Source: a bacterium | Lineage (GTDB): Bacteria; Patescibacteriota; Minisyncoccia; Ryanbacterales; GWA2-47-10b | Direction of reading: 5' to 3' | Length of the DNA: 64,000 nucleotides | NCBI GenBank assembly: GCA_027624915.1 | Contig: JAQBTR010000002.1 | Location: 30,802 to 94,801 of the forward strand | Shown here: positions 1 to 64,000 of the stretch, in pieces | Position numbering within the stretch: position 1 is the stretch's first letter | Layout of the letters: every line of letters starts with the position of its first letter | Notes under the pieces: generated by a model | Told to the model about the DNA's origin: nothing | Seen by the model: only the letters and a program-made list of their open reading frames with translations | The model's database searches: none | Program-made: the position numbers and the translations under genes

Positions 1-28
1 GTTTTCAACCAAAAATTCGAAACTAATC

Positions 29-922
29 ATGGGACACCTTTCAGACAAAGAAGTTAAAACTCTAGAGGAAAAAGCGAATGATATTCGTATTTCACTTATA
101 GAGTCACTTATCGAGGCAAAATCAGGACATTCTGCAGGACCCTTGGGGATGGCAGATATTTTTACAGCTTTTTATTTTCATATTTTAAAACACGATCCCA
201 AAAAACCAGACTGGCCAGAACGAGATAGATTAATTTTATCTAACGGTCATATTTGTCCAGTGTTGTATGCAACAATGGCCCATTCCGGTTACTTCCCGGT
301 TGAGGAACTAAAGACCCTTCGTAAGTTTGGGTCGCGATTACAAGGACATCCACATAGAGAAAAGCTTCCAGGTCTTGAGACTTCATCTGGCCCACTAGGT
401 TCTGGGTTGTCACAGGCTGTTGGTATGGCACTTGCTGACCGCATGGATAAGAAAGAAAAGAGCAACTTCTTCTATTGTTTTATGGGTGATGGCGAACTAA
501 ATGCTGGACAGGTTTGGGAAGCTATGATGCTTGCTGGAAAAGAACGCCTTTGGAATCTTATCTCAGTAATAGATCGTAACAATATTCAAATCGATGGATT
601 TACAGAGGATATTATGCCGCTTGAGCCTCTTCGCGAAAAATTTGAATCATTTGGGTGGCACGTACTCGATATTGATGGACATAATTTTGAGGCCATTGTT
701 GATGCCGTAGAGCAAGGAAAGGCCATTTATGAAAAACCAACGATGATTATTGCACACACTATTCCGGGCAAGGGTATCGATTTTATGGAGCGACGTTTTG
801 AGTGGCATGGTAATCCACCAGGAAAGGGTATAGATGATAGAGTTTCAAAAGATAAACAGGGGGAAGTCGCCCTAAAAGAATTGCGTACACTAGGAGGTAA
901 AATTAGAAGCGAGCATGAATGA
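29..922 (+). CDS. transketolase, N-terminal (TPP-binding) subunit of a split transketolase
   Basis: N-terminal transketolase motifs (GHSAGPLGMADIF, TPP-binding region); the C-terminal subunit gene follows. Confidence 0.85.
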   Translation: MGHLSDKEVKTLEEKANDIRISLIESLIEAKSGHSAGPLGMADIFTAFYFHILKHDPKKPDWPERDRLILSNGHICPVLYATMAHSGYFPVEELKTLRKFGSRLQGHPHREKLPGLETSSGPLGSGLSQAVGMALADRMDKKEKSNFFYCFMGDGELNAGQVWEAMMLAGKERLWNLISVIDRNNIQIDGFTEDIMPLEPLREKFESFGWHVLDIDGHNFEAIVDAVEQGKAIYEKPTMIIAHTIPGKGIDFMERRFEWHGNPPGKGIDDRVSKDKQGEVALKELRTLGGKIRSEHE

Positions 923-1133
923 TCCATTTATTACAATAAATCCAAATACAAATAAGCGAGAGTTTACACTTGTAGCATTGGGTGCTGTCATACTTGTTAT
1001 TACAGGTATTATTGTTTGGCAGTGGATTGTAACTATAAATGAGATTGAGGCAATTACCGAGGGTGAGCTTAATCGCTACAGCAATTTTTTACCGCAACAG
1101 GGATTAGATGATATCAAAGATTTAGAATTATGA
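915..1133 (+). CDS. small hypothetical membrane protein between the transketolase subunit genes
   Basis: 72-aa ORF with one hydrophobic helix; overlaps both neighbours (ATGAATGA / ATGA), suggesting translational coupling. Confidence 0.35.
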   Translation: MNDPFITINPNTNKREFTLVALGAVILVITGIIVWQWIVTINEIEAITEGELNRYSNFLPQQGLDDIKDLEL

Positions 1134-2122
1134 TACCAAAAGACGCAAAACTTGTAGAACATCTTTTTGACCTAGAAAAGATTGAACAGGCCCCAACTCG
1201 TAATGGATATGGAGACGGTCTTGTTGCGGCCGCAGACGAAAACGACCAAGTGGTTGCGCTCTGTGCAGACCTTACCGAATCTACAAAGACAAATTTGTTT
1301 CGAGATAAATATCCAAACAGATTCGTAGAGGTTGGTATTGGTGAACAAAACATGGCATCAGTTGCGTCAGGTATGGCGGCAATGGGTAAGATTCCATATA
1401 TAGCCTCATATGCCATGTTTAGTCCGGGTCGTTCTTGGGAGCAGGTACGAACCACAATTTGTTATAACAATCAAAATGTAAAAATAGTTGGTGCACACTC
1501 TGGTATTTCTGTAGGGCCTGATGGCGCCACACATCAAGCTATAGAAGACATAGCTATTATGCGCGTTTTGCCAAACATGACTGTTATATCACCCTGTGAT
1601 TCCGTTGAGGCTCAAAAAGCCACTGTGGCTGCCGCAAAACATAAAGGGCCAGTATATATTCGTTTTCATAGAGAGAAGACACCAATATTTACTAGTGAAG
1701 ACACCCCATTTGAAATAGGAAAGGCTGTTATATTTTATGACCCCAAGGAAGTTACTGTTGCGGTAATCGCAACGGGTCCAATTGGCCACAATGCTTTGTT
1801 GGCGGCAAAAAATCTTGAGGAGAAAGGCATTGGAGTACGCGTAATAAATTGTCCTACGATAAAGCCGCTCGATGAAAAAATAATATTGAAGGCTGCAAAA
1901 GATGCTGGGGCAGTTGTTGTTGTTGAAGAACATCAAGCACATGGCGGGCTCGGTTCAGCTGTCGCTGAGTTATTAGCTGAAAATTATCCTGTTCCTATGG
2001 AATTTGTTGGAGTAAAAGATCGTTTTGGTGAATCAGGTCAGCTTGATGAATTATTTGAGGCATTTGGGCTTACAGTTTCAGATATAGAGAAAGCCATTAC
2101 TAGTGTCATAGATCGCAAATAG
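1130..2122 (+). CDS. transketolase, C-terminal (pyrimidine-binding) subunit
   Basis: pyrimidine-binding and C-terminal transketolase domain similarity (EVGIGEQNMASVASGMA...). Confidence 0.85.
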   Translation: MIPKDAKLVEHLFDLEKIEQAPTRNGYGDGLVAAADENDQVVALCADLTESTKTNLFRDKYPNRFVEVGIGEQNMASVASGMAAMGKIPYIASYAMFSPGRSWEQVRTTICYNNQNVKIVGAHSGISVGPDGATHQAIEDIAIMRVLPNMTVISPCDSVEAQKATVAAAKHKGPVYIRFHREKTPIFTSEDTPFEIGKAVIFYDPKEVTVAVIATGPIGHNALLAAKNLEEKGIGVRVINCPTIKPLDEKIILKAAKDAGAVVVVEEHQAHGGLGSAVAELLAENYPVPMEFVGVKDRFGESGQLDELFEAFGLTVSDIEKAITSVIDRK

Positions 2123-2173
2123 TCTCCACAAGGTCTCGTCGCTCGATATTAGTCAATATGTACGTATACAATC

Positions 2174-2479
2174 ATGAATAATCTACTCATCGCTAGCATA
2201 ATTGATTTCTTGGGATTTATTATCTCGCTTTTTGCTATTTATATTGTTGCTGATAGTTCATCTCTGCTAGTCCCACCTATACGTAGAGGAGTTCTCAATT
2301 TTATTTGGGGGCTTGGTTTTATGGGCGTGGCATTTTTTTGGAGAGTAATAAGGTTCTTTTTGCCAGCATACTATTCATTTGTAGGAGATAGCTTTATTTT
2401 GTCGTTGAGCGTACTTTTGTTGCTCGTTGCCGCTTGGGATCTATTTAGAATTAAGAAAATAAATGATCATGCAGTTTGA
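2174..2479 (+). CDS. hypothetical small membrane protein
   Basis: ORF with 2-3 predicted TM helices; no recognisable family. Confidence 0.35.
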   Translation: MNNLLIASIIDFLGFIISLFAIYIVADSSSLLVPPIRRGVLNFIWGLGFMGVAFFWRVIRFFLPAYYSFVGDSFILSLSVLLLLVAAWDLFRIKKINDHAV

Positions 2480-3464
2480 TTTTGTAGGAATTGGGGATGT
2501 TGTGACAGACGCTTTTATCAAATTGGCCGATGACAATGCCGAGGTTATTAAGGGTGTTCACCAAAAGATATGTTTGAACCATCCTGATAAGATTCCTTTT
2601 GAAAGGGCTGTTGTGGTCAAGGGTGTCGGGAATGCGGCTAATGCGTGCGTGTCTGCTTCTCGTCTTGGTTTGGCAGCGGCTTTTGTGAGCAATGTTGGCG
2701 AAGACACTTTAGGCCAAGAAATGATTCAACATTTTAAAGATGAGGGTGTTAATGCCGACAATATTATTGTTAATAAAAATAAAACTTCAAACAACCACTA
2801 TGTTCTTTGGTATAAAACAGATCGAACAATTTTAATTCATCATGAAAAGTATGTATATCACTTACCATCTTTTGAAGAACCACCAAAGTGGTTTTACTTT
2901 AGTTCCATTGGTGAAGATGCGGTTGACTTTCATGATGTTGTTTCCGAATATATTGAGCAAAATCCTGAAACAAAGCTTGCGTTTCAGCCCGGTACATTTC
3001 AGATTAGGCTCGGGCCAAAAAAACTTGCTCGCATTTATAAAAATACTGAAGTCTTTTTTTGTAATAGAGAAGAGGCAATGGAAATAACAGGAATTGAAGA
3101 CCGTGAGATTGAGGGGCTTGTGCGTGCAATGCATTCATATGGACCTAGGATGGTGATTTTGACTGATGGTCCGGATGGAGCATACGCATCTGATGGTAAG
3201 CAAATATTCTTTTTGCCTCAATATCCTGATCCAGTCCCACCCCTTGAGAGGACGGGTGCTGGTGATTCGTTTTCCTCTACAGTTATTTCGTCACTAGCAC
3301 TTGGTAATTCACTCAAGACGGCTCTCATGTGGGGTCCTGTGAATTCGATGTCTGTCGTACAACACATTGGTGCGCAAGAAGGATTGTTACGGAGAACAAA
3401 GCTTGAGCAGTATTTGGAGGCCGCACCACCTGATTATAAGTCAACTATATATAAGAAACTCTAA
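2463..3464 (+). CDS. PfkB-family carbohydrate kinase (ribokinase/fructokinase-like)
   Basis: PfkB signature GAGDSF near C-terminus; N-terminal GxG motif. Confidence 0.75.
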   Translation: MIMQFDFVGIGDVVTDAFIKLADDNAEVIKGVHQKICLNHPDKIPFERAVVVKGVGNAANACVSASRLGLAAAFVSNVGEDTLGQEMIQHFKDEGVNADNIIVNKNKTSNNHYVLWYKTDRTILIHHEKYVYHLPSFEEPPKWFYFSSIGEDAVDFHDVVSEYIEQNPETKLAFQPGTFQIRLGPKKLARIYKNTEVFFCNREEAMEITGIEDREIEGLVRAMHSYGPRMVILTDGPDGAYASDGKQIFFLPQYPDPVPPLERTGAGDSFSSTVISSLALGNSLKTALMWGPVNSMSVVQHIGAQEGLLRRTKLEQYLEAAPPDYKSTIYKKL

Positions 3465-4330
3465 TGCTAAGTTTAAAAGAAGTACTAACAAATGCTACTC
3501 GCGAGCGCTGGGCGGTTCCGCATTTTAATTTTGCAAACTCATCAATGCTTGAAGCCCTAGTAGAGGCGGCAGTTGAAGCACGCTCACCACTTCTTGTTGG
3601 AACATCTGAATCAGAAAGAGATTTTATTGGCATTGAACAATGCGTGGCACTCGTAAAGAGTTATAGAGACGAACATGATATGCCAATCTATTTGAATGCA
3701 GATCACACATATTCTGTAGAAAAAGCAAAAGAAGCAATTGATGCAGGCTACGATTCTATCCATATTGATCTATCGAAGGAATCATTTGAAGACAACCTAA
3801 GGGGTACAAAAGAGGTTGTTGAATATGCAAAAAATAAAAACCCTGAGATCTCTGTTGAGGGAGAGATTGGGTATTTGGTAACAGACTCCTCCACTATCTA
3901 CAAAGACGTTATTGATGTTCCTAAGGAGAGTCTTGCAAAGCCCGATGAGGCAAAAAGATTTGTAGATGAGACGGGAGTAAATCGTCTGGCACCAGCAGTG
4001 GGAAGTATCCATGGTATTGCCGCTAACAAGCCACACTTAGATTTTGAGCTTATCTCTACACTACGAGGTTTACTTGGCGATACGGCATTTGTGCTTCATG
4101 GTGGATCTGGCGTAACTCAAGATGAAATGAAGAAAGCGGTACAAAGTGGCATTTCGAACGTTCATATTAGTACAGACCTACGAGTAGCTTTTGTGGATAA
4201 GCTTAGGGAAGAGTTGGAGAAACACAAGGATGAGTACAGGGTGTATAAGCTTTTAAAGCCTGAAATAGAAGAGGTAAAAAAGGTTGCTCTTTACAACATA
4301 GAACTTTTTGGTAGTAGGAATAAACTCTAA
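3464..4330 (+). CDS. fba: class II fructose-bisphosphate aldolase
   Basis: class II FBA motifs (VPHFNF, NADH..., HGGSG). Confidence 0.85.
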   Translation: MLSLKEVLTNATRERWAVPHFNFANSSMLEALVEAAVEARSPLLVGTSESERDFIGIEQCVALVKSYRDEHDMPIYLNADHTYSVEKAKEAIDAGYDSIHIDLSKESFEDNLRGTKEVVEYAKNKNPEISVEGEIGYLVTDSSTIYKDVIDVPKESLAKPDEAKRFVDETGVNRLAPAVGSIHGIAANKPHLDFELISTLRGLLGDTAFVLHGGSGVTQDEMKKAVQSGISNVHISTDLRVAFVDKLREELEKHKDEYRVYKLLKPEIEEVKKVALYNIELFGSRNKL

Positions 4331-4435
4331 ATTACGAAACTCACTTCTACTACGACATTGCTGTCCTGCGAACGACAGTGAGCAGTTGACAGCAAGAAGT
4401 GCTCTTGTGGTGCGAACCCGTTTCGTAATTTAGAG
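4325..4435. promoter_or_regulatory. highly structured intergenic element: 16-bp perfect inverted repeat enclosing nested and mutually exclusive hairpins
   Basis: ctctaaattacgaaac (4325-4340) pairs with gtttcgtaatttagag (4420-4435); inner pairs cacttct/agaagtg and tgctgtc/gacagca; gacag occurs twice, giving alternative pairings. Confidence 0.4.
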
Positions 4436-4459
4436 TAAAAAAGTGTAATATAAAAACAT

Positions 4460-5443
4460 ATGGTTACTAAAATATTTGTTACGCGCAAGATTCCAGACGC
4501 AGGGATAGAAATGCTTAAGGCTCCAGGCTATGAGGTGAAGGTAAGCGATAAGGATGGTGTTTTGACGAAGGATGAATTAATCGCCGAGTTAAAAACAGGA
4601 GAGTATAATGCTGTCCTATGTCTTTTGACTGACAAAATTGATACAGAAGTCTTGGATGCAGCTGGTCCTAAATGTAAGATTTTTGCTAATTATGCAGTTG
4701 GGTATGATAACATTGATGTCGAGGAGGCTCGCAAGCGAGATATTTTTGTATCAAACACACCAGGCGTACTAACTGAAACCGTTGCTGAATATACAATCTC
4801 ACTTATGTTGTCACTTGTGAGACGCATCCCAGAGGCTGATAAATTTGTTCGCGCTGGCGAATATCATGGTTGGGCGCCAATGCTTTTAATGGGGTCTGGA
4901 CTGGCTGGCAAAACATTGGGTGTTGTAGGGTTGGGGCGTATTGGTGCTCGAGTAGCACATCATGCTGTCCGAGGGTTTGATATGAAGGTTATTTACTATG
5001 ATGTAAATAGAAATGCTGATTTTGAAAAAGAATACAATGCAGGATATCGTGCTGATGTAGATCACGTTCTTACAGATGCTGATTTTGTCAGTATTCATGT
5101 GCCACTACTTGATTCCACAAAGCACCTTATTAATGATGCTAGACTTCAGCTTATGAAGAATTCTGCCTATCTGATAAATACATCGCGTGGTCCAGTAGTC
5201 GAGGAGGCGGCACTTGGTCGCGCATTAAAAGCTGGAACGATAAGGGGTGCTGCGATTGATGTATTTGAGTTTGAGCCAAAAATTGACTCCTTACTAACCG
5301 AGTTAGATAACATTGTTTTGACACCGCACATAGCATCTGCCACAGAGGAAACACGTGGCAAGATGTCAGAGCTCGCAGCGCAGAACATATTGGAGGCTTT
5401 GAGTGGGAATATCCCTCCAAACGTCATCCAAGCTCAGGGCTAG
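4460..5443 (+). CDS. D-isomer-specific 2-hydroxyacid dehydrogenase (glyoxylate/hydroxypyruvate reductase-like)
   Basis: NAD-binding GLGRIGARVA motif; overall D-2-hydroxyacid dehydrogenase family similarity. Confidence 0.8.
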   Translation: MVTKIFVTRKIPDAGIEMLKAPGYEVKVSDKDGVLTKDELIAELKTGEYNAVLCLLTDKIDTEVLDAAGPKCKIFANYAVGYDNIDVEEARKRDIFVSNTPGVLTETVAEYTISLMLSLVRRIPEADKFVRAGEYHGWAPMLLMGSGLAGKTLGVVGLGRIGARVAHHAVRGFDMKVIYYDVNRNADFEKEYNAGYRADVDHVLTDADFVSIHVPLLDSTKHLINDARLQLMKNSAYLINTSRGPVVEEAALGRALKAGTIRGAAIDVFEFEPKIDSLLTELDNIVLTPHIASATEETRGKMSELAAQNILEALSGNIPPNVIQAQG

Positions 5444-5467
5444 ATTTTTTGGCCAGTTCTGGTATAC

Positions 5468-6175
5468 TTGGTCATTATGGAACAACTTTTGGCAGAAAAA
5501 AGAGAAGTATTCGGAAAGCAACTTTCGGGGCTCCGCGCCTCTGGGCGTGTTCCTGCTATCGTATATGGAGCAGGCTCTAAAGAGTCACTATCTCTATCAG
5601 TAGTATCAGGAGATTTTGTTCGCCTTTGGAAAAAGGCTGGCGAGTCTACAATCCTTTCTCTATCCATTGATGGCGATGGAAAAAAGAACGTTTTGATTCA
5701 CGATGTGGCAATGGATCCAGTTACTCAAAAGCCACTTCATGTAGATTTCTACGAGGTGTCTAAAGACCACAAGCTTAAGGTTAATGTGCCATTTGTATTT
5801 GATGGTGAGTCGCGTGCGGTAAAAGAGCTTGGAGGTATGCTTGAGAAGGTACTTCACGATGCAGAGGTTGAAGCATTCCCTGACAAGTTACCACATGAAC
5901 TTATTATAGATATTTCTAAAATTGCAACGTTTGATGACCACATTACACTTGGCGATATCAAAATGCCTGAGGGCGCTACTCTTACGGGTGAGCCCGAAAG
6001 TTTGGTTGCAAAAGTTAACCCTCCTCGAACACAAGAAGAGCTTGATGCTGAACTCGCAGAAACTACTGATGCAAGTCTTGATGATATTGAAGTTGAAGAG
6101 AAGGGCAAGCAAGATGATGATGAGTCTGAAGGATCTGATGAGTCCTCTGAGGGTTCAAAAGAAAAGAGTGAATAA
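5468..6175 (+). CDS. rplY: ribosomal protein bL25 (general stress protein Ctc form) with acidic C-terminal tail
   Basis: L25/Ctc N-terminal and beta-barrel region similarity; Asp/Glu-rich tail. Confidence 0.8.
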   Translation: MVIMEQLLAEKREVFGKQLSGLRASGRVPAIVYGAGSKESLSLSVVSGDFVRLWKKAGESTILSLSIDGDGKKNVLIHDVAMDPVTQKPLHVDFYEVSKDHKLKVNVPFVFDGESRAVKELGGMLEKVLHDAEVEAFPDKLPHELIIDISKIATFDDHITLGDIKMPEGATLTGEPESLVAKVNPPRTQEELDAELAETTDASLDDIEVEEKGKQDDDESEGSDESSEGSKEKSE

Positions 6176-7490
6176 AATCCTAGCAGGTGTATTAACCTTG
6201 TTAGGCCCGGTGCTGTTGTTTTCAGCGTTGGTGTTTTTTGCTCACGCACAGTCTCTTTCACAGCAGGTAATTGACCATAGAGCCGAACTTAAGCGACGTC
6301 TTGATGGTATAGAGACGGAGATTGGTGGGTGGCAAAAACTTATTACAGAGAAACAAAACGAAGCTGAAAGTTTTGAACGAGATATAGCAATTTTGGATGC
6401 AAAAATCAGTAAGGCAAAATTACAGATTCGAGCTTTTGATATTGAAGTGGAGCGTCTTCAGGGGAGAATAAACGATAAGGAAGGCACCATTGATGAAATT
6501 TTAGCAAAAGTAGAGAGGGAGAAACTTTCGCTTGCAGAGGCATTGCGTAAGATGTGGGAGTATGACGATACGTCAGTAATTGAAGCGATGTTTGCGCATG
6601 ACTCTATTTCAGATTATTTTGGGGATATTGATACTATCGATGTAGTTCAGCGAAGTCTACAGCAATCATTTGAAGAATTATATTCAACAAAAACCCAGGA
6701 GGAGGTTGCGCGTGACCAATATGTTGGGCAACGTACAGAGGCACAAGAATTAAGGTATGTCCAGGAACTTGAACGTCAAGATTTACAAAAAAATGAAAAC
6801 GAACGACAATCTTTATTGGATGCGACACGAGGCAAAGAGTCAGAATATACAAAGATTAAAAATCGTAGGCAACAAGATGCCGCCGCCATTAGGAGTCAAC
6901 TTTTCTTGTTGCAAGGTTCTCCTGCGATTCCTTTTGAGAGAGCAGTAGCATTGGCTGAAAGAGCATCTCAAAAGACTGGAGTTCGTGTGGCATTTGCCCT
7001 TGGTATAATTGCACAAGAATCAGAACTTGGTAAAAATATAGGACAGTGTAACTTGCCTGAGGACCCACCAAAATATAAGTGGTATAATATCATGAAGCCA
7101 ACCCGGGATAAGGAGCCATATCTAGCTATTACAAGTAGTCTCGGTCTCGATCCAGATCTAATGCCGCTTTCGTGTCCACTGTCTGTTGGTTGGGGAGGTG
7201 CGATGGGTCCTGCGCAATTTATCCCCTCTACTTGGATTTTATATGTCGACCGTATTGGTAGAGCAACAGGTCATGTTCCTCCCAACCCGTGGGAGCCAGA
7301 GGACGCATTTATGGCCTCTTCTCTATTTTTGTCTGACTTGGGCGCTGACAAGCGTGACGGTGAGTTTGAGGCGGCAGCTCGCTACTTTGCCGGAGGAAAC
7401 TGGAATGGGTCTCTTGGAAGGACTTATGCAAATCAAGTACTTTCTAAAGTAGAGACGTATCAGCGTCAAATTGATATAATTTCAAGGTGA
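6168..7490 (+). CDS. membrane-anchored coiled-coil protein with C-terminal MltB-like lytic transglycosylase domain
   Basis: N-terminal TM helix, long coiled-coil region, C-terminal GWGGAMGPAQFIPSTW motif typical of MltB-family lytic transglycosylases; start trimmed to in-frame GTG at 6168 (the track ORF from 5922 overlaps rplY). Confidence 0.6.
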   Translation: MNKILAGVLTLLGPVLLFSALVFFAHAQSLSQQVIDHRAELKRRLDGIETEIGGWQKLITEKQNEAESFERDIAILDAKISKAKLQIRAFDIEVERLQGRINDKEGTIDEILAKVEREKLSLAEALRKMWEYDDTSVIEAMFAHDSISDYFGDIDTIDVVQRSLQQSFEELYSTKTQEEVARDQYVGQRTEAQELRYVQELERQDLQKNENERQSLLDATRGKESEYTKIKNRRQQDAAAIRSQLFLLQGSPAIPFERAVALAERASQKTGVRVAFALGIIAQESELGKNIGQCNLPEDPPKYKWYNIMKPTRDKEPYLAITSSLGLDPDLMPLSCPLSVGWGGAMGPAQFIPSTWILYVDRIGRATGHVPPNPWEPEDAFMASSLFLSDLGADKRDGEFEAAARYFAGGNWNGSLGRTYANQVLSKVETYQRQIDIISR

Positions 7491-7569
7491 AGAGGGTACC
7501 CTGGGGTACAAGGTGAAGAGGGTACCCTGGGGTACAAGGTGAAGAGGGTACCCTGGGGTACAAGGTGAA
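7484..7569. repeat. tandem direct repeat, 26-bp unit x3.3 (aaggtgaagagggtaccctggggtac), each unit with the palindrome GGGTACCC
   Basis: three perfect contiguous copies plus a partial one read directly from the sequence; overlaps the stop codon of the upstream gene. Confidence 0.85.
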
Positions 7570-7603
7570 TTCTGTGAATCAGAATGGGGTATAAGGTAAC
7601 ATT

Positions 7604-7888
7604 ATGACGAAGCATATACATTGGGGAATAGTTCTTGTTTTTATATACTTACTAGCTATAGTTGGTTTGTTTATTTACGCGCTTAGTTGTGATGGATTTT
7701 TGTGTGGTCTGCTTGTTGTGTGGGCGGCGGCTCCATGGTCAATACTAGCTGCCTACACAGAGATAGAAGGGAACGCCCTATCAGGCGCTCTACTCTTTTT
7801 TGGTGGAATTGTTATAAATATTTTTATTCTCTACTTTACAGGTAAGCTGCTTTCTAAAAAAAAAGTTGCTTCCCCTCAAGATGAGTGA
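7604..7888 (+). CDS. hypothetical small membrane protein
   Basis: 94-aa ORF with 3 predicted TM helices. Confidence 0.4.
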   Translation: MTKHIHWGIVLVFIYLLAIVGLFIYALSCDGFLCGLLVVWAAAPWSILAAYTEIEGNALSGALLFFGGIVINIFILYFTGKLLSKKKVASPQDE

Positions 7889-7916
7889 TAGTTTGCATAT
7901 AGAATAAGGGGTAAGC

Positions 7917-8360
7917 ATGGACTGGCCGACGTATGATGACCGGCCCATAGCCGGCTCTCTTTTGCACAGTATTCATCTGCATCTAGCAGAGCTAGAAACA
8001 CTTCTACGCCAAGTAACATTTAATTATGATGATGGTGTCTACCGTTTCTATCATGGTAGTGCCAAGGTGTTTTTTCTACAGTTTGATACAGAAAAAATGA
8101 TTGAGAGATTTTGTACTCTTTTTATTGTTCCACTCAATAAAGATTTACTAACCATTGTTGAAGATGGAACTGGATTTAAGTGGCGTCTCGGTGTCCAATT
8201 TACTCTCGATGATACACGTCGAGTGGTTGAGGCATTTTTGCATGCCAAATATTTTCTTGAGATGTTGGTGATGTCAGGCAAAGGCATTATTGGGCCACTT
8301 CCTCCGGCAACCATGCCAGCTCACTGGGCATCTGTTCTTTATCTCTATAATTTGCGTTAA
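7917..8360 (+). CDS. hypothetical protein
   Basis: 147-aa ORF with coding-like composition; no family recognised. Confidence 0.4.
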   Translation: MDWPTYDDRPIAGSLLHSIHLHLAELETLLRQVTFNYDDGVYRFYHGSAKVFFLQFDTEKMIERFCTLFIVPLNKDLLTIVEDGTGFKWRLGVQFTLDDTRRVVEAFLHAKYFLEMLVMSGKGIIGPLPPATMPAHWASVLYLYNLR

Positions 8361-8388
8361 AAAAACCACCCCAACGGGGTGTTTTTTA
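8360..8388. terminator. bidirectional rho-independent terminator
   Basis: aaaaaaCCACCCCaacGGGGTGtttttt hairpin with A-run and T-run between convergent genes. Confidence 0.6.
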
Positions 8389-9123
8389 TTTCTTCTTTTT
8401 TTCGTCCGCCACCTTCCGAAAGGCTTTTATGATGGGGGAGAGGTCTCCTTCAAGAATTTTATCTATATTATGAAACTTTTTTCCAATACGATGATCTGTG
8501 ATTCTATCTTGCATAAAATTATAGGTTCGGATTTTTTCTGAGCGGTCTTGAGTTCCAATTTGCATACGGCGGTCATCTTGTACAGAACCCGCAGCCCCTT
8601 CCTGATTAAGTTCGTGTAGTTTAGAACGTAGGATTTCCATAGCCTTTTCTCGGTTGGCAAGCTGTGTCCGTTCTGAACGAGAGTTGATCACAATACCAGT
8701 TGGCTTATGGGTAAGACGAACAGCAGATTCTACTTTGTTTACGTTTTGGCCTCCAGGGCCTCCAGCTCGAGAGAAGGACACCTCGATTTCGTCTGGGCGA
8801 ATTTCTACTTCTTTTGCCTCTACAATTTTAAGAATAGCAACAGATGCGGTTGAAGTATGAACGCGTCCTGATTTTTCAGTTTTTGGTACGCGTTGGATAC
8901 GATGTACGCCACTTTCTTGTTTGAGAGATTCATATACATCCTCACCCTTAAATTCAACAACAGCTTCTTTTATTCCACCGACTTCACTTTCTGATTCATC
9001 CACAACTCGATAGCCCCAGTTTTTTTTGCCAGCAAATTTTATGTACATGTTCTCAAGCTCTTGTGCAAAGAGAGCGGCCTCATTGCCGCCAGCACCAGCG
9101 CGAATTTCTACAACTACTTTCAT
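8386..9123 (-). CDS. prfA: class I peptide chain release factor (RF1-like PKT motif, GGQ) lacking the N-terminal domain 1
   Basis: GGQ motif, RVPKTE (PxT-type) codon-recognition motif and the conserved EIRAGAGG start of domain 2; only 245 aa, with an in-frame stop 6 codons upstream of the ATG. Confidence 0.75.
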
Positions 9124-9138
9124 ATGAGGCGCGCGAAG

Positions 9139-9381
9139 TTATTTACGAGCTCGTTTGTTTCGTTTTTGGGATACAGGCGCAGCCTTAGATGCGCGCTTCT
9201 TAAACTTATCAACGCGTCCTGCAGCATCTATAAGCTTTTCTTTTCCTGTATAGAATGGGTGACAGTTGCCACAGATTTCCACCTCAATGTCTTTTTTTGT
9301 ACTACCAATATGCATGACGTTGCCGCATGCACATTGAATTTTCGCATCTGCGAAATATTGTGGGTGAATCTCTTTTTTCAT
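9139..9381 (-). CDS. rpmE: ribosomal protein bL31
   Basis: L31 family similarity with CxxC...C zinc-binding residues. Confidence 0.85.
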
Positions 9382-9667
9382 AGGATTAAGGAATTGTTCC
9401 CAAGCTCGCTTTTGTAAGTAAAATATTCAGAGTTTGAGCGAGACGAAGAGAAAATTTTGAAGTTAATACTGGAAGTATTGCTGATACATTTTCTCAAGGT
9501 CGTAGCTAAAGCCTGGAGGTTTTGGTAGAAATGGAGTTTGTGAACAGTTCCATTAAAGGTCATAATACCACCAAATATCATCATATGCAACACCTTAGAA
9601 GTATTATGACTTGTAAACCCATATTCTTGCCAATTTGGGCTCGATTCGGTATACTAGCCCAATTGTT

Positions 9668-10405
9668 ATGAATACAACAGAAATTCCTGAAATTAAGGCA
9701 AACCCAGCGACAGAGGGGCTCTATAAGGCAGGAGTCCAGTTTGGATACTCTAAGTCTCGACGTCACCCACGTATGCGTGATTTTGTTGCGGGTGTTAAGA
9801 ATAATATTGAGGTATTTCAGCTTGATAGGGTTAAGGAAAAGATCGATGAGGCTCTAGAGTTTATAGAATCCCTCGGTGAGATGAAGGCACCAATTCTGTG
9901 GGTTGGAACAAAGCCGGCTGCCGCCCTTGCTATAAAAGAGGTAGCAGATGCTCTTGGTCATCCTTATGTAAATATACGATGGCTCGGAGGAACTCTTACA
10001 AACAACAAGAATATTAGAGGCCGTGTTACATACTGGCAGGACCTTATCTCAAAACAAAAATCAGGTGAGCTTGGTAAGTATACAAAAGCAGAGCAAGTAA
10101 GACTTCAGAAAGAGAGTGACCGATTGGCTCGCTCATTTGAAGGCCTCGTTAATCTCCAGGCAATCCCAAAGGCCATGTTTGTTATAGACTCTAAAGAAGA
10201 GGATATAGCAGTGCATGAGGCTGGCAACAAAAAGATTCCAGTAGTTGCTCTTATGAATACAGATTGTGATCCAAAGAAAGTTAAGCACGCAATTCCTGGT
10301 AACGATAATGCATCAAAGAGTATTAGGTACATTCTGGAACTAGCACAAACGGCATATATTAAAGGTACAAAAAACGCTAAAACAACAGATGACGGAAAAA
10401 ATTAG
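9668..10405 (+). CDS. rpsB: ribosomal protein uS2
   Basis: S2 signature region (HPYVNIRWLGGTLTN); TATACT -10-like box upstream of the ATG at 9668. Confidence 0.9.
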   Translation: MNTTEIPEIKANPATEGLYKAGVQFGYSKSRRHPRMRDFVAGVKNNIEVFQLDRVKEKIDEALEFIESLGEMKAPILWVGTKPAAALAIKEVADALGHPYVNIRWLGGTLTNNKNIRGRVTYWQDLISKQKSGELGKYTKAEQVRLQKESDRLARSFEGLVNLQAIPKAMFVIDSKEEDIAVHEAGNKKIPVVALMNTDCDPKKVKHAIPGNDNASKSIRYILELAQTAYIKGTKNAKTTDDGKN

Positions 10406-10847
10406 TACAGAGGCAATCAAGGTATTGCGCGATAAAACATTTGCATCTATTGCCATGGTACGAAAGGCTCTTATTGAGGCAGAGGGGGACGAAACAAAAG
10501 CGCTTGAGGTTTTGAAAAAACTTGGACATGAGGCAGCCGCCAAAAAAGGTGATAGAGACCTTGGAGCTGGGCGTGTTGGAGCGTATGTTCATTCTGGAGA
10601 CAGGGTGGGTGTGCTTGTAGAGGTTCGTTCAGAAACCGACTTTGTATCACGCAATGAGGCATTTGGTGAGCTTACACACAACTTGGCAATGCATATTGCA
10701 GCTATGAATCCACAGTCAGCAGAAGAGCTGTTGAGTCAGTCATTTGTTAAGGATCCTGCCGATACCATTTCAGACCTTGTCAAAAAGGCTTCCGCACAAT
10801 TTGGTGAAAACATCCAAATTGGACAGTTTGTTCGCTTTGAGATCTAG
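10389..10847 (+). CDS. tsf: elongation factor Ts (short form)
   Basis: UBA-like N-terminus and ETDFVSRNEAF motif; only 152 aa. Confidence 0.75.
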   Translation: MTEKISTEAIKVLRDKTFASIAMVRKALIEAEGDETKALEVLKKLGHEAAAKKGDRDLGAGRVGAYVHSGDRVGVLVEVRSETDFVSRNEAFGELTHNLAMHIAAMNPQSAEELLSQSFVKDPADTISDLVKKASAQFGENIQIGQFVRFEI

Positions 10848-10864
10848 ACCTATACTGTAGTCAT

Positions 10865-11287
10865 ATGGTAATTCCATTTACTATTCTTGGAGGGGCCCTC
10901 GTTCTCATGGCGGTTATTCCACTTAGGCATCTTTCTCGTGTACGAGGAACAGAAGAAGAATATTTGGGTAGCGGACACGACAATAGTATTGCGCGAGCAC
11001 CAATCGTTGCATATCTAGATCGTTTGGAACATTGGTATCGTTTTGCATTTAAGGATGTGTGTCTACGTAGTCTTGACCGAACGCTTCGTGCCCTAGAGTA
11101 TATGACAGGGCATATTGCAGGTCAGACGAAGAAAGCCCGTTTAATGCTTCAGGAGCATTTTAAGGTTATCCCGCGCGAGTCTATGTATTGGAAAAATATT
11201 CAAACGTGGAAGAAGAATGGGACAAATAACAACGGTGAGACAAAGAATGCACCGGTTGAGGATCAGGATCTTTCAAGCCACGAATAA
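10865..11287 (+). CDS. hypothetical protein with N-terminal TM helix
   Basis: 140-aa ORF; no family recognised. Confidence 0.4.
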   Translation: MVIPFTILGGALVLMAVIPLRHLSRVRGTEEEYLGSGHDNSIARAPIVAYLDRLEHWYRFAFKDVCLRSLDRTLRALEYMTGHIAGQTKKARLMLQEHFKVIPRESMYWKNIQTWKKNGTNNNGETKNAPVEDQDLSSHE

Positions 11288-11314
11288 GTACATAAACAAT
11301 AAGCTACTTTTAAT

Positions 11315-11359
11315 GCGATCTAAGCCAGCCCTCGATTAGACAAACCGCTCAATCAGAAG
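11315..11359. repeat. bipartite intergenic repeat copy A (cgatctaagccagc-N16-cgctcaatcagaag)
   Basis: same two 14-nt boxes with identical 16-nt spacing recur at 25701-25744. Confidence 0.6.
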
Positions 11360-11390
11360 CATAAAAGTATCTTATTGTTTATAATGATAG

Positions 11391-11465
11391 GCCAGTATAG
11401 CTCAGTGGTAGAGCAATGCTTTTGTAAAGCATAGGTCGTGGGTTCGAATCCCTCTGCTGGCTCCA
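11391..11465 (+). tRNA. tRNA-Thr (anticodon TGT), CCA encoded
   Basis: cloverleaf folded by hand: acceptor gccagta/tgctggc, anticodon loop tttgtaa, T-loop ttcgaat. Confidence 0.85.
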
Positions 11466-11466
11466 A

Positions 11467-11565
11467 GTTTGAAAAACAATTTCAAGTGAGAGGGATGAGA
11501 ACAGAGTGCTGTTAGCACTCTGCGGGGTTTGTGATAGGCAAACCGAATCCCTCTGCTGGCTCCAA
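11467..11565 (+). repeat. tRNA-downstream structured element ending in a 22-nt copy of the tRNA-Thr 3' end (cgaatccctctgctggctccaa)
   Basis: hairpin agagtgc-tgtta-gcactct, then a hairpin with loop tgatagg, then an exact duplicate of the tRNA 3' end; homologous to the element at 32838-32918. Confidence 0.55.
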
Positions 11566-11606
11566 ATAATAATACGCGGTTTTGTGTCGCGTATTATTAT
11601 TTTTGT
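11566..11606 (+). terminator. rho-independent terminator
   Basis: aataataatacgcg-gttttgtgt-cgcgtattattatt followed by a T-run. Confidence 0.65.
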
Positions 11607-11621
11607 TATACTGAACATAGC

Positions 11622-12893
11622 ATGAAGAAGAACCCGGTTGTTGTTATTTTGGGTGGCGGATACGCAGGGATTCGCGCAGCCTTAGATGTTCTGCGCAAAA
11701 CACGCGCAGATGTTATTTTGGTTGATGAAAAGACGTATCATGCATTACCGACACAGTTTTATGAGTTGGCAAGTGTATACCAAGAAGAGCCCGCACTTGA
11801 AACTCTCGAGCAAAAGAAAAAAAGGTTTCATAATCTTCTTGAGAGTGTTGCAATCCCATTTAAAACAATTTTTGGTGATAGTAATAGAATTGAATTTGTA
11901 CAAGGATCTGTGCGAGTTGTACGCCCCGATGAAAATGGAGTTTTATTGAGAGACGGTCGCAAGATTGATTTTGATTATCTTGTAGTTGCCATCGGTAGCA
12001 GAACAAATTATTTTGATATTCCACATCTTAAAGAAAATTCAATTGGGCTCAAGTCTCCCGAAGAAGCTTTGAATATTAGAAATAGAATAGATGAACTTTT
12101 TCGTAATAGTCCCAAGCATAAAAAAATTACTGTTGTCATTGGTGGGGGTGGTGTAACCGGTTGTGAATTTGCAGGAGAGGCTGTTTCGTATATGAAGAAG
12201 CTTGCCGAGCTACACCAGCATCCGATTGCCAATTGGTGTTGTTTGCTTATTGAGTCTGGAGATTCAATACTTGGTAATGCATCATTGTGGGTGCAAAAAA
12301 AAGCTCGTGCGCGCTTATCAAAACGTGGGGTTACAGTTCTTACAAAAAGTCCAATCAAAGACGTGTGGCCTGGTCTTTTACACCTTGGGGATGAAAAAAA
12401 GGCAGTTCATTTTGATTTGCTTGTCTGGACTGCTGGTGTAAAGGGTAAGTGTGAGGGCGAAATTTTAGAGCATACTAAGTTATCTGCAAAAAGTTGCATC
12501 CCCGTTGGTAAAAATTTATGTATACCCCCATGTGATAATGTTTTTGTTGTGGGGGATGTGGCAGCAACATTTGATCCCAAAACTGGAAAACCAACCCCCA
12601 TGACAGCGCAAAAGGCAGTGCATGATGGCACGTATGCGGCATATGCGATTGCAAGAAGGATTAAAAACAAAAAAGCAAAGCTGAAACCATATGTACATAA
12701 ACGCTCAGACTACATTTTTCCACTCGGAGGTAAATATGCGCTTCTTCAGACACGATGGTTACATGCAAAAGGATTTAAAATATGGCTTCTCAAATACTTT
12801 GTTTTGTTCAGGTATGTTCGCACCATATTGCCAACACATAAAGCCCTTTTATTTGTCATAAAAGGAGTACGTCTCTTTACAAAAAATGACTAA
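11622..12893 (+). CDS. FAD-dependent pyridine nucleotide-disulfide oxidoreductase, type II NADH dehydrogenase (NDH-2)-like
   Basis: two Rossmann GxGxxG motifs (ILGGGYAGI, VIGGGGVTGCEFAG); C-terminal amphipathic/hydrophobic region. Confidence 0.7.
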   Translation: MKKNPVVVILGGGYAGIRAALDVLRKTRADVILVDEKTYHALPTQFYELASVYQEEPALETLEQKKKRFHNLLESVAIPFKTIFGDSNRIEFVQGSVRVVRPDENGVLLRDGRKIDFDYLVVAIGSRTNYFDIPHLKENSIGLKSPEEALNIRNRIDELFRNSPKHKKITVVIGGGGVTGCEFAGEAVSYMKKLAELHQHPIANWCCLLIESGDSILGNASLWVQKKARARLSKRGVTVLTKSPIKDVWPGLLHLGDEKKAVHFDLLVWTAGVKGKCEGEILEHTKLSAKSCIPVGKNLCIPPCDNVFVVGDVAATFDPKTGKPTPMTAQKAVHDGTYAAYAIARRIKNKKAKLKPYVHKRSDYIFPLGGKYALLQTRWLHAKGFKIWLLKYFVLFRYVRTILPTHKALLFVIKGVRLFTKND

Positions 12894-12911
12894 ATGCCCT
12901 AGTATGGGAGC

Positions 12912-13427
12912 ATGTTAAAAATAGGAGAATTAGCCCCAGAGTTTAAGCTCGAGGGCTATCACAATGGGAAATTTAGGGACTACAACCTTAAACAATATAA
13001 GAAGAAGTGGCTTGTCATCTTTTTCTACCCTCTTGATTTTACATTTGTATGCCCAACTGAAATTAAGCAGTTTTCAAAGAAACATGATGAGTTTAAGAAG
13101 TTAAAAGCAGATGTTGTTGGTGTGTCAGTAGACTCGATTCATTCGCACAAGGCATGGGTTGAGGGGTCTTTGGGAAAGCTCAATTTTCCTTTACTTGCTG
13201 ACTTCCACAAGAAGATGGCAAGAGATTATGAAATATTACTTGATGATGAGGGAGTGGCACTTCGCGGTACGTTTATTATCGACCCATATGGAAAACTTCG
13301 TTACATGGTCGTATCTGACAATGATGTTGGACGCTCAGTAGACGAGACAATTCGAGTTCTCTCGGCACTCCAAACTGGAAAGCTTTGTCCAATTGAGTGG
13401 ACACCAGGTAAAAAGACGCTTAATTAA
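12912..13427 (+). CDS. peroxiredoxin (AhpC/TSA family, 2-Cys type)
   Basis: FFYPLDFTFVCPTE peroxidatic Cys motif and C-terminal resolving Cys (GKLCPIEW). Confidence 0.85.
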   Translation: MLKIGELAPEFKLEGYHNGKFRDYNLKQYKKKWLVIFFYPLDFTFVCPTEIKQFSKKHDEFKKLKADVVGVSVDSIHSHKAWVEGSLGKLNFPLLADFHKKMARDYEILLDDEGVALRGTFIIDPYGKLRYMVVSDNDVGRSVDETIRVLSALQTGKLCPIEWTPGKKTLN

Positions 13428-13430
13428 ACC

Positions 13431-13462
13431 TAAAAAACCGTTTAGCTTAGCGGTTTTTTGAC
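13431..13462 (+). terminator. rho-independent terminator
   Basis: aaaaaccg-tttagcttag-cggtttttt hairpin plus T-run. Confidence 0.6.
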
Positions 13463-13589
13463 GGCGACAAGACCTTGACACATATGCATAATATGTGTTA
13501 GGGTTCTTACAGAAATGGCGAGGCATTTGTTTCTCGTTATAAAGATAAGATTCCGTGACCCTACGGGTCCAGCGGAAAGGAGGACCGTA

Positions 13590-14054
13590 ATGAAGTACCT
13601 TCGAATCCCAGCGGCGATCGGGGTCGCAGTTCTGTTCACTGTTTTGGCTCTGGCTACGTCTGCACGCGCGGATGCGGATCAGGCCACGTTCGTGCCGTTC
13701 GAAGACGGCACGGGTGCTGTCGTGACCTCCGAAGGAGTTTACGGGGTCGACAAGAATCGTTCGGTGGATTCTTTCGCCTCGCTCGAAGACTCGTCACAGA
13801 ACGTGGCGATCCCGCGGTGCATGCGGTCGCGCACGGAGGCCGAGGCTGCGTGTCCCCAGTTTTTCACTTACGTGAAGCAGAACTGGTTCTGCTTCTACTG
13901 CGCGCTCTGCCAGATCCGCGCTGACAACGAAATCCTCTGTCGCGAGGAAGCCAAGCCATACATCCGTGCACGTTTCGGCATCCGTTCGTCTGGCGAAAGG
14001 GCATCATCGTCTGGTGCGATTCGCTCGGGAGGTCGGCGTCTCGGCCGGCGGTAG
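13590..14054 (+). CDS. small secreted Cys-containing protein encoded in a GC-rich (about 60% GC) island
   Basis: AAGGAGG RBS 7 nt upstream; signal peptide MKYLRIPAAIGVAVLFTVLALATSARA; GC-rich codon usage unlike the flanking DNA; own GC-rich terminator downstream. Confidence 0.55.
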   Translation: MKYLRIPAAIGVAVLFTVLALATSARADADQATFVPFEDGTGAVVTSEGVYGVDKNRSVDSFASLEDSSQNVAIPRCMRSRTEAEAACPQFFTYVKQNWFCFYCALCQIRADNEILCREEAKPYIRARFGIRSSGERASSSGAIRSGGRRLGRR

Positions 14055-14090
14055 CCAAAGCTTTGAGGGGGGGGCGAACCCCTCCCAGTC

Positions 14091-14130
14091 CAGCCCTGGA
14101 TGCGTGAGCATCCAGGGCTGTTTTCTTTTT
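14091..14130 (+). terminator. GC-rich rho-independent terminator ending the GC-rich island
   Basis: cagccctggatgc-gtga-gcatccagggctg followed by ttttcttttt. Confidence 0.7.
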
Positions 14131-14153
14131 CTATTGACTCAAAGTTTTAAAAC

Positions 14154-14169
14154 ATAGATAATCATCTAT
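14154..14169. promoter_or_regulatory. palindromic candidate operator (atagat-aatc-atctat) abutting the arsR-family start codon
   Basis: perfect 6-4-6 inverted repeat immediately 5' of the ATG at 14170; TTGACT -35-like box at 14133. Confidence 0.35.
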
Positions 14170-14448
14170 ATGTCAGTGAAAGAAAAGAATTGTGTATCGT
14201 GTTTTAAGATCTTGGCAGAACCAACACGTATTTCACTTATCAAATATTTACAATCTGGTTCATATAATGTCACCGAGATAACAAAATATTTGGGTGTAAC
14301 TCAGCCAACCGTTTCTCATCACTTAAAACTTCTTGATAAATTAGGAATGGTTACCAAAGAACCTCGTGGAAGAAAGGTTGTGTATGGTTATAACCAAGAT
14401 TATCCATGTCGTGGATGTGGAGTATTTACGCTTCCAATAAAAACATGA
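14170..14448 (+). CDS. ArsR/SmtB-family transcriptional regulator
   Basis: winged-HTH with typical ArsR region (ITKYLGVTQPTVSHHLKLLDKLGMV). Confidence 0.8.
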   Translation: MSVKEKNCVSCFKILAEPTRISLIKYLQSGSYNVTEITKYLGVTQPTVSHHLKLLDKLGMVTKEPRGRKVVYGYNQDYPCRGCGVFTLPIKT

Positions 14449-15707
14449 GCAAAGAGACTGAAATAAAAAGACGAGTATATTTAGATCATGCGGCAGCCAC
14501 TCCAATGGACTTGCGAGTAAAGGAAGCTATGGATTCATACATGACTGATGAATATGGAAATGCTGGCGGCTTGTATCGCGAGGGGCGTCGAGCAAAAGAC
14601 GGCATTGATCATGCGCGCAAAAGTCTTGCGCGTATTTTGAGTTGTCGTCCTGATGAAGTTGTTTTTACCTCTGGTGGTACCGAAGGAGATGTTCTGGCGA
14701 TTATCGGTACGGCGCGTGCCAATAAAGATCGTGGAAGTCATATAGTAACAACAACAATTGAACACCAAGCCGTCCTTGAATCATGTGAAGCTCTAGAAAA
14801 AGAAGGTTTTGAGGTGACCTATGTTGATGTTGAGCCAAATGGAGTTGTTGACCCTAAAAAGATTGAAAGCGCTTTACGTGATGATACTATTTTAGTTTCT
14901 GTTATGTATGCAAATAATGAAATAGGTACGATTCAACCCATTCGTAATATTGCAAAGATTTTGAAAGACAGAAAAATTATTTTTCATACTGATGCTTGTC
15001 AGGCATCCGAATACTTAGATTTAGACGTACAAAAACTTGGCGTAGATCTTCTTGTTTTGAACGGTTCCAAGGTGTATGGCCCAAAGGGTGTCGGTGCAGT
15101 ATTTGTTCGTAATGGGACTCGCGTGAGACCCATTCTTTTTGGTGGAGCACAAGAAGGTAAGCGGCGAGCGGGAACCGAGAATGTTCCGGGTATCGTGGGT
15201 CTTGGGCGCGCTTTAGAAATTGCCGATGAGATGAAAGTTAGAGAGGGTGCACGCCTCAGTGAACTTCGCGATTATCTGATAAGTAGAATAACGAAAGAGA
15301 TAAAGCGAACCATTTTGAATGGAGACGCAAAAGAGAGGCTTCCTAATAATGTTAATATTTCTATTCTTGATATAGAGGGGGAGGCTACTCTTTTATATCT
15401 TGATAATTACGGGATTGCTTGTTCTACGGGCTCTGCATGCACCTCGGAGAGTCTTGACCCGTCTCACGTGATTTTGGCGCTTGGTAAGCCATATGAGCAT
15501 GCACACGCATCTATTCGATTTACACTTGGGAGAGGTACTAAGAAAGAAGATTTGGATTATTTGATGGAATATCTACCGGGAGTTGTTACAACATTAAGAA
15601 AAATTTCACCAATAACAGTAGAAGAAGATGCAAAGGGTATGTCGCATCCTGAAGCATTTGCTGGAGAAAATATGAGAGTAAAAGCTAATTCTAAAAACTA
15701 TAAATAA
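14445..15707 (+). CDS. cysteine desulfurase (NifS/IscS family, PLP-dependent)
   Basis: class V aminotransferase motifs (FTSGGTE, HTDACQA, SKVYGPKG); start set at ATG 14445 overlapping the arsR stop (ATGA). Confidence 0.85.
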   Translation: MSKETEIKRRVYLDHAAATPMDLRVKEAMDSYMTDEYGNAGGLYREGRRAKDGIDHARKSLARILSCRPDEVVFTSGGTEGDVLAIIGTARANKDRGSHIVTTTIEHQAVLESCEALEKEGFEVTYVDVEPNGVVDPKKIESALRDDTILVSVMYANNEIGTIQPIRNIAKILKDRKIIFHTDACQASEYLDLDVQKLGVDLLVLNGSKVYGPKGVGAVFVRNGTRVRPILFGGAQEGKRRAGTENVPGIVGLGRALEIADEMKVREGARLSELRDYLISRITKEIKRTILNGDAKERLPNNVNISILDIEGEATLLYLDNYGIACSTGSACTSESLDPSHVILALGKPYEHAHASIRFTLGRGTKKEDLDYLMEYLPGVVTTLRKISPITVEEDAKGMSHPEAFAGENMRVKANSKNYK

Positions 15708-15708
15708 T

Positions 15709-16380
15709 ATGTCAGACAAAAAAGATTTAAAAGGAGCAGACATAGATGTCATCAATCAGTATACGGGTGAAAAATGGTATTACACAGATACTGTCAAAGA
15801 ACATTTTTTTAAACCACGCAATCTTTTACTTGATGCACCCGACGAGTCTAATTTTGATGCAAACGGTATGGTTGGTAGTCCAGCATGTGGAGATATGATG
15901 AATATGTGGATGAAGGTTGATCCTAAGACTGAGAAGATAAAAGATCTCAAGTGGAAAACTTTTGGCTGTGGTTCAGCGATTGCTGCAACCAGTATGTATT
16001 CGGTTATGCTCACAGAGGAAGGTGGTATGACCATAGAGAGCGCATTGAAGGTAAAGCCACAGCATATTATGATGAGATTAGGAGGACTCCCAAACCGAAA
16101 GATTCACTGCTCTGTACTTGCTGACAAGGCATTTCAGAAGACAGTAAATGATTACTTTCGAAAGACTGACCAGCACGACCGTATAATTACAGATGGTGCT
16201 CGTGTAGTAGACGAACGATTGAACATTACAGATAAAGATATAGAGGAGGCGGTGTTGGAGGGTGCGCAGACGCTTGAGGAGGTTCAGAAGAAATTAAAAG
16301 TAGGAGTTGGAATGTCGGAAGAGTCGGTTACCGATATCGAACAATTAATTAGATTTTATGCAGAAAAATATTATGGCTGA
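15709..16380 (+). CDS. NifU/IscU-like Fe-S cluster assembly scaffold with C-terminal extension
   Basis: three conserved scaffold Cys (SPACGDMMNMW, FGCGSAIA, HCSVLA). Confidence 0.8.
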   Translation: MSDKKDLKGADIDVINQYTGEKWYYTDTVKEHFFKPRNLLLDAPDESNFDANGMVGSPACGDMMNMWMKVDPKTEKIKDLKWKTFGCGSAIAATSMYSVMLTEEGGMTIESALKVKPQHIMMRLGGLPNRKIHCSVLADKAFQKTVNDYFRKTDQHDRIITDGARVVDERLNITDKDIEEAVLEGAQTLEEVQKKLKVGVGMSEESVTDIEQLIRFYAEKYYG

Positions 16381-16612
16381 AGAACAACAAGGACATAAAA
16401 TTGCTCGTATATATGTAGATAGAGATAAGTGTATTGGCGCTGCTTCATGTGTTGCTATTGCACCTGGCGTGTTTGAGCTTGATGATGAAAATAAGGCGGT
16501 TGTAAAAGATGAACAAGGAGCAGACGATGAAACTATTTTGCTTGCAGCACAATCATGCCCAACTCAAGCAATCGTATTATTCGACTCCGCAGGAAACCAG
16601 ATATTTCCATGA
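16373..16612 (+). CDS. small ferredoxin
   Basis: CIGAASC...CP cysteine pattern of single-cluster ferredoxins; start overlaps the nifU-like stop. Confidence 0.6.
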   Translation: MAEEQQGHKIARIYVDRDKCIGAASCVAIAPGVFELDDENKAVVKDEQGADDETILLAAQSCPTQAIVLFDSAGNQIFP

Positions 16613-16698
16613 ACGAAAACATTTTAGTTCGTAATATTGGCACAATGGCTCTTATATTAGCGGTATTACCCCTTGTGTTGTTCTAGACGTTTCCTTTC

Positions 16699-16899
16699 TT
16701 GTTGCTGGGTCTAGCAGTTGTAGGATTGGGGATAGACGAGGCGGCTAATATTTTTACTATAACTGGATGGGTTATGTTTATAGTAAGTATCATTTTAGGA
16801 GTTATTGGAATTATTAAAAAAAGAAATAGAGTTGCGGCTATTTTAGCTCTACTCATTATTGCCATTCAGCTTATACCCGCTTTTCTATATTTTACTTAA
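16699..16899 (+). CDS. hypothetical small membrane protein
   Basis: 66-aa two-TM ORF with TTG start; weak. Confidence 0.3.
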   Translation: MLLGLAVVGLGIDEAANIFTITGWVMFIVSIILGVIGIIKKRNRVAAILALLIIAIQLIPAFLYFT

Positions 16900-16910
16900 A
16901 CTAAATATTT

Positions 16911-17501
16911 ATGAAAGAAGTAAAAAAACTTAACTATACAAAATTAGATGGTATTTCAGAGAGGCAACTCTCTGAACACCATGATGTACTCTACAAAGGA
17001 TATGTAGACAAAATTAACTTTATCGATGGAGAGCTGTCAAAAATTGATCGAGAAAAAGCTAATGCAACTTTGAGCCAGCTTCGTTCGTTTAAATTAGGAG
17101 AGACGTTTGCGCTCAATGGGGTGAAGCTTCATGAAGGTTATTTTGACAACATGAAAGAGGGTGGAGAGGAGTGCGATGGTAAAATAAAAGAGCTCATAGA
17201 ACGGGACTTTGGTTCGATGGAGGCATGGGAGGAAGATTTTAAGGCAATTGGTTTGGCAGCTCGAGGGTGGGTCGTCCTAACCTATGATCTAGATGAAAAG
17301 AAACTACGAAATATCCTGTGTGACTCACATAATCAGGGTGGCGTGTGGAACGCATGTTCTTTGCTTGTAATGGATGTATATGAGCACGCATATTTTATAG
17401 ATTTCGCGACAGCACGAAAGAAATACATAGAAACATTTTTCAAGAATTTAAATTGGGCATATGTTAACGAACTCATCTCAAAATATAGAATCGAAGATTA
17501 A
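16911..17501 (+). CDS. Fe/Mn-family superoxide dismutase (divergent)
   Basis: C-terminal metal-ligand motif DVYEHAYF (DxWEHAYY-like) and N-terminal HH...Y region. Confidence 0.6.
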   Translation: MKEVKKLNYTKLDGISERQLSEHHDVLYKGYVDKINFIDGELSKIDREKANATLSQLRSFKLGETFALNGVKLHEGYFDNMKEGGEECDGKIKELIERDFGSMEAWEEDFKAIGLAARGWVVLTYDLDEKKLRNILCDSHNQGGVWNACSLLVMDVYEHAYFIDFATARKKYIETFFKNLNWAYVNELISKYRIED

Positions 17502-17709
17502 AGAACTTATTGAAACTCATGTAAAACCCATGGTGGCCCTACATCGTGGCAGTATTGAGTTTGTCTCTTTTGATGACGGCATTGTAAATGTCCGTTTAGT
17601 GGGCACATGCAAAGGATGTCCGCTTTCTCAGTTAACACTTAAGGCTGGAGTTGAAACAGTTTTGAGAGATAATTTGGAAGGAATCAGGGAAGTCCGTGCG
17701 GTCGAATAA
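17461..17709 (+). CDS. Nfu/NifU C-terminal domain Fe-S biogenesis protein
   Basis: GTCKGCPLS CxxC motif within an NifU C-terminal domain-like sequence; exact start uncertain (overlaps upstream gene). Confidence 0.6.
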   Translation: MLTNSSQNIESKIKELIETHVKPMVALHRGSIEFVSFDDGIVNVRLVGTCKGCPLSQLTLKAGVETVLRDNLEGIREVRAVE

Positions 17710-17751
17710 TCTTTACAAATCAACGGATTTAGGTTATATTAAAGAAAAGTA

Positions 17752-18972
17752 ATGGAAGACCTCAATAAATCACAACTTGTACTACTTTTTATTCTTGTAA
17801 GCGTTGTTGTCTCATTTACAACGGCTATTGTGACCGCAGCACTTTATGAACAAGCACCAGTTACCTCAATTGGACAGACAATACAGAGGGTTGTAGAAAG
17901 GGTGGTACCCATTGAGAAAGATAACACCAAAATAGTGTCCGAGGAGGATAAGATAGTACGGGTTGTAGAGGAGGTATCTCCGGCTGTAGTCAGTATTATT
18001 GCCTCAAAGGATCTTCCAGTCCTTGAGCAATGTATGGTGTCTCCATTTGGAGATGGTGACGTATTTCGTCAGTTTTTCCCCGAGCTTTTGGTTCCAAGAC
18101 TCTGTGAACGTGGAACTGAGCACAGACAAGTTTCATCTGGCTCTGGTTTTATTGTTGGGGAGGATGGACTTATAGTTACCAACCGTCACGTAGTAAAAGA
18201 TACAGAAGCTACCTACACAGCAATCCTAAATGACGGTCGCCAGTTTGAGGCGACAATTCTCGCACGAGACCCACTTGAGGATTTGGCACTGCTATCTATA
18301 GATGGAGACGGATTTTCACACTTAACTCTTGGAAATTCTAATGATGTTCGCGCTGGTCAAAGTGTCATTGCCATTGGTAATGCACTTGGAGAATTTAATA
18401 ATACAGTTTCCGTTGGAGTTGTTTCTGGTTTGCGCAGGACCATTGTTGCAGGGGGTGAAGAATTCCGTTCACTCATTCAGACAGATGCCGCTATTAATCC
18501 AGGAAATTCAGGTGGGCCACTTCTTAATCTTTCAGGACAGGTTATAGGTGTTAATACGGCCGTTGCATCAAATGCAGAAAATATTGGTTTTGCTCTACCA
18601 TCACGGATAGTCCAGAAAGATATATACGACTTAGAAAAACATGGTCGCATCGTCTACCCATACTTGGGTGTTAGGTACCGTATTCTGACGAATGAAGTTA
18701 AGGATGAACTTGGCCTACCTGTAAACTATGGAGCACTTATTGTAAGTGGAGAGAGTGGAGAGCAAGCCATATCACCTGGTTCACCGGCAGCCACATCTGG
18801 GATGAAGATTGGTGATATACTATTAGAGATAGCAAGTGAGCGCATCACACGCGATAATCCTCTTGCTGAGATTCTGCAAAAGAAGTCAATAGGTGAGAAT
18901 ATATCAATTAAGCTCCTCCGTGGAGATGAGGAAATAACAATACAACTAGCATTAGGAGAAAGAAAATTTTAA
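17752..18972 (+). CDS. htrA: HtrA/DegP-family serine protease with PDZ domain
   Basis: trypsin-like catalytic triad context (TNRHVV, DLALL, GNSGGPL) plus a C-terminal PDZ-like region; N-terminal TM anchor. Confidence 0.85.
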   Translation: MEDLNKSQLVLLFILVSVVVSFTTAIVTAALYEQAPVTSIGQTIQRVVERVVPIEKDNTKIVSEEDKIVRVVEEVSPAVVSIIASKDLPVLEQCMVSPFGDGDVFRQFFPELLVPRLCERGTEHRQVSSGSGFIVGEDGLIVTNRHVVKDTEATYTAILNDGRQFEATILARDPLEDLALLSIDGDGFSHLTLGNSNDVRAGQSVIAIGNALGEFNNTVSVGVVSGLRRTIVAGGEEFRSLIQTDAAINPGNSGGPLLNLSGQVIGVNTAVASNAENIGFALPSRIVQKDIYDLEKHGRIVYPYLGVRYRILTNEVKDELGLPVNYGALIVSGESGEQAISPGSPAATSGMKIGDILLEIASERITRDNPLAEILQKKSIGENISIKLLRGDEEITIQLALGERKF

Positions 18973-19104
18973 TTCACCCGCCAAAACTTTTAAGAATAAA
19001 AGGTCAACATGAAAACACATATTAACCAAACAATCAGAATTGCACACAAAGCAGAACAATGTAATACTGCGCTTTTAGCGATTCTTAAAAGTTTAGAAGG
19101 GTAA

Positions 19105-21819
19105 ATGCCACCATTTGGAAATAACAACGGTAATCATAGTAACCCATTCAACAACTTCACCATTAAGGCGCAGGAGTCACTTAAACGTGCTCATGATTTG
19201 GCGATTGAACGAGGACAGTCCTCTTTGGGCGCGCTACATCTTTTAGCATCTCTTTTGTTGCAAGAAGAAGGTGTGATTAGTGCCGTATTAGAACGTCTTG
19301 AGATAGATTATATTCAGTTTTCTGATATAGTTTTGGATATTTTGGACGAGCGCAAGGGGACATTCGTTTTAACACCAAATCAGCAGTTTTATCTTACTCC
19401 AGAACTTGCACGAATTATTGAAGCTGCACACAAGTCAGCTAACTTCTTGAAGGATGAATATATTTCAACAGAGCACTTGTTCCTCGGTCTCTTGGAGGTT
19501 CCATCAAAGGCAAAGGAGATTCTTGAAAAGTTTAAAATTGAACGCGAGGATGTATTAAAAGCTCTTCAATCAATTCGTGGTGCGCAACATGTAACTGATG
19601 AAAATCCAGAAGCTAAGTATCAGGTTCTTGAGAAGTATGCACGCAACCTAACTGATATGGCGCGCGAGGATAAGCTTGACCCCGTTATTGGAAGAGACGA
19701 AGAAATTCGACGCGTTGTGCAGGTTCTTTCTCGCCGAACCAAAAATAATCCAGTGCTTATAGGTGAAGCTGGTGTTGGTAAGACGGCCATTGTAGATGCT
19801 ATTGCTCAACGTATTGTTGCTGATGACGTTCCAGAAAGTTTACGTGGCAAAGAAGTCGTCTCATTGGATCTTGGTTCACTTGTTGCAGGTACAAAATATC
19901 GAGGTGAATTTGAAGAGCGACTCAAGGCAGTCATGAAAGAAATTCAACGATCCAATGGGCAAATTCTTTTGTTTATTGATGAGTTACATACTCTTGTTGG
20001 CGCGGGGGCGGCGGAAGGTGCAATGGATGCTTCAAACATGTTGAAACCAGCTCTTTCACGTGGTGAACTTCGAGTTGTTGGCGCCACTACCTTAAAGGAG
20101 TATCAAAAGTATATTGAAAAAGATCCAGCGCTCACGCGTCGGTTTCAGCCGGTGTATGTTGAAGAGCCAGCCGTTGAGGATGCGATTGCAATTCTTCGTG
20201 GTCTCAAGGAAAAATATGAACTTCATCATGGAATAAAAATTACCGATTCTGCTATTCGATATTCTGTAGAACTTTCACGACGGTATATCACAGATCGGTT
20301 TTTGCCAGATAAAGCTGTAGATCTCATGGATGAGGCGGCAAGTAGTTTGCGGTTGGATCTTGAAAGTATGCCAACAGATCTTGAGAGTGTGCGACGCAAT
20401 ATCATGAGACTTGAGATTGAAAAAGAAGCGATGAAAAAAGATGGTAAGTCTAATCGCTCAATGTCTAAGCTTAATAAAGAACTTGAAACTCTCAAGGAAG
20501 AGTGTGAGAGTTTGGAAGAAAAGTGGACAAATGAAAAGGAAACCATTATGCGTATTCGCGAAATAGGCAAGGATTTAGAACGGTTACGACAAGAATCTGA
20601 TACTGCGGAACGAGACGCCGATTATAGTAAGGTGGCGGAGATTCGTTACGGTCGTATTCCGACTCTTTCTCAGTCTTTGGATGGTGAAGAAAAACGACTT
20701 AAAAAACTTCAGAATGATCGTCGTATGATTAAAGAAGAGGTTGGTCCAGAAGAGATTGCACGAGTTGTTCAGCGATGGACTGGCATTCCTGTTGAACGAA
20801 TGCTTGAAGAAGAGTCAGCAAAGCTGATGGCAATGGAGGACGAGCTCAAAAAACGAGTTGTGGGTCAGGACGCAGCAATCAAAGAAATCTCAAGTGCAAT
20901 AAGGCGCTCTCGAGCTGGTATAAGCGAAGAAGATCGACCTATCGGCTCATTTATGTTTTTGGGCCCAACCGGTGTAGGTAAAACTGAACTAGCACGCACA
21001 TTGGCAGGTTTTCTATTTAACGATGAGAAATCACTTGTACATATTGATATGTCCGAGTACATGGAAAAACATTCTGTTTCTAAATTTATTGGTTCACCAC
21101 CAGGATATGTTGGACACGATGAAGGAGGACAGTTAACGGAAACCGTGCGACATCGACCATATTCGGTTTTGCTTTTTGACGAGATTGAAAAAGCACATCC
21201 AGAAGTATTTAATATAATGCTTCAAATTCTTGATAATGGACGATTGACCGATGCCAAAGGACGTCACGTAAACTTCAAAAATACAATAATAATCATGACT
21301 TCAAACATTGGTTCTGAACTTGTTTTTGAAATGGGCAAGGTTGGTTTTCAATTGCTCGAGGAAGACGCTGACCATAAGACAAAACAAACAGAACTTCAGG
21401 ATAAAATTCGTAAAGCACTTGAGCAACGATTTCGACCTGAGTTTTTAAACCGACTTGATGGAGTCGTGGTCTTTAATTCTCTTGGTGCGAGTGAGCTAAC
21501 ACATATTGTTGATATACAGATCGAACGTGTTCGTACAAGACTTGAGAAAAAAGGTATCTCTCTCTCACTGACCACACAGGCAAAAGAGCTTTTGGTTAAG
21601 CAGGGGAATAATAAGTTTTATGGCGCACGACCACTGAAGCGGACCATCCAAAAAGAGCTCTTAAATCCCTTGGCAGAAATGCTTGTCAGTGGTAAGATGC
21701 GTGATGGCGCTACGATTACCATCGGTGTGCTTGATGGTAAATTCGTTTTTAAAACAAAACCAGCACGTAAAGTTGTATCACGTACAAAGACAAAGAAGCG
21801 TGTGATAAGCGCCAAATAA
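19105..21819 (+). CDS. clpB: ATP-dependent chaperone ClpB
   Basis: two AAA+ modules ([16 protein letters not shown] Walker A) with a long coiled-coil middle domain. Confidence 0.9.
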
Positions 21820-21823
21820 ACGC

Positions 21824-21844
21824 GCGAGTGGCGGGGTGGAAATC
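21824..21844 (+). repeat. partial duplicate of the 5' part of tRNA-Tyr
   Basis: gcgagtggcggggtggaaatc matches the tRNA-Tyr 5' region gcgagtggcggagtggacaatc (20/22). Confidence 0.5.
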
Positions 21845-21868
21845 AGGATATAAAGATATTATATACAT

Positions 21869-21954
21869 GGGCGAGTGGCGGAGTGGACAATCGCAGCAGA
21901 CTGTAAATCTGCCGGCTACGGCCTACAGGGGTTCGAATCCCTTCTCGCCCACCA
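21869..21954 (+). tRNA. tRNA-Tyr (anticodon GTA), long variable arm, CCA encoded
   Basis: acceptor gggcgag/ctcgccc, anticodon loop ctgtaaa, variable arm ggctacggcctac. Confidence 0.85.
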
Positions 21955-22027
21955 AAGTTGTAAGCAAAGCTTGCAACGTCTTCACTCGGGATGAGACAAT
22001 ATGCCAGCACATTTCTATTCCTCACTC

Positions 22028-22103
22028 GCCGTTGTAGCTCAGTTGGTAGAGCATTCCCATGGTAAGGGAAAGGTCACCGGTTCAATCCCGGTCAACGGCT
22101 CCA
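22028..22103 (+). tRNA. tRNA-Thr (anticodon GGT), CCA encoded
   Basis: acceptor gccgttg/caacggc, anticodon loop atggtaa, T-loop ttcaatc. Confidence 0.85.
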
Positions 22104-22146
22104 CCTACATATTTACAAATACTTAGTTTTATAGTACCATCCTCCC

Positions 22147-22305
22147 ATGCCACAACCGAATCTAATCAGACTCAAATGTAGCGAATGCAAGCGATATAAT
22201 TACTATGCGCACAAGAATATTCGGCGTGTAGAAAAAAAACTTGAACTCAAAAAGCACTGTAAGTGGTGCAAGACACATACTTCTCACAAAGAAAATAAGA
22301 AGTGA
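22147..22305 (+). CDS. rpmG: ribosomal protein bL33 (52 aa; not in the ORF track)
   Basis: MPQPNLIRLKCSECKRYNYYAHKNIRRVEKKLELKKHCKWCKTHTSHKE - L33 CxxC...CxxC zinc ribbon. Confidence 0.8.
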   Translation: MPQPNLIRLKCSECKRYNYYAHKNIRRVEKKLELKKHCKWCKTHTSHKENKK

Positions 22306-22336
22306 AAAAAGGAGCCCTCAAGAGGGCTCTTTTGGT
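22306..22336. terminator. bidirectional terminator
   Basis: aaaaaaggAGCCCTCaagaGAGGGCTcttttggttt between convergent genes. Confidence 0.65.
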
Positions 22337-22897
22337 TTATTGTTTCTGGTTATTCTCAGCTTCTTCGGCTCTTAGCTTGCGCTCAAGGTCAAGCAGAAGT
22401 GATAGCTCATATCGATCACGCTGATGATCTGGATCTGGAGCTTCCATCTCTCCCCGTAGAAATTCTAGGACGAGTTGCGTACAGATTTCAGAAATTTTTT
22501 CTGGCTCTATTGTGATGCCGGCTTTCTCTAGACTAGCACGATGCTCGACAAGAAATATTTGTAATTCTTCTTCATGACGCTTGAGCACTTCATCTCCATC
22601 TACAATGAAGTTTTCAATGGCGGCATGGTCTTCCGGACTCAGTGGAATCTCATCATGAGTTTCTGCAGGGTCGTCATGACGGAAAATTGATGCAAACGAT
22701 AGAAACTTATTACCTCCAGGTCCCTCTTCGTGTTGTTCAGCTCTTTGCTCTTCAAACGCCCCTCTTGGAGAGAGGCGATTGATACGCCTGGATAGACCAA
22801 GAAGTAACTCTTCAGTCTGAGTCATCTCTCTTTCCTCCATTAGGTCTTCAGGTTGTTCCGGCCCTTCCCTCATGTTTGAATTCATTGTAACTCTCAA
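22337..22897 (-). CDS. hypothetical acidic protein
   Basis: 186-aa Glu/Asp-rich ORF divergent from two HTH genes; no family recognised. Confidence 0.5.
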   Translation of the reverse strand: MRVTMNSNMREGPEQPEDLMEEREMTQTEELLLGLSRRINRLSPRGAFEEQRAEQHEEGPGGNKFLSFASIFRHDDPAETHDEIPLSPEDHAAIENFIVDGDEVLKRHEEELQIFLVEHRASLEKAGITIEPEKISEICTQLVLEFLRGEMEAPDPDHQRDRYELSLLLDLERKLRAEEAENNQKQ

Positions 22898-22936
22898 TTT
22901 TTATATTGCAATAGGAGTCGACTAATCTGTCAAAGT

Positions 22937-23227
22937 GTGGTACGGATGTGTGTGGAGGTGTACACCATGAATGGTGGAGCCATAATCGATATGTCACCTA
23001 ACAGGCCGATTGGTATCGATGCCGCATATTGTACAGGTCAGCTACAAGATGTTATTGCCGATCCTAAGGCCTTTTCAGAAGAACTCGGTCTATCTCTATC
23101 AGCTGTCTATAACTACTTAAATGGACGTATTCCAACATTGGATGTAATGTTTCGTATTGCGCAATTTTGTGATCGACCGATTGAGTCTTTTTTGGTCCGC
23201 CAACCCAGAGATGGAGGTACAGGTTAG
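22937..23227 (+). CDS. XRE-family helix-turn-helix protein (paralog 1)
   Basis: HTH_XRE-like region LGLSLSAVYNYLNGRIPTLDVMFRIAQFC. Confidence 0.55.
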   Translation: MVRMCVEVYTMNGGAIIDMSPNRPIGIDAAYCTGQLQDVIADPKAFSEELGLSLSAVYNYLNGRIPTLDVMFRIAQFCDRPIESFLVRQPRDGGTG

Positions 23228-23229
23228 TA

Positions 23230-23610
23230 ATGAATGCTACGGGATCTGCTTTCATTCGCAACGAGACGGTTTCATTCGCTATCGATACTAGATATCTGGC
23301 CGATAGAATGCGGGAAGTTGTCAGAGACGAACCAAAAGCGTTCGCCTATGGTACAGGTATTTCACTTTCAGCGGTTTACAACTACATGAATGGGCGAGTC
23401 CCAACAACTGATGTTCTTTTTCGAATCGCAAAATACACTCGTCGTCCAATGGAATGGTTCCTTGATCCAGAATTTGAAGAAGAACCCACTAAGACCAAAG
23501 TAAGTAATGGGCACGAGAGCAATATGGAACGCTTTCCGTTTTCTTCGTCAGATCGGCCAACGCTGGTACAGTCTGACTCACAAGGCAGACAATATTGGGA
23601 GACTCAGTGA
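23230..23610 (+). CDS. XRE-family helix-turn-helix protein (paralog 2, with C-terminal extension)
   Basis: GISLSAVYNYMNGRVPTTDVLFRIAKYT, clearly paralogous to the upstream ORF. Confidence 0.55.
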   Translation: MNATGSAFIRNETVSFAIDTRYLADRMREVVRDEPKAFAYGTGISLSAVYNYMNGRVPTTDVLFRIAKYTRRPMEWFLDPEFEEEPTKTKVSNGHESNMERFPFSSSDRPTLVQSDSQGRQYWETQ

Positions 23611-23675
23611 CCTCACATATGAGGTCTTTTTTTATACTCAAAATAAAGTATAATGTCGGGTACTATAAGAAATAT

Positions 23676-23790
23676 GGGGGTATAAGCTCAATGGGTTTAA
23701 GCTCCGGGGGAGCTTTAACGGGAAATGTAGTGAGTTTACGAACGTAAAGCATTTCCCCAGGTCGCGTGATAGGCGCGACCTGCTGGTCAT
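23676..23790 (+). ncRNA. candidate structured RNA element 5' of tRNA-Trp (copy 1 of a two-member family)
   Basis: three consecutive hairpins; homologous to 32545-32660 with a compensatory change in hairpin 1, a shared core acgggaaat..atttcc, and the hairpin ggtcgcg-tgatRgg-cgcgac. Confidence 0.4.
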
Positions 23791-23806
23791 AGTACTATGG
23801 AAATAT

Positions 23807-23880
23807 GGGAGATTAGTTAAGTGGTATAACATCGGTCTCCAAAACCGAGGTCGGGGGTTCAATTCCCTCATCTCCCGCCA
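23807..23880 (+). tRNA. tRNA-Trp (anticodon CCA), CCA encoded
   Basis: acceptor gggagat/atctccc, anticodon loop ctccaaa, T-loop ttcaatt. Confidence 0.85.
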
Positions 23881-23884
23881 AAAC

Positions 23885-24244
23885 ATGGATACAGAAAAAC
23901 AAAAATATACATGGCAAGAGTTTGATGAGGATGTGAACTTACTTGCAGAAAAAATAAAAGCCACCAATAAAAAATTTGATGGCATTTATGGTATCCCAAG
24001 AGGAGGTCTACCAATAGCTGTAGCATTATCTCATCGACTTGATTTACCCATGCTTATGGGTGGTGCCAACGAAAAAACACTCGTTGTTGATGACATCGCG
24101 GATTCTGGCTCGACACTAAAGCCATATAGAGATAGAAAATCAACGATTGTTACAGTTTTTTATCACCCCTCAAGTACTACAGAGCCAAATATATGGCTTA
24201 GAAATAAGGAACAGAAGTGGATTGTGTTTCCATGGGAGTCGTAA
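23885..24244 (+). CDS. gpt: xanthine-guanine phosphoribosyltransferase-like PRTase (short)
   Basis: PRPP-binding LVVDDIADSGSTL; overall resemblance to Gpt (RGGLPIA..., C-terminal WIVFPWE). Confidence 0.65.
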   Translation: MDTEKQKYTWQEFDEDVNLLAEKIKATNKKFDGIYGIPRGGLPIAVALSHRLDLPMLMGGANEKTLVVDDIADSGSTLKPYRDRKSTIVTVFYHPSSTTEPNIWLRNKEQKWIVFPWES

Positions 24245-24258
24245 TAGAATAAGCTCCG

Positions 24259-25671
24259 ATGATACGTGATGGACTTACATTCAATGATGTACTCTTGGTT
24301 CCAAAAAAGTCTGAGGTTTTTTCAAGAAAGGATATTGATACCAAGGCGTACTTAACACGACTCGTATCTATACATGTACCAATTGTCAGTGCAAACATGG
24401 ATTCTGTTACAGAATTTCAAATGGCACGAGCAATGGCAGAAAACGGTGGAATTGGAATAATCCATCGTTTTTTGTCTATTGAAGATCAGGTAGAGGAGGT
24501 TGCAAAAGTAAAGCGCGCAGAAAATACTGTCATCGAGGATCCGTACACCGTTCACCCTGATTACACTCTTTTTGATGCAAGGCGTTTTATGGAGAGCAAG
24601 TCCATATCTGGTGCCATTGTTGTAGATGACAAAAAGAAACTTGTTGGTATTATTACATCGCGAGATTTGCTTTTTGAACAAGACGACAGGAAACTTGTTA
24701 AGAATGTAATGACTCAAAAGGTGATTACAGGTGAGCCACGAATCTCACTCGATAAGGCAATTGATCTTTTGCATACTCATAGAATTGAAAAACTGCCACT
24801 CGTAACTAAAGCCGGAACATTACGAGGGCTTATTACACTTAAGGATGTTTTAAAGCGGATAAAGTATCCTCATTCTTCTAAGGATAAAAAGGGGAGACTC
24901 ATGGTGGGAGCTGCTGTTGGTGTTAAGGATGATACTTTAAAACGTACTGATGCTCTGTTACGTGCAGGGGTAGATATTATTGTTGTAGATATAGCACATG
25001 GACACAATACGCGAGCGATTACTACAACCAAGCAGATAAAAAGAAAGTTTGGTAAAAAATGTCAACTTATCGCAGGAAATGTTGCAACGCCACGTGCTGC
25101 TGAAGACTTAATAAAAGCAGGCGCTGATGGAATTAAGGTTGGCATTGGGCCAGGGGCGGCGTGTACCACGCGTATAGTAACCGGTGTTGGAGTCCCACAA
25201 CTGACAGCAATACAAGACGTTATTTCAGTGACGAAGAAGTTAAAGATTCCAATCATAGCTGATGGTGGTATTGGTAATTCGGGAGATTTTGCCAAGGCAA
25301 TAGCAGCTGGTGCACAAACAGCAATGATAGGTAGTTTGCTCGCAGGATGTGAAGAATCTCCAGGTGAATACGTTATGGAAAATGGTTCCGCATACAAACA
25401 CTACCGAGGCATGGCGAGCTATGAGGCGAGCTCTGAAAAGGTTCGTATTGATGGCGGTGGCAAAGATGGTTTTTGGCGAGCACCAGAGGGTAGGTCCGGC
25501 AAAGTTCCATACCGTGGTAAAACCTCAGGTGTTTTAAATGATCTCATGGCAGGATTGCGTAGCAGCATGAGCTATCTTGGTGCACATAATTTAAGTGAGT
25601 TTTCAAAAAACGCAGAGTTCATAAAAATGTCTCCATCTGGCATGAAAGAGTCAGATACGCGTCTTGACTAG
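24259..25671 (+). CDS. guaB: IMP dehydrogenase with CBS pair
   Basis: IMPDH catalytic loop GIGPGAACTTR, CBS domains, 470 aa. Confidence 0.85.
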   Translation: MIRDGLTFNDVLLVPKKSEVFSRKDIDTKAYLTRLVSIHVPIVSANMDSVTEFQMARAMAENGGIGIIHRFLSIEDQVEEVAKVKRAENTVIEDPYTVHPDYTLFDARRFMESKSISGAIVVDDKKKLVGIITSRDLLFEQDDRKLVKNVMTQKVITGEPRISLDKAIDLLHTHRIEKLPLVTKAGTLRGLITLKDVLKRIKYPHSSKDKKGRLMVGAAVGVKDDTLKRTDALLRAGVDIIVVDIAHGHNTRAITTTKQIKRKFGKKCQLIAGNVATPRAAEDLIKAGADGIKVGIGPGAACTTRIVTGVGVPQLTAIQDVISVTKKLKIPIIADGGIGNSGDFAKAIAAGAQTAMIGSLLAGCEESPGEYVMENGSAYKHYRGMASYEASSEKVRIDGGGKDGFWRAPEGRSGKVPYRGKTSGVLNDLMAGLRSSMSYLGAHNLSEFSKNAEFIKMSPSGMKESDTRLD

Positions 25672-25700
25672 CCACAAAAAAACAAAATTCCTGTTCCATA

Positions 25701-25744
25701 CGATCTAAGCCAGCTAGCAATGTTTCGGGACGCTCAATCAGAAG
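25701..25744. repeat. bipartite intergenic repeat copy B (cgatctaagccagc-N16-cgctcaatcagaag)
   Basis: identical boxes and spacing to 11316-11359. Confidence 0.6.
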
Positions 25745-25853
25745 TATGAACACAAATTTTGTTTTTTTGTAGTTAGCAAACGCTTGACTAGATACATATT
25801 TTAAGTTAATTTACTTGCGGACAAGGAGGTACTTATGGCACATAATTCCTGGA

Positions 25854-26147
25854 ATGAACATCGTATATCGTATTCGGGACCTACGCTCACGTCTTAATTT
25901 TACTCAAAAAGAGATAACTCCTTTACTTGGAATTATGCGTTGTACTTTTAATCGATGGGAGAATGGTCACTCGGATCCTCTACCCTTCAACTGTATTACA
26001 ATTTACAATCTTGCCAGCCCACCCGCTGAAGATGCTACACATGGTAATGGTAGAATGCCAGCTTATCTCGATGCAGGGCCACACTTCCCTGTAGATGGAG
26101 AAGTTTTCTATCCTCGAGAAAGTGAACTCGCCACAAATACAGGATAG
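25854..26147 (+). CDS. XRE-family HTH transcriptional regulator
   Basis: IRDLRSRLNFTQKEITPLLGIMRCTFNRWENGHSDP matches the HTH_XRE pattern; start set at internal ATG, the track ORF begins at a TTG. Confidence 0.5.
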   Translation: MNIVYRIRDLRSRLNFTQKEITPLLGIMRCTFNRWENGHSDPLPFNCITIYNLASPPAEDATHGNGRMPAYLDAGPHFPVDGEVFYPRESELATNTG

Positions 26148-26281
26148 CAAGATGATTCCTGCTTGCGCGTTAAGTGGTCATCAGCGAGCTCTCAATATGC
26201 AAATTTTGATTGCAGCCATGGTGAAAGCATTAGCCCAAAATTCAAGCGAAGTACAATATTCAAAGAGACGAAATAAGTAGT

Positions 26282-26308
26282 ACCTGCCCACACGGGCAGG
26301 TTTTTTGT
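26282..26308 (+). terminator. rho-independent terminator
   Basis: cctgcccacacgggcagg + tttttt. Confidence 0.6.
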
Positions 26309-26321
26309 TACAATCAAAATC

Positions 26322-29030
26322 ATGAGAAAGCAGTCAGTATGGTTTGATGCAGTTCCAGACTCTCGTACATATGAAGCGTTACAAGGAGATGCTACATCCG
26401 ATATCGTTATTATTGGTGGCGGAATCGTTGGTGTTGTGGCCGCTTGGCATTGTCGCAAGCTTGGACTAACCGTTTCTCTTGTCGAGAAGAATCATATAGG
26501 TACAGGGGATACGGGGCTTACTACTGGTTTTTTAACTCGTGTACCAGATACATCTTTGGTCGAATTAAAGGACACACACGGAGAGGATTTTGTTCATAAA
26601 TTATATAAAGCTTCGGGGGATGCACAAAAAGAACTTTTTGATTTAATTAGCTCTGAGTCTATTGATTGCGACTTTATAAAAGCTAAGAGTTATTACGGAG
26701 CTTATGAGGCTGGGAGCAAAGAGCTTGCCGAAGAATTTATTCCACTTGATGATGCGGATCCATATGCCGAATTGATACAAAGTCAGGCTCCATTTGCAGA
26801 AGCGATTGAATTTGAGGGAGAGGGACGATTTCACTCAAGAAAATTTTTGCTTGGACTTCTAAAAAAGATGAGAGGAGAGGGTTTTTCTGTATTTGAAGAA
26901 TCAGAGGTCGAATCTATACATATCGAGGAGGGTGTACTTATTAAGACAAGTGATGGTTCAATAAAGGCAAAAAAGCTGATTAATACAACTGGATTGCCCC
27001 CAGAATATTTTAGTGAACTTCAACCACTTTTTAGACAAAAAATTACATACGTAACAGCTGCCAAGTTTTTAAAACAGCCATTGCCGTTTAACCTCTATTG
27101 GGATACTGGAGACCCATATTTTTATTTTAGATTAATCGACGAGACAACAATGATTGTTGGTGGGTCTGATCATGATGTCGGTAAAGCAAAAGGAAATGAG
27201 ATTGATTTGATTAAGAACTTTATTAAAAAGACTTTTGGCGATCAACATGAAATAACGCATGAATGGTCTGGAAGTCTTTTTGAAACCAAGGACGGTCTCC
27301 CGTATATTTTTGAGCACCCACACCATAAGGGAAGGGCTTATATAGCATGTGGTTTTGGTGGCAATGGACTTGTGTTTGGGTTTTTAGCAGGTAAGTTGCT
27401 TTCATTACTAGTATCAGACAGTGAAGCTCCAAACAAAGATTTATTTTTACCATTAAGAACTGGTGAAAAAATTGGTGAACCAAAAAAAATCTCAAGAGAA
27501 ACAGGTCAAAAATCTTTTGTGAAGGTTGCCAAGGCGAGTGATGTTGTGGAGGGTAAGCCATTTGGTGTTGAAGCTGGCGGTATGAAGCTTGCACTCTTTA
27601 GAATTGGCGAGAATGTCTATGCATTTAATAACTCATGCTCACATGCAGGAGGCTCTCTTTGCGATGGAGAGATAGAAGGTAAGATTGTAACCTGTCCTTT
27701 GCATGCAGCACAATTTGATGTAACCACAGGAAGTGTTGAGGGACCACCAGCTGTTAGACCACAGACCATGTATCAAGCTCGTATACAGGGTGAGGACATA
27801 GAAGTAGAAGTTCCTGCAGGTGAGGAGCCTAAACCGGGTTTAAGCAAAATAAAACCAAGGCGTATGACACATTGGGCATCACTTTTCAAATTTGCTCTTG
27901 GTGCATTTGGATTTTTTGTTTTTGAATTTGCGCTTCAATACTTTTGGCTAACAAAGGGAGAACTAGGAGGCTCTCTTGTGAGATCATTTGCGCTTTCAGG
28001 TGCTACGTTAATAGGTGCGGCACTCCTTTCGAGCGTTGTCTTTAGAATTTTTCCAAAGACTGCGCGGCTCTGGCGACAGAGACGCTACTTAGGAGTTTCT
28101 GGTTTTGTGTTTGCACTATTTCATGCATTATCCGTGTACTATTACTTTTTTAACTGGGAAATCCAATACGTTTATTACAGCTTAAATCCCATCGAGAATC
28201 CCATAGTATTTGGTTCTATTGCGCTCTCAATATTTATGGTACTTGCACTTACTTCTACCGATTGGGCTGTACAGAAATTGACTCCAAGGGTATGGAAGTT
28301 TATACATCGTTTTGTGTACGTAGGTTTTTTGGCAAGTGTCTTTCATTTCATTACAATTAATCCAGAGCTTTTGCAGAACCCACCGGGGTATCTGCTGCTC
28401 CTAATTACGATCCTCGCGATTATTGGTCATCTTTATTTATTTATAAAAACAATTATGAAAAAAGGATTTAACACAATTGGTGCATTAGTAGGCACTGTCA
28501 TTATTGTTGGCGCTGTCATTGTTGGATACTTGGTATACCGAGATACTTTTGCTCCAGTACCAGCGAAAGAGATGGGTGAAGCAAGTGAGGGGATGGATTT
28601 AGAGGACTCTGTAAAAGAAATGAAGGAGTTTATGGAAAAGAATCCGCCGGATGCTGATGTTATGACAAAGCCAGTTCTTGAAGACCAAGGATTTGAAGGG
28701 ACTATGTCACGTTCAGGAACATTTCAAAATGTAAATTATATGACAAGTGGCGGGGCAACGCTTGAGAAGAGAGGTGATGGGCATTTTGTTGTATTTGGAG
28801 ATGATTTTGAAACGCCAAACGGTCCAGATTTGCAAATATACTTAACAAAAAATCTTACAACAACAAATCGAGGAGATATTAAGGACGGGATTATTTTGGG
28901 AAAATTAAAAAGTACAAAAGGAAAGCAAGTATACAAAATTCCATCAGGCACAAATATAGAAGAATTTAATTCTGTCTCAATTCATTGCCGAGCCTTCAAT
29001 GTTCCGTGGAGCTACGCGCCACTCAGGTAG
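26322..29030 (+). CDS. multi-domain redox protein: FAD-dependent oxidoreductase + Rieske [2Fe-2S] + His-containing polytopic TM domain (ferric-reductase-like) + C-terminal DM13-like domain
   Basis: N-terminal GGGIVGV Rossmann/DAO-like region; Rieske CSH...CPLH boxes; 6-7 TM helices with conserved His (FHALS, IHRF...FHFI, GHLY); C-terminal ~110 aa resembling the DM13 electron-transfer domain. Confidence 0.7.
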   Translation: MRKQSVWFDAVPDSRTYEALQGDATSDIVIIGGGIVGVVAAWHCRKLGLTVSLVEKNHIGTGDTGLTTGFLTRVPDTSLVELKDTHGEDFVHKLYKASGDAQKELFDLISSESIDCDFIKAKSYYGAYEAGSKELAEEFIPLDDADPYAELIQSQAPFAEAIEFEGEGRFHSRKFLLGLLKKMRGEGFSVFEESEVESIHIEEGVLIKTSDGSIKAKKLINTTGLPPEYFSELQPLFRQKITYVTAAKFLKQPLPFNLYWDTGDPYFYFRLIDETTMIVGGSDHDVGKAKGNEIDLIKNFIKKTFGDQHEITHEWSGSLFETKDGLPYIFEHPHHKGRAYIACGFGGNGLVFGFLAGKLLSLLVSDSEAPNKDLFLPLRTGEKIGEPKKISRETGQKSFVKVAKASDVVEGKPFGVEAGGMKLALFRIGENVYAFNNSCSHAGGSLCDGEIEGKIVTCPLHAAQFDVTTGSVEGPPAVRPQTMYQARIQGEDIEVEVPAGEEPKPGLSKIKPRRMTHWASLFKFALGAFGFFVFEFALQYFWLTKGELGGSLVRSFALSGATLIGAALLSSVVFRIFPKTARLWRQRRYLGVSGFVFALFHALSVYYYFFNWEIQYVYYSLNPIENPIVFGSIALSIFMVLALTSTDWAVQKLTPRVWKFIHRFVYVGFLASVFHFITINPELLQNPPGYLLLLITILAIIGHLYLFIKTIMKKGFNTIGALVGTVIIVGAVIVGYLVYRDTFAPVPAKEMGEASEGMDLEDSVKEMKEFMEKNPPDADVMTKPVLEDQGFEGTMSRSGTFQNVNYMTSGGATLEKRGDGHFVVFGDDFETPNGPDLQIYLTKNLTTTNRGDIKDGIILGKLKSTKGKQVYKIPSGTNIEEFNSVSIHCRAFNVPWSYAPLR

Positions 29031-29169
29031 ATCCCATGAAAAACACATGTGGATAAAAATGCAGTATTTTGTCTGAGGTGGGTTTTCTCCCTTAAAATAA
29101 GGGAGTTTTCTCTTGTTAAGAAACAAATAAAAATGTGTGTCAATCTATTCCATATCTCCTTGAAGGGAT

Positions 29170-31806
29170 ATGATGAGCTTAGAGTTATTAAACAAACAGA
29201 GGAGGGCCAGAATGGCTCGCTCAAATAGGAAGACACCAAAACGAAACCCACGCATACCGTGGTCTAGTTTTTCCAAGAAATTTGTAGATCGACTTTGCCG
29301 AATGGCAACCCAGGATGAAATCCTGGATGCTGTCGCGAAAGAATGTGGCACACGTCCCACATGGAACACGACAAGCGCATATTTTTCTCGTTCTGGATTA
29401 AAGCCTAAAGTTTTTGAAGTACTTCATGTTGCTGATCGTCTTGACGGCAAGCAACAAGAGAATTTTAGAAAACTTTGGACAAGTGATGCTTCCATTTCTG
29501 ATGTGGAAGAAGTATTTCCTGGCATAAAGAGAGATGATCTCCGTCGTATTGCTCAAAGGCTTAAAGTAAAGAGGGGTTCTCGTAAGGAGCAGGACACAGC
29601 GTTCGATGAAGTTATTTCACCTTTGTCGCCAGAAGAGGCACTCGCTGAGATGACGTTGCCAGAGCGTGAATGGGACGACCCACTTCAACTAGAGATGATG
29701 CCAGGCGCATGGGCTGATCGTGCCGTTCGAATCGGACTTATGTCCGGTATCGCATATGGCAATGATGGCATGCGTGGTGGTCTCATTAATCTTGCGATGG
29801 AACTTCTTCGTGATGAGGGTATCCGCCTCATCATCAATAATGCACACGTTGTCGATGGTAAGAGTGTTGTCGGTCAAGTGGCCGAACGCACCGTTGAACT
29901 TCGAGAGGAGTCTCGCGGGCGCCGTGCCACAAGGGCTGGTAGAGAAAGATATCCCGCACTTACTCAGGCTTCGCTACGCGATAAGGCTGCAGAAGATGTT
30001 GTGCAGGCAGTAGCCAGAGACCTTTCTTCACTCATACCCCAAATTCTCCGTCCTTTACCGATGCGCGAGAAAGGACGAATTCCATTTGTAAAGATGTATA
30101 CGCTCACGACTCCAGATACCCTATCTCTCTATGATGGAAAGTATGGAGAATCTATTGCGGAAGAATTGCAACATATTCGTGACGACATCATCTTGTATGG
30201 TGCTGGTGGGGACTGGATCTATATCAGAGATTTTGATATCAAGATTGGTATTTTGAATCCCAGCAGATCTCGACTTCCTGGTAAGTACCAGAGTACAGCC
30301 GGTGAAAAAGAGATTGATGAGAAAGAACGCCAGACATCTCAAGACTTCCCAGATCTTTGGATTGTGAATCCGTTTGCAGCAGCTGTATTTCAGCCGGCAG
30401 GCATTCGCGCACGTCCATACATCATGGGACCAGCACTTCGTCGTTTGGAAGAAGTCCACACGGCCGAGAATCAGGCTGGTATCATGATTCTGGAGTATAG
30501 ACCAAATAGACAGAAGATTGTTCGTAACTATTCGTTTAGAGATTTGATTAGAGCTGAGCTTAAGACGATTGTTACTCCGCGTGGCGCAACCAAGACGCAA
30601 AAACGTATTGTTGCGACAATCGGTGAGCACGGCGCTCTTCCTATTGGTACTCTCGAAGACCGTATGCCAGGAGTGAGTCGTGCAACGATTGAACGAGAGA
30701 TTTCTGGTCTTGTAAGCTCTACAGGCAAGCTTTCTACTCGTAAGACATGGCCTGGATTGGTTTTCGATTCGAGGTCAAAGAGATACTACTTCGATGACGA
30801 GTGGATCCAGCGAAAGTTAAGATATCGTTGGCCTAAGGACTTGGTTAGTGACCGTATGCTCTTCTTCGGATGTTTGCATGCTGGGTACACAACGACAGAC
30901 TACGAGCACTTCGTAAAGGAGTACCCTCGTATCATGCTCGAGTATGGTGTTGATCATCTCTTCGGACTTGGCGACATGATCGCTGGTCTAAAGCATGGTC
31001 TTGCATGTTCCGGCGAAGTATTCGGTGGGATGAATTATACCGAGCAAGAGGTTTTTGCCGCAGAACTCGTTGCAACGGTTTTGTTCAAAACCTTCAGGGC
31101 TCGTTTGGAGGTCAAGAGAGGCAAGAAGTCCTTGTCTGACCTTTCTTCCGAAGAGCTGTCGAACCTACTTTCTGATAGCCTCGTTCACTTCCACTATATT
31201 CATGGTAATCATGATTTGTGGCAGGAATATGACGGGCAAATTCCTCTTCAGCAGTTCAACGATGTGTTGGTGAGACTCTTGCATGATGAGACTCTCAAGA
31301 TGTTGATAGAGGAGCGAGCTCCTGCTATCGATCTTTTTGAGATTTTGGCTTCAAAAACTTCTTTCTATTCTGATTTTGCTGGAGTTGCCGAATTGCCGTC
31401 TGGCATCAGGGTGTCAATGCAACATCCTCAGATGGGTCGCGCTCAAACGACAACCTTGCGTGCCCAGCATGCAATGGGAACTCGCGGCGCACAAATCTCA
31501 GCTCTTGCTAACTTCCATGCGTCTGCCACTGTCGCCCAGTGGACTTCTGATCTCGGTCAGTGTGTAGCCATGCAGGCGGGGACGCAGGTCATCTATACGC
31601 GCTTCGAGCGTCGTAAGATGAAAAAAGAAGTTGATTTCGGCCCGCTCTATCTCCATGTCCAGTCCAAGGGTGGACGAATTTATATAGATGAACGAGCGGC
31701 GTTTAATGAAAGTATTTTAAAAGTAGCTCTTAATAAGAAACACGATTCTGAAGGCCTTAAGCGAAAGCTTGGTCTACTCCGACATCCGGATCTTATTGTT
31801 AGGTGA
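29170..31806 (+). CDS. large hypothetical protein (878 aa) with C-terminal calcineurin-like metallophosphoesterase motifs, on a higher-GC island
   Basis: GCLHAG / GDMIAG / IHGNHDLW resemble phosphoesterase motifs I-III (the motif I Asp is replaced by Cys); basic N-terminus; GC about 48-55% against 40% background. Confidence 0.55.
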   Translation: MMSLELLNKQRRARMARSNRKTPKRNPRIPWSSFSKKFVDRLCRMATQDEILDAVAKECGTRPTWNTTSAYFSRSGLKPKVFEVLHVADRLDGKQQENFRKLWTSDASISDVEEVFPGIKRDDLRRIAQRLKVKRGSRKEQDTAFDEVISPLSPEEALAEMTLPEREWDDPLQLEMMPGAWADRAVRIGLMSGIAYGNDGMRGGLINLAMELLRDEGIRLIINNAHVVDGKSVVGQVAERTVELREESRGRRATRAGRERYPALTQASLRDKAAEDVVQAVARDLSSLIPQILRPLPMREKGRIPFVKMYTLTTPDTLSLYDGKYGESIAEELQHIRDDIILYGAGGDWIYIRDFDIKIGILNPSRSRLPGKYQSTAGEKEIDEKERQTSQDFPDLWIVNPFAAAVFQPAGIRARPYIMGPALRRLEEVHTAENQAGIMILEYRPNRQKIVRNYSFRDLIRAELKTIVTPRGATKTQKRIVATIGEHGALPIGTLEDRMPGVSRATIEREISGLVSSTGKLSTRKTWPGLVFDSRSKRYYFDDEWIQRKLRYRWPKDLVSDRMLFFGCLHAGYTTTDYEHFVKEYPRIMLEYGVDHLFGLGDMIAGLKHGLACSGEVFGGMNYTEQEVFAAELVATVLFKTFRARLEVKRGKKSLSDLSSEELSNLLSDSLVHFHYIHGNHDLWQEYDGQIPLQQFNDVLVRLLHDETLKMLIEERAPAIDLFEILASKTSFYSDFAGVAELPSGIRVSMQHPQMGRAQTTTLRAQHAMGTRGAQISALANFHASATVAQWTSDLGQCVAMQAGTQVIYTRFERRKMKKEVDFGPLYLHVQSKGGRIYIDERAAFNESILKVALNKKHDSEGLKRKLGLLRHPDLIVR

Positions 31807-31836
31807 TGCTAAAGCATCACCTTTTTTGTTAGTGTT
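31802..31836 (+). terminator. rho-independent terminator
   Basis: ggtgatgctaaagcatcacc + tttttt. Confidence 0.65.
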
Positions 31837-31866
31837 GCTATAAGATACAAAAAAATACACCAGCTT

Positions 31867-32427
31867 TCACTGGTGTTCCCGTTTTATCTGGGCACGCATG
31901 CGTGCCATGATTCTTTGACTTGTTTTTTGGCCCTCTGCGTCTGTTTTTTGTGGGTAACGGATAGCTATATAGTTGACCAACAAAGAATCAAGCAGCTCAT
32001 CATCTGATGAATGTTTAAGGGGATTCAAGATGATGGTGTGTCTAAGAAGGTCGTACGTGGCCTCGCCTTTATAATCTCTCATGCAAATCACTCTAAAGTT
32101 GTTTCGAATAAGAAATTTCAATTGTGGGACCGCATTCTCTAGTGAGAGTGTATCCCACCAAAACTCACCATCCTGTGCCATAATGCGCTGAACTCCTTTT
32201 TTGATTGGCTTATGGTTACATCGCCATCCAGGATGTATGACATGAAGATACTCATGAATGAATGTATCCCACATTTCTTCAGAATTGCTGTGTTTCCTCG
32301 GGTCAATGATTACTGTTTTAGTATCTTCATCACAGAGACCCCATGCATGACCACCATTTTTTTCAGGGTACAGTTTGTCGTATTCTACAGACCATCCTTT
32401 GTTCATCAGCGCTTGAAGGCGCTTCAT
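31867..32427 (-). CDS. SprT-like (HExxH) zinc metalloprotease domain protein
   Basis: GLCDEDTKTVIID...FIHEYLHVIH matches the SprT-like/WLM pattern; start set at ATG 32427 with a GGGAGG RBS, the track ORF is longer. Confidence 0.55.
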   Translation of the reverse strand: MKRLQALMNKGWSVEYDKLYPEKNGGHAWGLCDEDTKTVIIDPRKHSNSEEMWDTFIHEYLHVIHPGWRCNHKPIKKGVQRIMAQDGEFWWDTLSLENAVPQLKFLIRNNFRVICMRDYKGEATYDLLRHTIILNPLKHSSDDELLDSLLVNYIAIRYPQKTDAEGQKTSQRIMARMRAQIKREHQ

Positions 32428-32544
32428 AACAGGCCTCCCTTGGCTTTTACAGTCTATACATATGCAAACATATTTTCTTTGCTTATCCAAGGGGTAGAAA
32501 TGCATAACTATTTGTGTTATAGTTGGCGCTACAATAAAAAATAG

Positions 32545-32660
32545 GGAGGAGTGGCTGAGTGGGTCACAGGTCTGGGAGAGCTGTGACGGGAAATATAGCG
32601 AGCTTGTCGAGCGTATAGTATTTCCTCGGGTCGCGTGATGGGCGCGACGACTAGCGCACA
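32545..32660 (+). ncRNA. candidate structured RNA element 5' of tRNA-Ser (copy 2 of the family); begins with an 18-nt duplicate of the tRNA-Ser 5' end
   Basis: ggaggagtggctgagtgg is identical to the tRNA-Ser start; then hairpin gtcacag...ctgtgac, core acgggaaatatag...tatttcc, hairpin gggtcgcg-tgatggg-cgcgac. Confidence 0.4.
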
Positions 32661-32701
32661 AAGTACGTAATGCTTTTCCGGAACAATTTAGATATACATA
32701 T

Positions 32702-32788
32702 GGAGGAGTGGCTGAGTGGTTGAAGGCGGCAGTCTTGAAAACTGTTAAGGGTGAAAGCCCTTCGTGAGTTCGAATCTCACCTCCTCCG
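32702..32788 (+). tRNA. tRNA-Ser (anticodon TGA), type II, CCA not encoded
   Basis: acceptor ggaggag/ctcctcc, anticodon loop cttgaaa, variable-arm hairpin aagggtgaaagcccttc. Confidence 0.85.
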
Positions 32789-32795
32789 CATCAAA

Positions 32796-32830
32796 ACAAA
32801 TGGGATACCTTGCGTATCCTTTTTTTGTTT
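32796..32830 (+). terminator. rho-independent terminator after tRNA-Ser
   Basis: tgggatac-cttgc-gtatcc + ttttttt. Confidence 0.55.
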
Positions 32831-32837
32831 TGAGATA

Positions 32838-32918
32838 GGGAAGGGATTCGAACCGGAATGCTAAACGCATTCCGCGGGTTGTCTGATAAGAGGCAACCGA
32901 ATCCCACCTTCTCCGCCA
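32838..32918 (+). repeat. tRNA-downstream structured element (copy 2 of the family seen at 11467-11565) ending in a tRNA 3'-end-like ...ccgaatcccaccttctccgcca
   Basis: hairpin ggaatgc-taaac-gcattcc, then gcgggttgtc-tgataag-aggcaacc, then gaatccc + acceptor-like 3' strand + CCA; parallel architecture to 11503-11565. Confidence 0.5.
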
Positions 32919-33062
32919 AAAAACGAAATCGGATTTTAGAGCCGAAATTGGGTCGACGCTTCGCGCCGACCCAGATTTGCGTTCAGAAACCCTTTTCGAA
33001 AAATTGCGGTGTGTATTGAACGAAGTTCGAATGTATTTTGAGTTGAAGTTTTAGAATAATTT

Positions 33063-33335
33063 TTGACACGAATTAACTCTGGGCGTAGGCTATCCAGTAG
33101 ACGAAGCGGAGACCATATGTCTAGAGACGGAGCATACTATGTTCAATTTGAGCTTGGGCGATTGAGTGGCGACATGAATACTCACACGCTTTTGATCCCG
33201 CTGCAGGCGGCTACCAACGAAGATGCGGTTAGAGAAGGTCAAAGAATGTTCATGGAACATAGAGATTTAGGACAGAGTAATCCATCCTTTAGGGTTTTTC
33301 ACCTCATACATGAAGAAAGAGCAGAAGAGAAATGA
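33063..33335 (+). CDS. hypothetical protein
   Basis: ORF only; start uncertain. Confidence 0.35.
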   Translation: MTRINSGRRLSSRRSGDHMSRDGAYYVQFELGRLSGDMNTHTLLIPLQAATNEDAVREGQRMFMEHRDLGQSNPSFRVFHLIHEERAEEK

Positions 33336-33553
33336 CGACGGAAATCCTAGAAGAGGCCTTGTGTCGTGTTACGTGCCAAAAAGGAACTACACGAACGTTT
33401 TGGATAGGATTTCCTTTAGATATGTTTCCAAAACCATCAGCAATAGAGATGGGTAGGCGTCTACTTCCCGCTGAAGATCTAGGATGCATTTCTTGTATTT
33501 TGCACGAATCGTGTGGAGAGCCGATAGACGTTAAATTAACACTCATGGGTTAA
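33332..33553 (+). CDS. hypothetical small Cys-containing protein
   Basis: ORF overlapping the upstream stop (ATGA); terminator hairpin follows. Confidence 0.35.
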   Translation: MTTEILEEALCRVTCQKGTTRTFWIGFPLDMFPKPSAIEMGRRLLPAEDLGCISCILHESCGEPIDVKLTLMG

Positions 33554-33639
33554 TACAGTCGCCATGCATGGCGGCTTTTTTGTTTTTTATATACCCAGTA
33601 TGTCTTTCAAAAAAGTAGTGCTGGGTTTACAATGCTTTT

Positions 33640-34368
33640 ATGTTTTTGATTAGAAATATAAAAGTGAAAGGAACGATAAAGAAGGGACGAGGTGTTTTTG
33701 CAACATCAGACATCAAAGCCGGAACCGTAATAGGTGATTACTTAGGAACAATACTTCCAGAAAAAGAAGACGATTTATCTCGTGGTCTTTATAGTATGGC
33801 CTGGGGAGGAGATGATGATACGATTATTTTGGCTAACCCAGATAAAAATGGTATTCATTTGATTAATCACTCTTGCGTACCTAATACATGGATGCATCCA
33901 TATAATGGACGAACGGTTTATTTTGCGTTGCGAAAAATTTTTAAGGATGAAGAGTTAACTATCAACTATCTCATAGGTGAGCCCGACGAAGATTGTAAGC
34001 CTTGTGATGACGTGTGCCACTGTGGTGATATCTTTTGTCACGGAACCCAGCATTCCTCTGAATACTTAGTAGATGCGCATGAGAAATACGAGCGTCGTAT
34101 AATTAAAAAGCAACATATACCAAGACGTCCAAAGAGTGGAACACAATTAAAAAAACTATCACGTTATCCCAAGTCTATAAGCGATGATCCTGTTTTCGTT
34201 CTTTTTTCTAATAGAAAAAAATCTCCTGTAAAAATAGAAAACGATGAGTTTCCGCCAATCAAAACTTTGCGATGTCTCATTCGAGAAACGGGGAGGTCTT
34301 TAGAGTTTTCTAAGATTGGTCTTACTGTTGTTGGCATACGAGAGGGTCATGCTATTGTAAAGACATAG
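33640..34368 (+). CDS. SET-domain protein (putative protein lysine methyltransferase) with post-SET Cys cluster
   Basis: NHSCVPN and ELTINY SET motifs; CKPCDDVCHCGDIFCHG post-SET cysteines. Confidence 0.75.
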   Translation: MFLIRNIKVKGTIKKGRGVFATSDIKAGTVIGDYLGTILPEKEDDLSRGLYSMAWGGDDDTIILANPDKNGIHLINHSCVPNTWMHPYNGRTVYFALRKIFKDEELTINYLIGEPDEDCKPCDDVCHCGDIFCHGTQHSSEYLVDAHEKYERRIIKKQHIPRRPKSGTQLKKLSRYPKSISDDPVFVLFSNRKKSPVKIENDEFPPIKTLRCLIRETGRSLEFSKIGLTVVGIREGHAIVKT

Positions 34369-34373
34369 ACCAT

Positions 34374-36047
34374 ATGAAATATTTTCTTTCCGTTACTATT
34401 TTCCTAGTACTCCCCGTGTTTCTTTTTGCTCATGGAGGTGAGGAGCACGACCCTATCATAATGACTGTAACAGATGAAGGTTTTGCTCCTAGTCAGATTA
34501 CTGTCGTTGCAGGAGAAACGGTAACTTTTGAAAACGATGGAAAGGAGGATCACTGGCCTGCATCTGATGTTCACCCAACACATGAAGCATACTCCGCTCT
34601 TGATCCAAGACGACCAATCATTCCAAGAGCATCATGGAGCTTCACATTTGAAGAGGAGGGACAATATACAATACATGACCACTTATTCCCGGATTTTGGT
34701 GGTCTCATTACTGTAAAACCTGAGGGTACAGTTATTGTTCGAGATGGTTTACCAGAACAAAAAAATATAGAAGCTCCACCAGAAGAGAAAGAGCCAGGAT
34801 TTTTTGCACGTAAATGGGTCTCCATAAAAAGATTTTTAGGGTGGGTTTTTGGTAGAAACGATAATAATCAGGAGATAGATAAAACAGAAGAGACTCAAGA
34901 AAAGATATCAGATGAGGAGGTGGTTTTGATACAAGAGGTTCGTCAAGAGATTGATACTCATTTTACAGAGCCTACTACATACAATAAAGATTTTCTGTAC
35001 AAAAGTTTTGATTTAGGCTGTACAAGTTCTAATCACGGATGTATTAGTAATTCTGTAAAAGATTTAACACGAGACTATGGTCCTGTTGCTGCTGTTGAGT
35101 TACTCGAAATTATGGTTGCCGATGGTCGTGTTTCAAGATCAATTAATGACCATCAATTATCTCATGAGATTGGTAGAGAGGCCGCGCGTTCGTATGGAGT
35201 CAACAGCGAAGCATTTTTGTTATGCCCCATGTCAGCGTTTAATGGTGGGTGTCAGCACGGTTTCTTTGAATATGTTTTAGGTAGAACAGAGTCGACATCA
35301 CAGGCAGCAGATTTAATATGCAAATCACTCGGAGATACATACTCAAATAAATTTAAATTTTACTGTTACCATGGAGTTGGTCATGGGGTTATGATGCAAC
35401 AAGCATATGACTTACAGGCATCATTAGATACTTGTGATTCATTAGACGGGCTGTCCGCACAGGATGGTTGTTGGCAAGGAGTGTTTATGGAAAATACTAA
35501 TGCTGGTATGTCTGGTGAGGCACGCGCTGGACTATTTTCTCTAGAGGACCCTCTAGCACCATGTAATCAGGTTGAGGACAAGTATCGTAATGAATGCTAT
35601 CTAAATCACGCTGGTTATTTAATGAAGTTTTTTGGCAATGATATACGTCGTGGTGCGCATTCATGTCTGGAGGCTGGAGAATGGATTCCTTCATGTCTCC
35701 AAAGTCTTGGCCTCATGGTTACAAATCCTTCATGGCAAGGTGCACTACTCCCAGGAGCCGCTCAATTAGGTGAGGTACGTTCAGCATGGGAGCTTTGCCG
35801 TATGTTTCCAACTGATCACATAAGTCAGTGTGTACAGGGTGGTGTCGACAATATAATTAACTTTGATGAGTTTGATGTCGGTCGAGCTGATGAATTTTGT
35901 AGTATAATTGATACACAGGATCAAGAGTTGTGTTTTAGAGGGATAGGTCGTAATCTTAGAAACGATTCTATAAATCAACAACAAGTAACTGATGCGTGTA
36001 ATTTGTTATCAACACAAGAGAGTAGAGACTGGTGTCTTTTAAGATAA
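34374..36047 (+). CDS. secreted protein: N-terminal cupredoxin-like domain (Cys ligand replaced) + Cys-rich repeat region (paralog A)
   Basis: signal peptide; GFAPSQITVVAGETVTFENDG...HWPASDVHPTH...YTIHDHLFPDFGGLITV cupredoxin-like; then about 24 Cys in repeating C-x-HG / C-Y-H-G-V-G-H-G units. Confidence 0.6.
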   Translation: MKYFLSVTIFLVLPVFLFAHGGEEHDPIIMTVTDEGFAPSQITVVAGETVTFENDGKEDHWPASDVHPTHEAYSALDPRRPIIPRASWSFTFEEEGQYTIHDHLFPDFGGLITVKPEGTVIVRDGLPEQKNIEAPPEEKEPGFFARKWVSIKRFLGWVFGRNDNNQEIDKTEETQEKISDEEVVLIQEVRQEIDTHFTEPTTYNKDFLYKSFDLGCTSSNHGCISNSVKDLTRDYGPVAAVELLEIMVADGRVSRSINDHQLSHEIGREAARSYGVNSEAFLLCPMSAFNGGCQHGFFEYVLGRTESTSQAADLICKSLGDTYSNKFKFYCYHGVGHGVMMQQAYDLQASLDTCDSLDGLSAQDGCWQGVFMENTNAGMSGEARAGLFSLEDPLAPCNQVEDKYRNECYLNHAGYLMKFFGNDIRRGAHSCLEAGEWIPSCLQSLGLMVTNPSWQGALLPGAAQLGEVRSAWELCRMFPTDHISQCVQGGVDNIINFDEFDVGRADEFCSIIDTQDQELCFRGIGRNLRNDSINQQQVTDACNLLSTQESRDWCLLR

Positions 36048-36052
36048 ATACC

Positions 36053-37648
36053 ATGAAAAAAAATCTACTAACAATTTTACTTTTAATGTTTTTGACAACA
36101 GCTGGTGTTGTTTTTGCTCATGAATCAGATATAACGGATACCGTTGTTATTCATATGAGCAATGATGGTTTTAATCCAAAAGAGGTGATTATACAACGCG
36201 GAGAGAAGGTTGTTTTTGAAAATGTGGGAGAAGATGAACACTGGCCAGCTTCTAATATTCACCCAACGCATCGTGCCTATCCAAAATCTGACATTAGCGA
36301 TTGTGGTACAACAAATGAGCGATTTATGTTTGATGCATGTAAACCAATAAAACCAAATCAGACATACACATTTCAATTTGATGAACTTGGTGAATGGAGA
36401 TTTCATGACCATCTTAATGCGACCTTCAGCGGTCAAATACATGTAGTAGAAAATGGTGGAGCGCAAGAAGAAAAAGTGGAAGAAAAGAAGCCAGGAATTT
36501 TAAGACGTTTTTGGAACTGGTTAAAAGGTATTTTTAGTCGTAATGAAGTTGTTGATGATATACGAGAAGACATCATAGATAGGGAAGATGAAGATTCGGC
36601 ACTTTTAGATATAGAATATGAAGAAAAGAAATGGGTGTATAATCCCAACGTTGAAGTAGACTCAACTCTGATAGCAACAGATAAGGACGAACTGTTTTCA
36701 TATGTAAAAAAATACAGCCCCTCAAGGGCTCTTGAGCAGTTGTTTTCAATTGAAAGTCAGTTCGGCAACTGTCATGATAATGCTCACTATGTAGGAAGAT
36801 TTTCTTATGAGCTTTATGATTCTGAAGCATTCAGGCAGTGTGCAATGTTATGTCAGTCTGGTTGTTATCACGGTGCGGTAGAAGCATATTTTCGTGAGCA
36901 TGGGACATCAAATCTTGCGGACAACATAAATAAACTTTGTTCTGGTAATACAAATCCATTTATTGTTCATCAATGTCGTCATGGCGTGGGGCATGGATTA
37001 TTGGCATGGTCAGACTATGCATTATTTGATGCACTAGAGGATTGCAATCTTTTGCAGCAGGGAGAGGCACAGACCTCGTGCTATAGTGGTGTGTTTATGG
37101 AAAATATTGTACAAAGTATGGCATCCTTCTTAGAAATTGAAGGACACACAACACAATACTTAAGTGATGATCCTCACTACCCATGTAATATTGTTGATGC
37201 TCAATACAAGCCCACATGTTATTTCTTACAGACCGATCGCATGGTTGAGTTGTCCGGTGGAAATTTTGCTACAGTTGCTCAAAATTGTTCTGAGGTTGAG
37301 GATGTCTTTTCTCGTCGAATGTGTTTTGAAAGTATGGGACGAACTGTTGGGGGAAGAAATAGAAATAATCCACCAGGGGCTATTAGTACTTGTTACAATG
37401 CTAACCCCGGAACAGATAGACTCGGTTGTTTGATGGGGGCGGTACAGGATACATTCTGGGATCCATCAGGGCAAGACAATGCAATTAGTTTTTGCAAATT
37501 ACTTACACCAGAAGATGAGAAGGACACTTGCTATGGAATGATTTTTGGACGAGCGCCACAGGTTCTTACCAAAGAGGCTGACCACAGAGCTTTTTGTCAA
37601 AAAGCAGAAACTACCTACCAGGGTCGTTGTCTGGCATATATTAGATAA
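36053..37648 (+). CDS. secreted cupredoxin-like + Cys-rich repeat protein (paralog B)
   Basis: signal peptide MKKNLLTILLLMFLTTAGVVFA; same architecture as 34374-36047 (GFNPKEVIIQRGEKVVFENVGEDEHWPASNIHPTH; QCRHGVGHG). Confidence 0.6.
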   Translation: MKKNLLTILLLMFLTTAGVVFAHESDITDTVVIHMSNDGFNPKEVIIQRGEKVVFENVGEDEHWPASNIHPTHRAYPKSDISDCGTTNERFMFDACKPIKPNQTYTFQFDELGEWRFHDHLNATFSGQIHVVENGGAQEEKVEEKKPGILRRFWNWLKGIFSRNEVVDDIREDIIDREDEDSALLDIEYEEKKWVYNPNVEVDSTLIATDKDELFSYVKKYSPSRALEQLFSIESQFGNCHDNAHYVGRFSYELYDSEAFRQCAMLCQSGCYHGAVEAYFREHGTSNLADNINKLCSGNTNPFIVHQCRHGVGHGLLAWSDYALFDALEDCNLLQQGEAQTSCYSGVFMENIVQSMASFLEIEGHTTQYLSDDPHYPCNIVDAQYKPTCYFLQTDRMVELSGGNFATVAQNCSEVEDVFSRRMCFESMGRTVGGRNRNNPPGAISTCYNANPGTDRLGCLMGAVQDTFWDPSGQDNAISFCKLLTPEDEKDTCYGMIFGRAPQVLTKEADHRAFCQKAETTYQGRCLAYIR

Positions 37649-37649
37649 C

Positions 37650-38561
37650 ATGGAAATAACTCCTTATACGATAAACATGCGTCAGCTCATTGAAGACGCT
37701 ATACAAAACTTTGGTTACGCACCAGAACATAATGTGTACTGGTTTGAAAATGGTGCAGAGGACGAACAAAAGCCATACTTCGTTACATTTGATGATGGCG
37801 ACGGCATGTTCGCATATAAAGAAGATAATATTTGGTATACGCTATCAGATCCAATTGCCCCCAAAAAAGATTGTGCGAAAAGAATAAATGAGTTTGCAAG
37901 AAAAGTATTTGCTGATGCATCGATCGATAAAATTGTTGTTGAATATAATACTGAGATACGTAAGGAGCTTAGTACACTTTTGGCGCCAGAATATAAAGTA
38001 AAAGCAATTAATTACACATTAGTATGGCCAGTTACTGATATGTCGAAGTTCGACCCCGAACTACCCGGTAAAAAATGGAAGAGCATACGAAATGCAAGAA
38101 ACAGGTTTTATCGTGAACATGATGTTATCGTAAAAGATATAAAAGACGTTTCAAAAGATAATTTACATTCTGTAATTAATCGTTGGGAAGATGGCCGTGG
38201 ACAAGCAGACGGAAGTAGGGGGGACATCACATATTCTGATTCATTTCATTCGATGGTGGATTCTGGATTTCCGGGATGCGATGGCGCTCGAGCAATGTTT
38301 GTAGATGGGGCTGTTGTTGGATTTAATGCTGGATGGGTTATACCCAATTCAGAAACATATTATGGCGCTATAGGGCTCCATGATTATTCAGTTCAAGATT
38401 TGGGACAAATGCTGTATCTAGAAGATCTTGTGTGGATAAAAAAATGTGGATATCCAAAAACTGATATGGCCGGAGGTGAAAAGGAGCTTACAAGTTTTAA
38501 AAATCATTTTCATCCAGATTATTGGTACAAGACGCATGCATTTTCAATAGCACGCGCGTGA
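37650..38561 (+). CDS. FemAB/BioF2-like GNAT-fold protein (putative aminoacyl/acyl transferase), paralog 1
   Basis: C-terminal region resembles the FemAB-like acetyltransferase domain (...GFNAGWVIPNSETYYGAIGLHDY...AGGEKELTSFKNHF); 1-nt overlap with its paralog. Confidence 0.45.
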   Translation: MEITPYTINMRQLIEDAIQNFGYAPEHNVYWFENGAEDEQKPYFVTFDDGDGMFAYKEDNIWYTLSDPIAPKKDCAKRINEFARKVFADASIDKIVVEYNTEIRKELSTLLAPEYKVKAINYTLVWPVTDMSKFDPELPGKKWKSIRNARNRFYREHDVIVKDIKDVSKDNLHSVINRWEDGRGQADGSRGDITYSDSFHSMVDSGFPGCDGARAMFVDGAVVGFNAGWVIPNSETYYGAIGLHDYSVQDLGQMLYLEDLVWIKKCGYPKTDMAGGEKELTSFKNHFHPDYWYKTHAFSIARA

Positions 38562-39463
38562 TGATCACTCTTCAGCCCTATACAAAAGACACAAGATCTA
38601 TTGTACTCGATACAATACAAAAGTATGGATTTTCTCCTGAACATAATATTTTTGATTTTGAGAATGTAATAGATGATTATTCCGAAGCCTTTATTGGAGT
38701 CATTGATGATGAGTATATTGTTTTAACACAAGAAGACGATGAAAAAACATGGTGGGTATTTGCAGATCCCCTAGCCCCCCCAAAAAAACGTGGAATGGCT
38801 ATCGCACAATTCTTGGAGTATGTATTTTCTAAAGAAGATGCCAAGAGAGTAACGTGCGAACTCTTTTCTGCTACAAAAGATGAGTTATTAGACCACTTGC
38901 CTAAATACTTGGATATTGAGCCGCAAGAGAACACTCTTATAGGGCCAATCTTTGAACTCGAGCAATTTGATGAAAGTCTTGGTGGTCACCAATTAAAAAA
39001 AATTCGGAGTGTTGTCCGACAGTTTAATGAAAATGTTAAGATTGAGGCGCGTCCAGCACAGAATTCACCGCATGAGGATGCTATGGGTGTCATACACCGG
39101 TGGATCCATAACCGCACCTTTAAGGATGAGGTGTTTATCGAATACTATCAGAGATTTGTTGAGAGTAACTTTGAAGGAGCCGAAGAAACACGGGTGCTCT
39201 ATGTTAATAATAAACCCGTCGCACTGAATGGTGGTTGGCGTGTGCCAAATTCGGAGACATTTTATAATGCACTTTCACTCCATGATTATTCCTTAAGGGG
39301 TCTTGGTGAGATAATAATGGTTGAAGCACTCTCGTACTTAAAAAATAAAGGATATACGTATGCAGATTTTGGTGTTGGAGAAAAAAATCTAACCTCATTT
39401 AAACAAAAATTTTGTAAAAATAAACTTCAGACGGCATATGAGTTTTCAGTAGTAAAAAAATAA
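38561..39463 (+). CDS. FemAB/BioF2-like GNAT-fold protein, paralog 2
   Basis: collinear similarity to the upstream gene (PYT..., SPEHN..., NGGWRVPNSETFYNALSLHDYS..., FGVGEKNLTSFKQKF). Confidence 0.45.
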   Translation: MITLQPYTKDTRSIVLDTIQKYGFSPEHNIFDFENVIDDYSEAFIGVIDDEYIVLTQEDDEKTWWVFADPLAPPKKRGMAIAQFLEYVFSKEDAKRVTCELFSATKDELLDHLPKYLDIEPQENTLIGPIFELEQFDESLGGHQLKKIRSVVRQFNENVKIEARPAQNSPHEDAMGVIHRWIHNRTFKDEVFIEYYQRFVESNFEGAEETRVLYVNNKPVALNGGWRVPNSETFYNALSLHDYSLRGLGEIIMVEALSYLKNKGYTYADFGVGEKNLTSFKQKFCKNKLQTAYEFSVVKK

Positions 39464-39484
39464 TAAAAACAATATAATAAAAAA

Positions 39485-40792
39485 GTGGAGTCAAAAAACA
39501 GTAATGGTAGGAAAAAAATAAAAAAATTTCTTTTTGTTTCATCTTGGGGCATGATTGGTGACCTTGCTTGGCACATTCAAAGGGAGGGAGCTGAAGTTAG
39601 GTTTTATTTGGATTGTGAAGATGATGTTCTTGATGGTTTTTTGGATAAAGTTGAAGACTGGAAAGATCATAAGGATTGGGCCGACATTATCATTTTTGAT
39701 GAGGTTGGCTATGGATACGGTAAGATTGCCGATGCCTTACGAAAAGAAGGTAAGTTTGTCATTGGTGGAAGTGCATACACAGACAAACTAGAAGAAGACA
39801 GAGAATTTGGCCAAGCTGAAATGGAGTCGGTTGGGATGACGATTTTACCCCACTGGAACTTTAGTGATTTTGATGAGGCAATAAAATTTATACAAGAGAA
39901 TCCGGGACGTTATGTCTTTAAGCCATCTGGAGATATTTCTGGTAATGAAAAAGGGATTCTGTTCATTGGAGAGGAGGAAGATGGTAACGACATTATTGAA
40001 GTCCTCGAACATAACAAAAAAAGTTGGTCCAAGAAAATAAAAAACTTTGTGCTTCAAAAGTTTGCATCGGGCGTAGAAATTGCAGTTGGAGCCTTCTTTA
40101 ATGGAAATGATTTTGTGTATCCTGTAAATGTAAATTTTGAGCATAAGAAGTTGTTCCCTGGTGATATTGGTCCATATACCGGAGAGATGGGAACGCTTAT
40201 GTTTTGGTCAGAACCTAATAATCTTTTTAAGATGACGCTCGAAAAGATGCGCGAGAAATTAAAAGAATCGGGCTATGTTGGATATATAGATATAAACTGT
40301 ATAGCAAACTCGCGCGGTATTTACCCACTTGAATTCACGGCGCGTTTTGGCTATCCGACAATCAATATACAGATGGAGGGCGTCACTAGTTTGTGGTCAG
40401 AGTTTTTTTATTCACTATCACGTGGGGAGGGGTTTGACCTTAAAACAAAGCATGGATTCCAAGTTGGCGTAGTTGTTGCGGTTCCTCCATTCCCATACCA
40501 CGCTAAAGCAGAAGTAGAGATGTATAAGGACTTTTCTATTTTATTTAAACGACCTAATCTTGAGGGGATACACTTGGGGGAGGTAAAACTTGTTGATGGT
40601 GATTGGCATTTGGCAGGGACTACCGGGTACACGCTTATCGTGACAGGAGCTAACAGTACTGTTGAGGAGGCTCGTGAGCAGGCATACAAACGAGTACGCA
40701 ATATCATGCTGCAAAATATGTTCTATCGGACAGATATAGGGGAGAAGTGGTACCACGAGAGTGACCATTTGCAAACCTGGGGTATTCTTTGA
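39485..40792 (+). CDS. purD: ATP-grasp enzyme of the phosphoribosylamine-glycine ligase (PurD) family, divergent
   Basis: HKKLFPGDIGPYTGEMG (cf. PurD HKRVGDGDTGPNTGGMG), LEFTARFGYP, C-terminal YRTDIGEKW; no other pur genes in the window. Confidence 0.6.
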   Translation: MESKNSNGRKKIKKFLFVSSWGMIGDLAWHIQREGAEVRFYLDCEDDVLDGFLDKVEDWKDHKDWADIIIFDEVGYGYGKIADALRKEGKFVIGGSAYTDKLEEDREFGQAEMESVGMTILPHWNFSDFDEAIKFIQENPGRYVFKPSGDISGNEKGILFIGEEEDGNDIIEVLEHNKKSWSKKIKNFVLQKFASGVEIAVGAFFNGNDFVYPVNVNFEHKKLFPGDIGPYTGEMGTLMFWSEPNNLFKMTLEKMREKLKESGYVGYIDINCIANSRGIYPLEFTARFGYPTINIQMEGVTSLWSEFFYSLSRGEGFDLKTKHGFQVGVVVAVPPFPYHAKAEVEMYKDFSILFKRPNLEGIHLGEVKLVDGDWHLAGTTGYTLIVTGANSTVEEAREQAYKRVRNIMLQNMFYRTDIGEKWYHESDHLQTWGIL

Positions 40793-40793
40793 G

Positions 40794-41822
40794 ATGATGC
40801 CTACTATGCCACGCATAAACACAAAATATATATCTTCTCCAAGGCAGCAAATATTACTAGGAATCGTCTTAGTTCTGTTTTTTGTATTCGGTTTTGGTTT
40901 CGGTATTATTTTTCCACCACACCCAACAAGCACCATGCCGCTTATAATAAAACGCGGGACAAGCGCTGAATCTATTTCAAATCAATTGAAGGTAGAAAAT
41001 ATAATACGCTCTAGATTTTTGTTCGTGTGGGCTACTTATCTGGGCGGAATCCATGATGAGTTAGCAGCGGGCCGTTTTCTATTTGATGAATCTATATCTA
41101 CCTTTGGTGTTTTGAGGAGACTCACGCAACCTCAGGAAGAGCTCTCTGTTTTTATCCCAGAAGGTTCAACCATACGAGAGATAGAAATAATTCTAAGACA
41201 AAATAATATACCATCGGCAGAGTTTTTAGATTCACGCAGATATCCAAATGTATACAAAGAATTTCACCCGTTCCTAGAAGTTATTCCGGAAGGTCAAGAT
41301 CTTGAAGGATTTTTGTTTCCCGATACGTATAGATTCTATGAGTACTCTTCTCCCGAAGAAATAGTAGATACAATGCTTGATAATTTTGAGCTCAAGCTCA
41401 AACCATTTGTTAGTGATATCGATGCAAGTCCACACTCGTTGTATGAGATAATCACAATGGCATCAATCTTAGAAAAAGAAGTACCCTCGGCCGATGAAAA
41501 GGCTATTGTGTCAGGAATTATGTGGAAGAGAATAAGAGAGGGGATGCCACTTCAAGTAGATGCGACACTTTTTTATGAGTTAGGAAAAACAAGTAGGGAG
41601 CTTACCCAAAGTGATTTGAAAAATGAGACTCCATACAATACATATACCTATCAAGGTCTTCCACCAGGTCCAATTTCAAACCCAGGAGCAGAATCTATAG
41701 AGGCCACACTTAATCCAAAAGAGACCCCTTTCTATTTCTATCTTTCCGATAGGGATGGCAATACATATTTTTCACGAAACTTTGAAGAACACAAAGAGAA
41801 GAAATTTAAATACTTGCGCTAG
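40794..41822 (+). CDS. mltG: endolytic murein transglycosylase MltG (YceG family)
   Basis: N-terminal TM helix and the YceG signature TPYNTYTYQGLPPGPISNPG. Confidence 0.8.
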   Translation: MMPTMPRINTKYISSPRQQILLGIVLVLFFVFGFGFGIIFPPHPTSTMPLIIKRGTSAESISNQLKVENIIRSRFLFVWATYLGGIHDELAAGRFLFDESISTFGVLRRLTQPQEELSVFIPEGSTIREIEIILRQNNIPSAEFLDSRRYPNVYKEFHPFLEVIPEGQDLEGFLFPDTYRFYEYSSPEEIVDTMLDNFELKLKPFVSDIDASPHSLYEIITMASILEKEVPSADEKAIVSGIMWKRIREGMPLQVDATLFYELGKTSRELTQSDLKNETPYNTYTYQGLPPGPISNPGAESIEATLNPKETPFYFYLSDRDGNTYFSRNFEEHKEKKFKYLR

Positions 41823-41855
41823 TCACAGAACTTTTTTTGTGGTATAACTTTTGTC

Positions 41856-42881
41856 ATGTCACAAAAGAAAGTTTTTGTTGCTATGTCAGGTGGAGTGGAT
41901 AGCTCAGTATCAGCAGCCCTCCTAAAACAAGCCGGATATGACGTATACGGTGTATTTATGCAGGGTTGGGCCAACCCTAATTTTGATTGTGAGTGGAAAG
42001 AAGAAAGGCGAGATGCAGCTCGTGTTGCGGGCGTTCTTGATATACCATTTAAGGTTTTAGATTTTTCCAGAGATTATTATGAACATGTTGTTTCGTATTT
42101 GATCAGCGAGTACAAAGCTGGACGTACACCCAATCCAGATATTATGTGCAACAAAGAAATTAAGTTTGGCCTTTTTTATAGGTGGGTCATGGCTGAGGGT
42201 GCAGATTTTGTAGCCACAGGCCACTATATACAAAAAGAAGGTGACCATGTATTTGCAGGGGCCGACAGAGGAAAAGACCAGACGTATTTTTTGTGGACAC
42301 TTACAAAAGATATTATTGAACATTCGCTTTTTCCAATAGGGAGTTATCAAAAGTCTGAGGTAAGAATTCTTGCAGAAAAATTTAAATTGCCAGTTGCTGA
42401 CAAAAAAGATTCGCAAGGGGTTTGCTTCGTTGGAGAGGGTAGTATGGTTAATTTTTTGAAGGAGAATATTAAAGCAACAGCTGGAGATATAAAAACCATT
42501 GACGGCAATGTAATTGGTCATCATGAGGGAGTTGAGCTTTTTACCATAGGACAACGTCACGGCATTGGCACTCCTGGTGGCGGAGGTGTGTATTATGTCG
42601 CCGATAAAGATTTAAAAACTGGTGTTTTGACTGTTGCTCGCGGAGATGAAGATCCAATACTACAAAAAAGTAAAATCATGTACACAAATCCTAATTGGAT
42701 TCATGGGGTTTCTTTGCCGCTCGCATGCATGGCACGAATAAGATATAGACAAACTCTTTCATCCTGCACTGTATACGAAAATACTGTTGTGTTTGATGAG
42801 CCACAGAAAGCTGTCGCTCCAGGACAATCCATTGTTTTTTACAAAGATGACGAGATGCTTGGGGGCGCGATCATCAATTAA
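41856..42881 (+). CDS. mnmA: tRNA-specific 2-thiouridylase MnmA
   Basis: PP-loop SGGVDSS at N-terminus and overall MnmA similarity. Confidence 0.85.
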   Translation: MSQKKVFVAMSGGVDSSVSAALLKQAGYDVYGVFMQGWANPNFDCEWKEERRDAARVAGVLDIPFKVLDFSRDYYEHVVSYLISEYKAGRTPNPDIMCNKEIKFGLFYRWVMAEGADFVATGHYIQKEGDHVFAGADRGKDQTYFLWTLTKDIIEHSLFPIGSYQKSEVRILAEKFKLPVADKKDSQGVCFVGEGSMVNFLKENIKATAGDIKTIDGNVIGHHEGVELFTIGQRHGIGTPGGGGVYYVADKDLKTGVLTVARGDEDPILQKSKIMYTNPNWIHGVSLPLACMARIRYRQTLSSCTVYENTVVFDEPQKAVAPGQSIVFYKDDEMLGGAIIN

Positions 42882-42923
42882 AAAGCAGTTCTCAGTAATC
42901 ATCTTGTGTGATAAACTGCTCGC

Positions 42924-44687
42924 ATGACAGCACGCGAGATACGTACAAAATTTCTAGAATATTTTGAGAAAAACGGACACACCGTTGTGCCCTCAAGCTC
43001 TCTTTTGCCAGACGATCCGTCTGTTTTGTTGACGACAGCTGGCATGCAGCAATTTAAGTCGTATTATACACGTAGCGCCGACCCAATGCGTGATTTTAAA
43101 TCACTATCTACAGCATCTGCACAAAAATCCTTTCGTACATCTGATATTGACGAAGTTGGAGATGATACACATCTTACATTCTTTGAAATGTTGGGTAACT
43201 TTTCGTTTGGCGGATACTTCAAAAAAGAAGCGATTACTTTTGCACATGAGTTTATTACAAAAGAGCTCGGACTAGATATTTCGTACGTTACTATATTTGA
43301 GGGGTCTCGTACTGTGCCAAAAGATGAAGAATCACGAGAAATTTGGAAATCACTCGGTGTTTCAGATATACGCGAAGAAGGCATGGATGACGTTTTTTGG
43401 GGCCCTACGGGTAGTTCTGGACCCTGTGGACCCACAACAGAACTGTACTGTAAGAATGCAACGGGTGAAGACGTAGAGATTTGGAACATTGTATTTAATG
43501 AATTCTTTTATCCTGGTAGCCGCGAGGAATTACTTGGAGGCTCAACCTCCAAGTCTCTTGAGCCTCTGGAGTATCCGGGGGTTGATACAGGTATGGGACT
43601 CGAGCGACTAGCGATGGTTAGTCAACAGACAAAAAATATTTTTGAAATAGACTCGTTCCAGACACTTTTTAACTTACTCCCAGACGAGCTTGATGTGCGA
43701 ACAAAGCGCATAATTTCTGATCATTTGCGAGGAGGTGTATTTCTCTTGGCTGATGGTGTGCGACCATCGAATAAAGAGGCGGGCTACATATTACGTAGGT
43801 TGTTGCGTCGCGCGCTGGCATACGAAGAAATTAATAATTTAGAAGCGAGTCTTTTTGAGTCGATGCTATTGCAGGTTATTAATACAGAAGGTGAGTTTTA
43901 TACTGAATTAAAAAGTAATAAAAATGAAATAATAAATGAATACTGGTCCGAACGAGAGAGGTTTACCAAAACTCTGAAGCGCGGGCTCGGCGAGCTTAAT
44001 AAGCTCGAAAGTATTGATGCTGTCGGTGCTTTTCGTCTATACGAATCATTTGGGCTTCCTTTCGAAATCATCAAAGAAATTGGTGGAGAGGGCGCGCACG
44101 GACTATCACGAGAGCTTTTTGATAAAGAATTTGAAAAACACCAGAAGAAGTCTCGTGCAGGTGCCGAAAAGAAGTTTGGTGGTCATGGCCTCATTCTTAA
44201 TACTGGAGAGCTAAAAGCAAAAGACACCGAAGAATTAAAAAAAGTAACACGCTTGCATTCGGCTACACATCTTATGCAAGCTGCTTTGAGAAAAGTTCTT
44301 GGTGATAGCGTAGAACAACGAGGCTCTGATATAACTGTAGAGCGTACGAGATTTGATTTGAGTTTTGATAGAAAAATTACAAAAGAAGAGTTGCGGAGGG
44401 TTGAAGATATTGTAAATGATGTAGTTGAAAGAGATCTAACGGTCACAGAAGAAGAATTGTCCTTCGAAGAGGCTATACGTAGAGGTGCTTTGCATTTTTT
44501 CAAGGAAAAGTACCCAGAGCACGTAAGGGTATATTCTTTTATGGACAAGGATGGAAAACCATTTTCCATGGAGCTGTGTGGTGGACCTCACGTTACCCAC
44601 ACCCAAGAAATCGGGAAATTCCGTATAATAAAAGAAGAGGCGTCATCGGCCGGTGTACGTCGCGTGAGAGGTACGGTAGAACCATAA
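42924..44687 (+). CDS. alaS: alanyl-tRNA synthetase, short form (catalytic + tRNA-recognition + compact editing core; no C-Ala domain)
   Basis: class II AlaRS N-terminal motifs; editing-site HSATH and CGGPH motifs; only 587 aa. Confidence 0.75.
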   Translation: MTAREIRTKFLEYFEKNGHTVVPSSSLLPDDPSVLLTTAGMQQFKSYYTRSADPMRDFKSLSTASAQKSFRTSDIDEVGDDTHLTFFEMLGNFSFGGYFKKEAITFAHEFITKELGLDISYVTIFEGSRTVPKDEESREIWKSLGVSDIREEGMDDVFWGPTGSSGPCGPTTELYCKNATGEDVEIWNIVFNEFFYPGSREELLGGSTSKSLEPLEYPGVDTGMGLERLAMVSQQTKNIFEIDSFQTLFNLLPDELDVRTKRIISDHLRGGVFLLADGVRPSNKEAGYILRRLLRRALAYEEINNLEASLFESMLLQVINTEGEFYTELKSNKNEIINEYWSERERFTKTLKRGLGELNKLESIDAVGAFRLYESFGLPFEIIKEIGGEGAHGLSRELFDKEFEKHQKKSRAGAEKKFGGHGLILNTGELKAKDTEELKKVTRLHSATHLMQAALRKVLGDSVEQRGSDITVERTRFDLSFDRKITKEELRRVEDIVNDVVERDLTVTEEELSFEEAIRRGALHFFKEKYPEHVRVYSFMDKDGKPFSMELCGGPHVTHTQEIGKFRIIKEEASSAGVRRVRGTVEP

Positions 44688-44693
44688 GTATTA

Positions 44694-45848
44694 ATGTTTT
44701 TTAACCAAGCCCCAAAAGAAAAACTAGGCGTAGCTTTTGATATTGGTACGGCATCAGTCAGTGCTGTAGTTTTTGAGGTTAGTGCTGGTGGACGGCCAAA
44801 CATCTTAAAGATATTTAGGCGCTTCCACAAAATTTCAACTACAAGAGAGTCGGGACACTTTAGTAGAGCCACCCTTTCTCATATAAGTGATACTTTAGAA
44901 GATATTCGTAAATTAACAGTTGAACTAAAAAAGCCAACACCAGAAACATTTACGATTGGTCTCTCGGCAATTTTTTATTTAGGAAAAACAATACGTTTAA
45001 AAGAATCGTATAAGAGTCAAAAAAATCTTTCAGAAAAAGATGTAAATGGATTCCTAGATAGGGCCAAGGAAAAATTTTTGAAGGACCTTGGCAGAGATGA
45101 TGTTGTTGTTTTTGAGTCTTTGATTATGAAGGCGCTTCTAAATGGATATCCGGTTGAGCGTCCGATTGGCAAGGGAACTACTGAATTAGATTTATCTGTG
45201 CATTTGGCAGCGACCTCCAAAGAGTTTTATGACAAAGTCACAGAGATTATTAATACATTTCATAGAGGTGCCAAAATTAGATTATCCACGTTTCCAGTTG
45301 TATCGTGGTCACTAATGCGCGAACTCATAACTCCTGAGCACCAAGCTCTTCTTGTAGATATAGGGGGGGAGGTCACAGAGGTCACATTTCTAGCAGATGG
45401 CGTAATGACCGAGGTACTGACTCTTCCATTTGGTGTGTATAACATTTTGCTTCGCATCGCCGAATCTGAGAAAACAGATCCAGAGAATGCCCTTTCTCTT
45501 CTTATTCAATACACCTCCGGTAAGCTTTCTAAGGCTGCACAGGCTCGAATTCAAATAATTATTAAAAAAGAGATGAAAAACTGGGAACAAATTTTTGAAC
45601 GCGTGTGGCAAAGAGCAAGTCGTGATATCATGAGTAACATCAAGGTCTTTTTCCTTGGAGGCGGCGCACTTATCGAAGATATGAAAAATTCGGTTGTTCC
45701 ACCACTACTTCATCCAGAAATTGCTCGCGGCTTACACGCCGTTACTATTGCACCGGCGGCATTTCAGGATAAATTTGGTGCCTATAGCGGTCTCGAAGGT
45801 CCAGGAGATTTTGGCTTAGTAGCTTTAGTATTAAGTTCTCAGATATGA
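44694..45848 (+). CDS. actin-like ATPase domain protein (PilM/FtsA-like)
   Basis: N-terminal GVAFDIGTASVSAVVFE phosphate-1-like motif and C-terminal FFLGGGALIEDM; weak. Confidence 0.45.
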   Translation: MFFNQAPKEKLGVAFDIGTASVSAVVFEVSAGGRPNILKIFRRFHKISTTRESGHFSRATLSHISDTLEDIRKLTVELKKPTPETFTIGLSAIFYLGKTIRLKESYKSQKNLSEKDVNGFLDRAKEKFLKDLGRDDVVVFESLIMKALLNGYPVERPIGKGTTELDLSVHLAATSKEFYDKVTEIINTFHRGAKIRLSTFPVVSWSLMRELITPEHQALLVDIGGEVTEVTFLADGVMTEVLTLPFGVYNILLRIAESEKTDPENALSLLIQYTSGKLSKAAQARIQIIIKKEMKNWEQIFERVWQRASRDIMSNIKVFFLGGGALIEDMKNSVVPPLLHPEIARGLHAVTIAPAAFQDKFGAYSGLEGPGDFGLVALVLSSQI

Positions 45849-47242
45849 TTTTTTCACGCAAACCATCAGAAGAACCAATAGATCCACAAAATCATAAGCG
45901 GATTGTATCTGATATTCGTCCTGCATACGGAAAACTTCCTACTATGGCGAAGAGAACGGCTCAACCAACAACTAAACCACGGGAAATATTTAAACGTGGC
46001 CCGCAGCCGTCTGGTCCAAAAAACCCAGTTATAAGGACTCTTCCACCTAAATTACCTCAGCAGTCTGGAAAGTTACCGCCAGTACCTCCACATAAAATAC
46101 CTAAAGTAGTATTGCCTGACGGAGGGCCGGGTTTTAAGCTTACGCGTGCTAAGGCTCTAACATTTTTAACTCCAGTCGCTATTGTTATAGTTCTTGGTGG
46201 ATACTTTTTTTGGTCATCTTCACTTACCCTTGAGATAACTCCCAAGAAGACAGCATTTGAAATTCCATCTGATCTTAAGATTGAGTTACCGGCCGAAGCA
46301 TTTACTGCTTCCGTTACAAAACGCGGAGATGGCAAGAGTCTTGAGGAGGAGAGTTTTAGTGAAAAGGCGAGCGGAATACTTCTCGTATTTAATGACTTTA
46401 ATTCGCAGTCTCAAATTTTGGTAAAAAATACTCGGTTTGAGGCTCCAAATGGATTAATATATCGCTCGATGTCTCGTATTGTTGTTCCTGGTAAAGAGGG
46501 GGACGCACCTGGCGCCACAGAGGTTACAGTTGTTGCTAGTGAACCAGGGGACAAATACAATATTGGTCTGACCGACTTTACCATTCCTGGATTTGAGGGG
46601 AGTCCTAGATTTGCAGGCTTCTTTGCACGTTCCAAAACTGAACTCGTAGGAGGGAAGGCGGGGTTTGGTAAAATTGTTGGCGCGGATGAGGCAGAAGAAC
46701 TTTTGTCTCAATTGGAATCAGAAATGACAAACGAACTTCAAGACCAGCTAAGTTCTATTGTTCCCGACTCACATATATCATTTCCGGAGAGTTATGAGCC
46801 CTCCACTGCCGTCAGGATTACTGACCCTGCCGTTGGATCACCAGCAGACGAATTTTTTGCTGAGGTAAGGGGTGAAATTAAAACACTCGGTATTGATAAA
46901 GTTACATTTAGCGAGGAGTTGGCGGAGATGCTTTTCAAGGACCAGTATGCGGCCGGCGCTTACAGGTTGCGCGAAGATGACGGAATTAGAGTTTCTGATG
47001 TCCGTATGAATTTTGACCTAGGAACCGTGAGCCTGACAATGTCAGGAAAGGCCACTTTTGAGTGGTTATTCGATCAAGGTGACCTCCAAAATAAAGTGCT
47101 GGAAGCCGAAAATCATAAGGATTTAAAGGGTGTTTTTGACTCTTACCCCGGTATTTCAAGAGTAGAGCAGACTTTCAGACCGGCACTGTTAAAAAAGATT
47201 CCTAGCAGTCCAGATAGACTTATTATTGAAATAAAGTCTTAA
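45845..47242 (+). CDS. membrane-anchored hypothetical protein with Pro-rich cytoplasmic N-terminus and large extracytoplasmic domain
   Basis: single TM helix (LTFLTPVAIVIVLGGYFFW); overlaps the upstream gene (ATGA). Confidence 0.45.
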   Translation: MIFSRKPSEEPIDPQNHKRIVSDIRPAYGKLPTMAKRTAQPTTKPREIFKRGPQPSGPKNPVIRTLPPKLPQQSGKLPPVPPHKIPKVVLPDGGPGFKLTRAKALTFLTPVAIVIVLGGYFFWSSSLTLEITPKKTAFEIPSDLKIELPAEAFTASVTKRGDGKSLEEESFSEKASGILLVFNDFNSQSQILVKNTRFEAPNGLIYRSMSRIVVPGKEGDAPGATEVTVVASEPGDKYNIGLTDFTIPGFEGSPRFAGFFARSKTELVGGKAGFGKIVGADEAEELLSQLESEMTNELQDQLSSIVPDSHISFPESYEPSTAVRITDPAVGSPADEFFAEVRGEIKTLGIDKVTFSEELAEMLFKDQYAAGAYRLREDDGIRVSDVRMNFDLGTVSLTMSGKATFEWLFDQGDLQNKVLEAENHKDLKGVFDSYPGISRVEQTFRPALLKKIPSSPDRLIIEIKS

Positions 47243-47290
47243 AATGTTGACATTTATGGATATATTCGTTACCATGCCCTACATATTCCT

Positions 47291-47521
47291 ATGCAAGACA
47301 GTAAAGGCAAAGACGACAAATCTGTAAAGGAGGGCTCAGTTTTAGAGGCCTTCAAGGGAGGTCTTTTCCGAGTTAAGATTGATGGCTCGGATGAGGAGGT
47401 TCAAGCAAACCTCGCAGGTAAAATGCGCCTTCACTATATACGCGTTCTCGTAGGAGATCGCGTGCAAGTTGAGTTCACGCCCTACGATAAAAATCGTGGA
47501 CGTATCATTCGACGACTTTGA
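47291..47521 (+). CDS. infA: translation initiation factor IF-1
   Basis: S1-like IF-1 sequence (GKMRLHYIRVLVGDRVQVEFTPYD). Confidence 0.8.
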   Translation: MQDSKGKDDKSVKEGSVLEAFKGGLFRVKIDGSDEEVQANLAGKMRLHYIRVLVGDRVQVEFTPYDKNRGRIIRRL

Positions 47522-47552
47522 TCCAGCGGACTAGTCCGTAACTATATACGTA

Positions 47553-47666
47553 ATGAAAGTACGCGCATCAGTAAAAAAAATTTGCAATCACTGCAAACTA
47601 GTAAAGCGCAATCGGCGCCTTTTTGTTATTTGTAAGGTTGCTAAGCATAAACAACGACAAGGATAA
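47553..47666 (+). CDS. rpmJ: ribosomal protein bL36 (37 aa; not in the ORF track)
   Basis: [37 protein letters not shown]. Confidence 0.8.
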
Positions 47667-47671
47667 ATTTT

Positions 47672-48058
47672 ATGGTACGAATTGCGGGAGTTAACATCCC
47701 AGATGAAAAAAAAGTAAACATCTCACTAACATATGTGTACGGTATTGGTCGTACTCGTTCGGATGAGATTTTGAAGAAAGCAAACATTACATCAGAAAAG
47801 CGCGCCAAAGAACTTACACAGGATGAGATGGCACGCTTGCGCGAAATCATTGAAAGGGATTACTCAGTAGAAGGCTCATTGCGACGAGAGATCACACTTA
47901 ACGTAAAGCGTCTTAAGGACGTGAGCTCATACCGTGGTAGTCGTCATGCACGTTCACTTCCACTTCGTGGTCAACGAACAAAGACAAATTCTCGAACCCG
48001 ACGTGGTAACAAGCGAGTAACTATGGGTTCAGGACGTAAGAAACTCGATAAGAAATAA
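47672..48058 (+). CDS. rpsM: ribosomal protein uS13
   Basis: MVRIAGVNIPDEKKVNISLTYVYGIG S13 signature. Confidence 0.9.
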   Translation: MVRIAGVNIPDEKKVNISLTYVYGIGRTRSDEILKKANITSEKRAKELTQDEMARLREIIERDYSVEGSLRREITLNVKRLKDVSSYRGSRHARSLPLRGQRTKTNSRTRRGNKRVTMGSGRKKLDKK

Positions 48059-48063
48059 TTCCT

Positions 48064-48495
48064 ATGGGAAAGAAACGCATTATCAAAAAGACAGAGGCCC
48101 CACGCGAGGGAACACCAGCTTCCCGAACGCGTACTTCAAGCCGTAAAAAGCTTGCACGTGGCTTTGTGTATATCAAATCTACATACAACAACACACTCAT
48201 TACACTTACAGATGAATTTGGTAATGCATTTGCTCAGAACTCTAGTGGTGGCTCAGGGTTTTCCGGTTCAAAAAAGGGTACTCCATATGCCGCTTCCAAA
48301 GCAGCTGATCTTCTTTCAGAACGAGCACGAGATATGGGAGTTGCTGACATTGACCTACGAGTAAAAGGAACTGGACCAGGACGAGAGGCAGCACTCCGAG
48401 TATTTGGAAACAAGGGTTTTAATATTACTTCCATTAAAGACTTAACACCGATGCCTCATGGTTTTATGAAGGCTCGCAAACCTAGACGAGTATAA
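48064..48495 (+). CDS. rpsK: ribosomal protein uS11
   Basis: S11 family similarity. Confidence 0.9.
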   Translation: MGKKRIIKKTEAPREGTPASRTRTSSRKKLARGFVYIKSTYNNTLITLTDEFGNAFAQNSSGGSGFSGSKKGTPYAASKAADLLSERARDMGVADIDLRVKGTGPGREAALRVFGNKGFNITSIKDLTPMPHGFMKARKPRRV

Positions 48496-48497
48496 AT

Positions 48498-49106
48498 ATG
48501 CGAATTTCTTGTAAAAAATGTAGACGACTTGGCACAACGGTCTGTGGACGTGAGAAATGTGCTATTCGTCGTAAGCCATACCCGCCTGGCATGCAGGGAA
48601 AGAATCGACGTCGACGTCGAGATGTTTCTGAATTTGCAAAACAGCTTCGCGAAAAGCAGGTTGTTCGTCACTCGTATGGTATTTCAGAGAGGCAGTTCCG
48701 AGGTTATGTAACCAAGGCTTTGGCAGGACACGGTGGTGATGTGGCTAAGAAGTTAACCGAATCACTTGAAATGCGACTTGATAACGTTGTATTTCGTCTC
48801 GGATTTGCAAGTAGTAGGTCTGGCGCTCGACAATTGGTTGCTCACGGACACATTTCTGTTAATGGACGCAAAGTACACACACCATCTTACAAAGTGAAAG
48901 AAGGACAAAGTATTATCGTAAACGAAAATTCACGCAGTAAGGGGGTGTTTAAAAATCAAGATATCGTATTGAAGAAGCACGAAACACCACCATGGCTTTT
49001 GCTTGAGCCAGCAAAATGGGAGGGTAACGTGACCTCTTTACCAAAAGTCGAAGATATGGTACGATTATACAATATTAAATCAATTATTGAGTACTACTCT
49101 CGTTAG
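48498..49106 (+). CDS. rpsD: ribosomal protein uS4 (with N-terminal zinc-finger cysteines)
   Basis: S4 domain and CKKCRRLGTTVCGREKC. Confidence 0.9.
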   Translation: MRISCKKCRRLGTTVCGREKCAIRRKPYPPGMQGKNRRRRRDVSEFAKQLREKQVVRHSYGISERQFRGYVTKALAGHGGDVAKKLTESLEMRLDNVVFRLGFASSRSGARQLVAHGHISVNGRKVHTPSYKVKEGQSIIVNENSRSKGVFKNQDIVLKKHETPPWLLLEPAKWEGNVTSLPKVEDMVRLYNIKSIIEYYSR

Positions 49107-49135
49107 TCGGTAGTACCGAATTTTAGTGTTTCCAT

Positions 49136-50101
49136 ATGAATTACACGATACTTTTGCCATCTCGTCCCTACATAGAGCGCGAAAAAGAGAATAGCGCTGA
49201 TATTGTTATTGACGGATTGCACCCAGGGTACGGTGTCACGCTCGGTAATGCGCTACGCCGTGTATTATTCTCTTCTCTTCCGGGAGCCGCTGTAACGCGC
49301 GTTAAGATTAAGGGTGTGAACCACGAGTTCTCAACTATTCCAGGTGTTCTAGAAGACGTTCTCTTGATTCTTCTTAACATCAAACAGCTTCGTTTCCGTG
49401 TACATACAGACGGTCCAGAGGTAGTCTCATTTGAGGCAAAGGGTGAGGGAGAGATTAAGGCTAGTGATATTAAGACTTCATCAAACTTAGAAATTGTAAA
49501 CAAAAAACAACACATCGCAACAATCACAAAGAAGGGCACTGACTTTTCAGTAGAACTTACTGTTGAGCGTGGTGTTGGTTACCGATCAAAAGAAAATATT
49601 GAGACAGAACGATTGGAGGCGGGTTCTATCGTGTTAGATTCAATCTTTACTCCAATCCGAAAGGTTAGCTATCAAGTAACAAACATGCGTGTTGGTACTG
49701 ATACTAACTACAACAAGCTTACTTTTTCTATTGAGACAGATGGTTCTATATCACCTGCAGAGGCGTTTAGCCAGTCGGTTGAGGTATTGATGAGTCAGCT
49801 AGGTGAACTTAAAGAATTTGGAAAGAAAGAAGAGTATGTAGCAGAAGAACTGGCTGCAGAACGAGAAGCTCCAACAGAGGAATCAAATGGAGGTGAGGAG
49901 TATTTGAAGATTCCAATCGAGGATGTAAAATTTTCAAGTCACACACTCAATGCACTTACACGCGCAGGACTCAACACAGTTGGTGACTTGTCTGACAAAT
50001 CAGAAAAAGATCTTAAACTTATCGACGGTATCGGAGACAAGGCTGTACAAGAGATTCACCGTGAGCTTGGAAACTTCGGTATTATGTTACCCAAAGAATA
50101 A
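49136..50101 (+). CDS. rpoA: DNA-directed RNA polymerase subunit alpha
   Basis: alpha NTD and CTD similarity. Confidence 0.9.
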   Translation: MNYTILLPSRPYIEREKENSADIVIDGLHPGYGVTLGNALRRVLFSSLPGAAVTRVKIKGVNHEFSTIPGVLEDVLLILLNIKQLRFRVHTDGPEVVSFEAKGEGEIKASDIKTSSNLEIVNKKQHIATITKKGTDFSVELTVERGVGYRSKENIETERLEAGSIVLDSIFTPIRKVSYQVTNMRVGTDTNYNKLTFSIETDGSISPAEAFSQSVEVLMSQLGELKEFGKKEEYVAEELAAEREAPTEESNGGEEYLKIPIEDVKFSSHTLNALTRAGLNTVGDLSDKSEKDLKLIDGIGDKAVQEIHRELGNFGIMLPKE

Positions 50102-50103
50102 TT

Positions 50104-50454
50104 ATGCGACACCGAAATAAGGGAAGAATTTTACAGAGAAAGAAGGGGCCACGTGTAGCGTTGCTCCGCTCCCTTTTGCGTTCGCTTATTTTGCACAAGG
50201 CTATTGTGACAACGACTGCTCGTGCAAAGGAAATTCGACCTAGGGTTGAAAAGCTTGTAACACGTGCTAAAACAGGTACGCTTGCTAACCACCGTTATAT
50301 AACAGGTGAGATTGGACTTGAGGCCGCAAAGAAACTTCGTGACGATATTGCTCCAAACTCAAAAGATCGAAAAGGTGGATATACTCGGATTGTTAAGCAC
50401 GGTGTTCGTAAGTCGGACGCGGCACAGCAGTCACATATTAGCTTTGTAGATTAA
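50104..50454 (+). CDS. rplQ: ribosomal protein bL17
   Basis: L17 family similarity. Confidence 0.9.
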   Translation: MRHRNKGRILQRKKGPRVALLRSLLRSLILHKAIVTTTARAKEIRPRVEKLVTRAKTGTLANHRYITGEIGLEAAKKLRDDIAPNSKDRKGGYTRIVKHGVRKSDAAQQSHISFVD

Positions 50455-50459
50455 TTATC

Positions 50460-50822
50460 ATGTCACAAGAACCAGTAATCTTAGATGCAAGAGGAAAGTC
50501 ATTAGGACGAGTTGCTAGCGAAGCGGCTGGTATTTTACGTGGTAAGACAAATGTAAACTTTGAGTTCCACACATTACCAGAAGAACGAGTTGTTATTACA
50601 AATGCCTCACGTATTCGTGTTACTGGTTCAAAAATGAAAGACGAGAAGCATGAGCGATATTCTGGTTATCCCGGTGGATTAAAAGAGATTCCGTATGAGA
50701 GATCTTTTAAAAAAGATCCTGCAAAATTTGTAGCCAACTCTGTTGCGGGCATGATTCCACGTAACCGATTAAAAAAAGAAATTCTTAAGCACCTAACTGT
50801 ATATGCCAACAACCAAGAGTAA
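50460..50822 (+). CDS. rplM: ribosomal protein uL13
   Basis: L13 family similarity. Confidence 0.9.
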   Translation: MSQEPVILDARGKSLGRVASEAAGILRGKTNVNFEFHTLPEERVVITNASRIRVTGSKMKDEKHERYSGYPGGLKEIPYERSFKKDPAKFVANSVAGMIPRNRLKKEILKHLTVYANNQE

Positions 50823-51222
50823 AACTAAGAAAGCTGAAAAGTATATTGAGGCCGTTGGGCGACGTAAGACGTCTGTTGCTCGTGTCCGAATCACACCAAA
50901 CGGTGAGGGGATTGTTGTAAACGATAAGCCTTACAAAGAGTATTTTCCAACTGAGGCAATGCAAAAGATTGCAGAAGACGCCTTTCGTAAGACTCGTCCA
51001 GAAACACGATTTTCAGTTTCAGCTCATCTAAGCGGTGGAGGTATCCACTCACAGGTTGAGGCCTTGCGCCACGGTATTTCACGAGCACTTAACGAATTTG
51101 ATGGTGATCTTCGCCCTCCTCTAAAACGGGCAGGTTTCCTCAAACGAGACCCACGAATGAAAGAGCGTCGTAAGTTCGGCCTCAAAAAAGCCCGTCGAGC
51201 ACCACAGTGGAGTAAACGATAA
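50803..51222 (+). CDS. rpsI: ribosomal protein uS9
   Basis: S9 family with C-terminal ...KKARRAPQWSKR. Confidence 0.9.
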   Translation: MPTTKSKTKKAEKYIEAVGRRKTSVARVRITPNGEGIVVNDKPYKEYFPTEAMQKIAEDAFRKTRPETRFSVSAHLSGGGIHSQVEALRHGISRALNEFDGDLRPPLKRAGFLKRDPRMKERRKFGLKKARRAPQWSKR

Positions 51223-51231
51223 ATCAAAAAA

Positions 51232-51262
51232 ATTACCGACATTAAGTCGGTAATTTTTTTTG
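51232..51262 (+). terminator. rho-independent terminator after rpsI
   Basis: attaccgac-atta-agtcggtaat + tttttttt. Confidence 0.65.
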
Positions 51263-51303
51263 TGGACATGGTAAGAATTGAACCCATCATAAATTGGTTA
51301 TTT

Positions 51304-51334
51304 TTCAACGGCTCATTTTTGAGCCGTTGAAAAT
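51304..51334. repeat. palindromic repeated element, copy 1 (ttcaacggctca-ttttt-tgagccgttgaaaat), core of a roughly 75-nt repeat
   Basis: near-identical copy at 57712-57742; flanking similarity extends both sides. Confidence 0.7.
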
Positions 51335-51352
51335 AGCTTAAATAAGCCATAA

Positions 51353-51391
51353 TTAGCACTCTTGACATGAGAGTGCTAAATTTTATATACT
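51353..51391 (+). promoter_or_regulatory. CIRCE operator (TTAGCACTC-N9-GAGTGCTAA) overlapping a TTGACA-N18-TATACT promoter for the hrcA operon
   Basis: perfect match to the CIRCE consensus at 51353-51379, with the -35 TTGACA inside the spacer, 7 nt upstream of the hrcA ATG region. Confidence 0.85.
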
Positions 51392-51397
51392 CTAATT

Positions 51398-52051
51398 ATG
51401 ATCGATGAGCGCAAGGATCATGTACTAGAATTACTGGTCCGCGAATATATAAAAAATGCCGAACCGGTTTCTTCTGGCACGATAGCCGAGAGACTGTCAG
51501 TAAGCCCTGCGACAATACGTAATACTCTGACAGAGCTAACCGATGAAGGCTATATCGAGCAAGCACATACTTCTGGTGGCCGAATCCCAAAAGATAGAGC
51601 GTATCGATTCTTTGTAAATCGATTACTCCTTAATCAACAGGAGCGTGCAAAAGAGTCACTTAAGAAAACTATTCGAGAGGTAGAGACTCTGCAGCATATG
51701 CTAGCTCGTCACGTACATGTTCTATCGCGATTTGGTGAACTAATGCCGATAGGATTTGATGAAATGTTCGGAGAACCGGAGTTTAGGGAGCCTTCGTTTG
51801 TACGAGAGCTTGGACGGTTTCTGGATGAATTTGAACATTATCGAGCATACTATGAACAAGATCTTGAGCCCAACTCGTTTGACGTCTTGATAGGAGAAGA
51901 AAATAATATTCAGCCAATGATACATATGAGCATTGTAGTTGCGAAGGATGGGGATGGAGAGCTATTTTTTGCAGTCGGCCCAACCCGTATGCGGTATGAT
52001 AAAATTATTAACACAATGAAGTTATGGAACAAGATACCCAAGAAGAAGTAA
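51398..52051 (+). CDS. hrcA: heat-inducible transcription repressor HrcA (short form)
   Basis: N-terminal winged-helix region (EPVSSGTIAERL..SPATIRNTLTELTDEGYIEQAHTSGGRIP) typical of HrcA; 217 aa. Confidence 0.75.
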   Translation: MIDERKDHVLELLVREYIKNAEPVSSGTIAERLSVSPATIRNTLTELTDEGYIEQAHTSGGRIPKDRAYRFFVNRLLLNQQERAKESLKKTIREVETLQHMLARHVHVLSRFGELMPIGFDEMFGEPEFREPSFVRELGRFLDEFEHYRAYYEQDLEPNSFDVLIGEENNIQPMIHMSIVVAKDGDGELFFAVGPTRMRYDKIINTMKLWNKIPKKK

Positions 52052-52515
52052 ATAATGACGAGTCTGAATTTGATACATGCCAAGCTGAGCGTGACGAATA
52101 TCTAGACGGATGGAAGCGCGCTAAGGCTGACTACCTCAATCTTGAAAAGAGTTTAGAAACACGAGTAACATCAGCGAAGAATAACGCCGAGGTGAAGATA
52201 CTCAAAGATTTTCTTGAGCTAGCTGATGCTTTTGACCAAGCATTTCTGATAGACCCTCCAGATTCTCCATGGGTGGAGGGAATTAAACAGACAAGAGAGA
52301 AGTTACATGCTACTCTCGCCAAATGTGGAGTTGTTGCAATCGGGACCGATGGACAGAAATTTGACCCCAATCAACATGAGGCCGTCGAAGTAGTTGATAC
52401 AGAGGAAGAAGACAAAGACGATGACATTATTGAGGAGGTTCAAGGGGGATATGCAATAAAAGATAGAATATTACGACCAAGTCGAGTGAAGGTAGCTAAA
52501 TATAAACAAGAATAA
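52024..52515 (+). CDS. grpE: nucleotide exchange factor GrpE
   Basis: GrpE family similarity; operon context. Confidence 0.85.
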   Translation: MEQDTQEEVNNDESEFDTCQAERDEYLDGWKRAKADYLNLEKSLETRVTSAKNNAEVKILKDFLELADAFDQAFLIDPPDSPWVEGIKQTREKLHATLAKCGVVAIGTDGQKFDPNQHEAVEVVDTEEEDKDDDIIEEVQGGYAIKDRILRPSRVKVAKYKQE

Positions 52516-52533
52516 TAAATACTAGGAAATATT

Positions 52534-54459
52534 ATGGGAAAAATTTTAGGAATTGACTTAGGAACAACCAACTCAGCAATGGCTGTTGTTGAGGGAGGTT
52601 CTCCACGCATTATCGAAAACAAAGAAGGAAATCGAACCATGCCATCTATGGTTGCTGTTTCAAAATCTAACGAAAGACTCGTTGGTCTTTTGGCAAAACG
52701 CCAAGCAGTAACAAATCCAACAGGAACTATTTTTTCGGCTAAGCGTCTTATTGGACGTAAGTTCAAGGATGCAGAAGTACAACGCGACAAAGCTTTACTT
52801 CCATATGAGATAAAAGAATCTACCAATGGTGGTGTTGAAATCAAGGTGGGTGGGGAGTGGAAACGACCGGAAGAGATCTCCGCAATGATTCTTGGAAAAA
52901 TGAAGGCTGACGCCGAAGAGAAACTCGGTGGTCCCGTAACTGACGCTATTATTACTGTTCCTGCTTACTTTGACGACTCACAGCGACAAGCAACTAAGAA
53001 CGCTGGTGAAATCGCAGGATTCAATGTTAAACGAATAATTAATGAGCCTACCGCCGCTGCTTTAGCTTATGGATTTAACACGAAGAAAGATGAAAAGATT
53101 GTAGTCTATGACTTTGGTGGTGGAACATTTGATGTTTCAGTTCTTGAAATAGCAGAAGACACAATCGAGGTAAAATCTACTGGAGGTGATACTCACCTTG
53201 GAGGCGACGATTTTGATCAAAAGATCATCGAATGGATTGTAAAAGAATATAAGAGTCAATCAGCAATTGACATATCAAAAGACACACTAGCACTCCAACG
53301 ACTTAAAGAAGCTGCTGAGAAGGCAAAGCACGAGCTATCAAGCACTGTTGAGCACGAAATTAACATTCCGTTTATTACCTCAAACGCAGATGGCCCACAA
53401 CACCTTCTTTTGAAGTTGTCTCGAGCTAAGTTTGAAGAGCTTGTTGCAGAATACATAACAAAGTCTATTAAGGTGACTGAATCTGTTGTTAAGGACGCTG
53501 GTTTTACCGTAAACGATATCAATGAAGTTATCTTGGTTGGTGGGCAAACACGAATGCCAGCAATCAAAGAAGCTGTTAAGAAATTGTTTGGTAAAGAACC
53601 AAACCTTTCAATTAACCCAGACGAGGTTGTAGCATCGGGTGCTGCTGTCCAGGGTGGTATTTTGCAAGGTGACGTTAAGGACATTTTACTTTTGGACGTA
53701 ACTCCACTTTCACTTGGTTTGGAAACTCTTGGTGGTGTGTTCACAAAACTTATTGAAAAGAACACAACTATTCCAACATCAAAGAGTCAGGTGTTTTCAA
53801 CAGCGGCAGATAGCCAGCCATCAGTAGAAATTCATGTACTCCAGGGCGTTCGAGAAATGGCAACTGACAGTAAAACTCTTGGACGATTTATTCTTGACGG
53901 TATTCCACCAGCACCACGTGGTATGCCACAAGTTGAAGTCAGTTTTGACATCGATGCGAACGGTATCCTTTCGGTAAAGGCGAAAGACAAGGGGACAGGA
54001 AAGGAACAATCTGTTCGTATTGAAGCATCAAGTGGTCTTTCTAAAGAAGATATCGAAAAGATGAAAACTGATGCTGAAGCACATGCAGCAGACGACAAGA
54101 AGAAAAAAGATATGGCGGAAGCCAAAAACATGGGGGATGCTGTCATCTATACAACAGAAAAAGCTATGGCCGACGCTGGAGATAAGGTTCCACAGGAATT
54201 GAAGAACGAAATTACAAAGGCAAAAGACCCTCTACAAGAGGCTCTTAAAACAGAAGATCTAGACAAAATAAAATCTGCAACCGAAGACTATTCTAAGATT
54301 GCCCAAAAACTTGGTGAACATGTATACAAACAAGAACAGGAGGCACCAGCAAAAGCTGGTACTACAGAACAGAAGGGTGATAATCCAGCAGATAATGCCA
54401 AGGAGGTTGAACACGAGGAGATAAAAGACGATAATAAGGGTAATGAAAGCGGTTCATAA
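52534..54459 (+). CDS. dnaK: molecular chaperone DnaK (Hsp70)
   Basis: Hsp70 signatures ([18 protein letters not shown], etc.). Confidence 0.95.
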
Positions 54460-55369
54460 AGAACTTGTAATTTTATCCTCACTTTTACTCTTTTCTCTCA
54501 TCTTTTGGCTGTCGCTTGCGACATTTTTGCCAACTGCTTCGCGCGACTCACTAACTCTTTTATGGAGCGCTGTAATCTCAGCATTTGTAATGATGGTATT
54601 GTGGTCTCTGATTGTAATTCTTGTTGAGAGTACGATACCGTTTCTTATCGTGTGGGCGTTATCTGCATATGTTGGTGTTATATGGTTTACCACGCCAGTG
54701 TTTATAGTTGGCGCAACCTTGCTCTTTTTGGCAGGAGTCGTTGGTTTCTATCGTACAAAATCTCAAGTACAAAAAACACTTGGTAGTGGACTCGTACGGC
54801 CCATACGGCGTGCGCTTCCTCTCATGGTGACATTTTTTGTCATTACGATTGCAATAGCTGGCTATGTTAAGGTTCCACGCAATGCACTTGTGATTAAAAA
54901 GTTAGTCCCCGAATACACATTTACAAAACTCCTCGGTTATATGCAACCAACAATCCGTGCATTTGACGGAGCATTTAAGGCTGATCGAACATTAACTGAA
55001 TACCTAAAGATAAAAACGGAGCGTGCAATTGACGCAGATATTACAGATGAACAACTTGCGATTCTTGTTGCAGAGTCCAAGGCAAGAACAGGAAAGCTTT
55101 TTTCTATAACCATCGATGAAAATGCGACATTGTCACATACAATGTATCAAGCAGGAACTGCTTTTCTTCAGAAAAAATTTGATATCTATGAGCAAATTAT
55201 TCCAATTACAATCGCTGTAAGTCTCTTCTTTACGTTACGTATCGCGGGACTTATTCTTTCTTGGCTAGCCATTATTATAGCTATCATGGCATTGCGATTA
55301 CTCCACCGATTTGCTATAGTCGAGCTGCGAGCAATTCCAGCTACAATCACCGCATATTCCTTCCCCTAG
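54443..55369 (+). CDS. hypothetical polytopic membrane protein inserted between dnaK and dnaJ
   Basis: 308-aa ORF with multiple TM helices, overlapping the dnaK stop. Confidence 0.45.
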
Positions 55370-55495
55370 AGCTAAAACATCCTGAGTTTCGACTGCGACT
55401 TGTCAAAAAAATCCCGCCAATACCTTTGGCATTAAGCTAAGATTTTCTTGACGGCGTCTCGCACGAAATCAGAATATTTTTAATCTAAATATATT

Positions 55496-56545
55496 ATGAA
55501 AGACTATTATGACGTGCTCGGCATAGCCCGAAACGCCTCAAAAGATGAAATAAAAAAGGCATATCGTAAGCTCGCTCATCAATTCCATCCCGATAAAAAG
55601 GGTGGGGACGAAGCTAAGTTTAAAGAAGTAAACGAGGCCTACCAAATTCTTTCAGATGATGGTAAGCGAGCACAGTATGATCAATTTGGACGAACAGGAC
55701 CTAGTGCGGGACCTGGTGGTTTTGATTTTGGAAACTTTCAAGGATTTGAAGATGTCGATATGGGTGATATCTTTGAGACATTTTTTGGTGGACGAGGAGG
55801 TCAGGGTGGCAGAAAACGTCAAAAACGAGGACGTGATATTTCTATAGATATTGAGATTCCTTTCCAAGAAGCTGTATTTGGTTCGGAGCGACGTGTTTTG
55901 ATACGAAAATTTGCTACATGTGATACGTGTTCGGGTACTGGTAAGGCGGATGGAGCAAAAGAAGTTGCCTGTGAGCAGTGTCGCGGAGCAGGAACTGTTA
56001 GGGATACAAAGCAATCATTTTTTGGAACATTTACACAAGTAGTAGAATGTTCGGCGTGTGGTGGCAGAGGTAACATTCCAGATAAAAAATGTAAGCATTG
56101 TAATGGGGATGAGGTAGCTGTTAAAAGTGAAGAAATCCATGTTATTATCCCGCAGGGTATTGAAAATGGAGAAGTGATTAGAATCGCTGGCCAAGGCGAA
56201 GCAACACGAGGAGGTGAAACGGGGGATCTGTATGCAAAGGTTCATGTTCTTGCGCATTCGGTATTTAAACGCCTAGGACACGACTTAACCATGAAGTTAG
56301 ATGTTCCACTTTCAGAAGCTCTTCTTGGCGGAGAAAGAGTAATAAATACACTTGAAAATCCACTCAAGGTAAAGATTCCTCAAGGCGTCTCCGATGGAGA
56401 AGTTCTCAAAGTACGAGGGAAAGGAATACCGCGAGAAGATGGTTCTCGCGGAGATTTGCTCATTTCGGTTATAATAAAGATGCCAAAGAAACTCTCATCG
56501 AATGTGAAGGCTCTCATTGAAGAACTTAAAAAAGAAGGGTACTAG
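55496..56545 (+). CDS. dnaJ: molecular chaperone DnaJ
   Basis: J-domain (HPD), G/F region, four CxxCxGxG zinc-finger repeats. Confidence 0.9.
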
Positions 56546-56590
56546 AGTGTTGGATTTGAAAGCCATTTCCTTTGCCTCTATACTAAATAT

Positions 56591-57106
56591 ATGGATTTCG
56601 ATTTAGCAGCAAATATTGCTCAAATAACTAGCGCCGTTGGTAACCCAGCGCTTGATATAGTTATCATTGTCTTTTTCTTGGCTGCCGGTTTTATTGCAGG
56701 ATCTTTTCAGGGGAGAAATAAGCTCATATCATTCGCACTCGCAAATTATATTACTCTTGCGCTTCAACCCATCATTATAGGACTTTTAAATGCTTACGGA
56801 CTTTTATTTACTCTTTATCGAGATCTAAGTATTTATTTGTTAATGCTTATTGTAGTCTATATGGTACTTGAGCGGACGATCTTTGAGCACGTTAGACTTA
56901 ATGTGTTGAGCTGGTGGAAATCATTTATAACAAGTTTTTCTGTAGTTGGATTTTTTGTCGCAGGCCTCTTGAATATCATGTCATTTCGGGGTATTATTGA
57001 GCTCTCACCAATTACCATTAGTTTGTTTGCGGGACCAACCGCATACTTATTTTGGGCATTGGTACCGCTTGCGGCATTTGCGTACATTGCACCCAAACAC
57101 TACTAA
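56591..57106 (+). CDS. hypothetical polytopic membrane protein
   Basis: 171-aa ORF with 5 predicted TM helices. Confidence 0.4.
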   Translation: MDFDLAANIAQITSAVGNPALDIVIIVFFLAAGFIAGSFQGRNKLISFALANYITLALQPIIIGLLNAYGLLFTLYRDLSIYLLMLIVVYMVLERTIFEHVRLNVLSWWKSFITSFSVVGFFVAGLLNIMSFRGIIELSPITISLFAGPTAYLFWALVPLAAFAYIAPKHY

Positions 57107-57126
57107 AATTTTATATCCGCCAACTT

Positions 57127-57160
57127 CGACGTTTTAGTCGGAGTCCCGACTAAAACGTCG
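57127..57160 (+). terminator. long perfect hairpin (15-bp stem), terminator-like
   Basis: cgacgttttagtcgg-agtc-ccgactaaaacgtcg. Confidence 0.5.
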
Positions 57161-57217
57161 GGATAGTCGGCAACGGTGTTTTCTATCCGCCCATTGCATA
57201 GACGTAGTGAACTTTGT

Positions 57218-57280
57218 CCGCCTGTAGCTCAGTCGGTGGAGGTGAGTCTTCTGGGAGAAGACGAACCACTTTTAAGGGGA
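57218..57280 (+). pseudogene. degenerate tRNA-Lys-like copy (first 22+ nt identical to tRNA-Lys, hairpin inserted between D-arm and anticodon loop)
   Basis: ccgcctgtagctcagtcggtggag + hairpin gtcttct-ggg-agaagac + ccacttttaagggga. Confidence 0.5.
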
Positions 57281-57321
57281 TTTGAAAATTTAATATAAAC
57301 TCGGATTATCGTTAGCAAAGT

Positions 57322-57394
57322 CCGCCTGTAGCTCAGTCGGTAGAGCAGCTCCCTTTTAAGGAGATGGTCGTAGGTTCGATTCCTACCAGGCGGA
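57322..57394 (+). tRNA. tRNA-Lys (anticodon TTT), CCA not encoded
   Basis: acceptor ccgcctg/caggcgg, D-arm gctcagtcggtagagc, anticodon loop cttttaa, T-loop ttcgatt. Confidence 0.8.
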
Positions 57395-57404
57395 CTTTGA
57401 ATGG

Positions 57405-57436
57405 GATAATCCGAGTTCGATTCCTACCAGGCGGAC
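57405..57436 (+). repeat. inverted repeat (gataatccgag, partner ctcggattatc at 57300-57310) followed by a 22-nt duplicate of the tRNA-Lys 3' end
   Basis: gttcgattcctaccaggcggac is identical to the tRNA-Lys T-arm/acceptor 3' region; 11-bp IR brackets the intact tRNA. Confidence 0.55.
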
Positions 57437-57454
57437 AAAATTCAGTACACTAAA

Positions 57455-57533
57455 ACTCAGTCGGTGGAGAATAGGAGACATAGCAGGTCTCCTATTCCAC
57501 TTTTAAGAAGCTAGCCGTAGGTTCAGGGCGGAC
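57455..57533 (+). pseudogene. second degenerate tRNA-Lys-like copy with inserted hairpin
   Basis: actcagtcggtggag + hairpin aataggagac-atagcag-gtctcctatt + ccacttttaagaag...ccgtaggttcagggcggac. Confidence 0.5.
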
Positions 57534-57711
57534 GGGGTGATATGGTCAAAAAAAGTGCTATTGTGGTTCTGAAGTACAAAAGGAGCTGAAATGGACATAG
57601 TATATGATATGCTTAGAATGATCGGTACGGTAGACTACCCTGGTAAAAAGTAATTAAATAGCAACAACTTTCAGAACCTCTTTTCTGGTGGTTAGAACTT
57701 TTATGTGAAAA

Positions 57712-57742
57712 TTCAACGGCTCATATATGAGCCGTTGAAAAT
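57712..57742. repeat. palindromic repeated element, copy 2 (ttcaacggctca-tatat-tgagccgttgaaaat)
   Basis: matches 51304-51334 except the loop; flanks also similar. Confidence 0.7.
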
Positions 57743-57752
57743 GAGCATGAGT

Positions 57753-57796
57753 AAAGCCCCGGGGCGCGAATGCCGCCGGGGCTTTGTGGTTTTGGG
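57753..57796. terminator. GC-rich hairpin terminator at the edge of the second GC-rich island
   Basis: aaagccccggggcgcgaatgccgccggggctttgtggtttt. Confidence 0.55.
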
Positions 57797-57815
57797 TCCG
57801 TAGGTTCACAGACCT

Positions 57816-57917
57816 CTAGAAGATGAAGAATGGAAGTACGATGGAGATCACGGAGAGTATGATGAGGCCAATGACAGCAGCCGTCATCTCTTCTCGCCCC
57901 TCTCGGTCTCTATTCAT
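57816..57917 (-). CDS. small hydrophobic peptide (33 aa), candidate
   Basis: MNRDREGREEMTAAVIGLIILSVISIVLPFFIF, one TM helix; lies in the GC-richer patch; below the ORF-track size cutoff. Confidence 0.3.
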   Translation of the reverse strand: MNRDREGREEMTAAVIGLIILSVISIVLPFFIF

Positions 57918-57932
57918 TACTTCTCCTTGTCG

Positions 57933-58046
57933 TCAGTGAAGACCGCTGATGCTACTCACGAACTTGAAAAGTCCGTAGCAGACGGTCGAAAAACAGATCG
58001 TGATCACCCACATCATTCTCCGCATTTCTTTCTCTTCTCTGCTCAT
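57933..58046 (-). CDS. small hydrophobic peptide (37 aa), candidate
   Basis: MSREEKEMRRMMWVITICFSTVCYGLFKFVSSISGLH, one TM helix; tandem with the previous one. Confidence 0.3.
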   Translation of the reverse strand: MSREEKEMRRMMWVITICFSTVCYGLFKFVSSISGLH

Positions 58047-58375
58047 GTGCACCTACCTCCGTTGTCGTTTCGAAGCACACAAGAAACCTCTCCACAGGAG
58101 ATCTTGATTTCGTAGACCTTCCTGTCGGCATGATTTACATGCCACGAAATGACGCTCGGAACTTCTCCCGGTAGCGCATCTCTAATTTCGTCTACCTTAG
58201 CAGAGTACGAAGACTCTCTATTCCAGATGAGCTCCTCGGCCCGTCGAAGTCGAGGTGCCGCCACCCAGTTGATCAGATTGTGGCACGCGACTCGGCTTGA
58301 ACGAACGTCGCCTAGATAGTCCAAAGCGAACCAAAGGCACATGAGAGCAACTGCAATGACTACAACCTTCTTCAT
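58043..58375 (-). CDS. small secreted protein (111 aa) encoded in a GC-richer patch
   Basis: start set at ATG 58375 with a GGAGGA RBS; signal peptide MKKVVVIAVALMCLWFAL; the 5' part of the longer track ORF is AT-rich and looks non-coding. Confidence 0.5.
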   Translation of the reverse strand: MKKVVVIAVALMCLWFALDYLGDVRSSRVACHNLINWVAAPRLRRAEELIWNRESSYSAKVDEIRDALPGEVPSVISWHVNHADRKVYEIKISCGEVSCVLRNDNGGRCT

Positions 58376-58676
58376 TCTTCCTCCAGTTGTGAACATGACT
58401 ACCATGGTCACGTGATTTGTACGGTTTGGGACTATTATACTACTTTTAAGGTATTTGTCAATCCTAAAACTAAGGTTGCTGTACAATATCATTTCCACTG
58501 CATTTCCCATTATTTTGGCTACATCCCAATAAAAATTTCTCTCCAATACCCAAGGCATTAAGTTCAAAATTTTTAGCTGTGACTCGCTCAAAATAATGAA
58601 AATTCACAAGGAAAGCATCTGGTACAACAAGCTCTGTACCTACCAAGCATTTTGAGCTTTTGTTAATCTCTACTTA

Positions 58677-59798
58677 ATGCGAAAAAATAACCTGCGAACT
58701 TGGGTAGAGGTAGACACTAAGGCCCTCGAAAAAAATTATCGTATCTTTCGGAGACTCACGGGTCGCAAAACAGCCTTGATGGCAGTTGCTAAGTCCAACG
58801 CGTATGGCCATTCTCTTCATGATTTTGCGCGAGTCATGCAAAAGTTTGGCGTGGATTGGATTGGGGCCGACTCTATAACAGAAGCTATAGCGCTACGCGA
58901 AGCAAAGATAAAGAAGCCGTTACTTGTGTTGGGCCATACCTTGCCTTTGAGATATAAAGAAGCTGCCGAAAATAATATCAGTGTTACTGTCTCCACACAC
59001 GAAGCGTTAGATGCAATCGTAAAGAAAACATTTTCTAAACCACTAAAGATCCACCTCAAAATAGACACGGGTATGTCGAGACAGGGGTTTTTTGTAGAAG
59101 ACTTGCCAGAAGTATTTGCAGAGCTCTCTCACAAGAAAGACAAAATAAAATTTGAAGGCATCTATACGCATTTTGCAGCTGCCAAAAACCCATCCTTTCC
59201 TTTTGATACACACAAACAGCTTGAGGTTTTTGACCGTGCCCTTAAGGCGGCCGAATTTGCTGGATTTAAAAATCTGATACGACATGCGGCCGCCACATCC
59301 GGCCTCATCGTGTTTCCAGAATCGAAGTTTGATATGGCACGTGTGGGGATTGGTATGTATGGTCTGTGGCCATCACGCGAAGTCGAAGCTGCTTTTTCTG
59401 ACCGAATAAAATTACAACCAGCTCTTACTTGGAAGGCTATTATTGGCGAGACCAAGACTCTCACAAAAGGAAGTGGCGTTGGGTACGACTTCACCGAAAA
59501 AGTTCAAAATGATATGCGCGTAGCCATTATTCCTATTGGGTATTGGCATGGATACCCACGAAAACTTTCAAGTATAGGCAGGGTAATAATAAAAGGTGGA
59601 GTAGCTCGCGTTGTTGGGCGTGTTTCAATGGACATGATTGTTGTCGATATTAGTGGTGTACCAAGCACTAAGGTGGGGGACGAGGTGATATTACTTGGAA
59701 AGGGCTTTTCGGCTGATGATTTTGCACTACTTTCTGATACAATAAACTATGAAGCGGTAACACAAATTAATCCTTTGATCCACCGCTTCTATAATTGA
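58677..59798 (+). CDS. alr: alanine racemase (PLP-dependent)
   Basis: PLP-lysine motif VAKSNAYGHS and alanine racemase N- and C-domain similarity. Confidence 0.85.
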   Translation: MRKNNLRTWVEVDTKALEKNYRIFRRLTGRKTALMAVAKSNAYGHSLHDFARVMQKFGVDWIGADSITEAIALREAKIKKPLLVLGHTLPLRYKEAAENNISVTVSTHEALDAIVKKTFSKPLKIHLKIDTGMSRQGFFVEDLPEVFAELSHKKDKIKFEGIYTHFAAAKNPSFPFDTHKQLEVFDRALKAAEFAGFKNLIRHAAATSGLIVFPESKFDMARVGIGMYGLWPSREVEAAFSDRIKLQPALTWKAIIGETKTLTKGSGVGYDFTEKVQNDMRVAIIPIGYWHGYPRKLSSIGRVIIKGGVARVVGRVSMDMIVVDISGVPSTKVGDEVILLGKGFSADDFALLSDTINYEAVTQINPLIHRFYN

Positions 59799-59884
59799 AA
59801 GTGAGGAGCGAATGAAAGTTTACTTTCATATCGTCCGAACGCATCAATTATATATTTATATACATATAATCTATACAAACATTT

Positions 59885-60164
59885 GTGGAAACAAAACAAT
59901 TTCAAAAACGTGTTGAGGATTTTGTATGTGAAAGGTGTGGCAATAAAATGACAGGTACTGGTTATACGAATCACTGCTCATGTAGATGAGAACCCCGGTG
60001 ATCGAGAGTCTCTATGTCACGGAATGATGGAACCCACAAGTGTCGACAAAAAAGGTGATGAGTACGTAATACAACATGTATGCAAGACATGCGGAAAAAT
60101 TATAAACAACAAGTCTGTACCCAACGACAATTTCGATATCATAATAGAGTTATCAAATAAATGA
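59885..60164 (+). pseudogene. possible frameshifted small zinc-ribbon protein gene
   Basis: frame 1 gives ...FVCERCGNKMTGTGYTNHCSCR*; after an apparent +1 shift near 59975-59990 the other frame continues ...CHGMMEP...HVCKTCGKII... to a stop at 60162. Confidence 0.25.
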
Positions 60165-60177
60165 GCTTAACAAAGGC

Positions 60178-60984
60178 GTGAGTATATTTTTAAAGGAGAT
60201 CCTTTACAACGGGCATTTACAATCGCTGGGAGTTGCTGGCCTTGTGTATATTTCTGGTGTCTATCTTTCAGTTGAGACACCGTTCATCGTCTATCTTTTG
60301 GTGTACAGTCTATTTCAGCTTATCTACAGGTTCGATGCTTTTTATGGAATGGCGCGTGATGAGTTAACTAACCATGCTCGTGTCGGATACTTGGGGTCGC
60401 ACAAAAGTTGGGCATACTCTGGTTTTTCCCTGTTCTTTATAATTTTTGTAAGTATTCTTGTGGTATCAAATGCGGGTACGATTTTGATATCTCTAGCGGT
60501 TCTTACGGCAGGAATCCTCTATCCGGTTATATTTAAAGACCTATCAAAATATATACCTCTTTTTAAGGATATATATGTATCAAGCGTGTTTGCCTTTTTT
60601 ACCATATTTCCTTTTATTGCCCTTGATATACCACTAAAAACATCTCTTGATATAAAATTACTGGCTTTGTTTGTTTTTCTTGAGTCTATGATTATGCAAA
60701 GCCTCTTAGATTTAAAAGACCTGGAGGGTGATTCACGCGATGAGTTAAAAACATTACCTGTATTACTTGGGTTTAACCGAACAGTTTTTGTGCTCACTCT
60801 TGCAAGCGTTGTCGTCCTACTCTTTTTTGGACTCACTCCACTACTTGTATTAGCAGTACCGGCACTCGTACTTAATCTTTTGTCAATTTATTTGATTACC
60901 AGTCAAAGGCGTTTTGGGTACACAGTAGCCGCATTTAAATTTATTGTTTTGGCTAGCTTATTTCTCTGGGCTCAATTCGTATGA
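60178..60984 (+). CDS. UbiA-family-like polytopic membrane prenyltransferase (tentative)
   Basis: 7-8 TM helices; Asp-rich motifs FDAFYGMARDELTN and DLKDLEGDSRDELKTLP resemble the two UbiA motifs. Confidence 0.45.
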   Translation: MSIFLKEILYNGHLQSLGVAGLVYISGVYLSVETPFIVYLLVYSLFQLIYRFDAFYGMARDELTNHARVGYLGSHKSWAYSGFSLFFIIFVSILVVSNAGTILISLAVLTAGILYPVIFKDLSKYIPLFKDIYVSSVFAFFTIFPFIALDIPLKTSLDIKLLALFVFLESMIMQSLLDLKDLEGDSRDELKTLPVLLGFNRTVFVLTLASVVVLLFFGLTPLLVLAVPALVLNLLSIYLITSQRRFGYTVAAFKFIVLASLFLWAQFV

Positions 60985-62627
60985 TGTCTTTTTTTGAAAT
61001 AGGAACTGTAAACTTGCCGTTTTTTAACCAACTTGCCGTTTTAGTTATTAATATTGTTGGAATTTCACTAGTTCTTACAGTTGTTAACCACTTGTCATTT
61101 AGGGAGCGCATTACAAAGCTATTTATAGGCCTTGGTATTTTGATGCTGACCTGGATTGATTTTGCATACCTTGCGCGTTTAATTGGAGACAACAGTCTCT
61201 ACTGGTCAGAACTTTTCTTGCGAATTGCATGGATTGTGACGCCCCTTTTCTTTGCTTTCGTCTATTTGATAACAATTGACATACTCGGCCGTACAAAGCA
61301 GTACAGCTATCTAAATAACGGAGTAATATTTATTGGGCTCTCACTTAGCGTAGTAACTGCATTTACTGACGTAATAGTTTCAGGTGTGCAATTCTCCAGT
61401 GGTAACCTAGACATTCTTTACGGAGACGGATTTTATGTTTTTTTGGGAGCTATCCTTTTTATCATAATCGCAACCCTTATTCCGCTTTTTAGAGCGGATG
61501 TAGCACCAGACAGAAAAAATCGTGTGAGAGCGTTTGTGACAGGCATCGTGATATTTTATGTTGCCAACTTCATCTTTAATATCTTGCTCCCAGCGTTTTT
61601 GAACATTACACACCTATATTTCTTTGGCGACTATTCTCTGGTCTTTGTGGTTGGGCTCACAAGCTATGCGATACTCAAATATCAATTCTTAAATATTCGT
61701 GTAATTGGTACCGAACTCATTACGCTTACTCTTTGGCTCACTCTTTTTGTTCGAGCTCTTACTTCAGAAAATACACAGGATGGAATTATCAACACCAGTA
61801 TTTTGGTACTTGCTGTTATCCTTGGAATTTTACTTATCCGATCTGTTTTGGATGAGGTAAAAACACGTGAACGTATGCAAAAACTTGCACTGGACTTAGA
61901 TGTTGCAAACCACGATTTGAAACGCCTTGATCAAGCAAAGTCTGATTTTATTTCAATCGCCTCACACCAGTTGAGGACACCCCTGTCTATCATCAAGGGG
62001 TATATTTCGATGATTAGAGAGGGAACCTTTGGTGAATATGGGGAGTCGCTAAAAGACCCTATACATAAAGTATATGTATCAACAGAGCGATTGATAACAC
62101 TTGTAAGTGACCTTTTAGATTTGTCTCGTATGGAGCGAGGAAAAATGCAGTATAGTTTTCAAATTGTAAACATCATGGATGTCTTGGAGGGTCTTGTTAG
62201 TGACTTCGAGATTGTTGCTCGAGACAAGGGCCTTCAATTTATCTGGCGACCAGAGGACGTTACTTCAAAAATAAAGGGTGATCCAAATAAACTAAGGCAG
62301 GTTGTCCTCAACCTTATTGATAACGCAGTAAAATATACACGCGTTGGTAGCGTTACAGTAAAACTTTGGGAAGAAAAAGATTTTATAAAATTCTCTGTAA
62401 CAGATACAGGTCCTGGGCTGACCGAAGAAGAGGCAAATAAACTTTTTAAAAAGTTTATTCGTGGCCCAGAAGAATCCAAAGGACATACTGAAGGACTCGG
62501 ACTCGGACTGTATGTTGCTCGTTTGATAACAGAGGCACATGGTGGTGGTCTTTCGGTGACATCTCCTGGAAAGGGTCAAGGAGCGACCTTCATGCTCAGC
62601 CTTCCGACATACACCAGCTCCGATTAA
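60981..62627 (+). CDS. sensor histidine kinase with N-terminal 7-TM sensor domain
   Basis: H-box HQLRTPLS, N-box LIDNAVKYT, G1 DTGPGL, G2 GLGLGLYV; N-terminal polytopic membrane domain. Confidence 0.8.
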   Translation: MMSFFEIGTVNLPFFNQLAVLVINIVGISLVLTVVNHLSFRERITKLFIGLGILMLTWIDFAYLARLIGDNSLYWSELFLRIAWIVTPLFFAFVYLITIDILGRTKQYSYLNNGVIFIGLSLSVVTAFTDVIVSGVQFSSGNLDILYGDGFYVFLGAILFIIIATLIPLFRADVAPDRKNRVRAFVTGIVIFYVANFIFNILLPAFLNITHLYFFGDYSLVFVVGLTSYAILKYQFLNIRVIGTELITLTLWLTLFVRALTSENTQDGIINTSILVLAVILGILLIRSVLDEVKTRERMQKLALDLDVANHDLKRLDQAKSDFISIASHQLRTPLSIIKGYISMIREGTFGEYGESLKDPIHKVYVSTERLITLVSDLLDLSRMERGKMQYSFQIVNIMDVLEGLVSDFEIVARDKGLQFIWRPEDVTSKIKGDPNKLRQVVLNLIDNAVKYTRVGSVTVKLWEEKDFIKFSVTDTGPGLTEEEANKLFKKFIRGPEESKGHTEGLGLGLYVARLITEAHGGGLSVTSPGKGQGATFMLSLPTYTSSD

Positions 62628-62671
62628 TCGGTATACCAAAAAGAAGGCACTTTTGCTATGATGAGCTTATT

Positions 62672-64000
62672 ATGGCTCGAATTGCACTAGCAGATTGCCC
62701 AGATAAGGCGGGCAAAAAAGTAGAAGTGTCTGGATGGATTGATATTCGTCGAGACCATGGAAAACTTATATTTGTTGATTTGCGTGACGAAAGCGGGATT
62801 ATTCAGGCTGTAGTTACACCAAAACAAGAAGAAGCCCACAAAATAGCTGCCGAAATTCGTCCAGAGTGGGTGGTAACCCTAAGAGGGCTTATCAAGGAAC
62901 GACCAGAGGGTATGCGAAATAAAAACATACCAACAGGGAGTATCGAATTAGAAGTTCACGAGATTGAAGTGCTCAATGAGGCTGAAACTCCTCCATTTGA
63001 GATTTCAGGGGATGCGTATGACATATCCGAAGAAGTTCGGTTGCAATATAGATATATAGACTTAAGACGAGCGCGGTTACAAAAAAACCTTCGATTACGA
63101 TCAGATTTCTCACATAAGGTAAGACAGTATTTGCATGGCGAGGGCTTTACCGAAATCGAAACACCAAATTTTACCAAATCCACACCCGAGGGTTCACGGG
63201 ACTTTTTGGTACCCTCACGAATGCAACCGGGGCACTTTTATGCGCTCCCACAAAGCCCTCAGCAGTATAAACAACTTCTCATGTCGAGTGGCTTTGAAAA
63301 GTACTTTCAGTTAGCTCGATGTTTTAGAGATGAGGACCTCCGTGCTGACCGTTCGTTTGAACATACACAAGTTGATATGGAAATGAGTTTTGTAACTCGC
63401 GAACAAATAATGAAAGTTGTCGAAGATATGTACACTTCGGTCTGTGAAGACATGGGATACAAGATTAAAGAAAAACCTTTTCCTGTATTTACATACGCTG
63501 AGGCCATAAAAAAACACGGTGCTGACAAATTTGACCTCCGCGAAAACGAAAAAGAAAGTGGGATTCTCGCTTTTGCTTGGGTGATAGATTTTCCACTCTT
63601 CGAAAAGACTGATGACGACACGTGGACGTACAGCCACAATCCGTTTACTGGCCCAAAGCCAGAAGATGAAGAAAAATTAGCATCTGGAAAAGATATAGAA
63701 AAAATTATCTCACAGCAGTGCGACCTCGTTTGTAATGGCCATGAAGTTGGAGGTGGTGGAATACGAATTAATAAAGCTGAATTATTACAGAAGGTTTTTG
63801 AAATAATTGGACACTCACCAGAAAAAGTAGATGAGCAATTCGGTCACATACTCACAGCATTTAAACATGGTGCGCCACCAGAGGGTGGTATGGGGTTAGG
63901 TCTTGATAGAATGGTTGCGATTCTTGCGGGTGAGGTCTCACTGCGTGAAGTTCAGGCTTTTCCAACTACGTCAGGTGGACGAACTGCAGTTATGGAGGCT
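62672..64000 (+). CDS. aspS: aspartyl-tRNA synthetase (3'-truncated by the window end)
   Basis: N-terminal OB anticodon-binding domain and class II motifs (FRDEDLRADR, GGGGIRINK..., GLGLDRMV); not in the track because it runs off the end. Confidence 0.85.
   Translation, partial: MARIALADCPDKAGKKVEVSGWIDIRRDHGKLIFVDLRDESGIIQAVVTPKQEEAHKIAAEIRPEWVVTLRGLIKERPEGMRNKNIPTGSIELEVHEIEVLNEAETPPFEISGDAYDISEEVRLQYRYIDLRRARLQKNLRLRSDFSHKVRQYLHGEGFTEIETPNFTKSTPEGSRDFLVPSRMQPGHFYALPQSPQQYKQLLMSSGFEKYFQLARCFRDEDLRADRSFEHTQVDMEMSFVTREQIMKVVEDMYTSVCEDMGYKIKEKPFPVFTYAEAIKKHGADKFDLRENEKESGILAFAWVIDFPLFEKTDDDTWTYSHNPFTGPKPEDEEKLASGKDIEKIISQQCDLVCNGHEVGGGGIRINKAELLQKVFEIIGHSPEKVDEQFGHILTAFKHGAPPEGGMGLGLDRMVAILAGEVSLREVQAFPTTSGGRTAVMEA

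Follow-up and report, generated by a model that had tools for sequence, protein, structure and literature searches.

A hairpin-shaped element of 111 bp lies at positions 4325-4435 of the window, the 64,000-nucleotide stretch of DNA that was analysed, which is part of a 90-kb metagenome scaffold (ENA ERZ23495043, SAMN03444961). We conclude, with a probability of roughly 0.9, that the element is a miniature inverted-repeat element (MITE) that shares its terminal repeats with a ~1-kb IS982-like insertion sequence (IS) and was inserted at the end of the fructose-bisphosphate aldolase gene (fba), and that it is not a riboswitch. Like other MITEs, it is shorter than ~500 bp, is non-coding, is bounded by terminal inverted repeats and has its ends in common with an IS that encodes a transposase. 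It also differs in presence between genomes, since a relative with the same gene order (locus L131) is without it, the relatives being distant ones (~67-69% amino-acid identity). The features discussed are listed in Table 1.

Table 1. Features of the hairpin element and of the fba-dehydrogenase junction (window coordinates)
Feature	Coordinates	Strand	Basis or remark
Class II fructose-bisphosphate aldolase (fba), 288 aa	3464..4330	+	ORF; PF01116
Left flanking 7-mer GAATAAA, presumed left copy of the target-site duplication	4318..4324	.	within fba codons (ag)G AAT AAA
Left terminal inverted repeat CTCTAAATTACGAAAC	4325..4340	.	exact complement of 4420-4435; 14/16 vs CTTTGAATTACGAAAC
Interior, non-coding, imperfectly palindromic, nested stems	4341..4419	.	
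Right terminal inverted repeat GTTTCGTAATTTAGAG	4420..4435	.	complement of left arm; matches family/IS ends
Right flanking 7-mer TAAAAAA, presumed right copy of the target-site duplication	4436..4442	.	family has such repeats
Relic of original fba 3' end, AAA GTG TAA (Lys-Val-stop)	4440..4448	+	homologue endings; deletion reconstruction
D-2-hydroxyacid (glycerate/glyoxylate) dehydrogenase	4460..5443	+	ORF; PF00389, PF02826; names of homologues

Structure and predicted fold of the hairpin

The original prediction described a perfect outer stem of 16 bp, nested inner stems and a duplicated GACAG, and all of these are present. The outer stem (4325-4340 / 4420-4435) extends by one pair to a perfect 17-bp inverted repeat (4324-4340 / 4420-4436) that encloses 79 nt. 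Inside it, CACTTCT is complementary to AGAAGTG (4342-4348 / 4395-4401) and TTGCTGTC to GACAGCAA (4358-4365 / 4388-4395), and GACAG occurs at 4373-4377 and again at 4388-4392. The subterminal sequence of the element is AATTACGAAACTCACTTCTAC.... Mononucleotide shuffles of the window contained no inverted-repeat seeds of 14 or 16 nt within 130 nt. The plus-strand RNA is predicted to fold with -49.3 kcal/mol, compared with -23.7 +/- 3.5 for shuffled sequences (z = -7.2), and none of the 200 shuffles was as good. The minus-strand RNA (z = -5.3) and the single-stranded DNA (z = -6.8) also fold far better than shuffles. The element has no coding capacity; the open reading frames in the ORF list that cross it encode 41 and 53 aa and are spurious.

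It had been suggested that the two copies of GACAG allow mutually exclusive pairings with CTGTC, and that the hairpin could therefore be a locally evolved riboswitch platform or attenuator for the dehydrogenase gene. The nested stems, the repeated GACAG and the position just upstream of a gene start are what such a device would look like. We nevertheless consider this reading highly improbable. When CTGTC is forced to pair with the proximal GACAG, the predicted energy is -26.8 kcal/mol versus -48.3 kcal/mol for the best fold, a loss of ~21 kcal/mol, and the two pairings are not competing states. The expected absence of a T-run was confirmed: the stem is followed by TAAAAAAG and a terminator scan of positions 3300-5600 returned no site. 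A Rho-independent terminator is rejected on both grounds, and terminator/anti-terminator logic is impossible without a U-run. Sequestration of a ribosome-binding site is disfavoured by the distance from the end of the stem to the ATG (24 nt). Two further observations, described below, argue against a riboswitch: the element is absent in syntenic relatives, and it shares its ends with a transposon family in which target duplications and a transposase-bearing partner are found.

The more general proposal of a cis-regulatory RNA or a ribozyme-like element fares no better, given the absence of the element in relatives, the cost of the alternative pairing and the outcome of the Rfam comparison. With Rfam release 15, the window yields six tRNAs and nothing else at gathering thresholds. 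Close to the element, relaxing the limit to E <= 10 gave nothing meaningful: the scores of two sRNA models were far under threshold, and both models lay mostly over the fba coding sequence. Representatives of the related family elements likewise gave no Rfam match. The size and the long hairpin had also suggested an SRP/4.5S or other small RNA, which is rejected as Rfam offers nothing even at E <= 10. The long perfect stem is a pair of transposon ends, and the inner stems belong to the palindromic build of the family and not to a regulatory switch.

A family of short elements and its IS982-like partner

Within the window, neither the arms nor the interior of the hairpin occurs a second time. 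The same holds for ~78 kb of the scaffold (the window plus 8.1 kb on its left and 5.8 kb on its right, about 14 kb extra), where we found no second copy, no related interior and no transposase. Copies with the same ends are found elsewhere. In GTDB species genomes, the stricter pattern TAAATTACGAAAC-N60-90-GTTTCGTAATTTA had one match, a 93-bp hairpin with a different interior in a Patescibacteria MAG, flanked by ORFs for a small membrane protein and for a protein like ATP-synthase subunit a. The pattern AATTACGAAAC-N55-85-GTTTCGTAATT was matched at no fewer than 120 loci in metagenomes, several contigs having two copies. From the metagenome matches listed, 124 unique copies were extracted, and the statistics below refer to these matches.

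The short elements with the terminal repeat CTTTGAATTACGAAAC have a modal length of ~110 bp among the matches listed. The distance between their core ends has its mode at 99-101 nt and is 101 nt in the window copy. The outer pentamers of the listed matches are CTKTG on the left and CAMAG on the right (CTCTA ... TAGAG in the window); G is conserved at -1 in 105 of 122 and T at -2 in 112 of 122. Perfect direct repeats of 5-8 bp abut the 16-bp ends in 80 of the 124 listed copies, and in 46 of these 80 the repeat is exactly 7 bp long. When the left 7-mer was shifted outward as a control, one 7/7 match was obtained among the same copies. The flanking repeats differ from copy to copy and are mostly 6-8 bp, usually 7 bp, long; the target in the listed copies is AT-rich and generally has T first and A last. 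The A4324-T4436 pair that lengthens the outer stem to 17 bp exists because the family target starts with T and ends with A. The pentamers, the length and the direct repeats lay outside the search pattern and are therefore independent evidence of relatedness. These patterns identify the ends of the family and their flanking repeats as terminal inverted repeats and target-site duplications, which is the signature of transposition.

The interiors are far more diverse than the ends. Among the matches listed they fall into at least 28 unrelated clusters, the largest being a 100-nt type with 65 copies, and all types are ~80-130 bp long, palindromic and bounded by the one common 16-bp end. A G-rich apical motif, GGGGTTGGGNGGGGACTGGCC, is common to several interior types. 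None of the 124 listed copies has an interior similar to that of the window element, which is thus a singleton. A MITE had been among the alternatives originally considered, with many dispersed identical copies as its expected sign. That alternative is the one that is upheld, by the dispersed copies with target-site duplications and by the partner described below; the expectation of identical copies is borne out in part, in that many dispersed copies have these ends but are not identical to the window element. In 77 of the 90 listed copies that could be evaluated, the element touches no long open frame.

The single copy in ~78 kb of scaffold and the unique interior would also fit a chance or local palindrome, arising for instance by replication template switching, that merely resembles the family ends. 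An integron attC-like site is a related possibility. attC sites are imperfect hairpins of 55-140 bp that lie between co-directional genes, and they resemble the element in both form and setting. Several observations make an origin of either kind very hard to credit. Agreement with the IS end is 14 of 16 bases in each arm, and in length the element sits at the mode of the family. Family copies carry variable flanking direct repeats, unlike attC sites, and ACGAAAC and GTTTCGT depart from the attC core consensus sequences RYYYAAC and GTTRRRY. In addition, the neighbouring genes are conserved, syntenic genes of core metabolism and not cassettes. An attC site is rejected on the core mismatch and the target duplications of family copies. 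An IS630/mariner-type MITE with a TA duplication in a CTAG target was also entertained, as suggested by CTC-TA...TA-GAG in the window and by one further locus (L004), and was rejected by the CTKTG/CAMAG ends and the 7-bp duplications of the family.

Unpaired ends in the fetched metagenome loci led to the autonomous partner. In locus L116, a 991-bp IS (1847-2837) has the ends CTTTGAATTACGAAAC and GTTTCGTAATTCAAAG, is flanked by the 7-bp duplication TAAATTA and lies 160 bp from a 100-nt MITE. Its one ORF encodes a DDE transposase of 266 aa, which matches PF13612 (DDE_Tnp_1_3) with 95 bits (cut-off 27; E = 6e-27). IS982 is its best NCBIfam family (E = 1e-30), with a score of 107 bits that is below the curated cut-off of 130. 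Two more copies of the transposase, ~62% identical, were found in L112 and L118, the latter with the same left end. Among eight loci with an 87%-identical transposase (L135-L142), six have a 995-bp IS that is bounded on both sides by these same ends, and in the other two (L140 and L141) only the left end was found. Perfect 7-bp duplications flank two of the 995-bp copies (AAACATA in L139 and TATGTAA in L142). ISs of 991-995 bp with CTTTGAATTACGAAAC ends are therefore found in L116 and among L135-L142. Transposase homologues numbered 2036 at E <= 1e-10, and those with names belong to Nomurabacteria, Taylorbacteria and the Parcubacteria group. Most of the contigs that bear the transposase are ~1 kb long, as expected for repeats that break assemblies.

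The window arms agree with the IS end CTTTGAATTACGAAAC at 14 of 16 bases, with the same two substitutions in both arms. The ends of the partner start with 5'-CTTTG, and the A that precedes them in 83 of 122 copies among the matches listed is part of the duplicated target. Because of the 5'-CT ends and a transposase score below the curated cut-off, the partner is best called, from its sequence, a distant IS982-like element.

Insertion at the end of fba

The genes around the element are all on the plus strand and encode a transketolase, a PfkB kinase, the class II aldolase, the D-2-hydroxyacid dehydrogenase, ribosomal protein L25 and an SLT-domain protein. The original prediction placed the element between fba and the dehydrogenase gene. 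It does lie upstream of the latter, whose start codon is 24 nt past the end of the element, but it is not purely intergenic: the left arm contains the last sense codon of fba, CTC (Leu, 4325-4327), and its stop codon TAA (4328-4330). Homologues of the aldolase have the C-terminus LFGS-A/S-G-K/R-V/I-stop, and the window protein, which is of equal length, ends in LFGSRNKL-stop. The consensus end CTT TGA, in the same frame, would likewise give Leu-stop, and in one family copy (L067) a long open frame also terminates at position 6 of the copy.

The order transketolase-PfkB-fba-dehydrogenase-L25-SLT is conserved among relatives, and conservation of the element along with it would have been expected of a regulatory RNA. 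The element is instead absent at the same junction. In L131, 12 nt separate the fba stop from the dehydrogenase start; other syntenic relatives have a small additional ORF at the junction and are also without the element. When positions 4325-4442 (the element and one 7-bp repeat) are removed in silico, the fba end becomes GGT AGT AGG AAT AAA GTG TAA. This reconstructed junction encodes GSRNKV-stop followed by an 11-nt spacer and is colinear with that of L131. The predicted element-free junction sequence is AGGAATAAAGTGTAATAT (or AGTAAAAAAGTGTAATAT). The displaced Lys-Val-stop and the restored colinear junction place the insertion point between the final two sense codons of fba. As the reconstruction shows, a transposon end is the source of both the C-terminus and the stop codon now annotated for fba. 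The reconstruction rests on distant synteny, the nearest relatives being ~67-69% identical in protein and not sister strains. No close relative with a true empty-site allele was present in the protein collection, where the best match was 69% identical. The named homologues nearest to the dehydrogenase (65-69% identity) come from Candidatus Ryanbacteria, the Parcubacteria group and Patescibacteria, which places the organism in Patescibacteria (CPR), without a closely related sequenced genome.

These data suggest the following sequence of events. The 16-bp ends would be the recognition ends of the ~1-kb IS982-like IS that is common in Patescibacteria (Parcubacteria). The element, which has no transposase of its own, was presumably moved in trans by the DDE transposase of a full-length copy elsewhere. 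The transposase would bind both ends and insert the element at an AT-rich site resembling T-A-A-W-T-W-A, probably through a 7-bp staggered cut, and repair of such a cut would create the flanking direct repeats that are seen in the sequences. The insertion within the fba end displaced the original Val-stop (GTG TAA) 118 bp downstream. The element end now provides Leu-stop (CTC TAA) in its place, leaving the length of the aldolase unchanged.

One feature of the window copy is unusual. Its flanking 7-mers, GAATAAA and TAAAAAA, are identical at 5 of 7 positions, and such imperfect repeats beside perfect 16-bp arms are odd for an old insertion. Three explanations fit: the real duplication is the perfect 4-bp TAAA that abuts both ends, drift under coding constraint has altered the left copy, or the stem has been kept by selection. 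Under the last of these, the hairpin could also have a side effect at the RNA level, for example as a processing site or by partly blocking read-through. If transcription of the operon runs through the element, a hairpin of about -48 kcal/mol would lie in the mRNA 24 nt ahead of the dehydrogenase start codon. This hairpin may influence processing or read-through, as a candidate side effect of the insertion. Any effect on expression, like the time of insertion, would be inferred and not read from the sequences.

Stated more strongly, an element of MITE origin could now act on the pfkB-fba-dehydrogenase-rplY RNA as an RNase III-type site, a stabilizer of the fba 3' end or a partial transcription block, and so uncouple fba from the dehydrogenase gene. 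The fold is very stable on both strands and the arms are perfect despite the diverged flanking repeats, which could reflect selection on the stem. The genes are also co-directional and only 12 nt apart in a relative, suggesting co-transcription. However, the perfect arms are accounted for equally well if the insertion is recent and its duplication imprecise or 4 bp long, the stem is not followed by a T-run, and the interior has no conserved relatives among the 124 copies listed, so that no selection can be inferred from it. We therefore regard a present role of this kind as unlikely. It is improbable, too, that the hairpin bodies in general are under selection. According to such a proposal, Patescibacteria would host a diversified superfamily of hairpin MITEs, with at least 28 interior types behind one 16-bp IS982-like end. 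Their folded bodies would be maintained as single-stranded DNA or RNA structures that aid transposition or as operon-internal RNA processing signals, and the window copy would have been exapted to act on fba/dehydrogenase expression. An outward-facing promoter at the right end was considered as well; no sigma-70-like site was called, and the -35 candidates found by eye match at 3 of 6 bases. Insertion of a MITE at the end of fba remains the preferred account of the element.

Relation to known elements and implications

Among the known systems that resemble the window element are the Correia elements (CREE/NEMIS) of Neisseria, which are hairpin MITEs of ~100-155 bp with perfect or near-perfect terminal repeats. 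They are inserted between genes or at gene ends and are co-transcribed with them; they are reported to uncouple expression and have known RNA-level side effects. The window element is likewise a hairpin-forming MITE of similar size inserted at a gene end, and the Correia elements provide a useful model for possible RNA-level side effects. The two differ in their repeats, as Correia elements duplicate TA and have 26-bp repeats, whereas the window family has a 7-bp duplication and 16-bp repeats. They also differ in that the parent IS of the window family is identified, while we know of no autonomous partner of the Correia elements.

The partner can be compared with the IS982 family as described in a review of that family (PMC7335449). 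Members are given there as ~1 kb long with variable direct repeats that include 7 bp, and their inverted repeats start with 5'-AC in 57 of 69 members (PMC7335449). In keeping with this family, the partner is 991-995 bp long and has one DDE transposase ORF (best NCBIfam match IS982, PF13612) and short terminal inverted repeats. Its 7-bp direct repeat is the length given there for IS1187 (PMC7335449). By contrast, its transposase of 266 aa is shorter than two transposases tabulated in the review (294 and 326 aa), its ends start with 5'-CT and not 5'-AC, and the pattern AC(N)6T(N)5TT is not matched beyond its first T (PMC7335449).

A MITE derived from an IS of this family has a precedent in MITECca01, which is derived from ISCca4 (IS982 family) in the Cardinium endosymbiont of Oedothorax gibbosus, is ~240 bp long and is present in high copy number in one genome (PMC9769881). 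Like the window element, MITECca01 is short and non-coding and has inverted repeats in common with a co-occurring IS982-family IS, the presumed mobilizer in trans. The window element differs in its length of 111 bp, its unrelated sequence, its host group (Patescibacteria) and its single copy in the scaffold that was read; its family differs in having at least 28 unrelated interior types with one end sequence. IS982-derived MITEs are thus already documented, and the window element is otherwise an ordinary mobile-element insertion. A full-text literature search found no description of MITEs in Patescibacteria or CPR, and full-text searching also found no paper describing an IS982-like IS with a derived hairpin MITE family in Patescibacteria.

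For annotation, our analysis removes a false riboswitch candidate and traces the C-terminus and stop codon of an aldolase to a transposon end, providing a small, clear example of a transposon end that supplies the stop codon of a gene. Such elements can be masked or tracked simply by their conserved 16-bp end, and the repeats of the family probably help to fragment CPR assemblies. These results are of modest value for CPR annotation and for the repeat content of reduced genomes. They document an active-looking IS982-like IS, together with a large family of hairpin MITEs derived from it, in the tiny, streamlined genomes of Patescibacteria.

Gene order around fba

The fba gene belongs to a long run of sugar-phosphate metabolism genes that all point the same way; they encode GAPDH, RpiB, Rpe, transketolase halves, a PfkB kinase, an aldolase and a 2-hydroxyacid dehydrogenase and are directly followed by the gene for ribosomal protein L25. 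The gene order of this block is kept across Parcubacteria relatives at 67-69% amino-acid identity.

Other repeats in the window

Four more inverted repeats in the window, all imperfect, have arms of 21-29 nt that are 77-95% complementary, with 49-83 nt between them. These hairpin elements are MITE-like in size, and their ends are unrelated to those of the 4325-4435 element. One of them is directly upstream of a tRNA-Thr at 11391. The perfect palindrome TTCAACGGCTCA...TGAGCCGTTGAA has two identical occurrences spaced by ~6.4 kb. It may represent a hairpin present in more than one copy, for example a terminator, a REP-like sequence or an operator site. A tRNA-Lys(ttt) is flanked by partial tRNA-Lys-like fragments (57200-57540), and inverted and direct repeats of 21-31 nt arise from this tRNA and its fragments. 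The fragments could be decayed tRNA duplicates or att-site remnants from integrated elements.

Coordinates of the features discussed
Feature	Sequence	Position
Sugar-phosphate metabolism block	window	2463-5443
Same block	L133 (relative's locus)	1-12480
Imperfect inverted repeats	window	25668-25776; 18972-19106; 11292-11382 (upstream of tRNA-Thr); 32231-32341
Palindrome	window	51302-51333; 57712-57739
tRNA-Lys(ttt)	window	57322-57395
5'-half copy, GTCCGCCTGTAGCTCAGTCGGTGGAG...	window	start near 57216
T-arm/acceptor 3'-end copy, GTTCGATTCCTACCAGGCGGAC	window	~57417-57438
Further tRNA-like stretch	window	~57455-57535
IS982-like copy	L118	4040-5075
MITE with G-rich apical motif	L004	1787-1875
MITEs with G-rich apical motif	L029, L037, L054, L057, L063, L077, L085	

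IS982-like copies and MITE subfamilies at other loci

The transposase of the IS982-like copy in L118 has an apparent in-frame TGA. The right end of this copy differs from the expected IS terminus, and a 100-nt MITE adjoins or replaces it. The arrangement suggests a nested insertion, or an end replacement between IS and MITE. At four other loci (L135-L138), one and the same 995-bp IS has mixed flanks (TTAATAT...TACCCAA, TACCCAA...TTAATAA and TTAATAT...TTAATAA), indicating either inter-copy recombination or groundwater metagenome assemblies that are chimeric across this repeat.

The G-rich sequence GGGGTTGGG(N)GGGGACTGGCC, or the complement of it, is an apical motif that several same-end but otherwise different MITE subfamilies have in common. 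The motif could form a G-quadruplex, or may be a conserved functional core of the hairpin.

Follow-up and report, generated by a model that had tools for sequence, protein, structure and literature searches.

The prfA locus described here raises the question of whether a bacterium can terminate translation with an RF1 that has no domain 1. Domain 1 of RF1 is helical and extends to the L11 stalk and RF3. What is known of its role (docking to the stalk, coupling to RF3, and subunit bridging) comes mainly from E. coli deletions, and to our knowledge essentially all housekeeping RF1s and RF2s studied contain it. The window, by which we mean the whole 64,000-nucleotide stretch of Ryanbacterales (Patescibacteriota) DNA that we analyzed, carries a release factor gene that the first-pass annotation read as a domain-1-less RF1, probably serving as the housekeeping factor. 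Profile scores, invariant residues, the position of the gene next to rpmE, and the architecture of its homologs support this reading: we consider it about 80% probable that the window gene is the organism's housekeeping RF1, a prfA ortholog that has lost its domain 1 coding DNA by deletion.

The prfA open reading frame and its upstream limit

The prfA open reading frame (ORF) runs uninterrupted for 245 codons from an ATG start, and the conserved EIRAGAGG segment begins 5 residues after the start of the protein (Table 1). It had been proposed from the DNA alone that the protein starts at this segment, is about 110 residues shorter than canonical RF1, and retains both the PKT tripeptide and GGQ. 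The start and the length deficit are correct by alignment to RF1 structures, and the two motifs can be read directly as residues 80 to 82 and 124 to 126, the former corresponding to P184-V185-T186 of Thermus RF1. It had also been proposed that no alternative start exists, and we confirmed the stop codon on which that claim depends: on the minus strand, five sense codons precede the prfA ATG, and before them lies a TAA (9139-9141) that is the rpmE stop codon. An in-frame extension of prfA is therefore impossible, and the 15 nt from rpmE stop to prfA start leave no space for a domain 1 coding region. We found no obvious Shine-Dalgarno sequence in this spacer. A GC-rich hairpin that looks like a bidirectional intrinsic terminator separates prfA from a convergent ORF, 5 nt beyond the prfA stop.

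Table 1. Features of the window discussed in the text (positions are those of the window)
Feature	Position	Strand	Basis
prfA, 245-aa RF1 made up of domains 2, 3, and 4 only	8386..9123	-	ORF, Pfam, NCBIfam, alignment
PxT "tripeptide anticodon," codons CCA AAA ACT (P80-K81-T82)	8878..8886	-	sequence read
Catalytic GGQ, codons GGA GGC CAA (G124-G125-Q126)	8746..8754	-	sequence read
rpmE, ribosomal protein L31, 80 aa, upstream of prfA	9139..9381	-	Pfam Ribosomal_L31, E = 8e-29
Spacer from rpmE stop to prfA start, 15 nt, in frame	9124..9138	-	sequence read
GC-rich hairpin CACCCC-N3-GGGGTG, T-runs on both strands	8367..8381	.	terminator scan
ORF convergent with prfA	7917..8360		
rpsB	9635..10405		
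EF-Ts, 152 aa	10389-10847	+	
Redox/Fe-S maintenance cluster	11622-18972	+	
DAO-Rieske-DM13 fusion, 902 aa	26322-29030	+	
ORF, 878 aa	29170-31806	+	
ORF, 264 aa	31867-32661	-	
ORF, 538 aa	36032-37648	+	
Alanyl-tRNA synthetase, 587 aa	42924-44687	+	

Since the sequence derives from a metagenome-assembled genome (MAG), and since the contig is not the same in NCBI and ENA around window positions 7515-7563, we considered whether the short gene might be an artefact or a gene in decay, that is, the product of mis-assembly, a frameshift, or pseudogenization. This is hardly credible: the window, the ENA scaffold, and a Logan contig are identical over prfA and its upstream region, with the ORF intact, and more than 140 independent homologs share the domain-1-less architecture, with a mean column identity of 71% and invariant catalytic residues. 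The independent Logan contig (L082) is 100% identical to the window across positions 7540-10093, and the suggestion that a sequencing error might hide an upstream extension thus fails. At the site of the NCBI/ENA difference, a 49-bp stretch (window 7515-7563) aligns twice, once on each side of about 100 unaligned bases; the upstream lytic-transglycosylase-like ORF is called as 458 aa in the ENA version versus 522 aa in the window, and prfA is unaffected.

The encoded protein is an RF1

Among NCBIfam profiles, the window protein scores highest with prfA (341 and 330 bits), followed by prfB (230), prfH (80.6), and ArfB (56), and the prfA match spans model positions 105-344 of 347. Both prfA scores lie below the curated equivalog cutoffs (400 bits for NF001859 and 423 bits for TIGR00019). 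This shortfall is partly a lineage effect, because even Patescibacteria RF1s in which domain 1 is complete or largely so do not reach 400 bits (399.3 for L093 and 379.3 for L015); prfA may be systematically under-called in Patescibacteria. NCBI names these proteins only "PCRF domain-containing protein," and this, together with scores below the cutoff, means that an essential prfA can look absent in annotation.

The Pfam RF-1 domain is complete (3-116 of 116), and the PCRF domain is matched only over positions 101-194 of 194. The protein aligns without gaps to residues 87-319 of Thermotoga RF1, 107-346 of Thermus RF1, and 112-343 of E. coli RF1, so that domain 1 (about 85 to 110 residues) is wholly missing. 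Identity to domains 2, 3, and 4 of canonical RF1 is 48 to 56%, and the best match among PDB sequences is Thermotoga RF1 (E = 1e-76). An AlphaFold2 model (pLDDT 81) gave ribosome-bound Thermus RF1 as its top PDB match (TM 0.73, E = 5e-29), the best-superposing Thermus chains being ones in which only domains 2 to 4 are modeled.

The ungapped alignment places window residues at an offset of +104 relative to Thermus RF1 numbering. G12, E15, Q77, P80, T82, R87, H89, T90, and GGQ 124-126 (Thermus G116, E119, Q181, P184, T186, R191, H193, T194, and GGQ 228-230) do not vary among the best 120 of 8000 homologs. Of these, Thermus G116, E119, Q181, P184, T186, H193, and T194 are what we take to be the stop-codon readers in the Thermus termination complex. 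Lys stands in the middle of PxT in 89 of the same best 120; this residue is mostly Ala, Val, or Glu in canonical forms and in forms with a domain 1 of about 80 aa.

The window protein is thus RF1 in everything but domain 1. RF2 identity was rejected on the tripeptide (PKT, not SPF) and on the profile scores, with prfB well under prfA. PrfH identity was likewise rejected, as the score is far below the TIGR03072 cutoff of 166.65 bits and the PxT loop is normal. In the case of ArfB, only residues 103-139, 37 residues around GGQ, match, and the window protein has a full decoding domain.

Could this protein be an omnipotent minimal factor that reads all three stop codons, leaving RF2 unneeded? We found no RF2 gene in the window (by TBLASTN), in the contig extensions, or in 80 genome and 80 metagenome loci (1.9 Mb of fetched loci), and the prevalent PxT lysine is unusual; both observations would fit such a factor. 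However, the two RF1-specific residues of PxT (Pro and Thr) do not vary, nor do Q77 and T90, which read the third base; the prfA score is far above that of prfB; and, with genomes of about 0.8 Mb, it is statistically unsurprising that about 1 Mb of Patescibacteria DNA should contain no RF2 gene. As the RF1-specific readers are invariant, omnipotence is not supported, and we consider it highly improbable. A search of IMG/VR viral contigs for RF2 returned phage or giant-virus release factors only, and the supplement of a prfB-frameshift survey does not mention Patescibacteria.

prfA occupies the ancestral slot next to rpmE

A co-directional rpmE lies directly upstream of the RF1 gene in most truncated loci that hold rpmE, in nearly all loci with the 80-aa form, and in many canonical loci, including those of cyanobacteria. 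By virtue of this ancestral rpmE-prfA slot, the window gene is a positional ortholog of housekeeping prfA. Between rpmE and the RF1 core lie 230 to 580 nt where domain 1 is present versus 15 to 150 nt where it is absent: the DNA coding for domain 1 is gone from this interval. Among truncated loci, the spacer between the two genes can be anything from −1 to 152 nt long, with all three frames represented, and the in-frame arrangement in the window is therefore without significance. We also rejected an L31-RF1 read-through fusion, since neither frame nor spacer length is conserved among truncated loci, and a conserved partner gene beside truncated prfA, since the neighboring uncharacterized ORFs (147, 94, and 140 aa) have no homolog in the other loci.

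Position bears on a further alternative, raised in the first-pass annotation: that the gene is an accessory paralog (a PrfH- or ArfB-like rescue factor or a specialized release factor) and that a full-length prfA lies elsewhere. The known bacterial release factor homologs without domain 1, PrfH and ArfB, are indeed accessory factors (PMC1586002, PMC6514570), and only about 84 kb of the genome was inspected. A paralog is nonetheless unlikely. The RF1, RF2, and PrfH profiles, against which alignment had been proposed, place the protein with RF1 (prfA 341 bits versus prfB 230, prfH 81 [cutoff 167], and ArfB 56), its RF1 decoding loop is unaltered, and it sits in the ancestral prfA slot. No RtcB family gene is listed within ±10 kb of prfA, none of the 165 fetched loci contains a second release factor gene, and in the trees described below the gene nests among Patescibacteria RF1 orthologs, to which it is linked by forms of intermediate length. 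We reject the PrfH- or ArfB-like assignment, and the genome, of which roughly 84 kb was read, probably has no second, full-length prfA.

The truncated form is a clade character

The first-pass annotation had asked whether relatives are similarly truncated, and they are. We searched a collection of 5.8 billion proteins and examined the best 120 of 8000 matches: these share 65 to 76% identity with the window protein and are 232 to 257 aa long, with the exception of one 323-aa entry, and those that carry names are assigned to Patescibacteria, Ryanbacteria, or Paceibacterota. In the longer homologs (323, 257, 255, and 253 aa), the start proved to be miscalled, so that the frame reads through noncoding sequence. 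Conversely, several seemingly truncated representatives of 260 to 276 aa are fragments of canonical RF1 that start in the "...LPRDPND..." linker, and these were set aside.

At the DNA level, we sampled 154 loci from GTDB species genomes and JGI metagenomes. In 23 of these, as in the window, there are too few upstream in-frame codons to encode domain 1; 45 encode a domain 1 of about 80 aa, and 77 encode canonical RF1, including loci from cyanobacteria, Bacteroidota, and Ignavibacteria. The truncated set includes MAGs of Jorgensenbacteria and Liptonbacteria as well as a closed chromosome of 829 kb (L001, OY970354.1). Only six core positions separate truncated from canonical proteins (for example, T117F and A123P, the latter immediately preceding GGQ), and truncated proteins have a C-terminal tail shorter by about 10 residues. 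In the open literature on CPR release factors and ribosomes and on release factor evolution, and in a perspective on Patescibacteria, we found no prior description of an RF1 with absent or reduced domain 1 in CPR bacteria.

Domain 1 appears to have eroded repeatedly

Related Patescibacteria display a graded series, in which the length of domain 1 falls from about 110 aa through about 80 aa (in most Parcubacteria) to 55 aa, 27 aa, and finally none. The start of the Pfam PCRF match moves accordingly, from position 1 or 2 in canonical RF1s (L064 and L093) to 37 in a form with a domain 1 of about 80 aa (L015, RAAC4_OD1_1), 69 where the N-terminal region has 55 aa (L021), 96 where it has 27 aa (L011), and 99 to 101 in truncated proteins (L001 and the window). 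Locus L121 holds a decaying remnant of domain 1. Two other loci were rejected as intermediate or long forms: L100 is an ordinary 80-aa form whose start codon is not ATG, and L009 is truncated, its upstream reading being spurious.

We built simple neighbor-joining distance trees with 100 bootstraps. L124 groups with the 80-aa form L033 (94%), L021 groups with L044 (87%), and L011 falls inside a clade of 80-aa forms (99%); the main truncated clade, which holds the window gene, has 65% bootstrap support. None of the 100 replicates (0/100) recovered one common origin for all reductions. To the extent that such trees can be trusted, these groupings indicate at least four independent erosions of domain 1. 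Lineage-wide loss within a pattern of repeated erosion points to relaxed selection on domain 1 in small-genome Parcubacteria/Paceibacteria.

In L005, L011, L088, and L090, a peptide of 24 to 29 residues rich in Q, N, K, and W replaces domain 1 (examples are "MSDQQYDWKQWQNYQKPK..." and "MDWQEWKKSQANVE..."). L005 and L011 have a DWxxW motif in common, though they lie in different tree clades.

Domain 1 is structurally independent, helical, and flexibly attached (PMC1586002), and it is physically conceivable that it is made as a separate small protein from a split gene and associates with the core in trans. We searched for such a gene using two domain 1 HMMs, built from 72 diverse RF1s and from 53 Patescibacteria RF1s; as a control, they detect domain 1 in distant canonical RF1s with E values of 1e-5 to 1e-17. 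No stand-alone domain 1 ORF was found in 457 kb (the 64-kb window, 20 kb of extensions, and ±10 kb of about 30 truncated loci). This search covered local DNA only; still, the lack of such an ORF around the truncated genes and the partial remnants fused to the core in L021 and L121, which imply decay in place rather than relocation, make a split gene very unlikely.

Probable housekeeping role and a proposed mechanism

Returning to the reading of the window gene as housekeeping RF1, we note that TAG ends 12 of the 53 ORFs in the window, so RF1 activity is needed. TGA ends another 12; being in use as a stop codon, it requires that an RF2 be encoded elsewhere.

We propose that rpmE and prfA are transcribed as a two-gene unit that would end at the hairpin downstream of prfA. 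Translation of prfA is probably coupled to that of rpmE, because prfA starts so close behind the rpmE stop codon and lacks a clear ribosome-binding site. Judging from the invariant residues and the fold, UAA and UAG would be read via the PxT loop, the tip of helix α5 (G12 and E15), and Q77, H89, and T90, and GGQ would enter the peptidyl-transferase center and hydrolyze peptidyl-tRNA as in canonical RF1. Decoding and release should proceed, since the decoding superdomain formed by domains 2 and 4 is kept, as is domain 3. Lacking domain 1, the factor would make no contact with the L11/L7-L12 stalk region or with RF3; ribosome binding and release would thus rest on contacts of domains 2 to 4 and on spontaneous intersubunit rotation. 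In recycling, likewise, the factor would dissociate spontaneously, in a manner coupled to intersubunit rotation.

Thermus, Thermotoga, Chlamydiales, and Spirochaetes have no RF3, which is dispensable (PMC6742477). In our structure alignment, the RF1s of RF3-less Thermus and Thermotoga keep domain 1. RF3 loss alone is therefore insufficient to explain the deletion, and domain 1 has RF3-independent roles. A more sweeping proposal, which is possible but which we hold only tentatively, is that RF1 and RF2 of this clade are both domain-1-less, that RF3 is absent, and that termination runs on domains 2 to 4 and spontaneous ribosome dynamics. If this is true, the repeated erosion marks an alteration, common to the lineage, of the L11/L7-L12 stalk region or of the way it is used, and it would favor the old view of domain 1 as an accessory that the ancestral release factor acquired late.

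As a natural minimal version of an essential factor, the domain-1-less RF1 bears on what a minimal termination factor is. Together with its sister intermediates (about 80, 55, and 27 residues), the domain-1-less clade constitutes a natural experiment on domain 1 function. At a compact 245 aa, the RF1 might also be used as a scaffold in in vitro translation systems and in structural studies of CPR ribosomes.

Other features of the window

Two other translation proteins encoded in the window are short. EF-Ts, whose start overlaps the end of rpsB by 17 nt, has 152 aa, where EF-Ts is usually much longer (about 280 aa in E. coli). Alanyl-tRNA synthetase is likewise usually much longer (about 875 aa in E. 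coli) than the 587 aa found here; its Pfam matches end with tRNA_SAD at residue 581, and it appears to be without the usual C-terminal region.

The redox/Fe-S maintenance cluster comprises genes for thioredoxin-reductase-like, AhpC/peroxiredoxin, cysteine desulfurase, and NifU-type scaffold proteins, along with ferredoxin, Fe/Mn superoxide dismutase, and HtrA protease, followed by ClpB, and suggests exposure to oxygen. A 902-aa fusion combines a DAO FAD oxidoreductase, a Rieske 2Fe-2S domain, a ferric-reductase-like membrane domain, and a DM13 electron-transfer domain, an architecture that is unusual for a small-genome CPR bacterium. The ORFs of 878, 538, and 264 aa listed in Table 1 gave no Pfam match at E ≤ 1e-5.

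Comparison with known systems

The window protein shares domains 2 to 4, the decoding residues, and the rpmE neighbor with canonical RF1 (354 aa in Thermus thermophilus, 342 in Thermotoga maritima, and 360 in E. coli), from which it differs in lacking domain 1, that is, residues 1 to about 86-111. Closer at hand, the 322-aa Parcubacteria RF1 of L015 (RAAC4_OD1_1) comes from the same phylum, has the same rpmE-prfA context, and shows 55 to 60% core identity; RF1s of this type keep two-thirds of domain 1, whereas the window protein keeps none.

PrfH (RFH) resembles the window protein in lacking domain 1 while keeping a domain like that for codon recognition and GGQ (PMC1586002, PMC6514570). However, PrfH has an altered "anticodon" loop, is sporadic in distribution, and is linked to RtcB, whereas the window protein has a normal PxT and no RtcB neighbor. 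The likeness to ArfB/ICT1 (about 140 aa) is confined to the GGQ domain: ArfB/ICT1 has a basic C-terminal tail and no decoding domain, which the window protein possesses.

An RF1-like gene of 229 codons, also domain-1-less, is present on two viral contigs, IMGVR_UViG_3300013137_002967 (L170:9992-10681) and IMGVR_UViG_3300013125_000817 (L171). Its product starts with "METIIIEIRASEGG," contains PPT and GGQ, and scores 183 bits with prfA versus 79 with prfH. The gene has a single in-frame TGA, at codon 51, which suggests a phage that has a minimal RF1 of its own and for which TGA is a sense codon.

The nearest precedent is an engineered one. As described in PMC1586002, E. coli RF1 and RF2 from which domain 1 had been removed kept codon-specific release in vitro, and RF1 without domain 1 worked in vivo, with its response to RF3 abolished (Mora et al. 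2003). By that account, these constructs (Mora, Zavialov, Ehrenberg, and Buckingham 2003) have the same architecture of domains 2 to 4 as the window protein. They were, however, made in the laboratory and used in a host that has RF3, whereas the truncation in the window is natural, fixed, and conserved in its clade: a domain-1-less RF1, anticipated by laboratory truncations, is a conserved character of this group of bacteria.

Follow-up and report, generated by a model that had tools for sequence, protein, structure and literature searches.

Miniature double-hairpin elements ending in duplicated tRNA 3' ends behind tRNA genes of Patescibacteria: a possible protein-less insertion module

What has placed a second copy of a tRNA 3' end, preceded by two small hairpins, directly behind the tRNA-Thr(TGT) gene of a bacterium is the question raised by this locus. 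The window, by which we mean the whole 64-kb stretch of DNA analysed (41.6% G+C), comes from a MAG of the Patescibacteria (candidate phyla radiation, CPR); the protein encoded beside the Thr element is 100% identical to one on record for an uncultured bacterium and has its nearest homologues, at 50-57% identity, in Parcubacteria, Ryanbacteria, and other 'Patescibacteria group' bacteria. To our knowledge, the genomes of Patescibacteria are very small, and each of their tRNA genes is essential and present once. Six tRNA genes were found in the window (Thr-TGT, Tyr, Thr-GGT, Trp, Ser-TGA, and Lys; ARAGORN and Rfam agree), and duplicated tRNA ends are present at five of these six loci. No additional tRNA or element was found in the 8-10 kb beyond either side of the window on the same contig. 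A second public assembly of the same population has an identical Thr locus, and its Ser locus also reads alike. tRNA debris is abundant in the window: a 5' copy, a 3' copy, and a third degenerate copy of tRNA-Lys lie at 57216-57530, and a 5' fragment of tRNA-Tyr at 21824-21834.

An earlier note on this DNA had placed two related elements at 11467-11565 and 32838-32918, had called a duplicated tRNA end the classic scar of integration, and had offered three readings: leftovers of excised integrative elements, tRNA-derived miniature mobile elements, or small RNAs that mimic tRNA. Both copies are confirmed here, with their anatomy re-read. The two homologous downstream elements, one after tRNA-Thr(TGT) and one after tRNA-Ser(TGA), measure ~77-80 nt each and carry their parts in identical order: the T arm of the local tRNA copied in antisense, hairpin 1, GCGGG, hairpin 2 (loop TGATARG), and CGAATCCC followed by the acceptor 3' strand and NCCA. 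The 5' segment, the antisense T-arm copy, is absent from the earlier description. The features of the Thr locus are as follows.

11391-11465, + strand: tRNA-Thr(TGT), complete, CCA encoded, 3' end repeated downstream (ARAGORN; Rfam RF00005, 72 bits)
11466-11488, + strand: spacer of ~22 nt behind tRNA-Thr, with mini-hairpin TTGAAA/AACAA/TTTCAA at 11469-11485; T-run absent
11489-11502, + strand: antisense T-arm segment AGAGGGATGAGAAC (local alignment with antisense tRNA; MFE fold)
11503-11521, + strand: hairpin 1, AGAGTGC/TGTTA/GCACTCT, 7-bp stem and 5-nt loop (MFE fold)
11522-11526, + strand: GCGGG, the conserved GNGGG linker, in the position of a T-stem 5' strand (alignment A1)
11527-11543, + strand: hairpin 2, GTTTG/TGATAGG/CAAAC, 5-bp stem, standing where T54-T55 of a T loop would be
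11544-11565, + strand: stub CGAATCCCTCTGCTGGCTCCAA, repeating the tRNA-Thr 3' end exactly, from T-loop C56 to CCA and one further A
11564-11602, + strand: strong intrinsic terminator closing the unit of tRNA-Thr and element, 17-bp stem followed by a T-run

The exact copy of the tRNA 3' end with CCA and the strong terminator behind it, both reported earlier, hold: the stub equals tRNA-Thr positions 55-75 and the next A with no mismatch, an exact repeat of 21-22 nt. The antisense segment agrees at 12 of 14 positions with the reverse complement of tRNA-Thr GTTCGAATCCCTCT (p~0.005, shuffling), and in the MFE fold it pairs with 11546-11555 to give a closing helix, P1. The features of the Ser locus are as follows.

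32702-32789, + strand: tRNA-Ser(TGA), complete, no CCA encoded (ARAGORN, Rfam)
32802-32827 (also delimited as 32802-32820), + strand: terminator of tRNA-Ser, hairpin and T-run, between the tRNA and the downstream element
32843-32918, + strand: whole downstream element (covariance model R1, 61 bits; alignment A1; fold)
32843-32854, + strand: antisense T arm GGGATTCGAACC
32855-32873, + strand: hairpin 1, 7-bp stem and 5-nt loop
32874-32878, + strand: GCGGG
32879-32897, + strand: hairpin 2, loop TGATAAG
32898-32918, + strand: stub CGAATCCCACCTTCTCCGCCA, composed of CGAATCCCAC, CTTCTCC, G, and CCA

The Ser element had been presented as a homologue with the same order of parts, which it is; however, it lies beyond the terminator of tRNA-Ser itself, and its 3' end is similar to that of the tRNA rather than identical, with 17 of 20 positions in agreement and with a terminal CCA that the gene does not have. 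The T stem of the stub reads CCCAC and that of the resident tRNA-Ser CTCAC, so that the stub may be foreign rather than displaced. No promoter-like site was found ahead of the Ser downstream element. Similarity between the Thr and Ser copies is only about 60%.

Two occurrences of the joint pattern GCGGG..TGATRRG..GAAT were counted in the window and none in 100 shuffles, and perfect 5-bp hairpins with a TGAT[A/G]GG loop are, in the window, confined to these tRNA loci. Local alignment of the inserts with the neighbouring tRNA, in sense and antisense, leaves the antisense T arm (9-14 nt) as their only tRNA-derived part. Its match is significant in all six elements tested (p<=0.035), and it follows the local tRNA, reading GGGGAGGCGAACC behind a tRNA-Gly whose T loop, TTCGACT, is unusual. 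The antisense arm pairs with CGAATCCC of the stub; the MFE fold is a three-way junction of P1, hairpin 1, and hairpin 2, in which the acceptor strand and NCCA are single-stranded. Relative to shuffles, fold stability gives z = -3.4 (Thr), -4.8 (Ser), -2.95 (L118), and -1.6 (L003); L numbers denote our loci in other sequences. Taken together, the GNGGG linker (followed by TT in some members, e.g., Ser and Leu2) and the CGAAT behind hairpin 2 resemble a T arm, and in that reading hairpin 2 would be an insertion between TT and CGAA. A T-stem pairing of GNGGG with CCCNC was rejected: every member has a mismatch at its second position, and the remaining pairs are invariant.

Further copies, for which the earlier note had suggested a search, lie behind Tyr, Gly, Leu, Val, and Ser tRNAs of other Patescibacteria. 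In at least five other contigs (Parcubacteria-like, Saccharimonadales) ten to eleven family members were counted, with nine to ten further members showing the identical arrangement of parts; they were reached through relatives to which the neighbouring protein led (L001, L003, L004) and by two pattern scans.

L003/L004/L114: member behind tRNA-Tyr
L057/L128/L201 (Patescibacteria MAG): members behind tRNA-Gly and, two in series, behind tRNA-Leu
L118: member behind tRNA-Tyr
L135/L157: member behind tRNA-Val
L147 (Saccharimonadales): member behind tRNA-Ser(CGA)
L106: variant member behind tRNA-Gln
L167 and five others (human-gut contigs): weakly similar members behind tRNA-Arg

With L147 assigned to the Saccharimonadales, members are present in at least two classes of Patescibacteria. 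The pattern scan of genome contigs gave 86 matches with one true member (L057), the remainder being class II tRNAs of actinomycetes in antisense, palindromes of haloarchaea, and chance matches; the scan of metagenomes gave 103 matches with about eight distinct true members, most of the matches being due to chance or to tRNA-Gln genes of CPR contigs in antisense. Searches of viral contigs and of phage and plasmid records gave no match to the element.

Nine members were aligned (A1), and base pairs were counted against shuffles and slid controls. Paired cells make up 82% of A1 and 67% of the shuffles, none of 500 shuffles attaining the value of the alignment; 14 pairs are changed on both sides, and all slid controls are far lower. 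Changes on both sides affect 7 of the 10 pairs of hairpin 1 and 4 of the 5 pairs of hairpin 2. The intervening DNA, to which the earlier note had ascribed conserved structure, is thus no random remnant. A long form of hairpin 1 is present in five members from different genomes; its conserved 13-nt loop, G-S-C-A-N-N-G-S-T-T-Y-R-A, holds a sense T-loop-like GGTTCRA and one covarying G:C/C:G pair, and could equally well fit an RNA function. Covariance model R1 recovers all members with 50-89 bits and, on ~0.56 Mb of sequence, finds nothing beyond the known members except the gut group.

All members lie on the strand of the tRNA, 21-151 nt downstream of it, and fall into two classes. Class A (window Thr, L003-Tyr, L057-Gly, L057-Leu1) has a spacer of 21-26 nt with a mini-hairpin and no terminator, and an exact repeat of 17-21 nt (21-22 nt in the window Thr element). 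Class B has a spacer of 44-151 nt containing a terminator-like hairpin and a T-run, a terminator being placed between tRNA and element in 6 of 10 members; its stubs are exact in L147 (21 nt), diverged in the window Ser element, interrupted in Leu2, and provided with a different acceptor in L118, L135, and L167. The acceptor strand mismatches the neighbouring tRNA in 4 of 10 members.

This homology bears on the view that the elements are neutral debris, neither mobile nor functional, produced by tandem duplication and decay of tRNA genes, with hairpins generated by template-switch 'perfection' of quasi-palindromes in pseudo-tRNA arms that are under no selection. The wealth of tRNA debris in the window would suit such a history, as would the perfect GC hairpin that replaces the anticodon loop in pseudo 5' halves near GIY-YIG genes (see below), which looks like a perfected palindrome, and the fact that the downstream element in its entirety can be written as a single long, imperfect palindrome. 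We nevertheless regard it as very improbable: hairpins 1 and 2 are not tRNA-derived, yet they are homologous between tRNAs and between genomes with loop motifs and linker kept, and independent decay would not converge on this. Homology of the module across tRNA species, which contradicts the debris view, has largely been demonstrated here. The exact repeats of 17-21 nt adjoin highly diverged hairpins.

The module is also found in front of tRNA genes, in an upstream family with two members in the window.

23676-23790, + strand: upstream-family element before tRNA-Trp; tRNA-like 5' end, hairpin A (GGG loop), double-hairpin module (loop TGATAGG), tail CTGCTGGTCA
32545-32660, + strand: upstream-family element before tRNA-Ser; 18-nt exact copy of the tRNA-Ser 5' end, hairpin A (GGG loop), double-hairpin module

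The element before tRNA-Ser starts right after a promoter-like site (32495-32523), and its double hairpin consists of a long hairpin and GTCGCG/TGATGGG/CGCGAC; the tail CTGCTGGTCA of the element before tRNA-Trp resembles the acceptor 3' strand of tRNA-Thr. As the earlier note had stated, the tgatRgg loop recurs in this family, with TGATRGG-loop hairpins at 23761 and 32630. The upstream hairpin pair aligns with downstream hairpins 1 and 2 at 69% mean column identity, and the alignment indicates one module, joined to tRNA 5'-end copies upstream and to 3'-end copies downstream. A homologous upstream element occupies the syntenic tRNA-Trp site of L001, where the 5' 20 nt of the element are 20/21 identical with those of the window, the orthologous proteins being ~52% identical. 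At the same L001 locus, the upstream strand GGGGGCA is the exact complement of TGCCCCC, which lies in a 3' fragment behind the functional tRNA-Trp, and the 8-mer GGTCTCCA is present at both junctions. The working tRNA is thus nested between the halves of a pseudo-tRNA; the same nesting is seen at the Lys locus of the window, where the complementary 11-nt strands CTCGGATTATC and GATAATCCGAG flank the real tRNA. Two other assignments of the downstream element, as an upstream type on the opposite strand or as a minus-strand pseudo-tRNA, were rejected: the exact repeat and the TGAKRRG loops lie on the tRNA strand, and the antisense match is confined to the T arm.

Known structured RNAs do not describe the elements. 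No T-run follows hairpin 1 or hairpin 2 as in an intrinsic terminator, the true terminators at 11564-11602 and 32802-32827 being separate features. Neither a cloverleaf nor an acceptor-T minihelix with both acceptor strands paired, as in tRNAs and tRNA-like RNAs (RF00005 clan, tmRNA, YrlA, mascRNA, t-elements), is seen: the acceptor strand has no 5' partner in cis, and ARAGORN calls just the six genuine tRNAs. Rfam searches of the window and L003 at gathering and permissive (E<=10) thresholds returned genuine tRNAs only, with no match on the elements; hammerhead and other ribozymes and group I introns were rejected on this basis, and the tRNAs are uninterrupted and match no intron model.

An RNA with a function of its own might still be encoded, as a tRNA trailer or read-through product that folds into the three-way junction (P1 formed by the antisense T arm and CGAAUCCC, with hairpins 1 and 2) and exposes a free NCCA tail. 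It would mimic tRNAs or act as a decoy, or else support the processing or stability of the neighbouring tRNA, with RNase P/Z, the CCA-adding enzyme, or a tRNA-targeting toxin as examples of partners. The constant orientation and short distance behind the tRNA, the covarying helices with folds better than shuffles, the strand-specific hairpin-2 loop TGAKRRG common to both families, and the 13-nt loop conserved in five members all agree with such a product. So do the placement of the terminator only after the Thr element, by which the element is co-transcribed with its tRNA, and the near identity of the 5' 20 nt of the tRNA-Trp upstream element in window and L001 despite the divergence of the proteins. 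The reading is weakened by the terminator that intervenes between tRNA and element in 6 of 10 members (the Ser copy, in addition, having no promoter-like site) and by the missing Rfam match, permissive thresholds included. Further, the elements are dispensable, being missing at orthologous loci of relatives; the acceptor tail, for want of a 5' partner in cis, can form no tRNA-like acceptor helix; the L003 member folds no better than shuffles; and covariation would be expected too of hairpins serving mobility at the DNA level. We consider a functional RNA unlikely.

Presence and absence among relatives, a comparison proposed in the earlier note, does vary. The orthologous tRNA-Thr(TGT) genes of L001 and L003 (after tsf and a small ORF) are without element; tRNA-Ser(TGA) in L114 is without upstream and without downstream element; and in L205, a relative of L147 (88% ValRS identity), the 3' end of tRNA-Ser(CGA) directly meets unrelated intergenic DNA, without element. 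The intergenic DNA of L147 and L205 is otherwise unalignable, and no near-identical genome pair gave clean empty-site boundaries. At tRNA-Leu in L057, a young copy with a 20-nt exact repeat lies beside the gene and an older, decayed and interrupted copy further off; events that each restore the target would be expected to give such tandem accretion. Absence at relatives' loci together with serial stacking is insertion-like behaviour of the attL/attR type.

As in integrative elements, the tRNA 3' segment is present as a direct repeat with the intact tRNA at one end (exact over 17-21 nt in L003, L057, and L147), and the same tRNA is with or without the element among relatives. The insert, of 77-100 nt in this comparison, is non-coding. 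No integrase, transposase, or recombinase was found near the window tRNA loci; the ORFs flanking the five loci tested are housekeeping genes (Tsf, a NADH-dehydrogenase-like protein, HTH proteins, and others) or have no Pfam match, and the gene tables of L001-L004 contain no recombinase. The MITE-like features were examined as well. The inverted repeat is that of the antisense T arm and CGAATCCC, its right arm belonging to the tRNA stub; the direct repeat of 17-22 nt is far above the usual length of a target-site duplication; and high copy number is not seen, with two copies in ~78 kb, about 60% alike, and no others found there by R1. Integrase, high copy number, cloverleaf, intron, and ORF, the defining features of the known families, are thus each lacking.

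In textbooks, direct repeats of a tRNA 3' end that start in the T loop are the mark of tRNA-targeting integrases, whose site classes were reportedly set out by Williams in 2002. The elements could accordingly be classical scars, left by kb-size tyrosine or serine integrase elements that were internally deleted down to attL (the tRNA), an attP-arm remnant, and attR (the stub). The repeats begin in the T loop as they would after such integration, tandem accretion at tRNA-Leu and polymorphism among relatives fit the same history, and the several T-arm-like sequences in both orientations within the long form could be recombinase-binding sites. tRNA gene fragments derived from integrating elements are documented as common (10.1101/2022.07.05.498093). 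On the gut contig L198, a tRNA-Arg is split by an inserted element, a genuine case of integration, which this reading can also cite. Yet no full-length autonomous element with a recombinase between such repeats, for which the earlier note had proposed to look, and no integrase of any kind turned up at ~11 loci in at least six genomes. Independent deletions would be unlikely to leave identical boundaries, a constant 21-26-nt spacer, and one four-part architecture behind six tRNA species, and a decaying attP arm would not track the local T arm as the 5' segment does. The duplicated 3' end, the absence in relatives, and the stacking stand, without a linked integrase, and we hold internally deleted integrase elements to be an unlikely source.

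GIY-YIG cassettes were considered as the cause of the downstream elements. An ORF of ~80 aa of this type lies between a pseudo 5' tRNA part and a complete tRNA in L003/L004 and L091 (Tyr), L094 (Trp), and L138 (Gln); the tRNA-Gln locus of L138 has two tandem GIY-YIG units, with the ORF coming after the T-loop bases TTCGAA, and in L128 tRNA-Cys is preceded, at a distance of a few hundred bases, by a further GIY-YIG ORF. A GC hairpin stands in place of the anticodon loop in the pseudo 5' parts of L003, L091, and L138. The cassettes are a second kind of selfish DNA that invades tRNA genes of Patescibacteria, with rescue by partial duplication. As the general cause they were rejected: cassette and element have a tRNA in common in only 1 of 10 cases (L003), and are on that account related in logic, not as cause. 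A tblastn search with 32 GIY-YIG proteins found none in the window.

Among known systems, the attL/attR duplications of prophages, ICEs, and genomic islands share with the elements the repeat from T loop to 3' end, the regenerated tRNA, the downstream stub, the stacking, and the presence/absence; tandem accretion of tRNA-type attL/attR islands is described for the ssrA islands of Dehalococcoides (PMC3146451). Unlike in those islands, the insert here is only ~55-100 nt long, is gene-free, has a covarying double hairpin and a target-tuned antisense T arm, and is a module also joined to tRNA 5'-end copies upstream of tRNAs. GC-rich palindromes and double hairpins are known from organelles, as the mitochondrial PstI palindromes flanking tRNA genes in Neurospora, the elements of Allomyces, and the repetitive hairpins of sponges (PMC2800124). 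Shared with these are small GC-rich modules in an AT-rich compact genome, the clustering beside tRNA genes and at the edges of duplicated gene fragments, the conserved structure, and a suspected mobility with no known enzyme; the organelle elements, however, are of high copy number and not fused to a tRNA end, whereas those described here are bacterial, of low copy number, and joined to a sense and an antisense T arm. By analogy, the elements would work like attL/attR duplications and look like the double-hairpin elements of fungal and sponge mitochondria.

Recombination sites that fold into hairpins mimicking the target are represented by CTX phage attP(+) for XerCD and by integron attC. Two inverted target-like copies around a structured spacer, of which a single strand can fold into a target-like duplex, are common to these sites and to the elements, in which the inverted-site geometry is visible in alignment and folds; the order R''(...AAC)-stem-loop-stem-R'(GTT...) resembles TTCGAAC...GTT|CGAA here, a likeness of structure only. 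The associated Xer/IntI-type recombinase, the cassette array, and the ssDNA replicon of those systems are in contrast missing here. Among tRNA-associated selfish DNA, phage T4 SegB is a GIY-YIG homing endonuclease in a tRNA cluster (PMC2330249), and the group I introns in Patescibacteria tRNA genes sit in the anticodon loop (PMC13011429). Cassettes and introns resemble the elements as selfish DNA at tRNA loci in the same phylum, the relatives' GIY-YIG cassettes also in the rescue of the tRNA by partial duplication; the cassettes differ by the GIY-YIG gene, which the window lacks. The downstream element is no intron, because it lies outside the tRNA and has no Rfam intron match.

The explanation we favour, as a tentative one, is that the elements are Patescibacteria-specific, protein-less, miniature non-autonomous insertion modules aimed at the segment from T loop to 3' end of tRNA genes. 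It builds on the common anatomy and its homology across tRNAs and genomes, the covarying hairpins, the antisense arm tuned to each tRNA, the exact repeats of 17-22 nt, the presence/absence and stacking, and the module shared with the upstream family. The module would enter at the T loop by recombination or staggered-cut insertion, and insertion would duplicate the last ~20 nt of the tRNA or bring a replacement copy, the other copy being left as an attR-like stub; through this duplication or replacement the tRNA would stay intact and functional. The antisense T arm, folded on CGAATCCC of the stub, may mimic the target-site duplex, and the resulting duplex may be the target mimic or recognition segment for a putative enzyme acting in trans. 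The copies in the window are probably old and immobile. Counted against an insertion module are that no recombinase, transposase, or GIY-YIG gene lies near the window copies and no autonomous element was found; that copies are few (two in ~78 kb) and diverged; and that the acceptor mismatches in 4 of 10 members, clean empty-site boundaries were not obtained, and the T stem of the Ser stub differs from that of its tRNA.

A bolder proposal, and in our estimate an improbable one, is that of a new class of module targeting tRNA genes, with an antisense T arm reprogrammed for each tRNA and a double hairpin as recognition device (a folded ssDNA target mimic, or a guide RNA, with the enzyme in trans), made harmless by duplication of the tRNA end; or else that the folded RNA is a new tRNA-mimic regulator. 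The 80-aa GIY-YIG nucleases of relatives' tRNA genes are one candidate for the enzyme in trans. Searches of the accessible literature brought up no account of these elements.

If the module is mobile, it colonises essential genes while bringing neither an intron nor an integrase, and tRNA loci would be hotspots of genome turnover in the phylum; broken contigs and spurious calls of partial tRNAs in CPR MAGs would be accounted for as well, and the covariance model provides a handle for finding the responsible enzyme. If it acts as an RNA, a new tRNA-linked structured RNA would be added to a phylum in which few regulators are known.

Small open reading frames (ORFs) for GIY-YIG nucleases, 79-93 aa long, lie between a pseudo 5' tRNA part and a complete tRNA at four loci of relatives, an arrangement for which no description was found in the searchable literature:

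L003, 18647-19230: GIY-YIG ORF arrangement at tRNA-Tyr
L091, 2920-3320: GIY-YIG ORF arrangement at tRNA-Tyr
L094, 2870-3314: GIY-YIG ORF arrangement at tRNA-Trp
L138, 1455-2160, minus strand: GIY-YIG ORF arrangement at tRNA-Gln

A GC hairpin takes the place of the anticodon loop in the pseudo tRNA part of L003, L091, and L138; in L138 the GIY-YIG unit is tandemly duplicated, and the T-loop bases TTCGAA immediately precede the ORF start. In the window, the 5' end of tRNA-Tyr is copied over 11 nt (GCGAGTGGCGG) at 21824-21834, 35 nt upstream of the gene. It is probably all that is left of an upstream element (tRNA 5'-end copy plus double-hairpin module) or of a GIY-YIG cassette as found at the syntenic L003 locus.

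The tRNA-Lys locus of the window (57216-57530) has a nested organisation:

Preceding the real tRNA-Lys: 5' copy of the gene (20 nt exact), with an inserted hairpin and the CTTTTAA loop kept
57415-57436, after the real gene: exact 22-nt copy of tRNA-Lys from the T loop to the 3' end
57450-57530, after the 22-nt copy: degenerate third copy resembling tRNA-Lys, whose inserted hairpin differs from that of the 5' copy

The real gene is flanked by complementary 11-nt strands, CTCGGATTATC and GATAATCCGAG, which resemble the leader pairing of split tRNAs.

At tRNA-Ser, the entire upstream element (32545-32660) is covered by a 264-aa ORF on the minus strand (31867-32661) that has no match in Pfam; the 5' part of this ORF has probably been extended too far, and the gene, if real, would begin further in. 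Two other repeats were observed in the window. At 7483-7569 a perfect 26-nt tandem repeat (CAAGGTGAAGAGGGTACCCTGGGGTA...) coincides with a break in the alignment of a second assembly from the same population, which suggests that its copy number differs between the two assemblies. A 31-nt hairpin, TTCAACGGCTCAT(T/A)T(T/A)TGAGCCGTTGAAAAT, is found at the distant sites 51304-51334 and 57712-57742 (94% identity); it could represent either a terminator common to both places or a small repeat element.

In a human-gut bacterium (L167, 781-870), the terminator of tRNA-Arg(CCG) is followed by an element AAGGGATTCGAAC...CGAATCCCTT+TGGGCGC+ACCA with its own terminator, kept in six metagenome contigs (L167, L132, L146, L153, L189, and L198); in L198 the upstream tRNA-Arg itself is cut short by an inserted element. 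Its similarity to the downstream-element family is weak (covariance model R1, E=0.006). A genome scan further recovered haloarchaeal palindromes of about 70 nt, conserved in many genera, in which an antisense tRNA 3' half (TGG..acceptor..GGATTCGAACC) faces a sense T arm (GGTTCGAATCC...) (L006, L008, L012, L029, L048, L052, L066-L068, L074, and about 20 more).

At the syntenic tRNA-Trp locus of L001 (20848-21105), a pseudo-tRNA with matching acceptor strands (GGGGGCA and TGCCCCC) encloses a functional tRNA-Trp, with GGTCTCCA at both junctions of the nest. At the same site in the close relative L003, the tRNA-Trp is of a different sequence type and only GGGGGCA remains upstream. Together, the nest and the differing gene imply that the tRNA-Trp gene at this site has been serially replaced.

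Follow-up and report, generated by a model that had tools for sequence, protein, structure and literature searches.

A GC-rich one-gene unit for a putative secreted six-cysteine protein, probably an old import, at an accessory-gene hot spot in Ryanbacteria-like Parcubacteria

The gene X1, found between a peroxiredoxin gene (prx) and arsR in the 64-kb stretch of DNA that was analysed (the window), is best explained as a complete one-gene unit that was probably imported once, long ago, from a GC-rich source and subsequently inherited at a hot spot for accessory genes; we give this reading a probability of roughly 0.55. The evidence for a foreign origin consists of the composition of the unit and its patchy distribution. 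The GC-richness of X1 is nevertheless not a mark of recency, and more than passive inheritance keeps it high. The locus is hence a worked example of a sharp GC island that need not signal recent transfer.

Extent and composition of the island

The existence of a GC-rich island of about 600 bp within DNA of about 40% GC, as described in an earlier note on this DNA, is borne out by sliding-window analysis. Positions 13551-14120 (570 bp) have a GC content of 61.2%, whereas windows of equal length in the remainder of the 64 kb have a mean of 0.415, a standard deviation of 0.028 and a maximum of 0.518, giving z = 7.2 for the island relative to the rest of the window, in which no second region of comparable GC is present. 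X1 is the sole long open reading frame (ORF) of the island. Its GC content at the first, second and third codon positions is 0.59, 0.53 and 0.69, where the ORFs of the window have a median GC3 of 0.34, and its product is composed of 11% arginine and 2.6% lysine, inverting the ratio found in the other long ORFs (5.4% arginine and 7.1% lysine). The atypical codon usage that had been reported is therefore confirmed, and both the composition and the amino-acid usage of the island are clearly foreign-like. The change in GC does not, however, come straight after the prx terminator, as had been supposed: a promoter and 5'UTR, both AT-rich and together about 90 bp long, intervene between that terminator and the GC-rich stretch. 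The features of the unit and of its borders are as follows.

13432-13459, plus strand: intrinsic terminator of prx, an inverted repeat (AAAAAACCGTTTAG/CTTAGCGGTTTTTT) that bounds the X1 unit on its left side here
13475-13504, plus strand: putative X1 promoter, with -35 box TTGACA (13475-13480), a spacer of 18 nt that has TGt at its end (extended -10) and -10 box TAGGGT (13499-13504)
13479-13497, no strand: 19-bp palindrome CACATAT-GCATA-ATATGTG (CACATATGCATAATATGTG), filling the promoter spacer
13551-13577, plus strand: 5'UTR stem-loop abutting the ribosome-binding site, with outer helix UUCCG/CGGAA and inner hairpin GACCC-UAC-GGGUC
13577-13583, plus strand: Shine-Dalgarno sequence AAGGAGG, separated by 6 nt from the start codon of X1
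13590-14054, plus strand: X1 coding sequence (154 aa), with ATG at 13590 and stop codon TAG at 14052-14054
14067-14086, plus strand: first 3' hairpin, GGGGGGGG-CGAA-CCCCTCCC, including a run of eight G (G8)
14091-14130, plus strand: intrinsic terminator of X1, with a 13-bp perfect stem (14091-14120), a 4-nt loop and the T-run TTTTCTTTTT
14134-14169, plus strand: promoter and operator of arsR (TTGACT-N17-GATAAT; palindrome ATAGATAATCATCTAT at 14154-14169), native context outside the islet

As the composition shifts abruptly and the source is a metagenome-assembled genome (the NCBI record of the product is a hypothetical protein of a MAG), a fragment from a GC-rich organism might have been misjoined into a CPR contig. 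Such a chimera is extremely improbable. A 90-kb ENA scaffold (L001) contains the identical island, and two Logan contigs from run SRR2027830, covering positions 11403-14074 and 14067-16438 of the window, each cross one GC junction into native DNA. These contigs break only at the G8 homopolymer (14067-14074) within the island, where both end in spurious poly-G. Independent assemblies thus span both junctions, and orthologous islands occur at the equivalent site in unrelated samples, namely Hainich groundwater and two JGI metagenomes; misassembly and contamination were rejected on these grounds. The suggestion of a reduced-genome bacterium is likewise upheld, since relatives of the peroxiredoxin carry the labels Candidatus Ryanbacteria, Patescibacteria group and Niyogibacteria, which identifies the host as a Ryanbacteria-like member of the Parcubacteria (CPR).

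Distribution of X1 and homology of the units

Among approximately 15 billion proteins, the X1 family has three members, each of them from Ryanbacteria-like Parcubacteria. A HMMER search of 1.84 billion cluster representatives retrieved only the query and P0002 (E = 3e-27, 50% identity), P0003 was the sole addition from a profile search covering 5.8 billion clusters, and a scan of JGI metagenome contigs detected only L005 and L006, both coding for P0003. No relatives of X1 were found in viral contigs, plasmids, PDB, Pfam, NCBIfam, PHROGs or PADLOC, and no curated family matched above threshold, the best matches being noise (DUF116, E = 0.1; fusD, E = 0.09; 2yjj, E = 0.23). It had been anticipated that BLASTP or HHpred would give best hits in high-GC taxa; instead, the only matches are CPR copies at the same locus, with neither a high-GC donor nor any relative outside the CPR in the databases searched. 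On these searches, X1 represents a new orphan family of predicted secreted six-cysteine proteins confined to one CPR clade.

Three lineages carry the gene: that of the window, L004 from the 0.1-um fraction of Hainich groundwater, and the JGI loci L005/L006. In all three, X1 lies directly downstream of an orthologous peroxiredoxin gene, and the peroxiredoxins of L004 and L006 share 79-80% identity with that of the window. The gene order in L006 is pyr_redox, prx, X1, X2, arsR, nifS, nifU and SOD, and that in L004 is prx, X1 and X2, followed by a transposase. The second gene, X2, is also GC-rich (GC3 0.74-0.84) and encodes a secreted or lipoprotein-like product of 159 aa; it too has a promoter, a leader hairpin and a terminator to itself, and the window lacks it.

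The X1 units of the three lineages are homologous from end to end, through the promoter, the 5'UTR stem-loop, GGAAAGGAGGAC and the terminator. The layout TTGACA-N18(..GTGTGn)TAGnnT recurs upstream of X1 in L004 and L006, which suggests that 13475-13504 acts as an extended -10 promoter of the sigma-70 type, although a consensus promoter scan preferred another, weaker pair (GCGACA/CATAAT). The palindrome in the spacer had already been seen in the earlier note, 2 nt away from its actual position (13477-13495 instead of 13479-13497). L004 does not share it, and the inverted repeat found at this place in L006, TATCAC-N5-GTGATA, is another one. No further good copy exists in the 64-kb window; for want of such copies and of conservation in L004, the palindrome was rejected as a repeated operator.

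For each of the three orthologous 5'UTRs, folding predicts a two-tier leader hairpin, with z-scores of only -1.8 to -2.7, the outer helix UUCCG/CGGAA and an inner helix that varies by lineage (GACCC/GGGUC, AGCC/GGCU and GGCU/GGCC); from these three sequences, conservation of the stem-loop is suggestive. The consensus ribosome-binding site of the earlier note is confirmed, and GGAAAGGAGGAC is invariant at all three loci. The strong GC-rich terminator claimed for the island is equally real: the 3' region of X1 folds with z = -5.2, the terminator core GATGCG...CGCATC is homologous among the units of the window, L004 and L006, and the terminator stops 4 nt short of the arsR -35 box. At the other border, the prx terminator is missing from the equivalent place in L004 and L006.

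X1 is a coding gene for a probable extracellular protein

The ENA and Logan gene callers both chose an upstream ATG at 13515, giving a product of 179 aa, whereas the orthologues and the ribosome-binding site support a start at 13590. The gene that had been proposed is real, and its product is slightly different from that first described, with 154 rather than 155 residues and six rather than about eight cysteines. Comparison of X1 with its two orthologues gives dN/dS values of 0.22-0.41, and all indels are in frame; X1 is under purifying selection and is a real coding gene.

RNA genes are often GC-rich outliers in AT-rich genomes, and a GC-rich island with stable terminal hairpins in AT-rich DNA might accordingly be a structured non-coding RNA in which the ORF is accidental. 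This is very improbable, because the island has no Rfam match either at gathering thresholds or at E <= 5, and because its conservation tracks the reading frame: the GC content is periodic by codon position (GC3 > GC1 > GC2), the ribosome-binding site is strong, dN/dS is below 0.5, indels preserve the frame and cysteines are invariant, while synonymous sites vary freely. A structured RNA was rejected for these reasons. The regions of the X1 protein are as follows.

Residues approximately 1-27/29: signal peptide, MKYLR followed by IPAAIGVAVLFTVLALA and TSARA/DA, by inspection
Residues approximately 30-73: variable acidic region, with beta-strand predicted at low confidence
Residues 74-117: invariant six-cysteine core, IPxCxRxRxEAEAxCPQFFTYVxQNWxCFYCxLCxxR...LC
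C-terminal tail: basic, rich in Gly, Ser and Arg, ending in RRL

X1 very probably codes for a secreted protein. By inspection, its N-terminus has the positively charged n-region, the h-region (a 17-residue hydrophobic stretch after MKYLR) and the small-x-small motif (ARA/ADA) of a Sec (type I) signal peptide, and the same n-, h- and c-region pattern is kept in both orthologues, where the equivalent regions read ..SVSAQA/DP in P0002 and ..GIGRA/EE in P0003; the clear signal peptide of the earlier description is thus retained. All six cysteines are invariant across the three sequences, as is the block CPQFFTYVxQNWxCFYCxLC. The best guess is that the product is a Sec-exported, disulfide-bonded extracellular protein, the core of which most likely, on an assumption, forms three disulfides outside the cytoplasm. 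As the C-x2-C-x2-C spacing resembles metal or Fe-S ligand motifs, metal binding by X1 is also possible. AlphaFold2 models are poor (pLDDT of 46 and 51.5 for the full protein and the mature core, each with the three-sequence alignment), and any function more specific than 'extracellular' would be a guess.

Small secreted disulfide-rich bacterial proteins form a natural comparison class for X1, which would share with them a Sec signal peptide, a small size and six invariant cysteines in a core of about 40 residues. Unlike them, it matches the sequence of no described family in Pfam, NCBIfam or PDB.

The prx-arsR gap as a hot spot for accessory genes

The level of variation at this locus was studied in the prx neighbourhoods of ten further relatives, in which prx is 73-84% identical to that of the window. 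The states found downstream of prx are as follows.

L014 and L015: empty site, approximately 100 bp between prx and arsR
L019: 425-bp spacer without genes between prx and arsR
L012, L013 and L018: small genes on the minus strand, with native GC
L007: gene for a 395-aa secreted HExxH protein, 53% GC
L008 (Ca. Ryanbacteria RIFCSPLOWO2_12_FULL_47_9c): gene for a secreted DUF7450-repeat protein (Pfam E = 1.8e-23), 60% GC, GC3 0.77
L017 (Ca. Ryanbacteria GCA_016181705.1): native-GC genes of HAD and PaaX-like type, followed by a gene for a 218-aa non-secreted product, 66% GC, GC3 0.89
L016: differing synteny downstream of prx
L020: contig end approximately 200 bp past prx

As the site is empty in some relatives and filled with native-GC or unrelated GC-rich genes in others, the gap between prx and arsR is a hot spot for accessory genes, repeatedly occupied by single-gene, self-sufficient and often GC-rich units. 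Every inserted unit surveyed closes with a terminator lying right against the conserved promoter of arsR and its operator palindrome, ATAGAyAnynrTCTAT. This border region, conserved in L006, L007, L012, L013, L017 and L019, constitutes the right-hand border of the locus variants. The contigs of L004, L008, L018 and L020 all stop shortly after prx, and contig ends at this point are to be expected where strains differ. The GC-rich gene of L017 has distant homologues on plasmids of Bradyrhizobium and Bacillus.

Age of the island

The flanking genes of the window differ from those of the other X1 lineages by 15-50% at the amino-acid level, and their four-fold degenerate sites are nearly saturated. 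When the window is compared with L006, flanking genes have 50-85% protein identity, and the identity at 395 flanking four-fold sites is 0.33, relative to 0.25 expected by composition; the corresponding values for X1 are 0.41-0.47 against an expectation of 0.27-0.32 (n approximately 40-54). X1 has thus diverged to about the same degree as the genes around it, which fits vertical inheritance from an ancestor already carrying the gene. A tree of four flanking genes (1080 columns) places the window and L006 outside a well-supported group of relatives lacking X1. The tree of prx alone groups L004 with L006, and X1 has the same branching order, a congruence of little power because three taxa allow only three topologies.

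The reading of the island as a recent acquisition from a high-GC donor consequently holds only in part: the foreign-like composition and accessory nature of the unit are upheld, while neither its recency nor the donor is. X1 cassettes are present at the same site in L004 and in L005/L006, between lineages whose flanking four-fold sites are near saturation, and so the unit is not restricted to a single strain or species, with orthologous cassettes in L004 and L006. The earlier note would have withdrawn its reading had the segment been universal in relatives with native codon usage; the segment does occur in some relatives, always GC-rich and with non-native codons. A count of 38 GC-to-AT against 13 AT-to-GC third-position changes, which might have indicated ongoing amelioration, was rejected as an artefact of saturation, since saturated sites at about 75% GC give a ratio of 3:1 by parsimony alone.

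Persistence of high GC

The GC3 of X1 is 0.68-0.82 across lineages, and that of its neighbours is 0.23-0.56. For the flanking genes, the GC or AT state of four-fold sites correlates between the window and L006 with r = 0.12 (95% CI 0.03-0.22), at a four-fold GC content of 0.30 in the window and 0.52 in L006. The four-fold sites of X1 are similarly close to randomised (r = 0.02-0.23), yet are 62-78% GC, and those of X2 are still 79-85% GC. Even if the ancestor had been 100% GC at these sites, the 'memories' of the two branches would have to be at least 0.60 and 0.52, the product of which, 0.31, is greater than the upper confidence limit of 0.22. Passive decay of an old import fails this quantitative test, and cannot yield the GC persistence of X1.

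Randomised synonymous sites combined with persistently high GC imply either that the composition has been maintained or that diverged copies were imported separately, alternatives that are weighed here on three X1 sequences. In the case of separate imports, diverged alleles from an unsampled GC-rich pool, whether a host bacterium, a plasmid or a phage, would have entered the prx-arsR hot spot of each CPR lineage fairly recently, which amounts to the idea of the earlier note repeated for every lineage. Divergence within GC-rich genomes would explain why the four-fold sites are randomised and still GC-rich; the locus evidently takes up unrelated GC-rich genes, as in L008, L017 and L007, of which the L017 gene (GC3 0.89) is homologous to genes on Bradyrhizobium and Bacillus plasmids, and a transposase adjoins the island in L004. 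Repeated import is hard to square, however, with the homologous promoter, 5'UTR stem-loop and terminator, with an identical insertion point in three lineages, and with the lack of any relative beyond these CPR loci among approximately 15 billion proteins. Furthermore, the divergence of X1 follows that of the flanking genes, and no integrase, att-like repeat or attC is found at the window borders. Repeated import is therefore considered unlikely.

Maintenance of composition could also apply to a lineage-specific native gene, one that was never foreign or was so too anciently to matter, with a GC content that is adaptive or locally driven, through selection on mRNA or DNA composition or GC-biased gene conversion at a site of frequent recombination. 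The restriction of the family to this clade, the persistence of GC over near-saturated divergence while individual four-fold sites turn over, and the recombinational activity of a locus with many states, in which the contigs of relatives often end shortly past prx, would all be in keeping with such an origin. Against this, the effect is large, at 25-45 GC3 points over the neighbouring genes, which to our knowledge far exceeds the effects of GC-biased gene conversion reported in bacteria, and the adjacent prx and arsR are not similarly enriched. The Arg-rich, Lys-poor usage of X1 resembles the heritage of a GC-rich genome, and the unrelated GC-rich genes at the site in other lineages resemble ordinary imports. 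A native origin is thus quite unlikely.

If X1 is instead a single old import, as we prefer, its composition must since have been sustained. A tentative extension is that the accessory genes between prx and arsR, which are mostly secreted and have a GC3 of 0.7-0.85, actively keep their GC high over periods sufficient for synonymous sites to become randomised, representing a locus-specific equilibrium within genomes with a GC3 of 0.3-0.5 instead of the waning trace of a transfer. Strong GC-biased gene conversion at a recombination hot spot would be one possible cause, and compositional selection acting on these particular genes another. Were such maintenance to be the case, the locus would be an unusually strong bacterial example of local compositional selection or biased gene conversion.

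Proposed behaviour of the unit

The single import of X1 probably preceded the separation of the lineages represented by the window, L004 and L006, and placed the unit between prx on one side and the arsR-nifS-nifU operon on the other. From the arrangement of the sequence, we infer that transcription starts at X1's own extended -10 promoter, in which the palindrome of the spacer could be an operator. The leader stem-loop, ending at the Shine-Dalgarno sequence, may have a role in mRNA stability or in adjusting translation. The product would be exported through its Sec signal peptide, which would be cleaved off behind A27 or A29, and its basic Gly/Ser/Arg tail could hold it on a negatively charged surface, either the cell's own envelope or that of a partner cell. 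The terminator would insulate the arsR-nifSU operon from read-through.

CPR organisms are thought to live attached to other cells, and X1 and its companion X2 are candidates for interactions at the cell surface or with a partner cell. The interval from the prx stop codon to the arsR operator also offers a compact and easily recognised site for following gene flow into CPR genomes across metagenomes.

Relation to known systems

Genomic islets located at chromosomal hot spots between conserved core genes are a known kind of element, familiar from horizontally acquired DNA of many bacteria. The X1 islet behaves like them in its atypical base composition and amino-acid usage, its patchy presence (the site in relatives being either empty or differently filled), the variable cargo between prx and arsR and its one self-sufficient gene. 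It differs in having borders without an integrase, flanking repeats or a tRNA gene: no direct repeats beyond chance-length matches occur at the borders, no recombinase or mobility genes are found in the window's X1 unit, and the nearest tRNA gene (11391-11462) is two genes away. A further difference is that the donor was not found, the only relatives being the two CPR orthologues at the same locus. Finally, X1 is common to near-saturated lineages and yet has not drifted to the host composition. Islands acquired by horizontal transfer are reported to be common in groundwater Patescibacteria (PMC12455944).

A second system with some likeness is the integron. Cassettes of this kind are small and often carry orphan ORFs, frequently for secreted proteins, with odd GC content. 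X1 is comparable as a small orphan unit with a single ORF for a putative secreted protein and a 3' hairpin, and X1 and X2 are arranged head to tail in L004 and L006. By contrast with cassettes, both X1 and X2 have their own promoters, and the 3' hairpin of X1 is a terminator with a perfect stem and a T-run rather than an imperfect attC. No GTTRRRY/RYYYAAC core sites were seen by inspection of positions 14055-14135, and there is no integrase nearby. An integron cassette or attC was rejected by inspection on the basis of the promoter, the terminator and the lack of core sites.

The DUF7450 (PF24247) protein of L008 resembles X1 in its position downstream of prx, its GC-richness (GC3 0.77), its secretion and its cysteines. 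In sequence, X1 has no similarity to it (hhalign E = 0.33, with no Pfam match), and kinship was rejected, as it was for X1 and X2 (hhalign E = 0.098). X2, which the window lacks, aligns weakly in its L004 and L006 forms to one DUF7450 repeat (hhalign E = 0.0097).

Accessory genes between the peroxiredoxin gene and arsR

The gap between the peroxiredoxin gene (prx) and arsR is a hot spot for accessory genes. In the two relatives that carry X1, the gene for the secreted six-cysteine orphan, from Hainich groundwater (L004) and a JGI metagenome (L006), the island holds a second gene.

L004 1263-1742 and L006 9023-9502: X2, GC-rich, 159 aa, four conserved cysteines

X2 is not present in the window. 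At both loci it has a promoter and a leader hairpin of its own, and its product, which resembles a secreted protein or lipoprotein, aligns weakly with one DUF7450 repeat (hhalign E = 0.0097).

GC-rich genes other than X1 and X2 are also observed at the hot spot in further relatives.

L017 3835-4491 (Ca. Ryanbacteria GCA_016181705.1): gene for a 218-aa non-secreted protein, 66% GC, GC3 0.89
L008 4569-5495 (Ca. Ryanbacteria RIFCSPLOWO2_12_FULL_47_9c): gene for a secreted DUF7450-repeat protein, 60% GC, GC3 0.77

The former adjoins the arsR promoter, directly upstream, and homologues with 29-30% identity to its product, some of them annotated as helicase, are found on plasmids of Bradyrhizobium and Bacillus mycoides; this gene looks like a fresher import into the same prx-arsR hot spot. 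The DUF7450-repeat gene lies directly 3' of prx, with its stop codon at the extreme end of the contig, which shows nothing further downstream. The C-terminal CGDG...EQCD motif of its product is similar to a myxobacterial cysteine-rich repeat (TIGR02232, E = 0.04).

Other genes lie at or near the locus, the first three listed here having native GC.

L004 1903-2760: transposase/integrase-like ORF, 3' of the X1-X2 island
L012 5409-5627, minus strand: small hot-spot gene of an X1-less relative, 72 aa
L013 2328-2603, minus strand: small hot-spot gene of an X1-less relative, 91 aa
L019 7470-7826: gene with bAvd and 23S_rRNA_IVP domains, between ferredoxin and SOD genes

The first of these, a putative transposase judging from its sequence, takes the position held by arsR in other lineages, and the Hainich contig stops within it. 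The 72-aa and 91-aa products, neither of which has a match in Pfam, have a motif in common (EKLAEDLGL and EELARDLGL, respectively). The bAvd-domain gene encodes an accessory protein type of diversity-generating retroelements.

The probable arsR operator

Window 14154-14169: palindrome ATAGATAATCATCTAT, overlapping the -10 box and start codon of arsR

This palindrome is conserved as ATAGAyAnynrTCTAT just upstream of arsR in all relatives examined (L006, L007, L012, L013, L017 and L019), and probably serves as the operator for autoregulation of the arsR-nifS-nifU operon by ArsR.

Tandem repeat and assembly differences

Window 7483-7569: 3.3 perfect tandem copies of a 26-bp unit (CAAGGTGAAGAGGGTACCCTGGGGTA)

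The array overlaps the 3' end of a 522-aa ORF (end 7490) and continues downstream. Across it, L001, an ENA scaffold from the same population as the window, is longer by approximately 50 bp, or about two repeat units, such that the two assemblies differ here in either copy number or repeat resolution. In Logan, an independent assembly of run SRR2027830, the island is split between two contigs at a G8 homopolymer (window 14067-14074) within the first 3' hairpin of X1, and both contig ends meeting there carry artificial poly-G.
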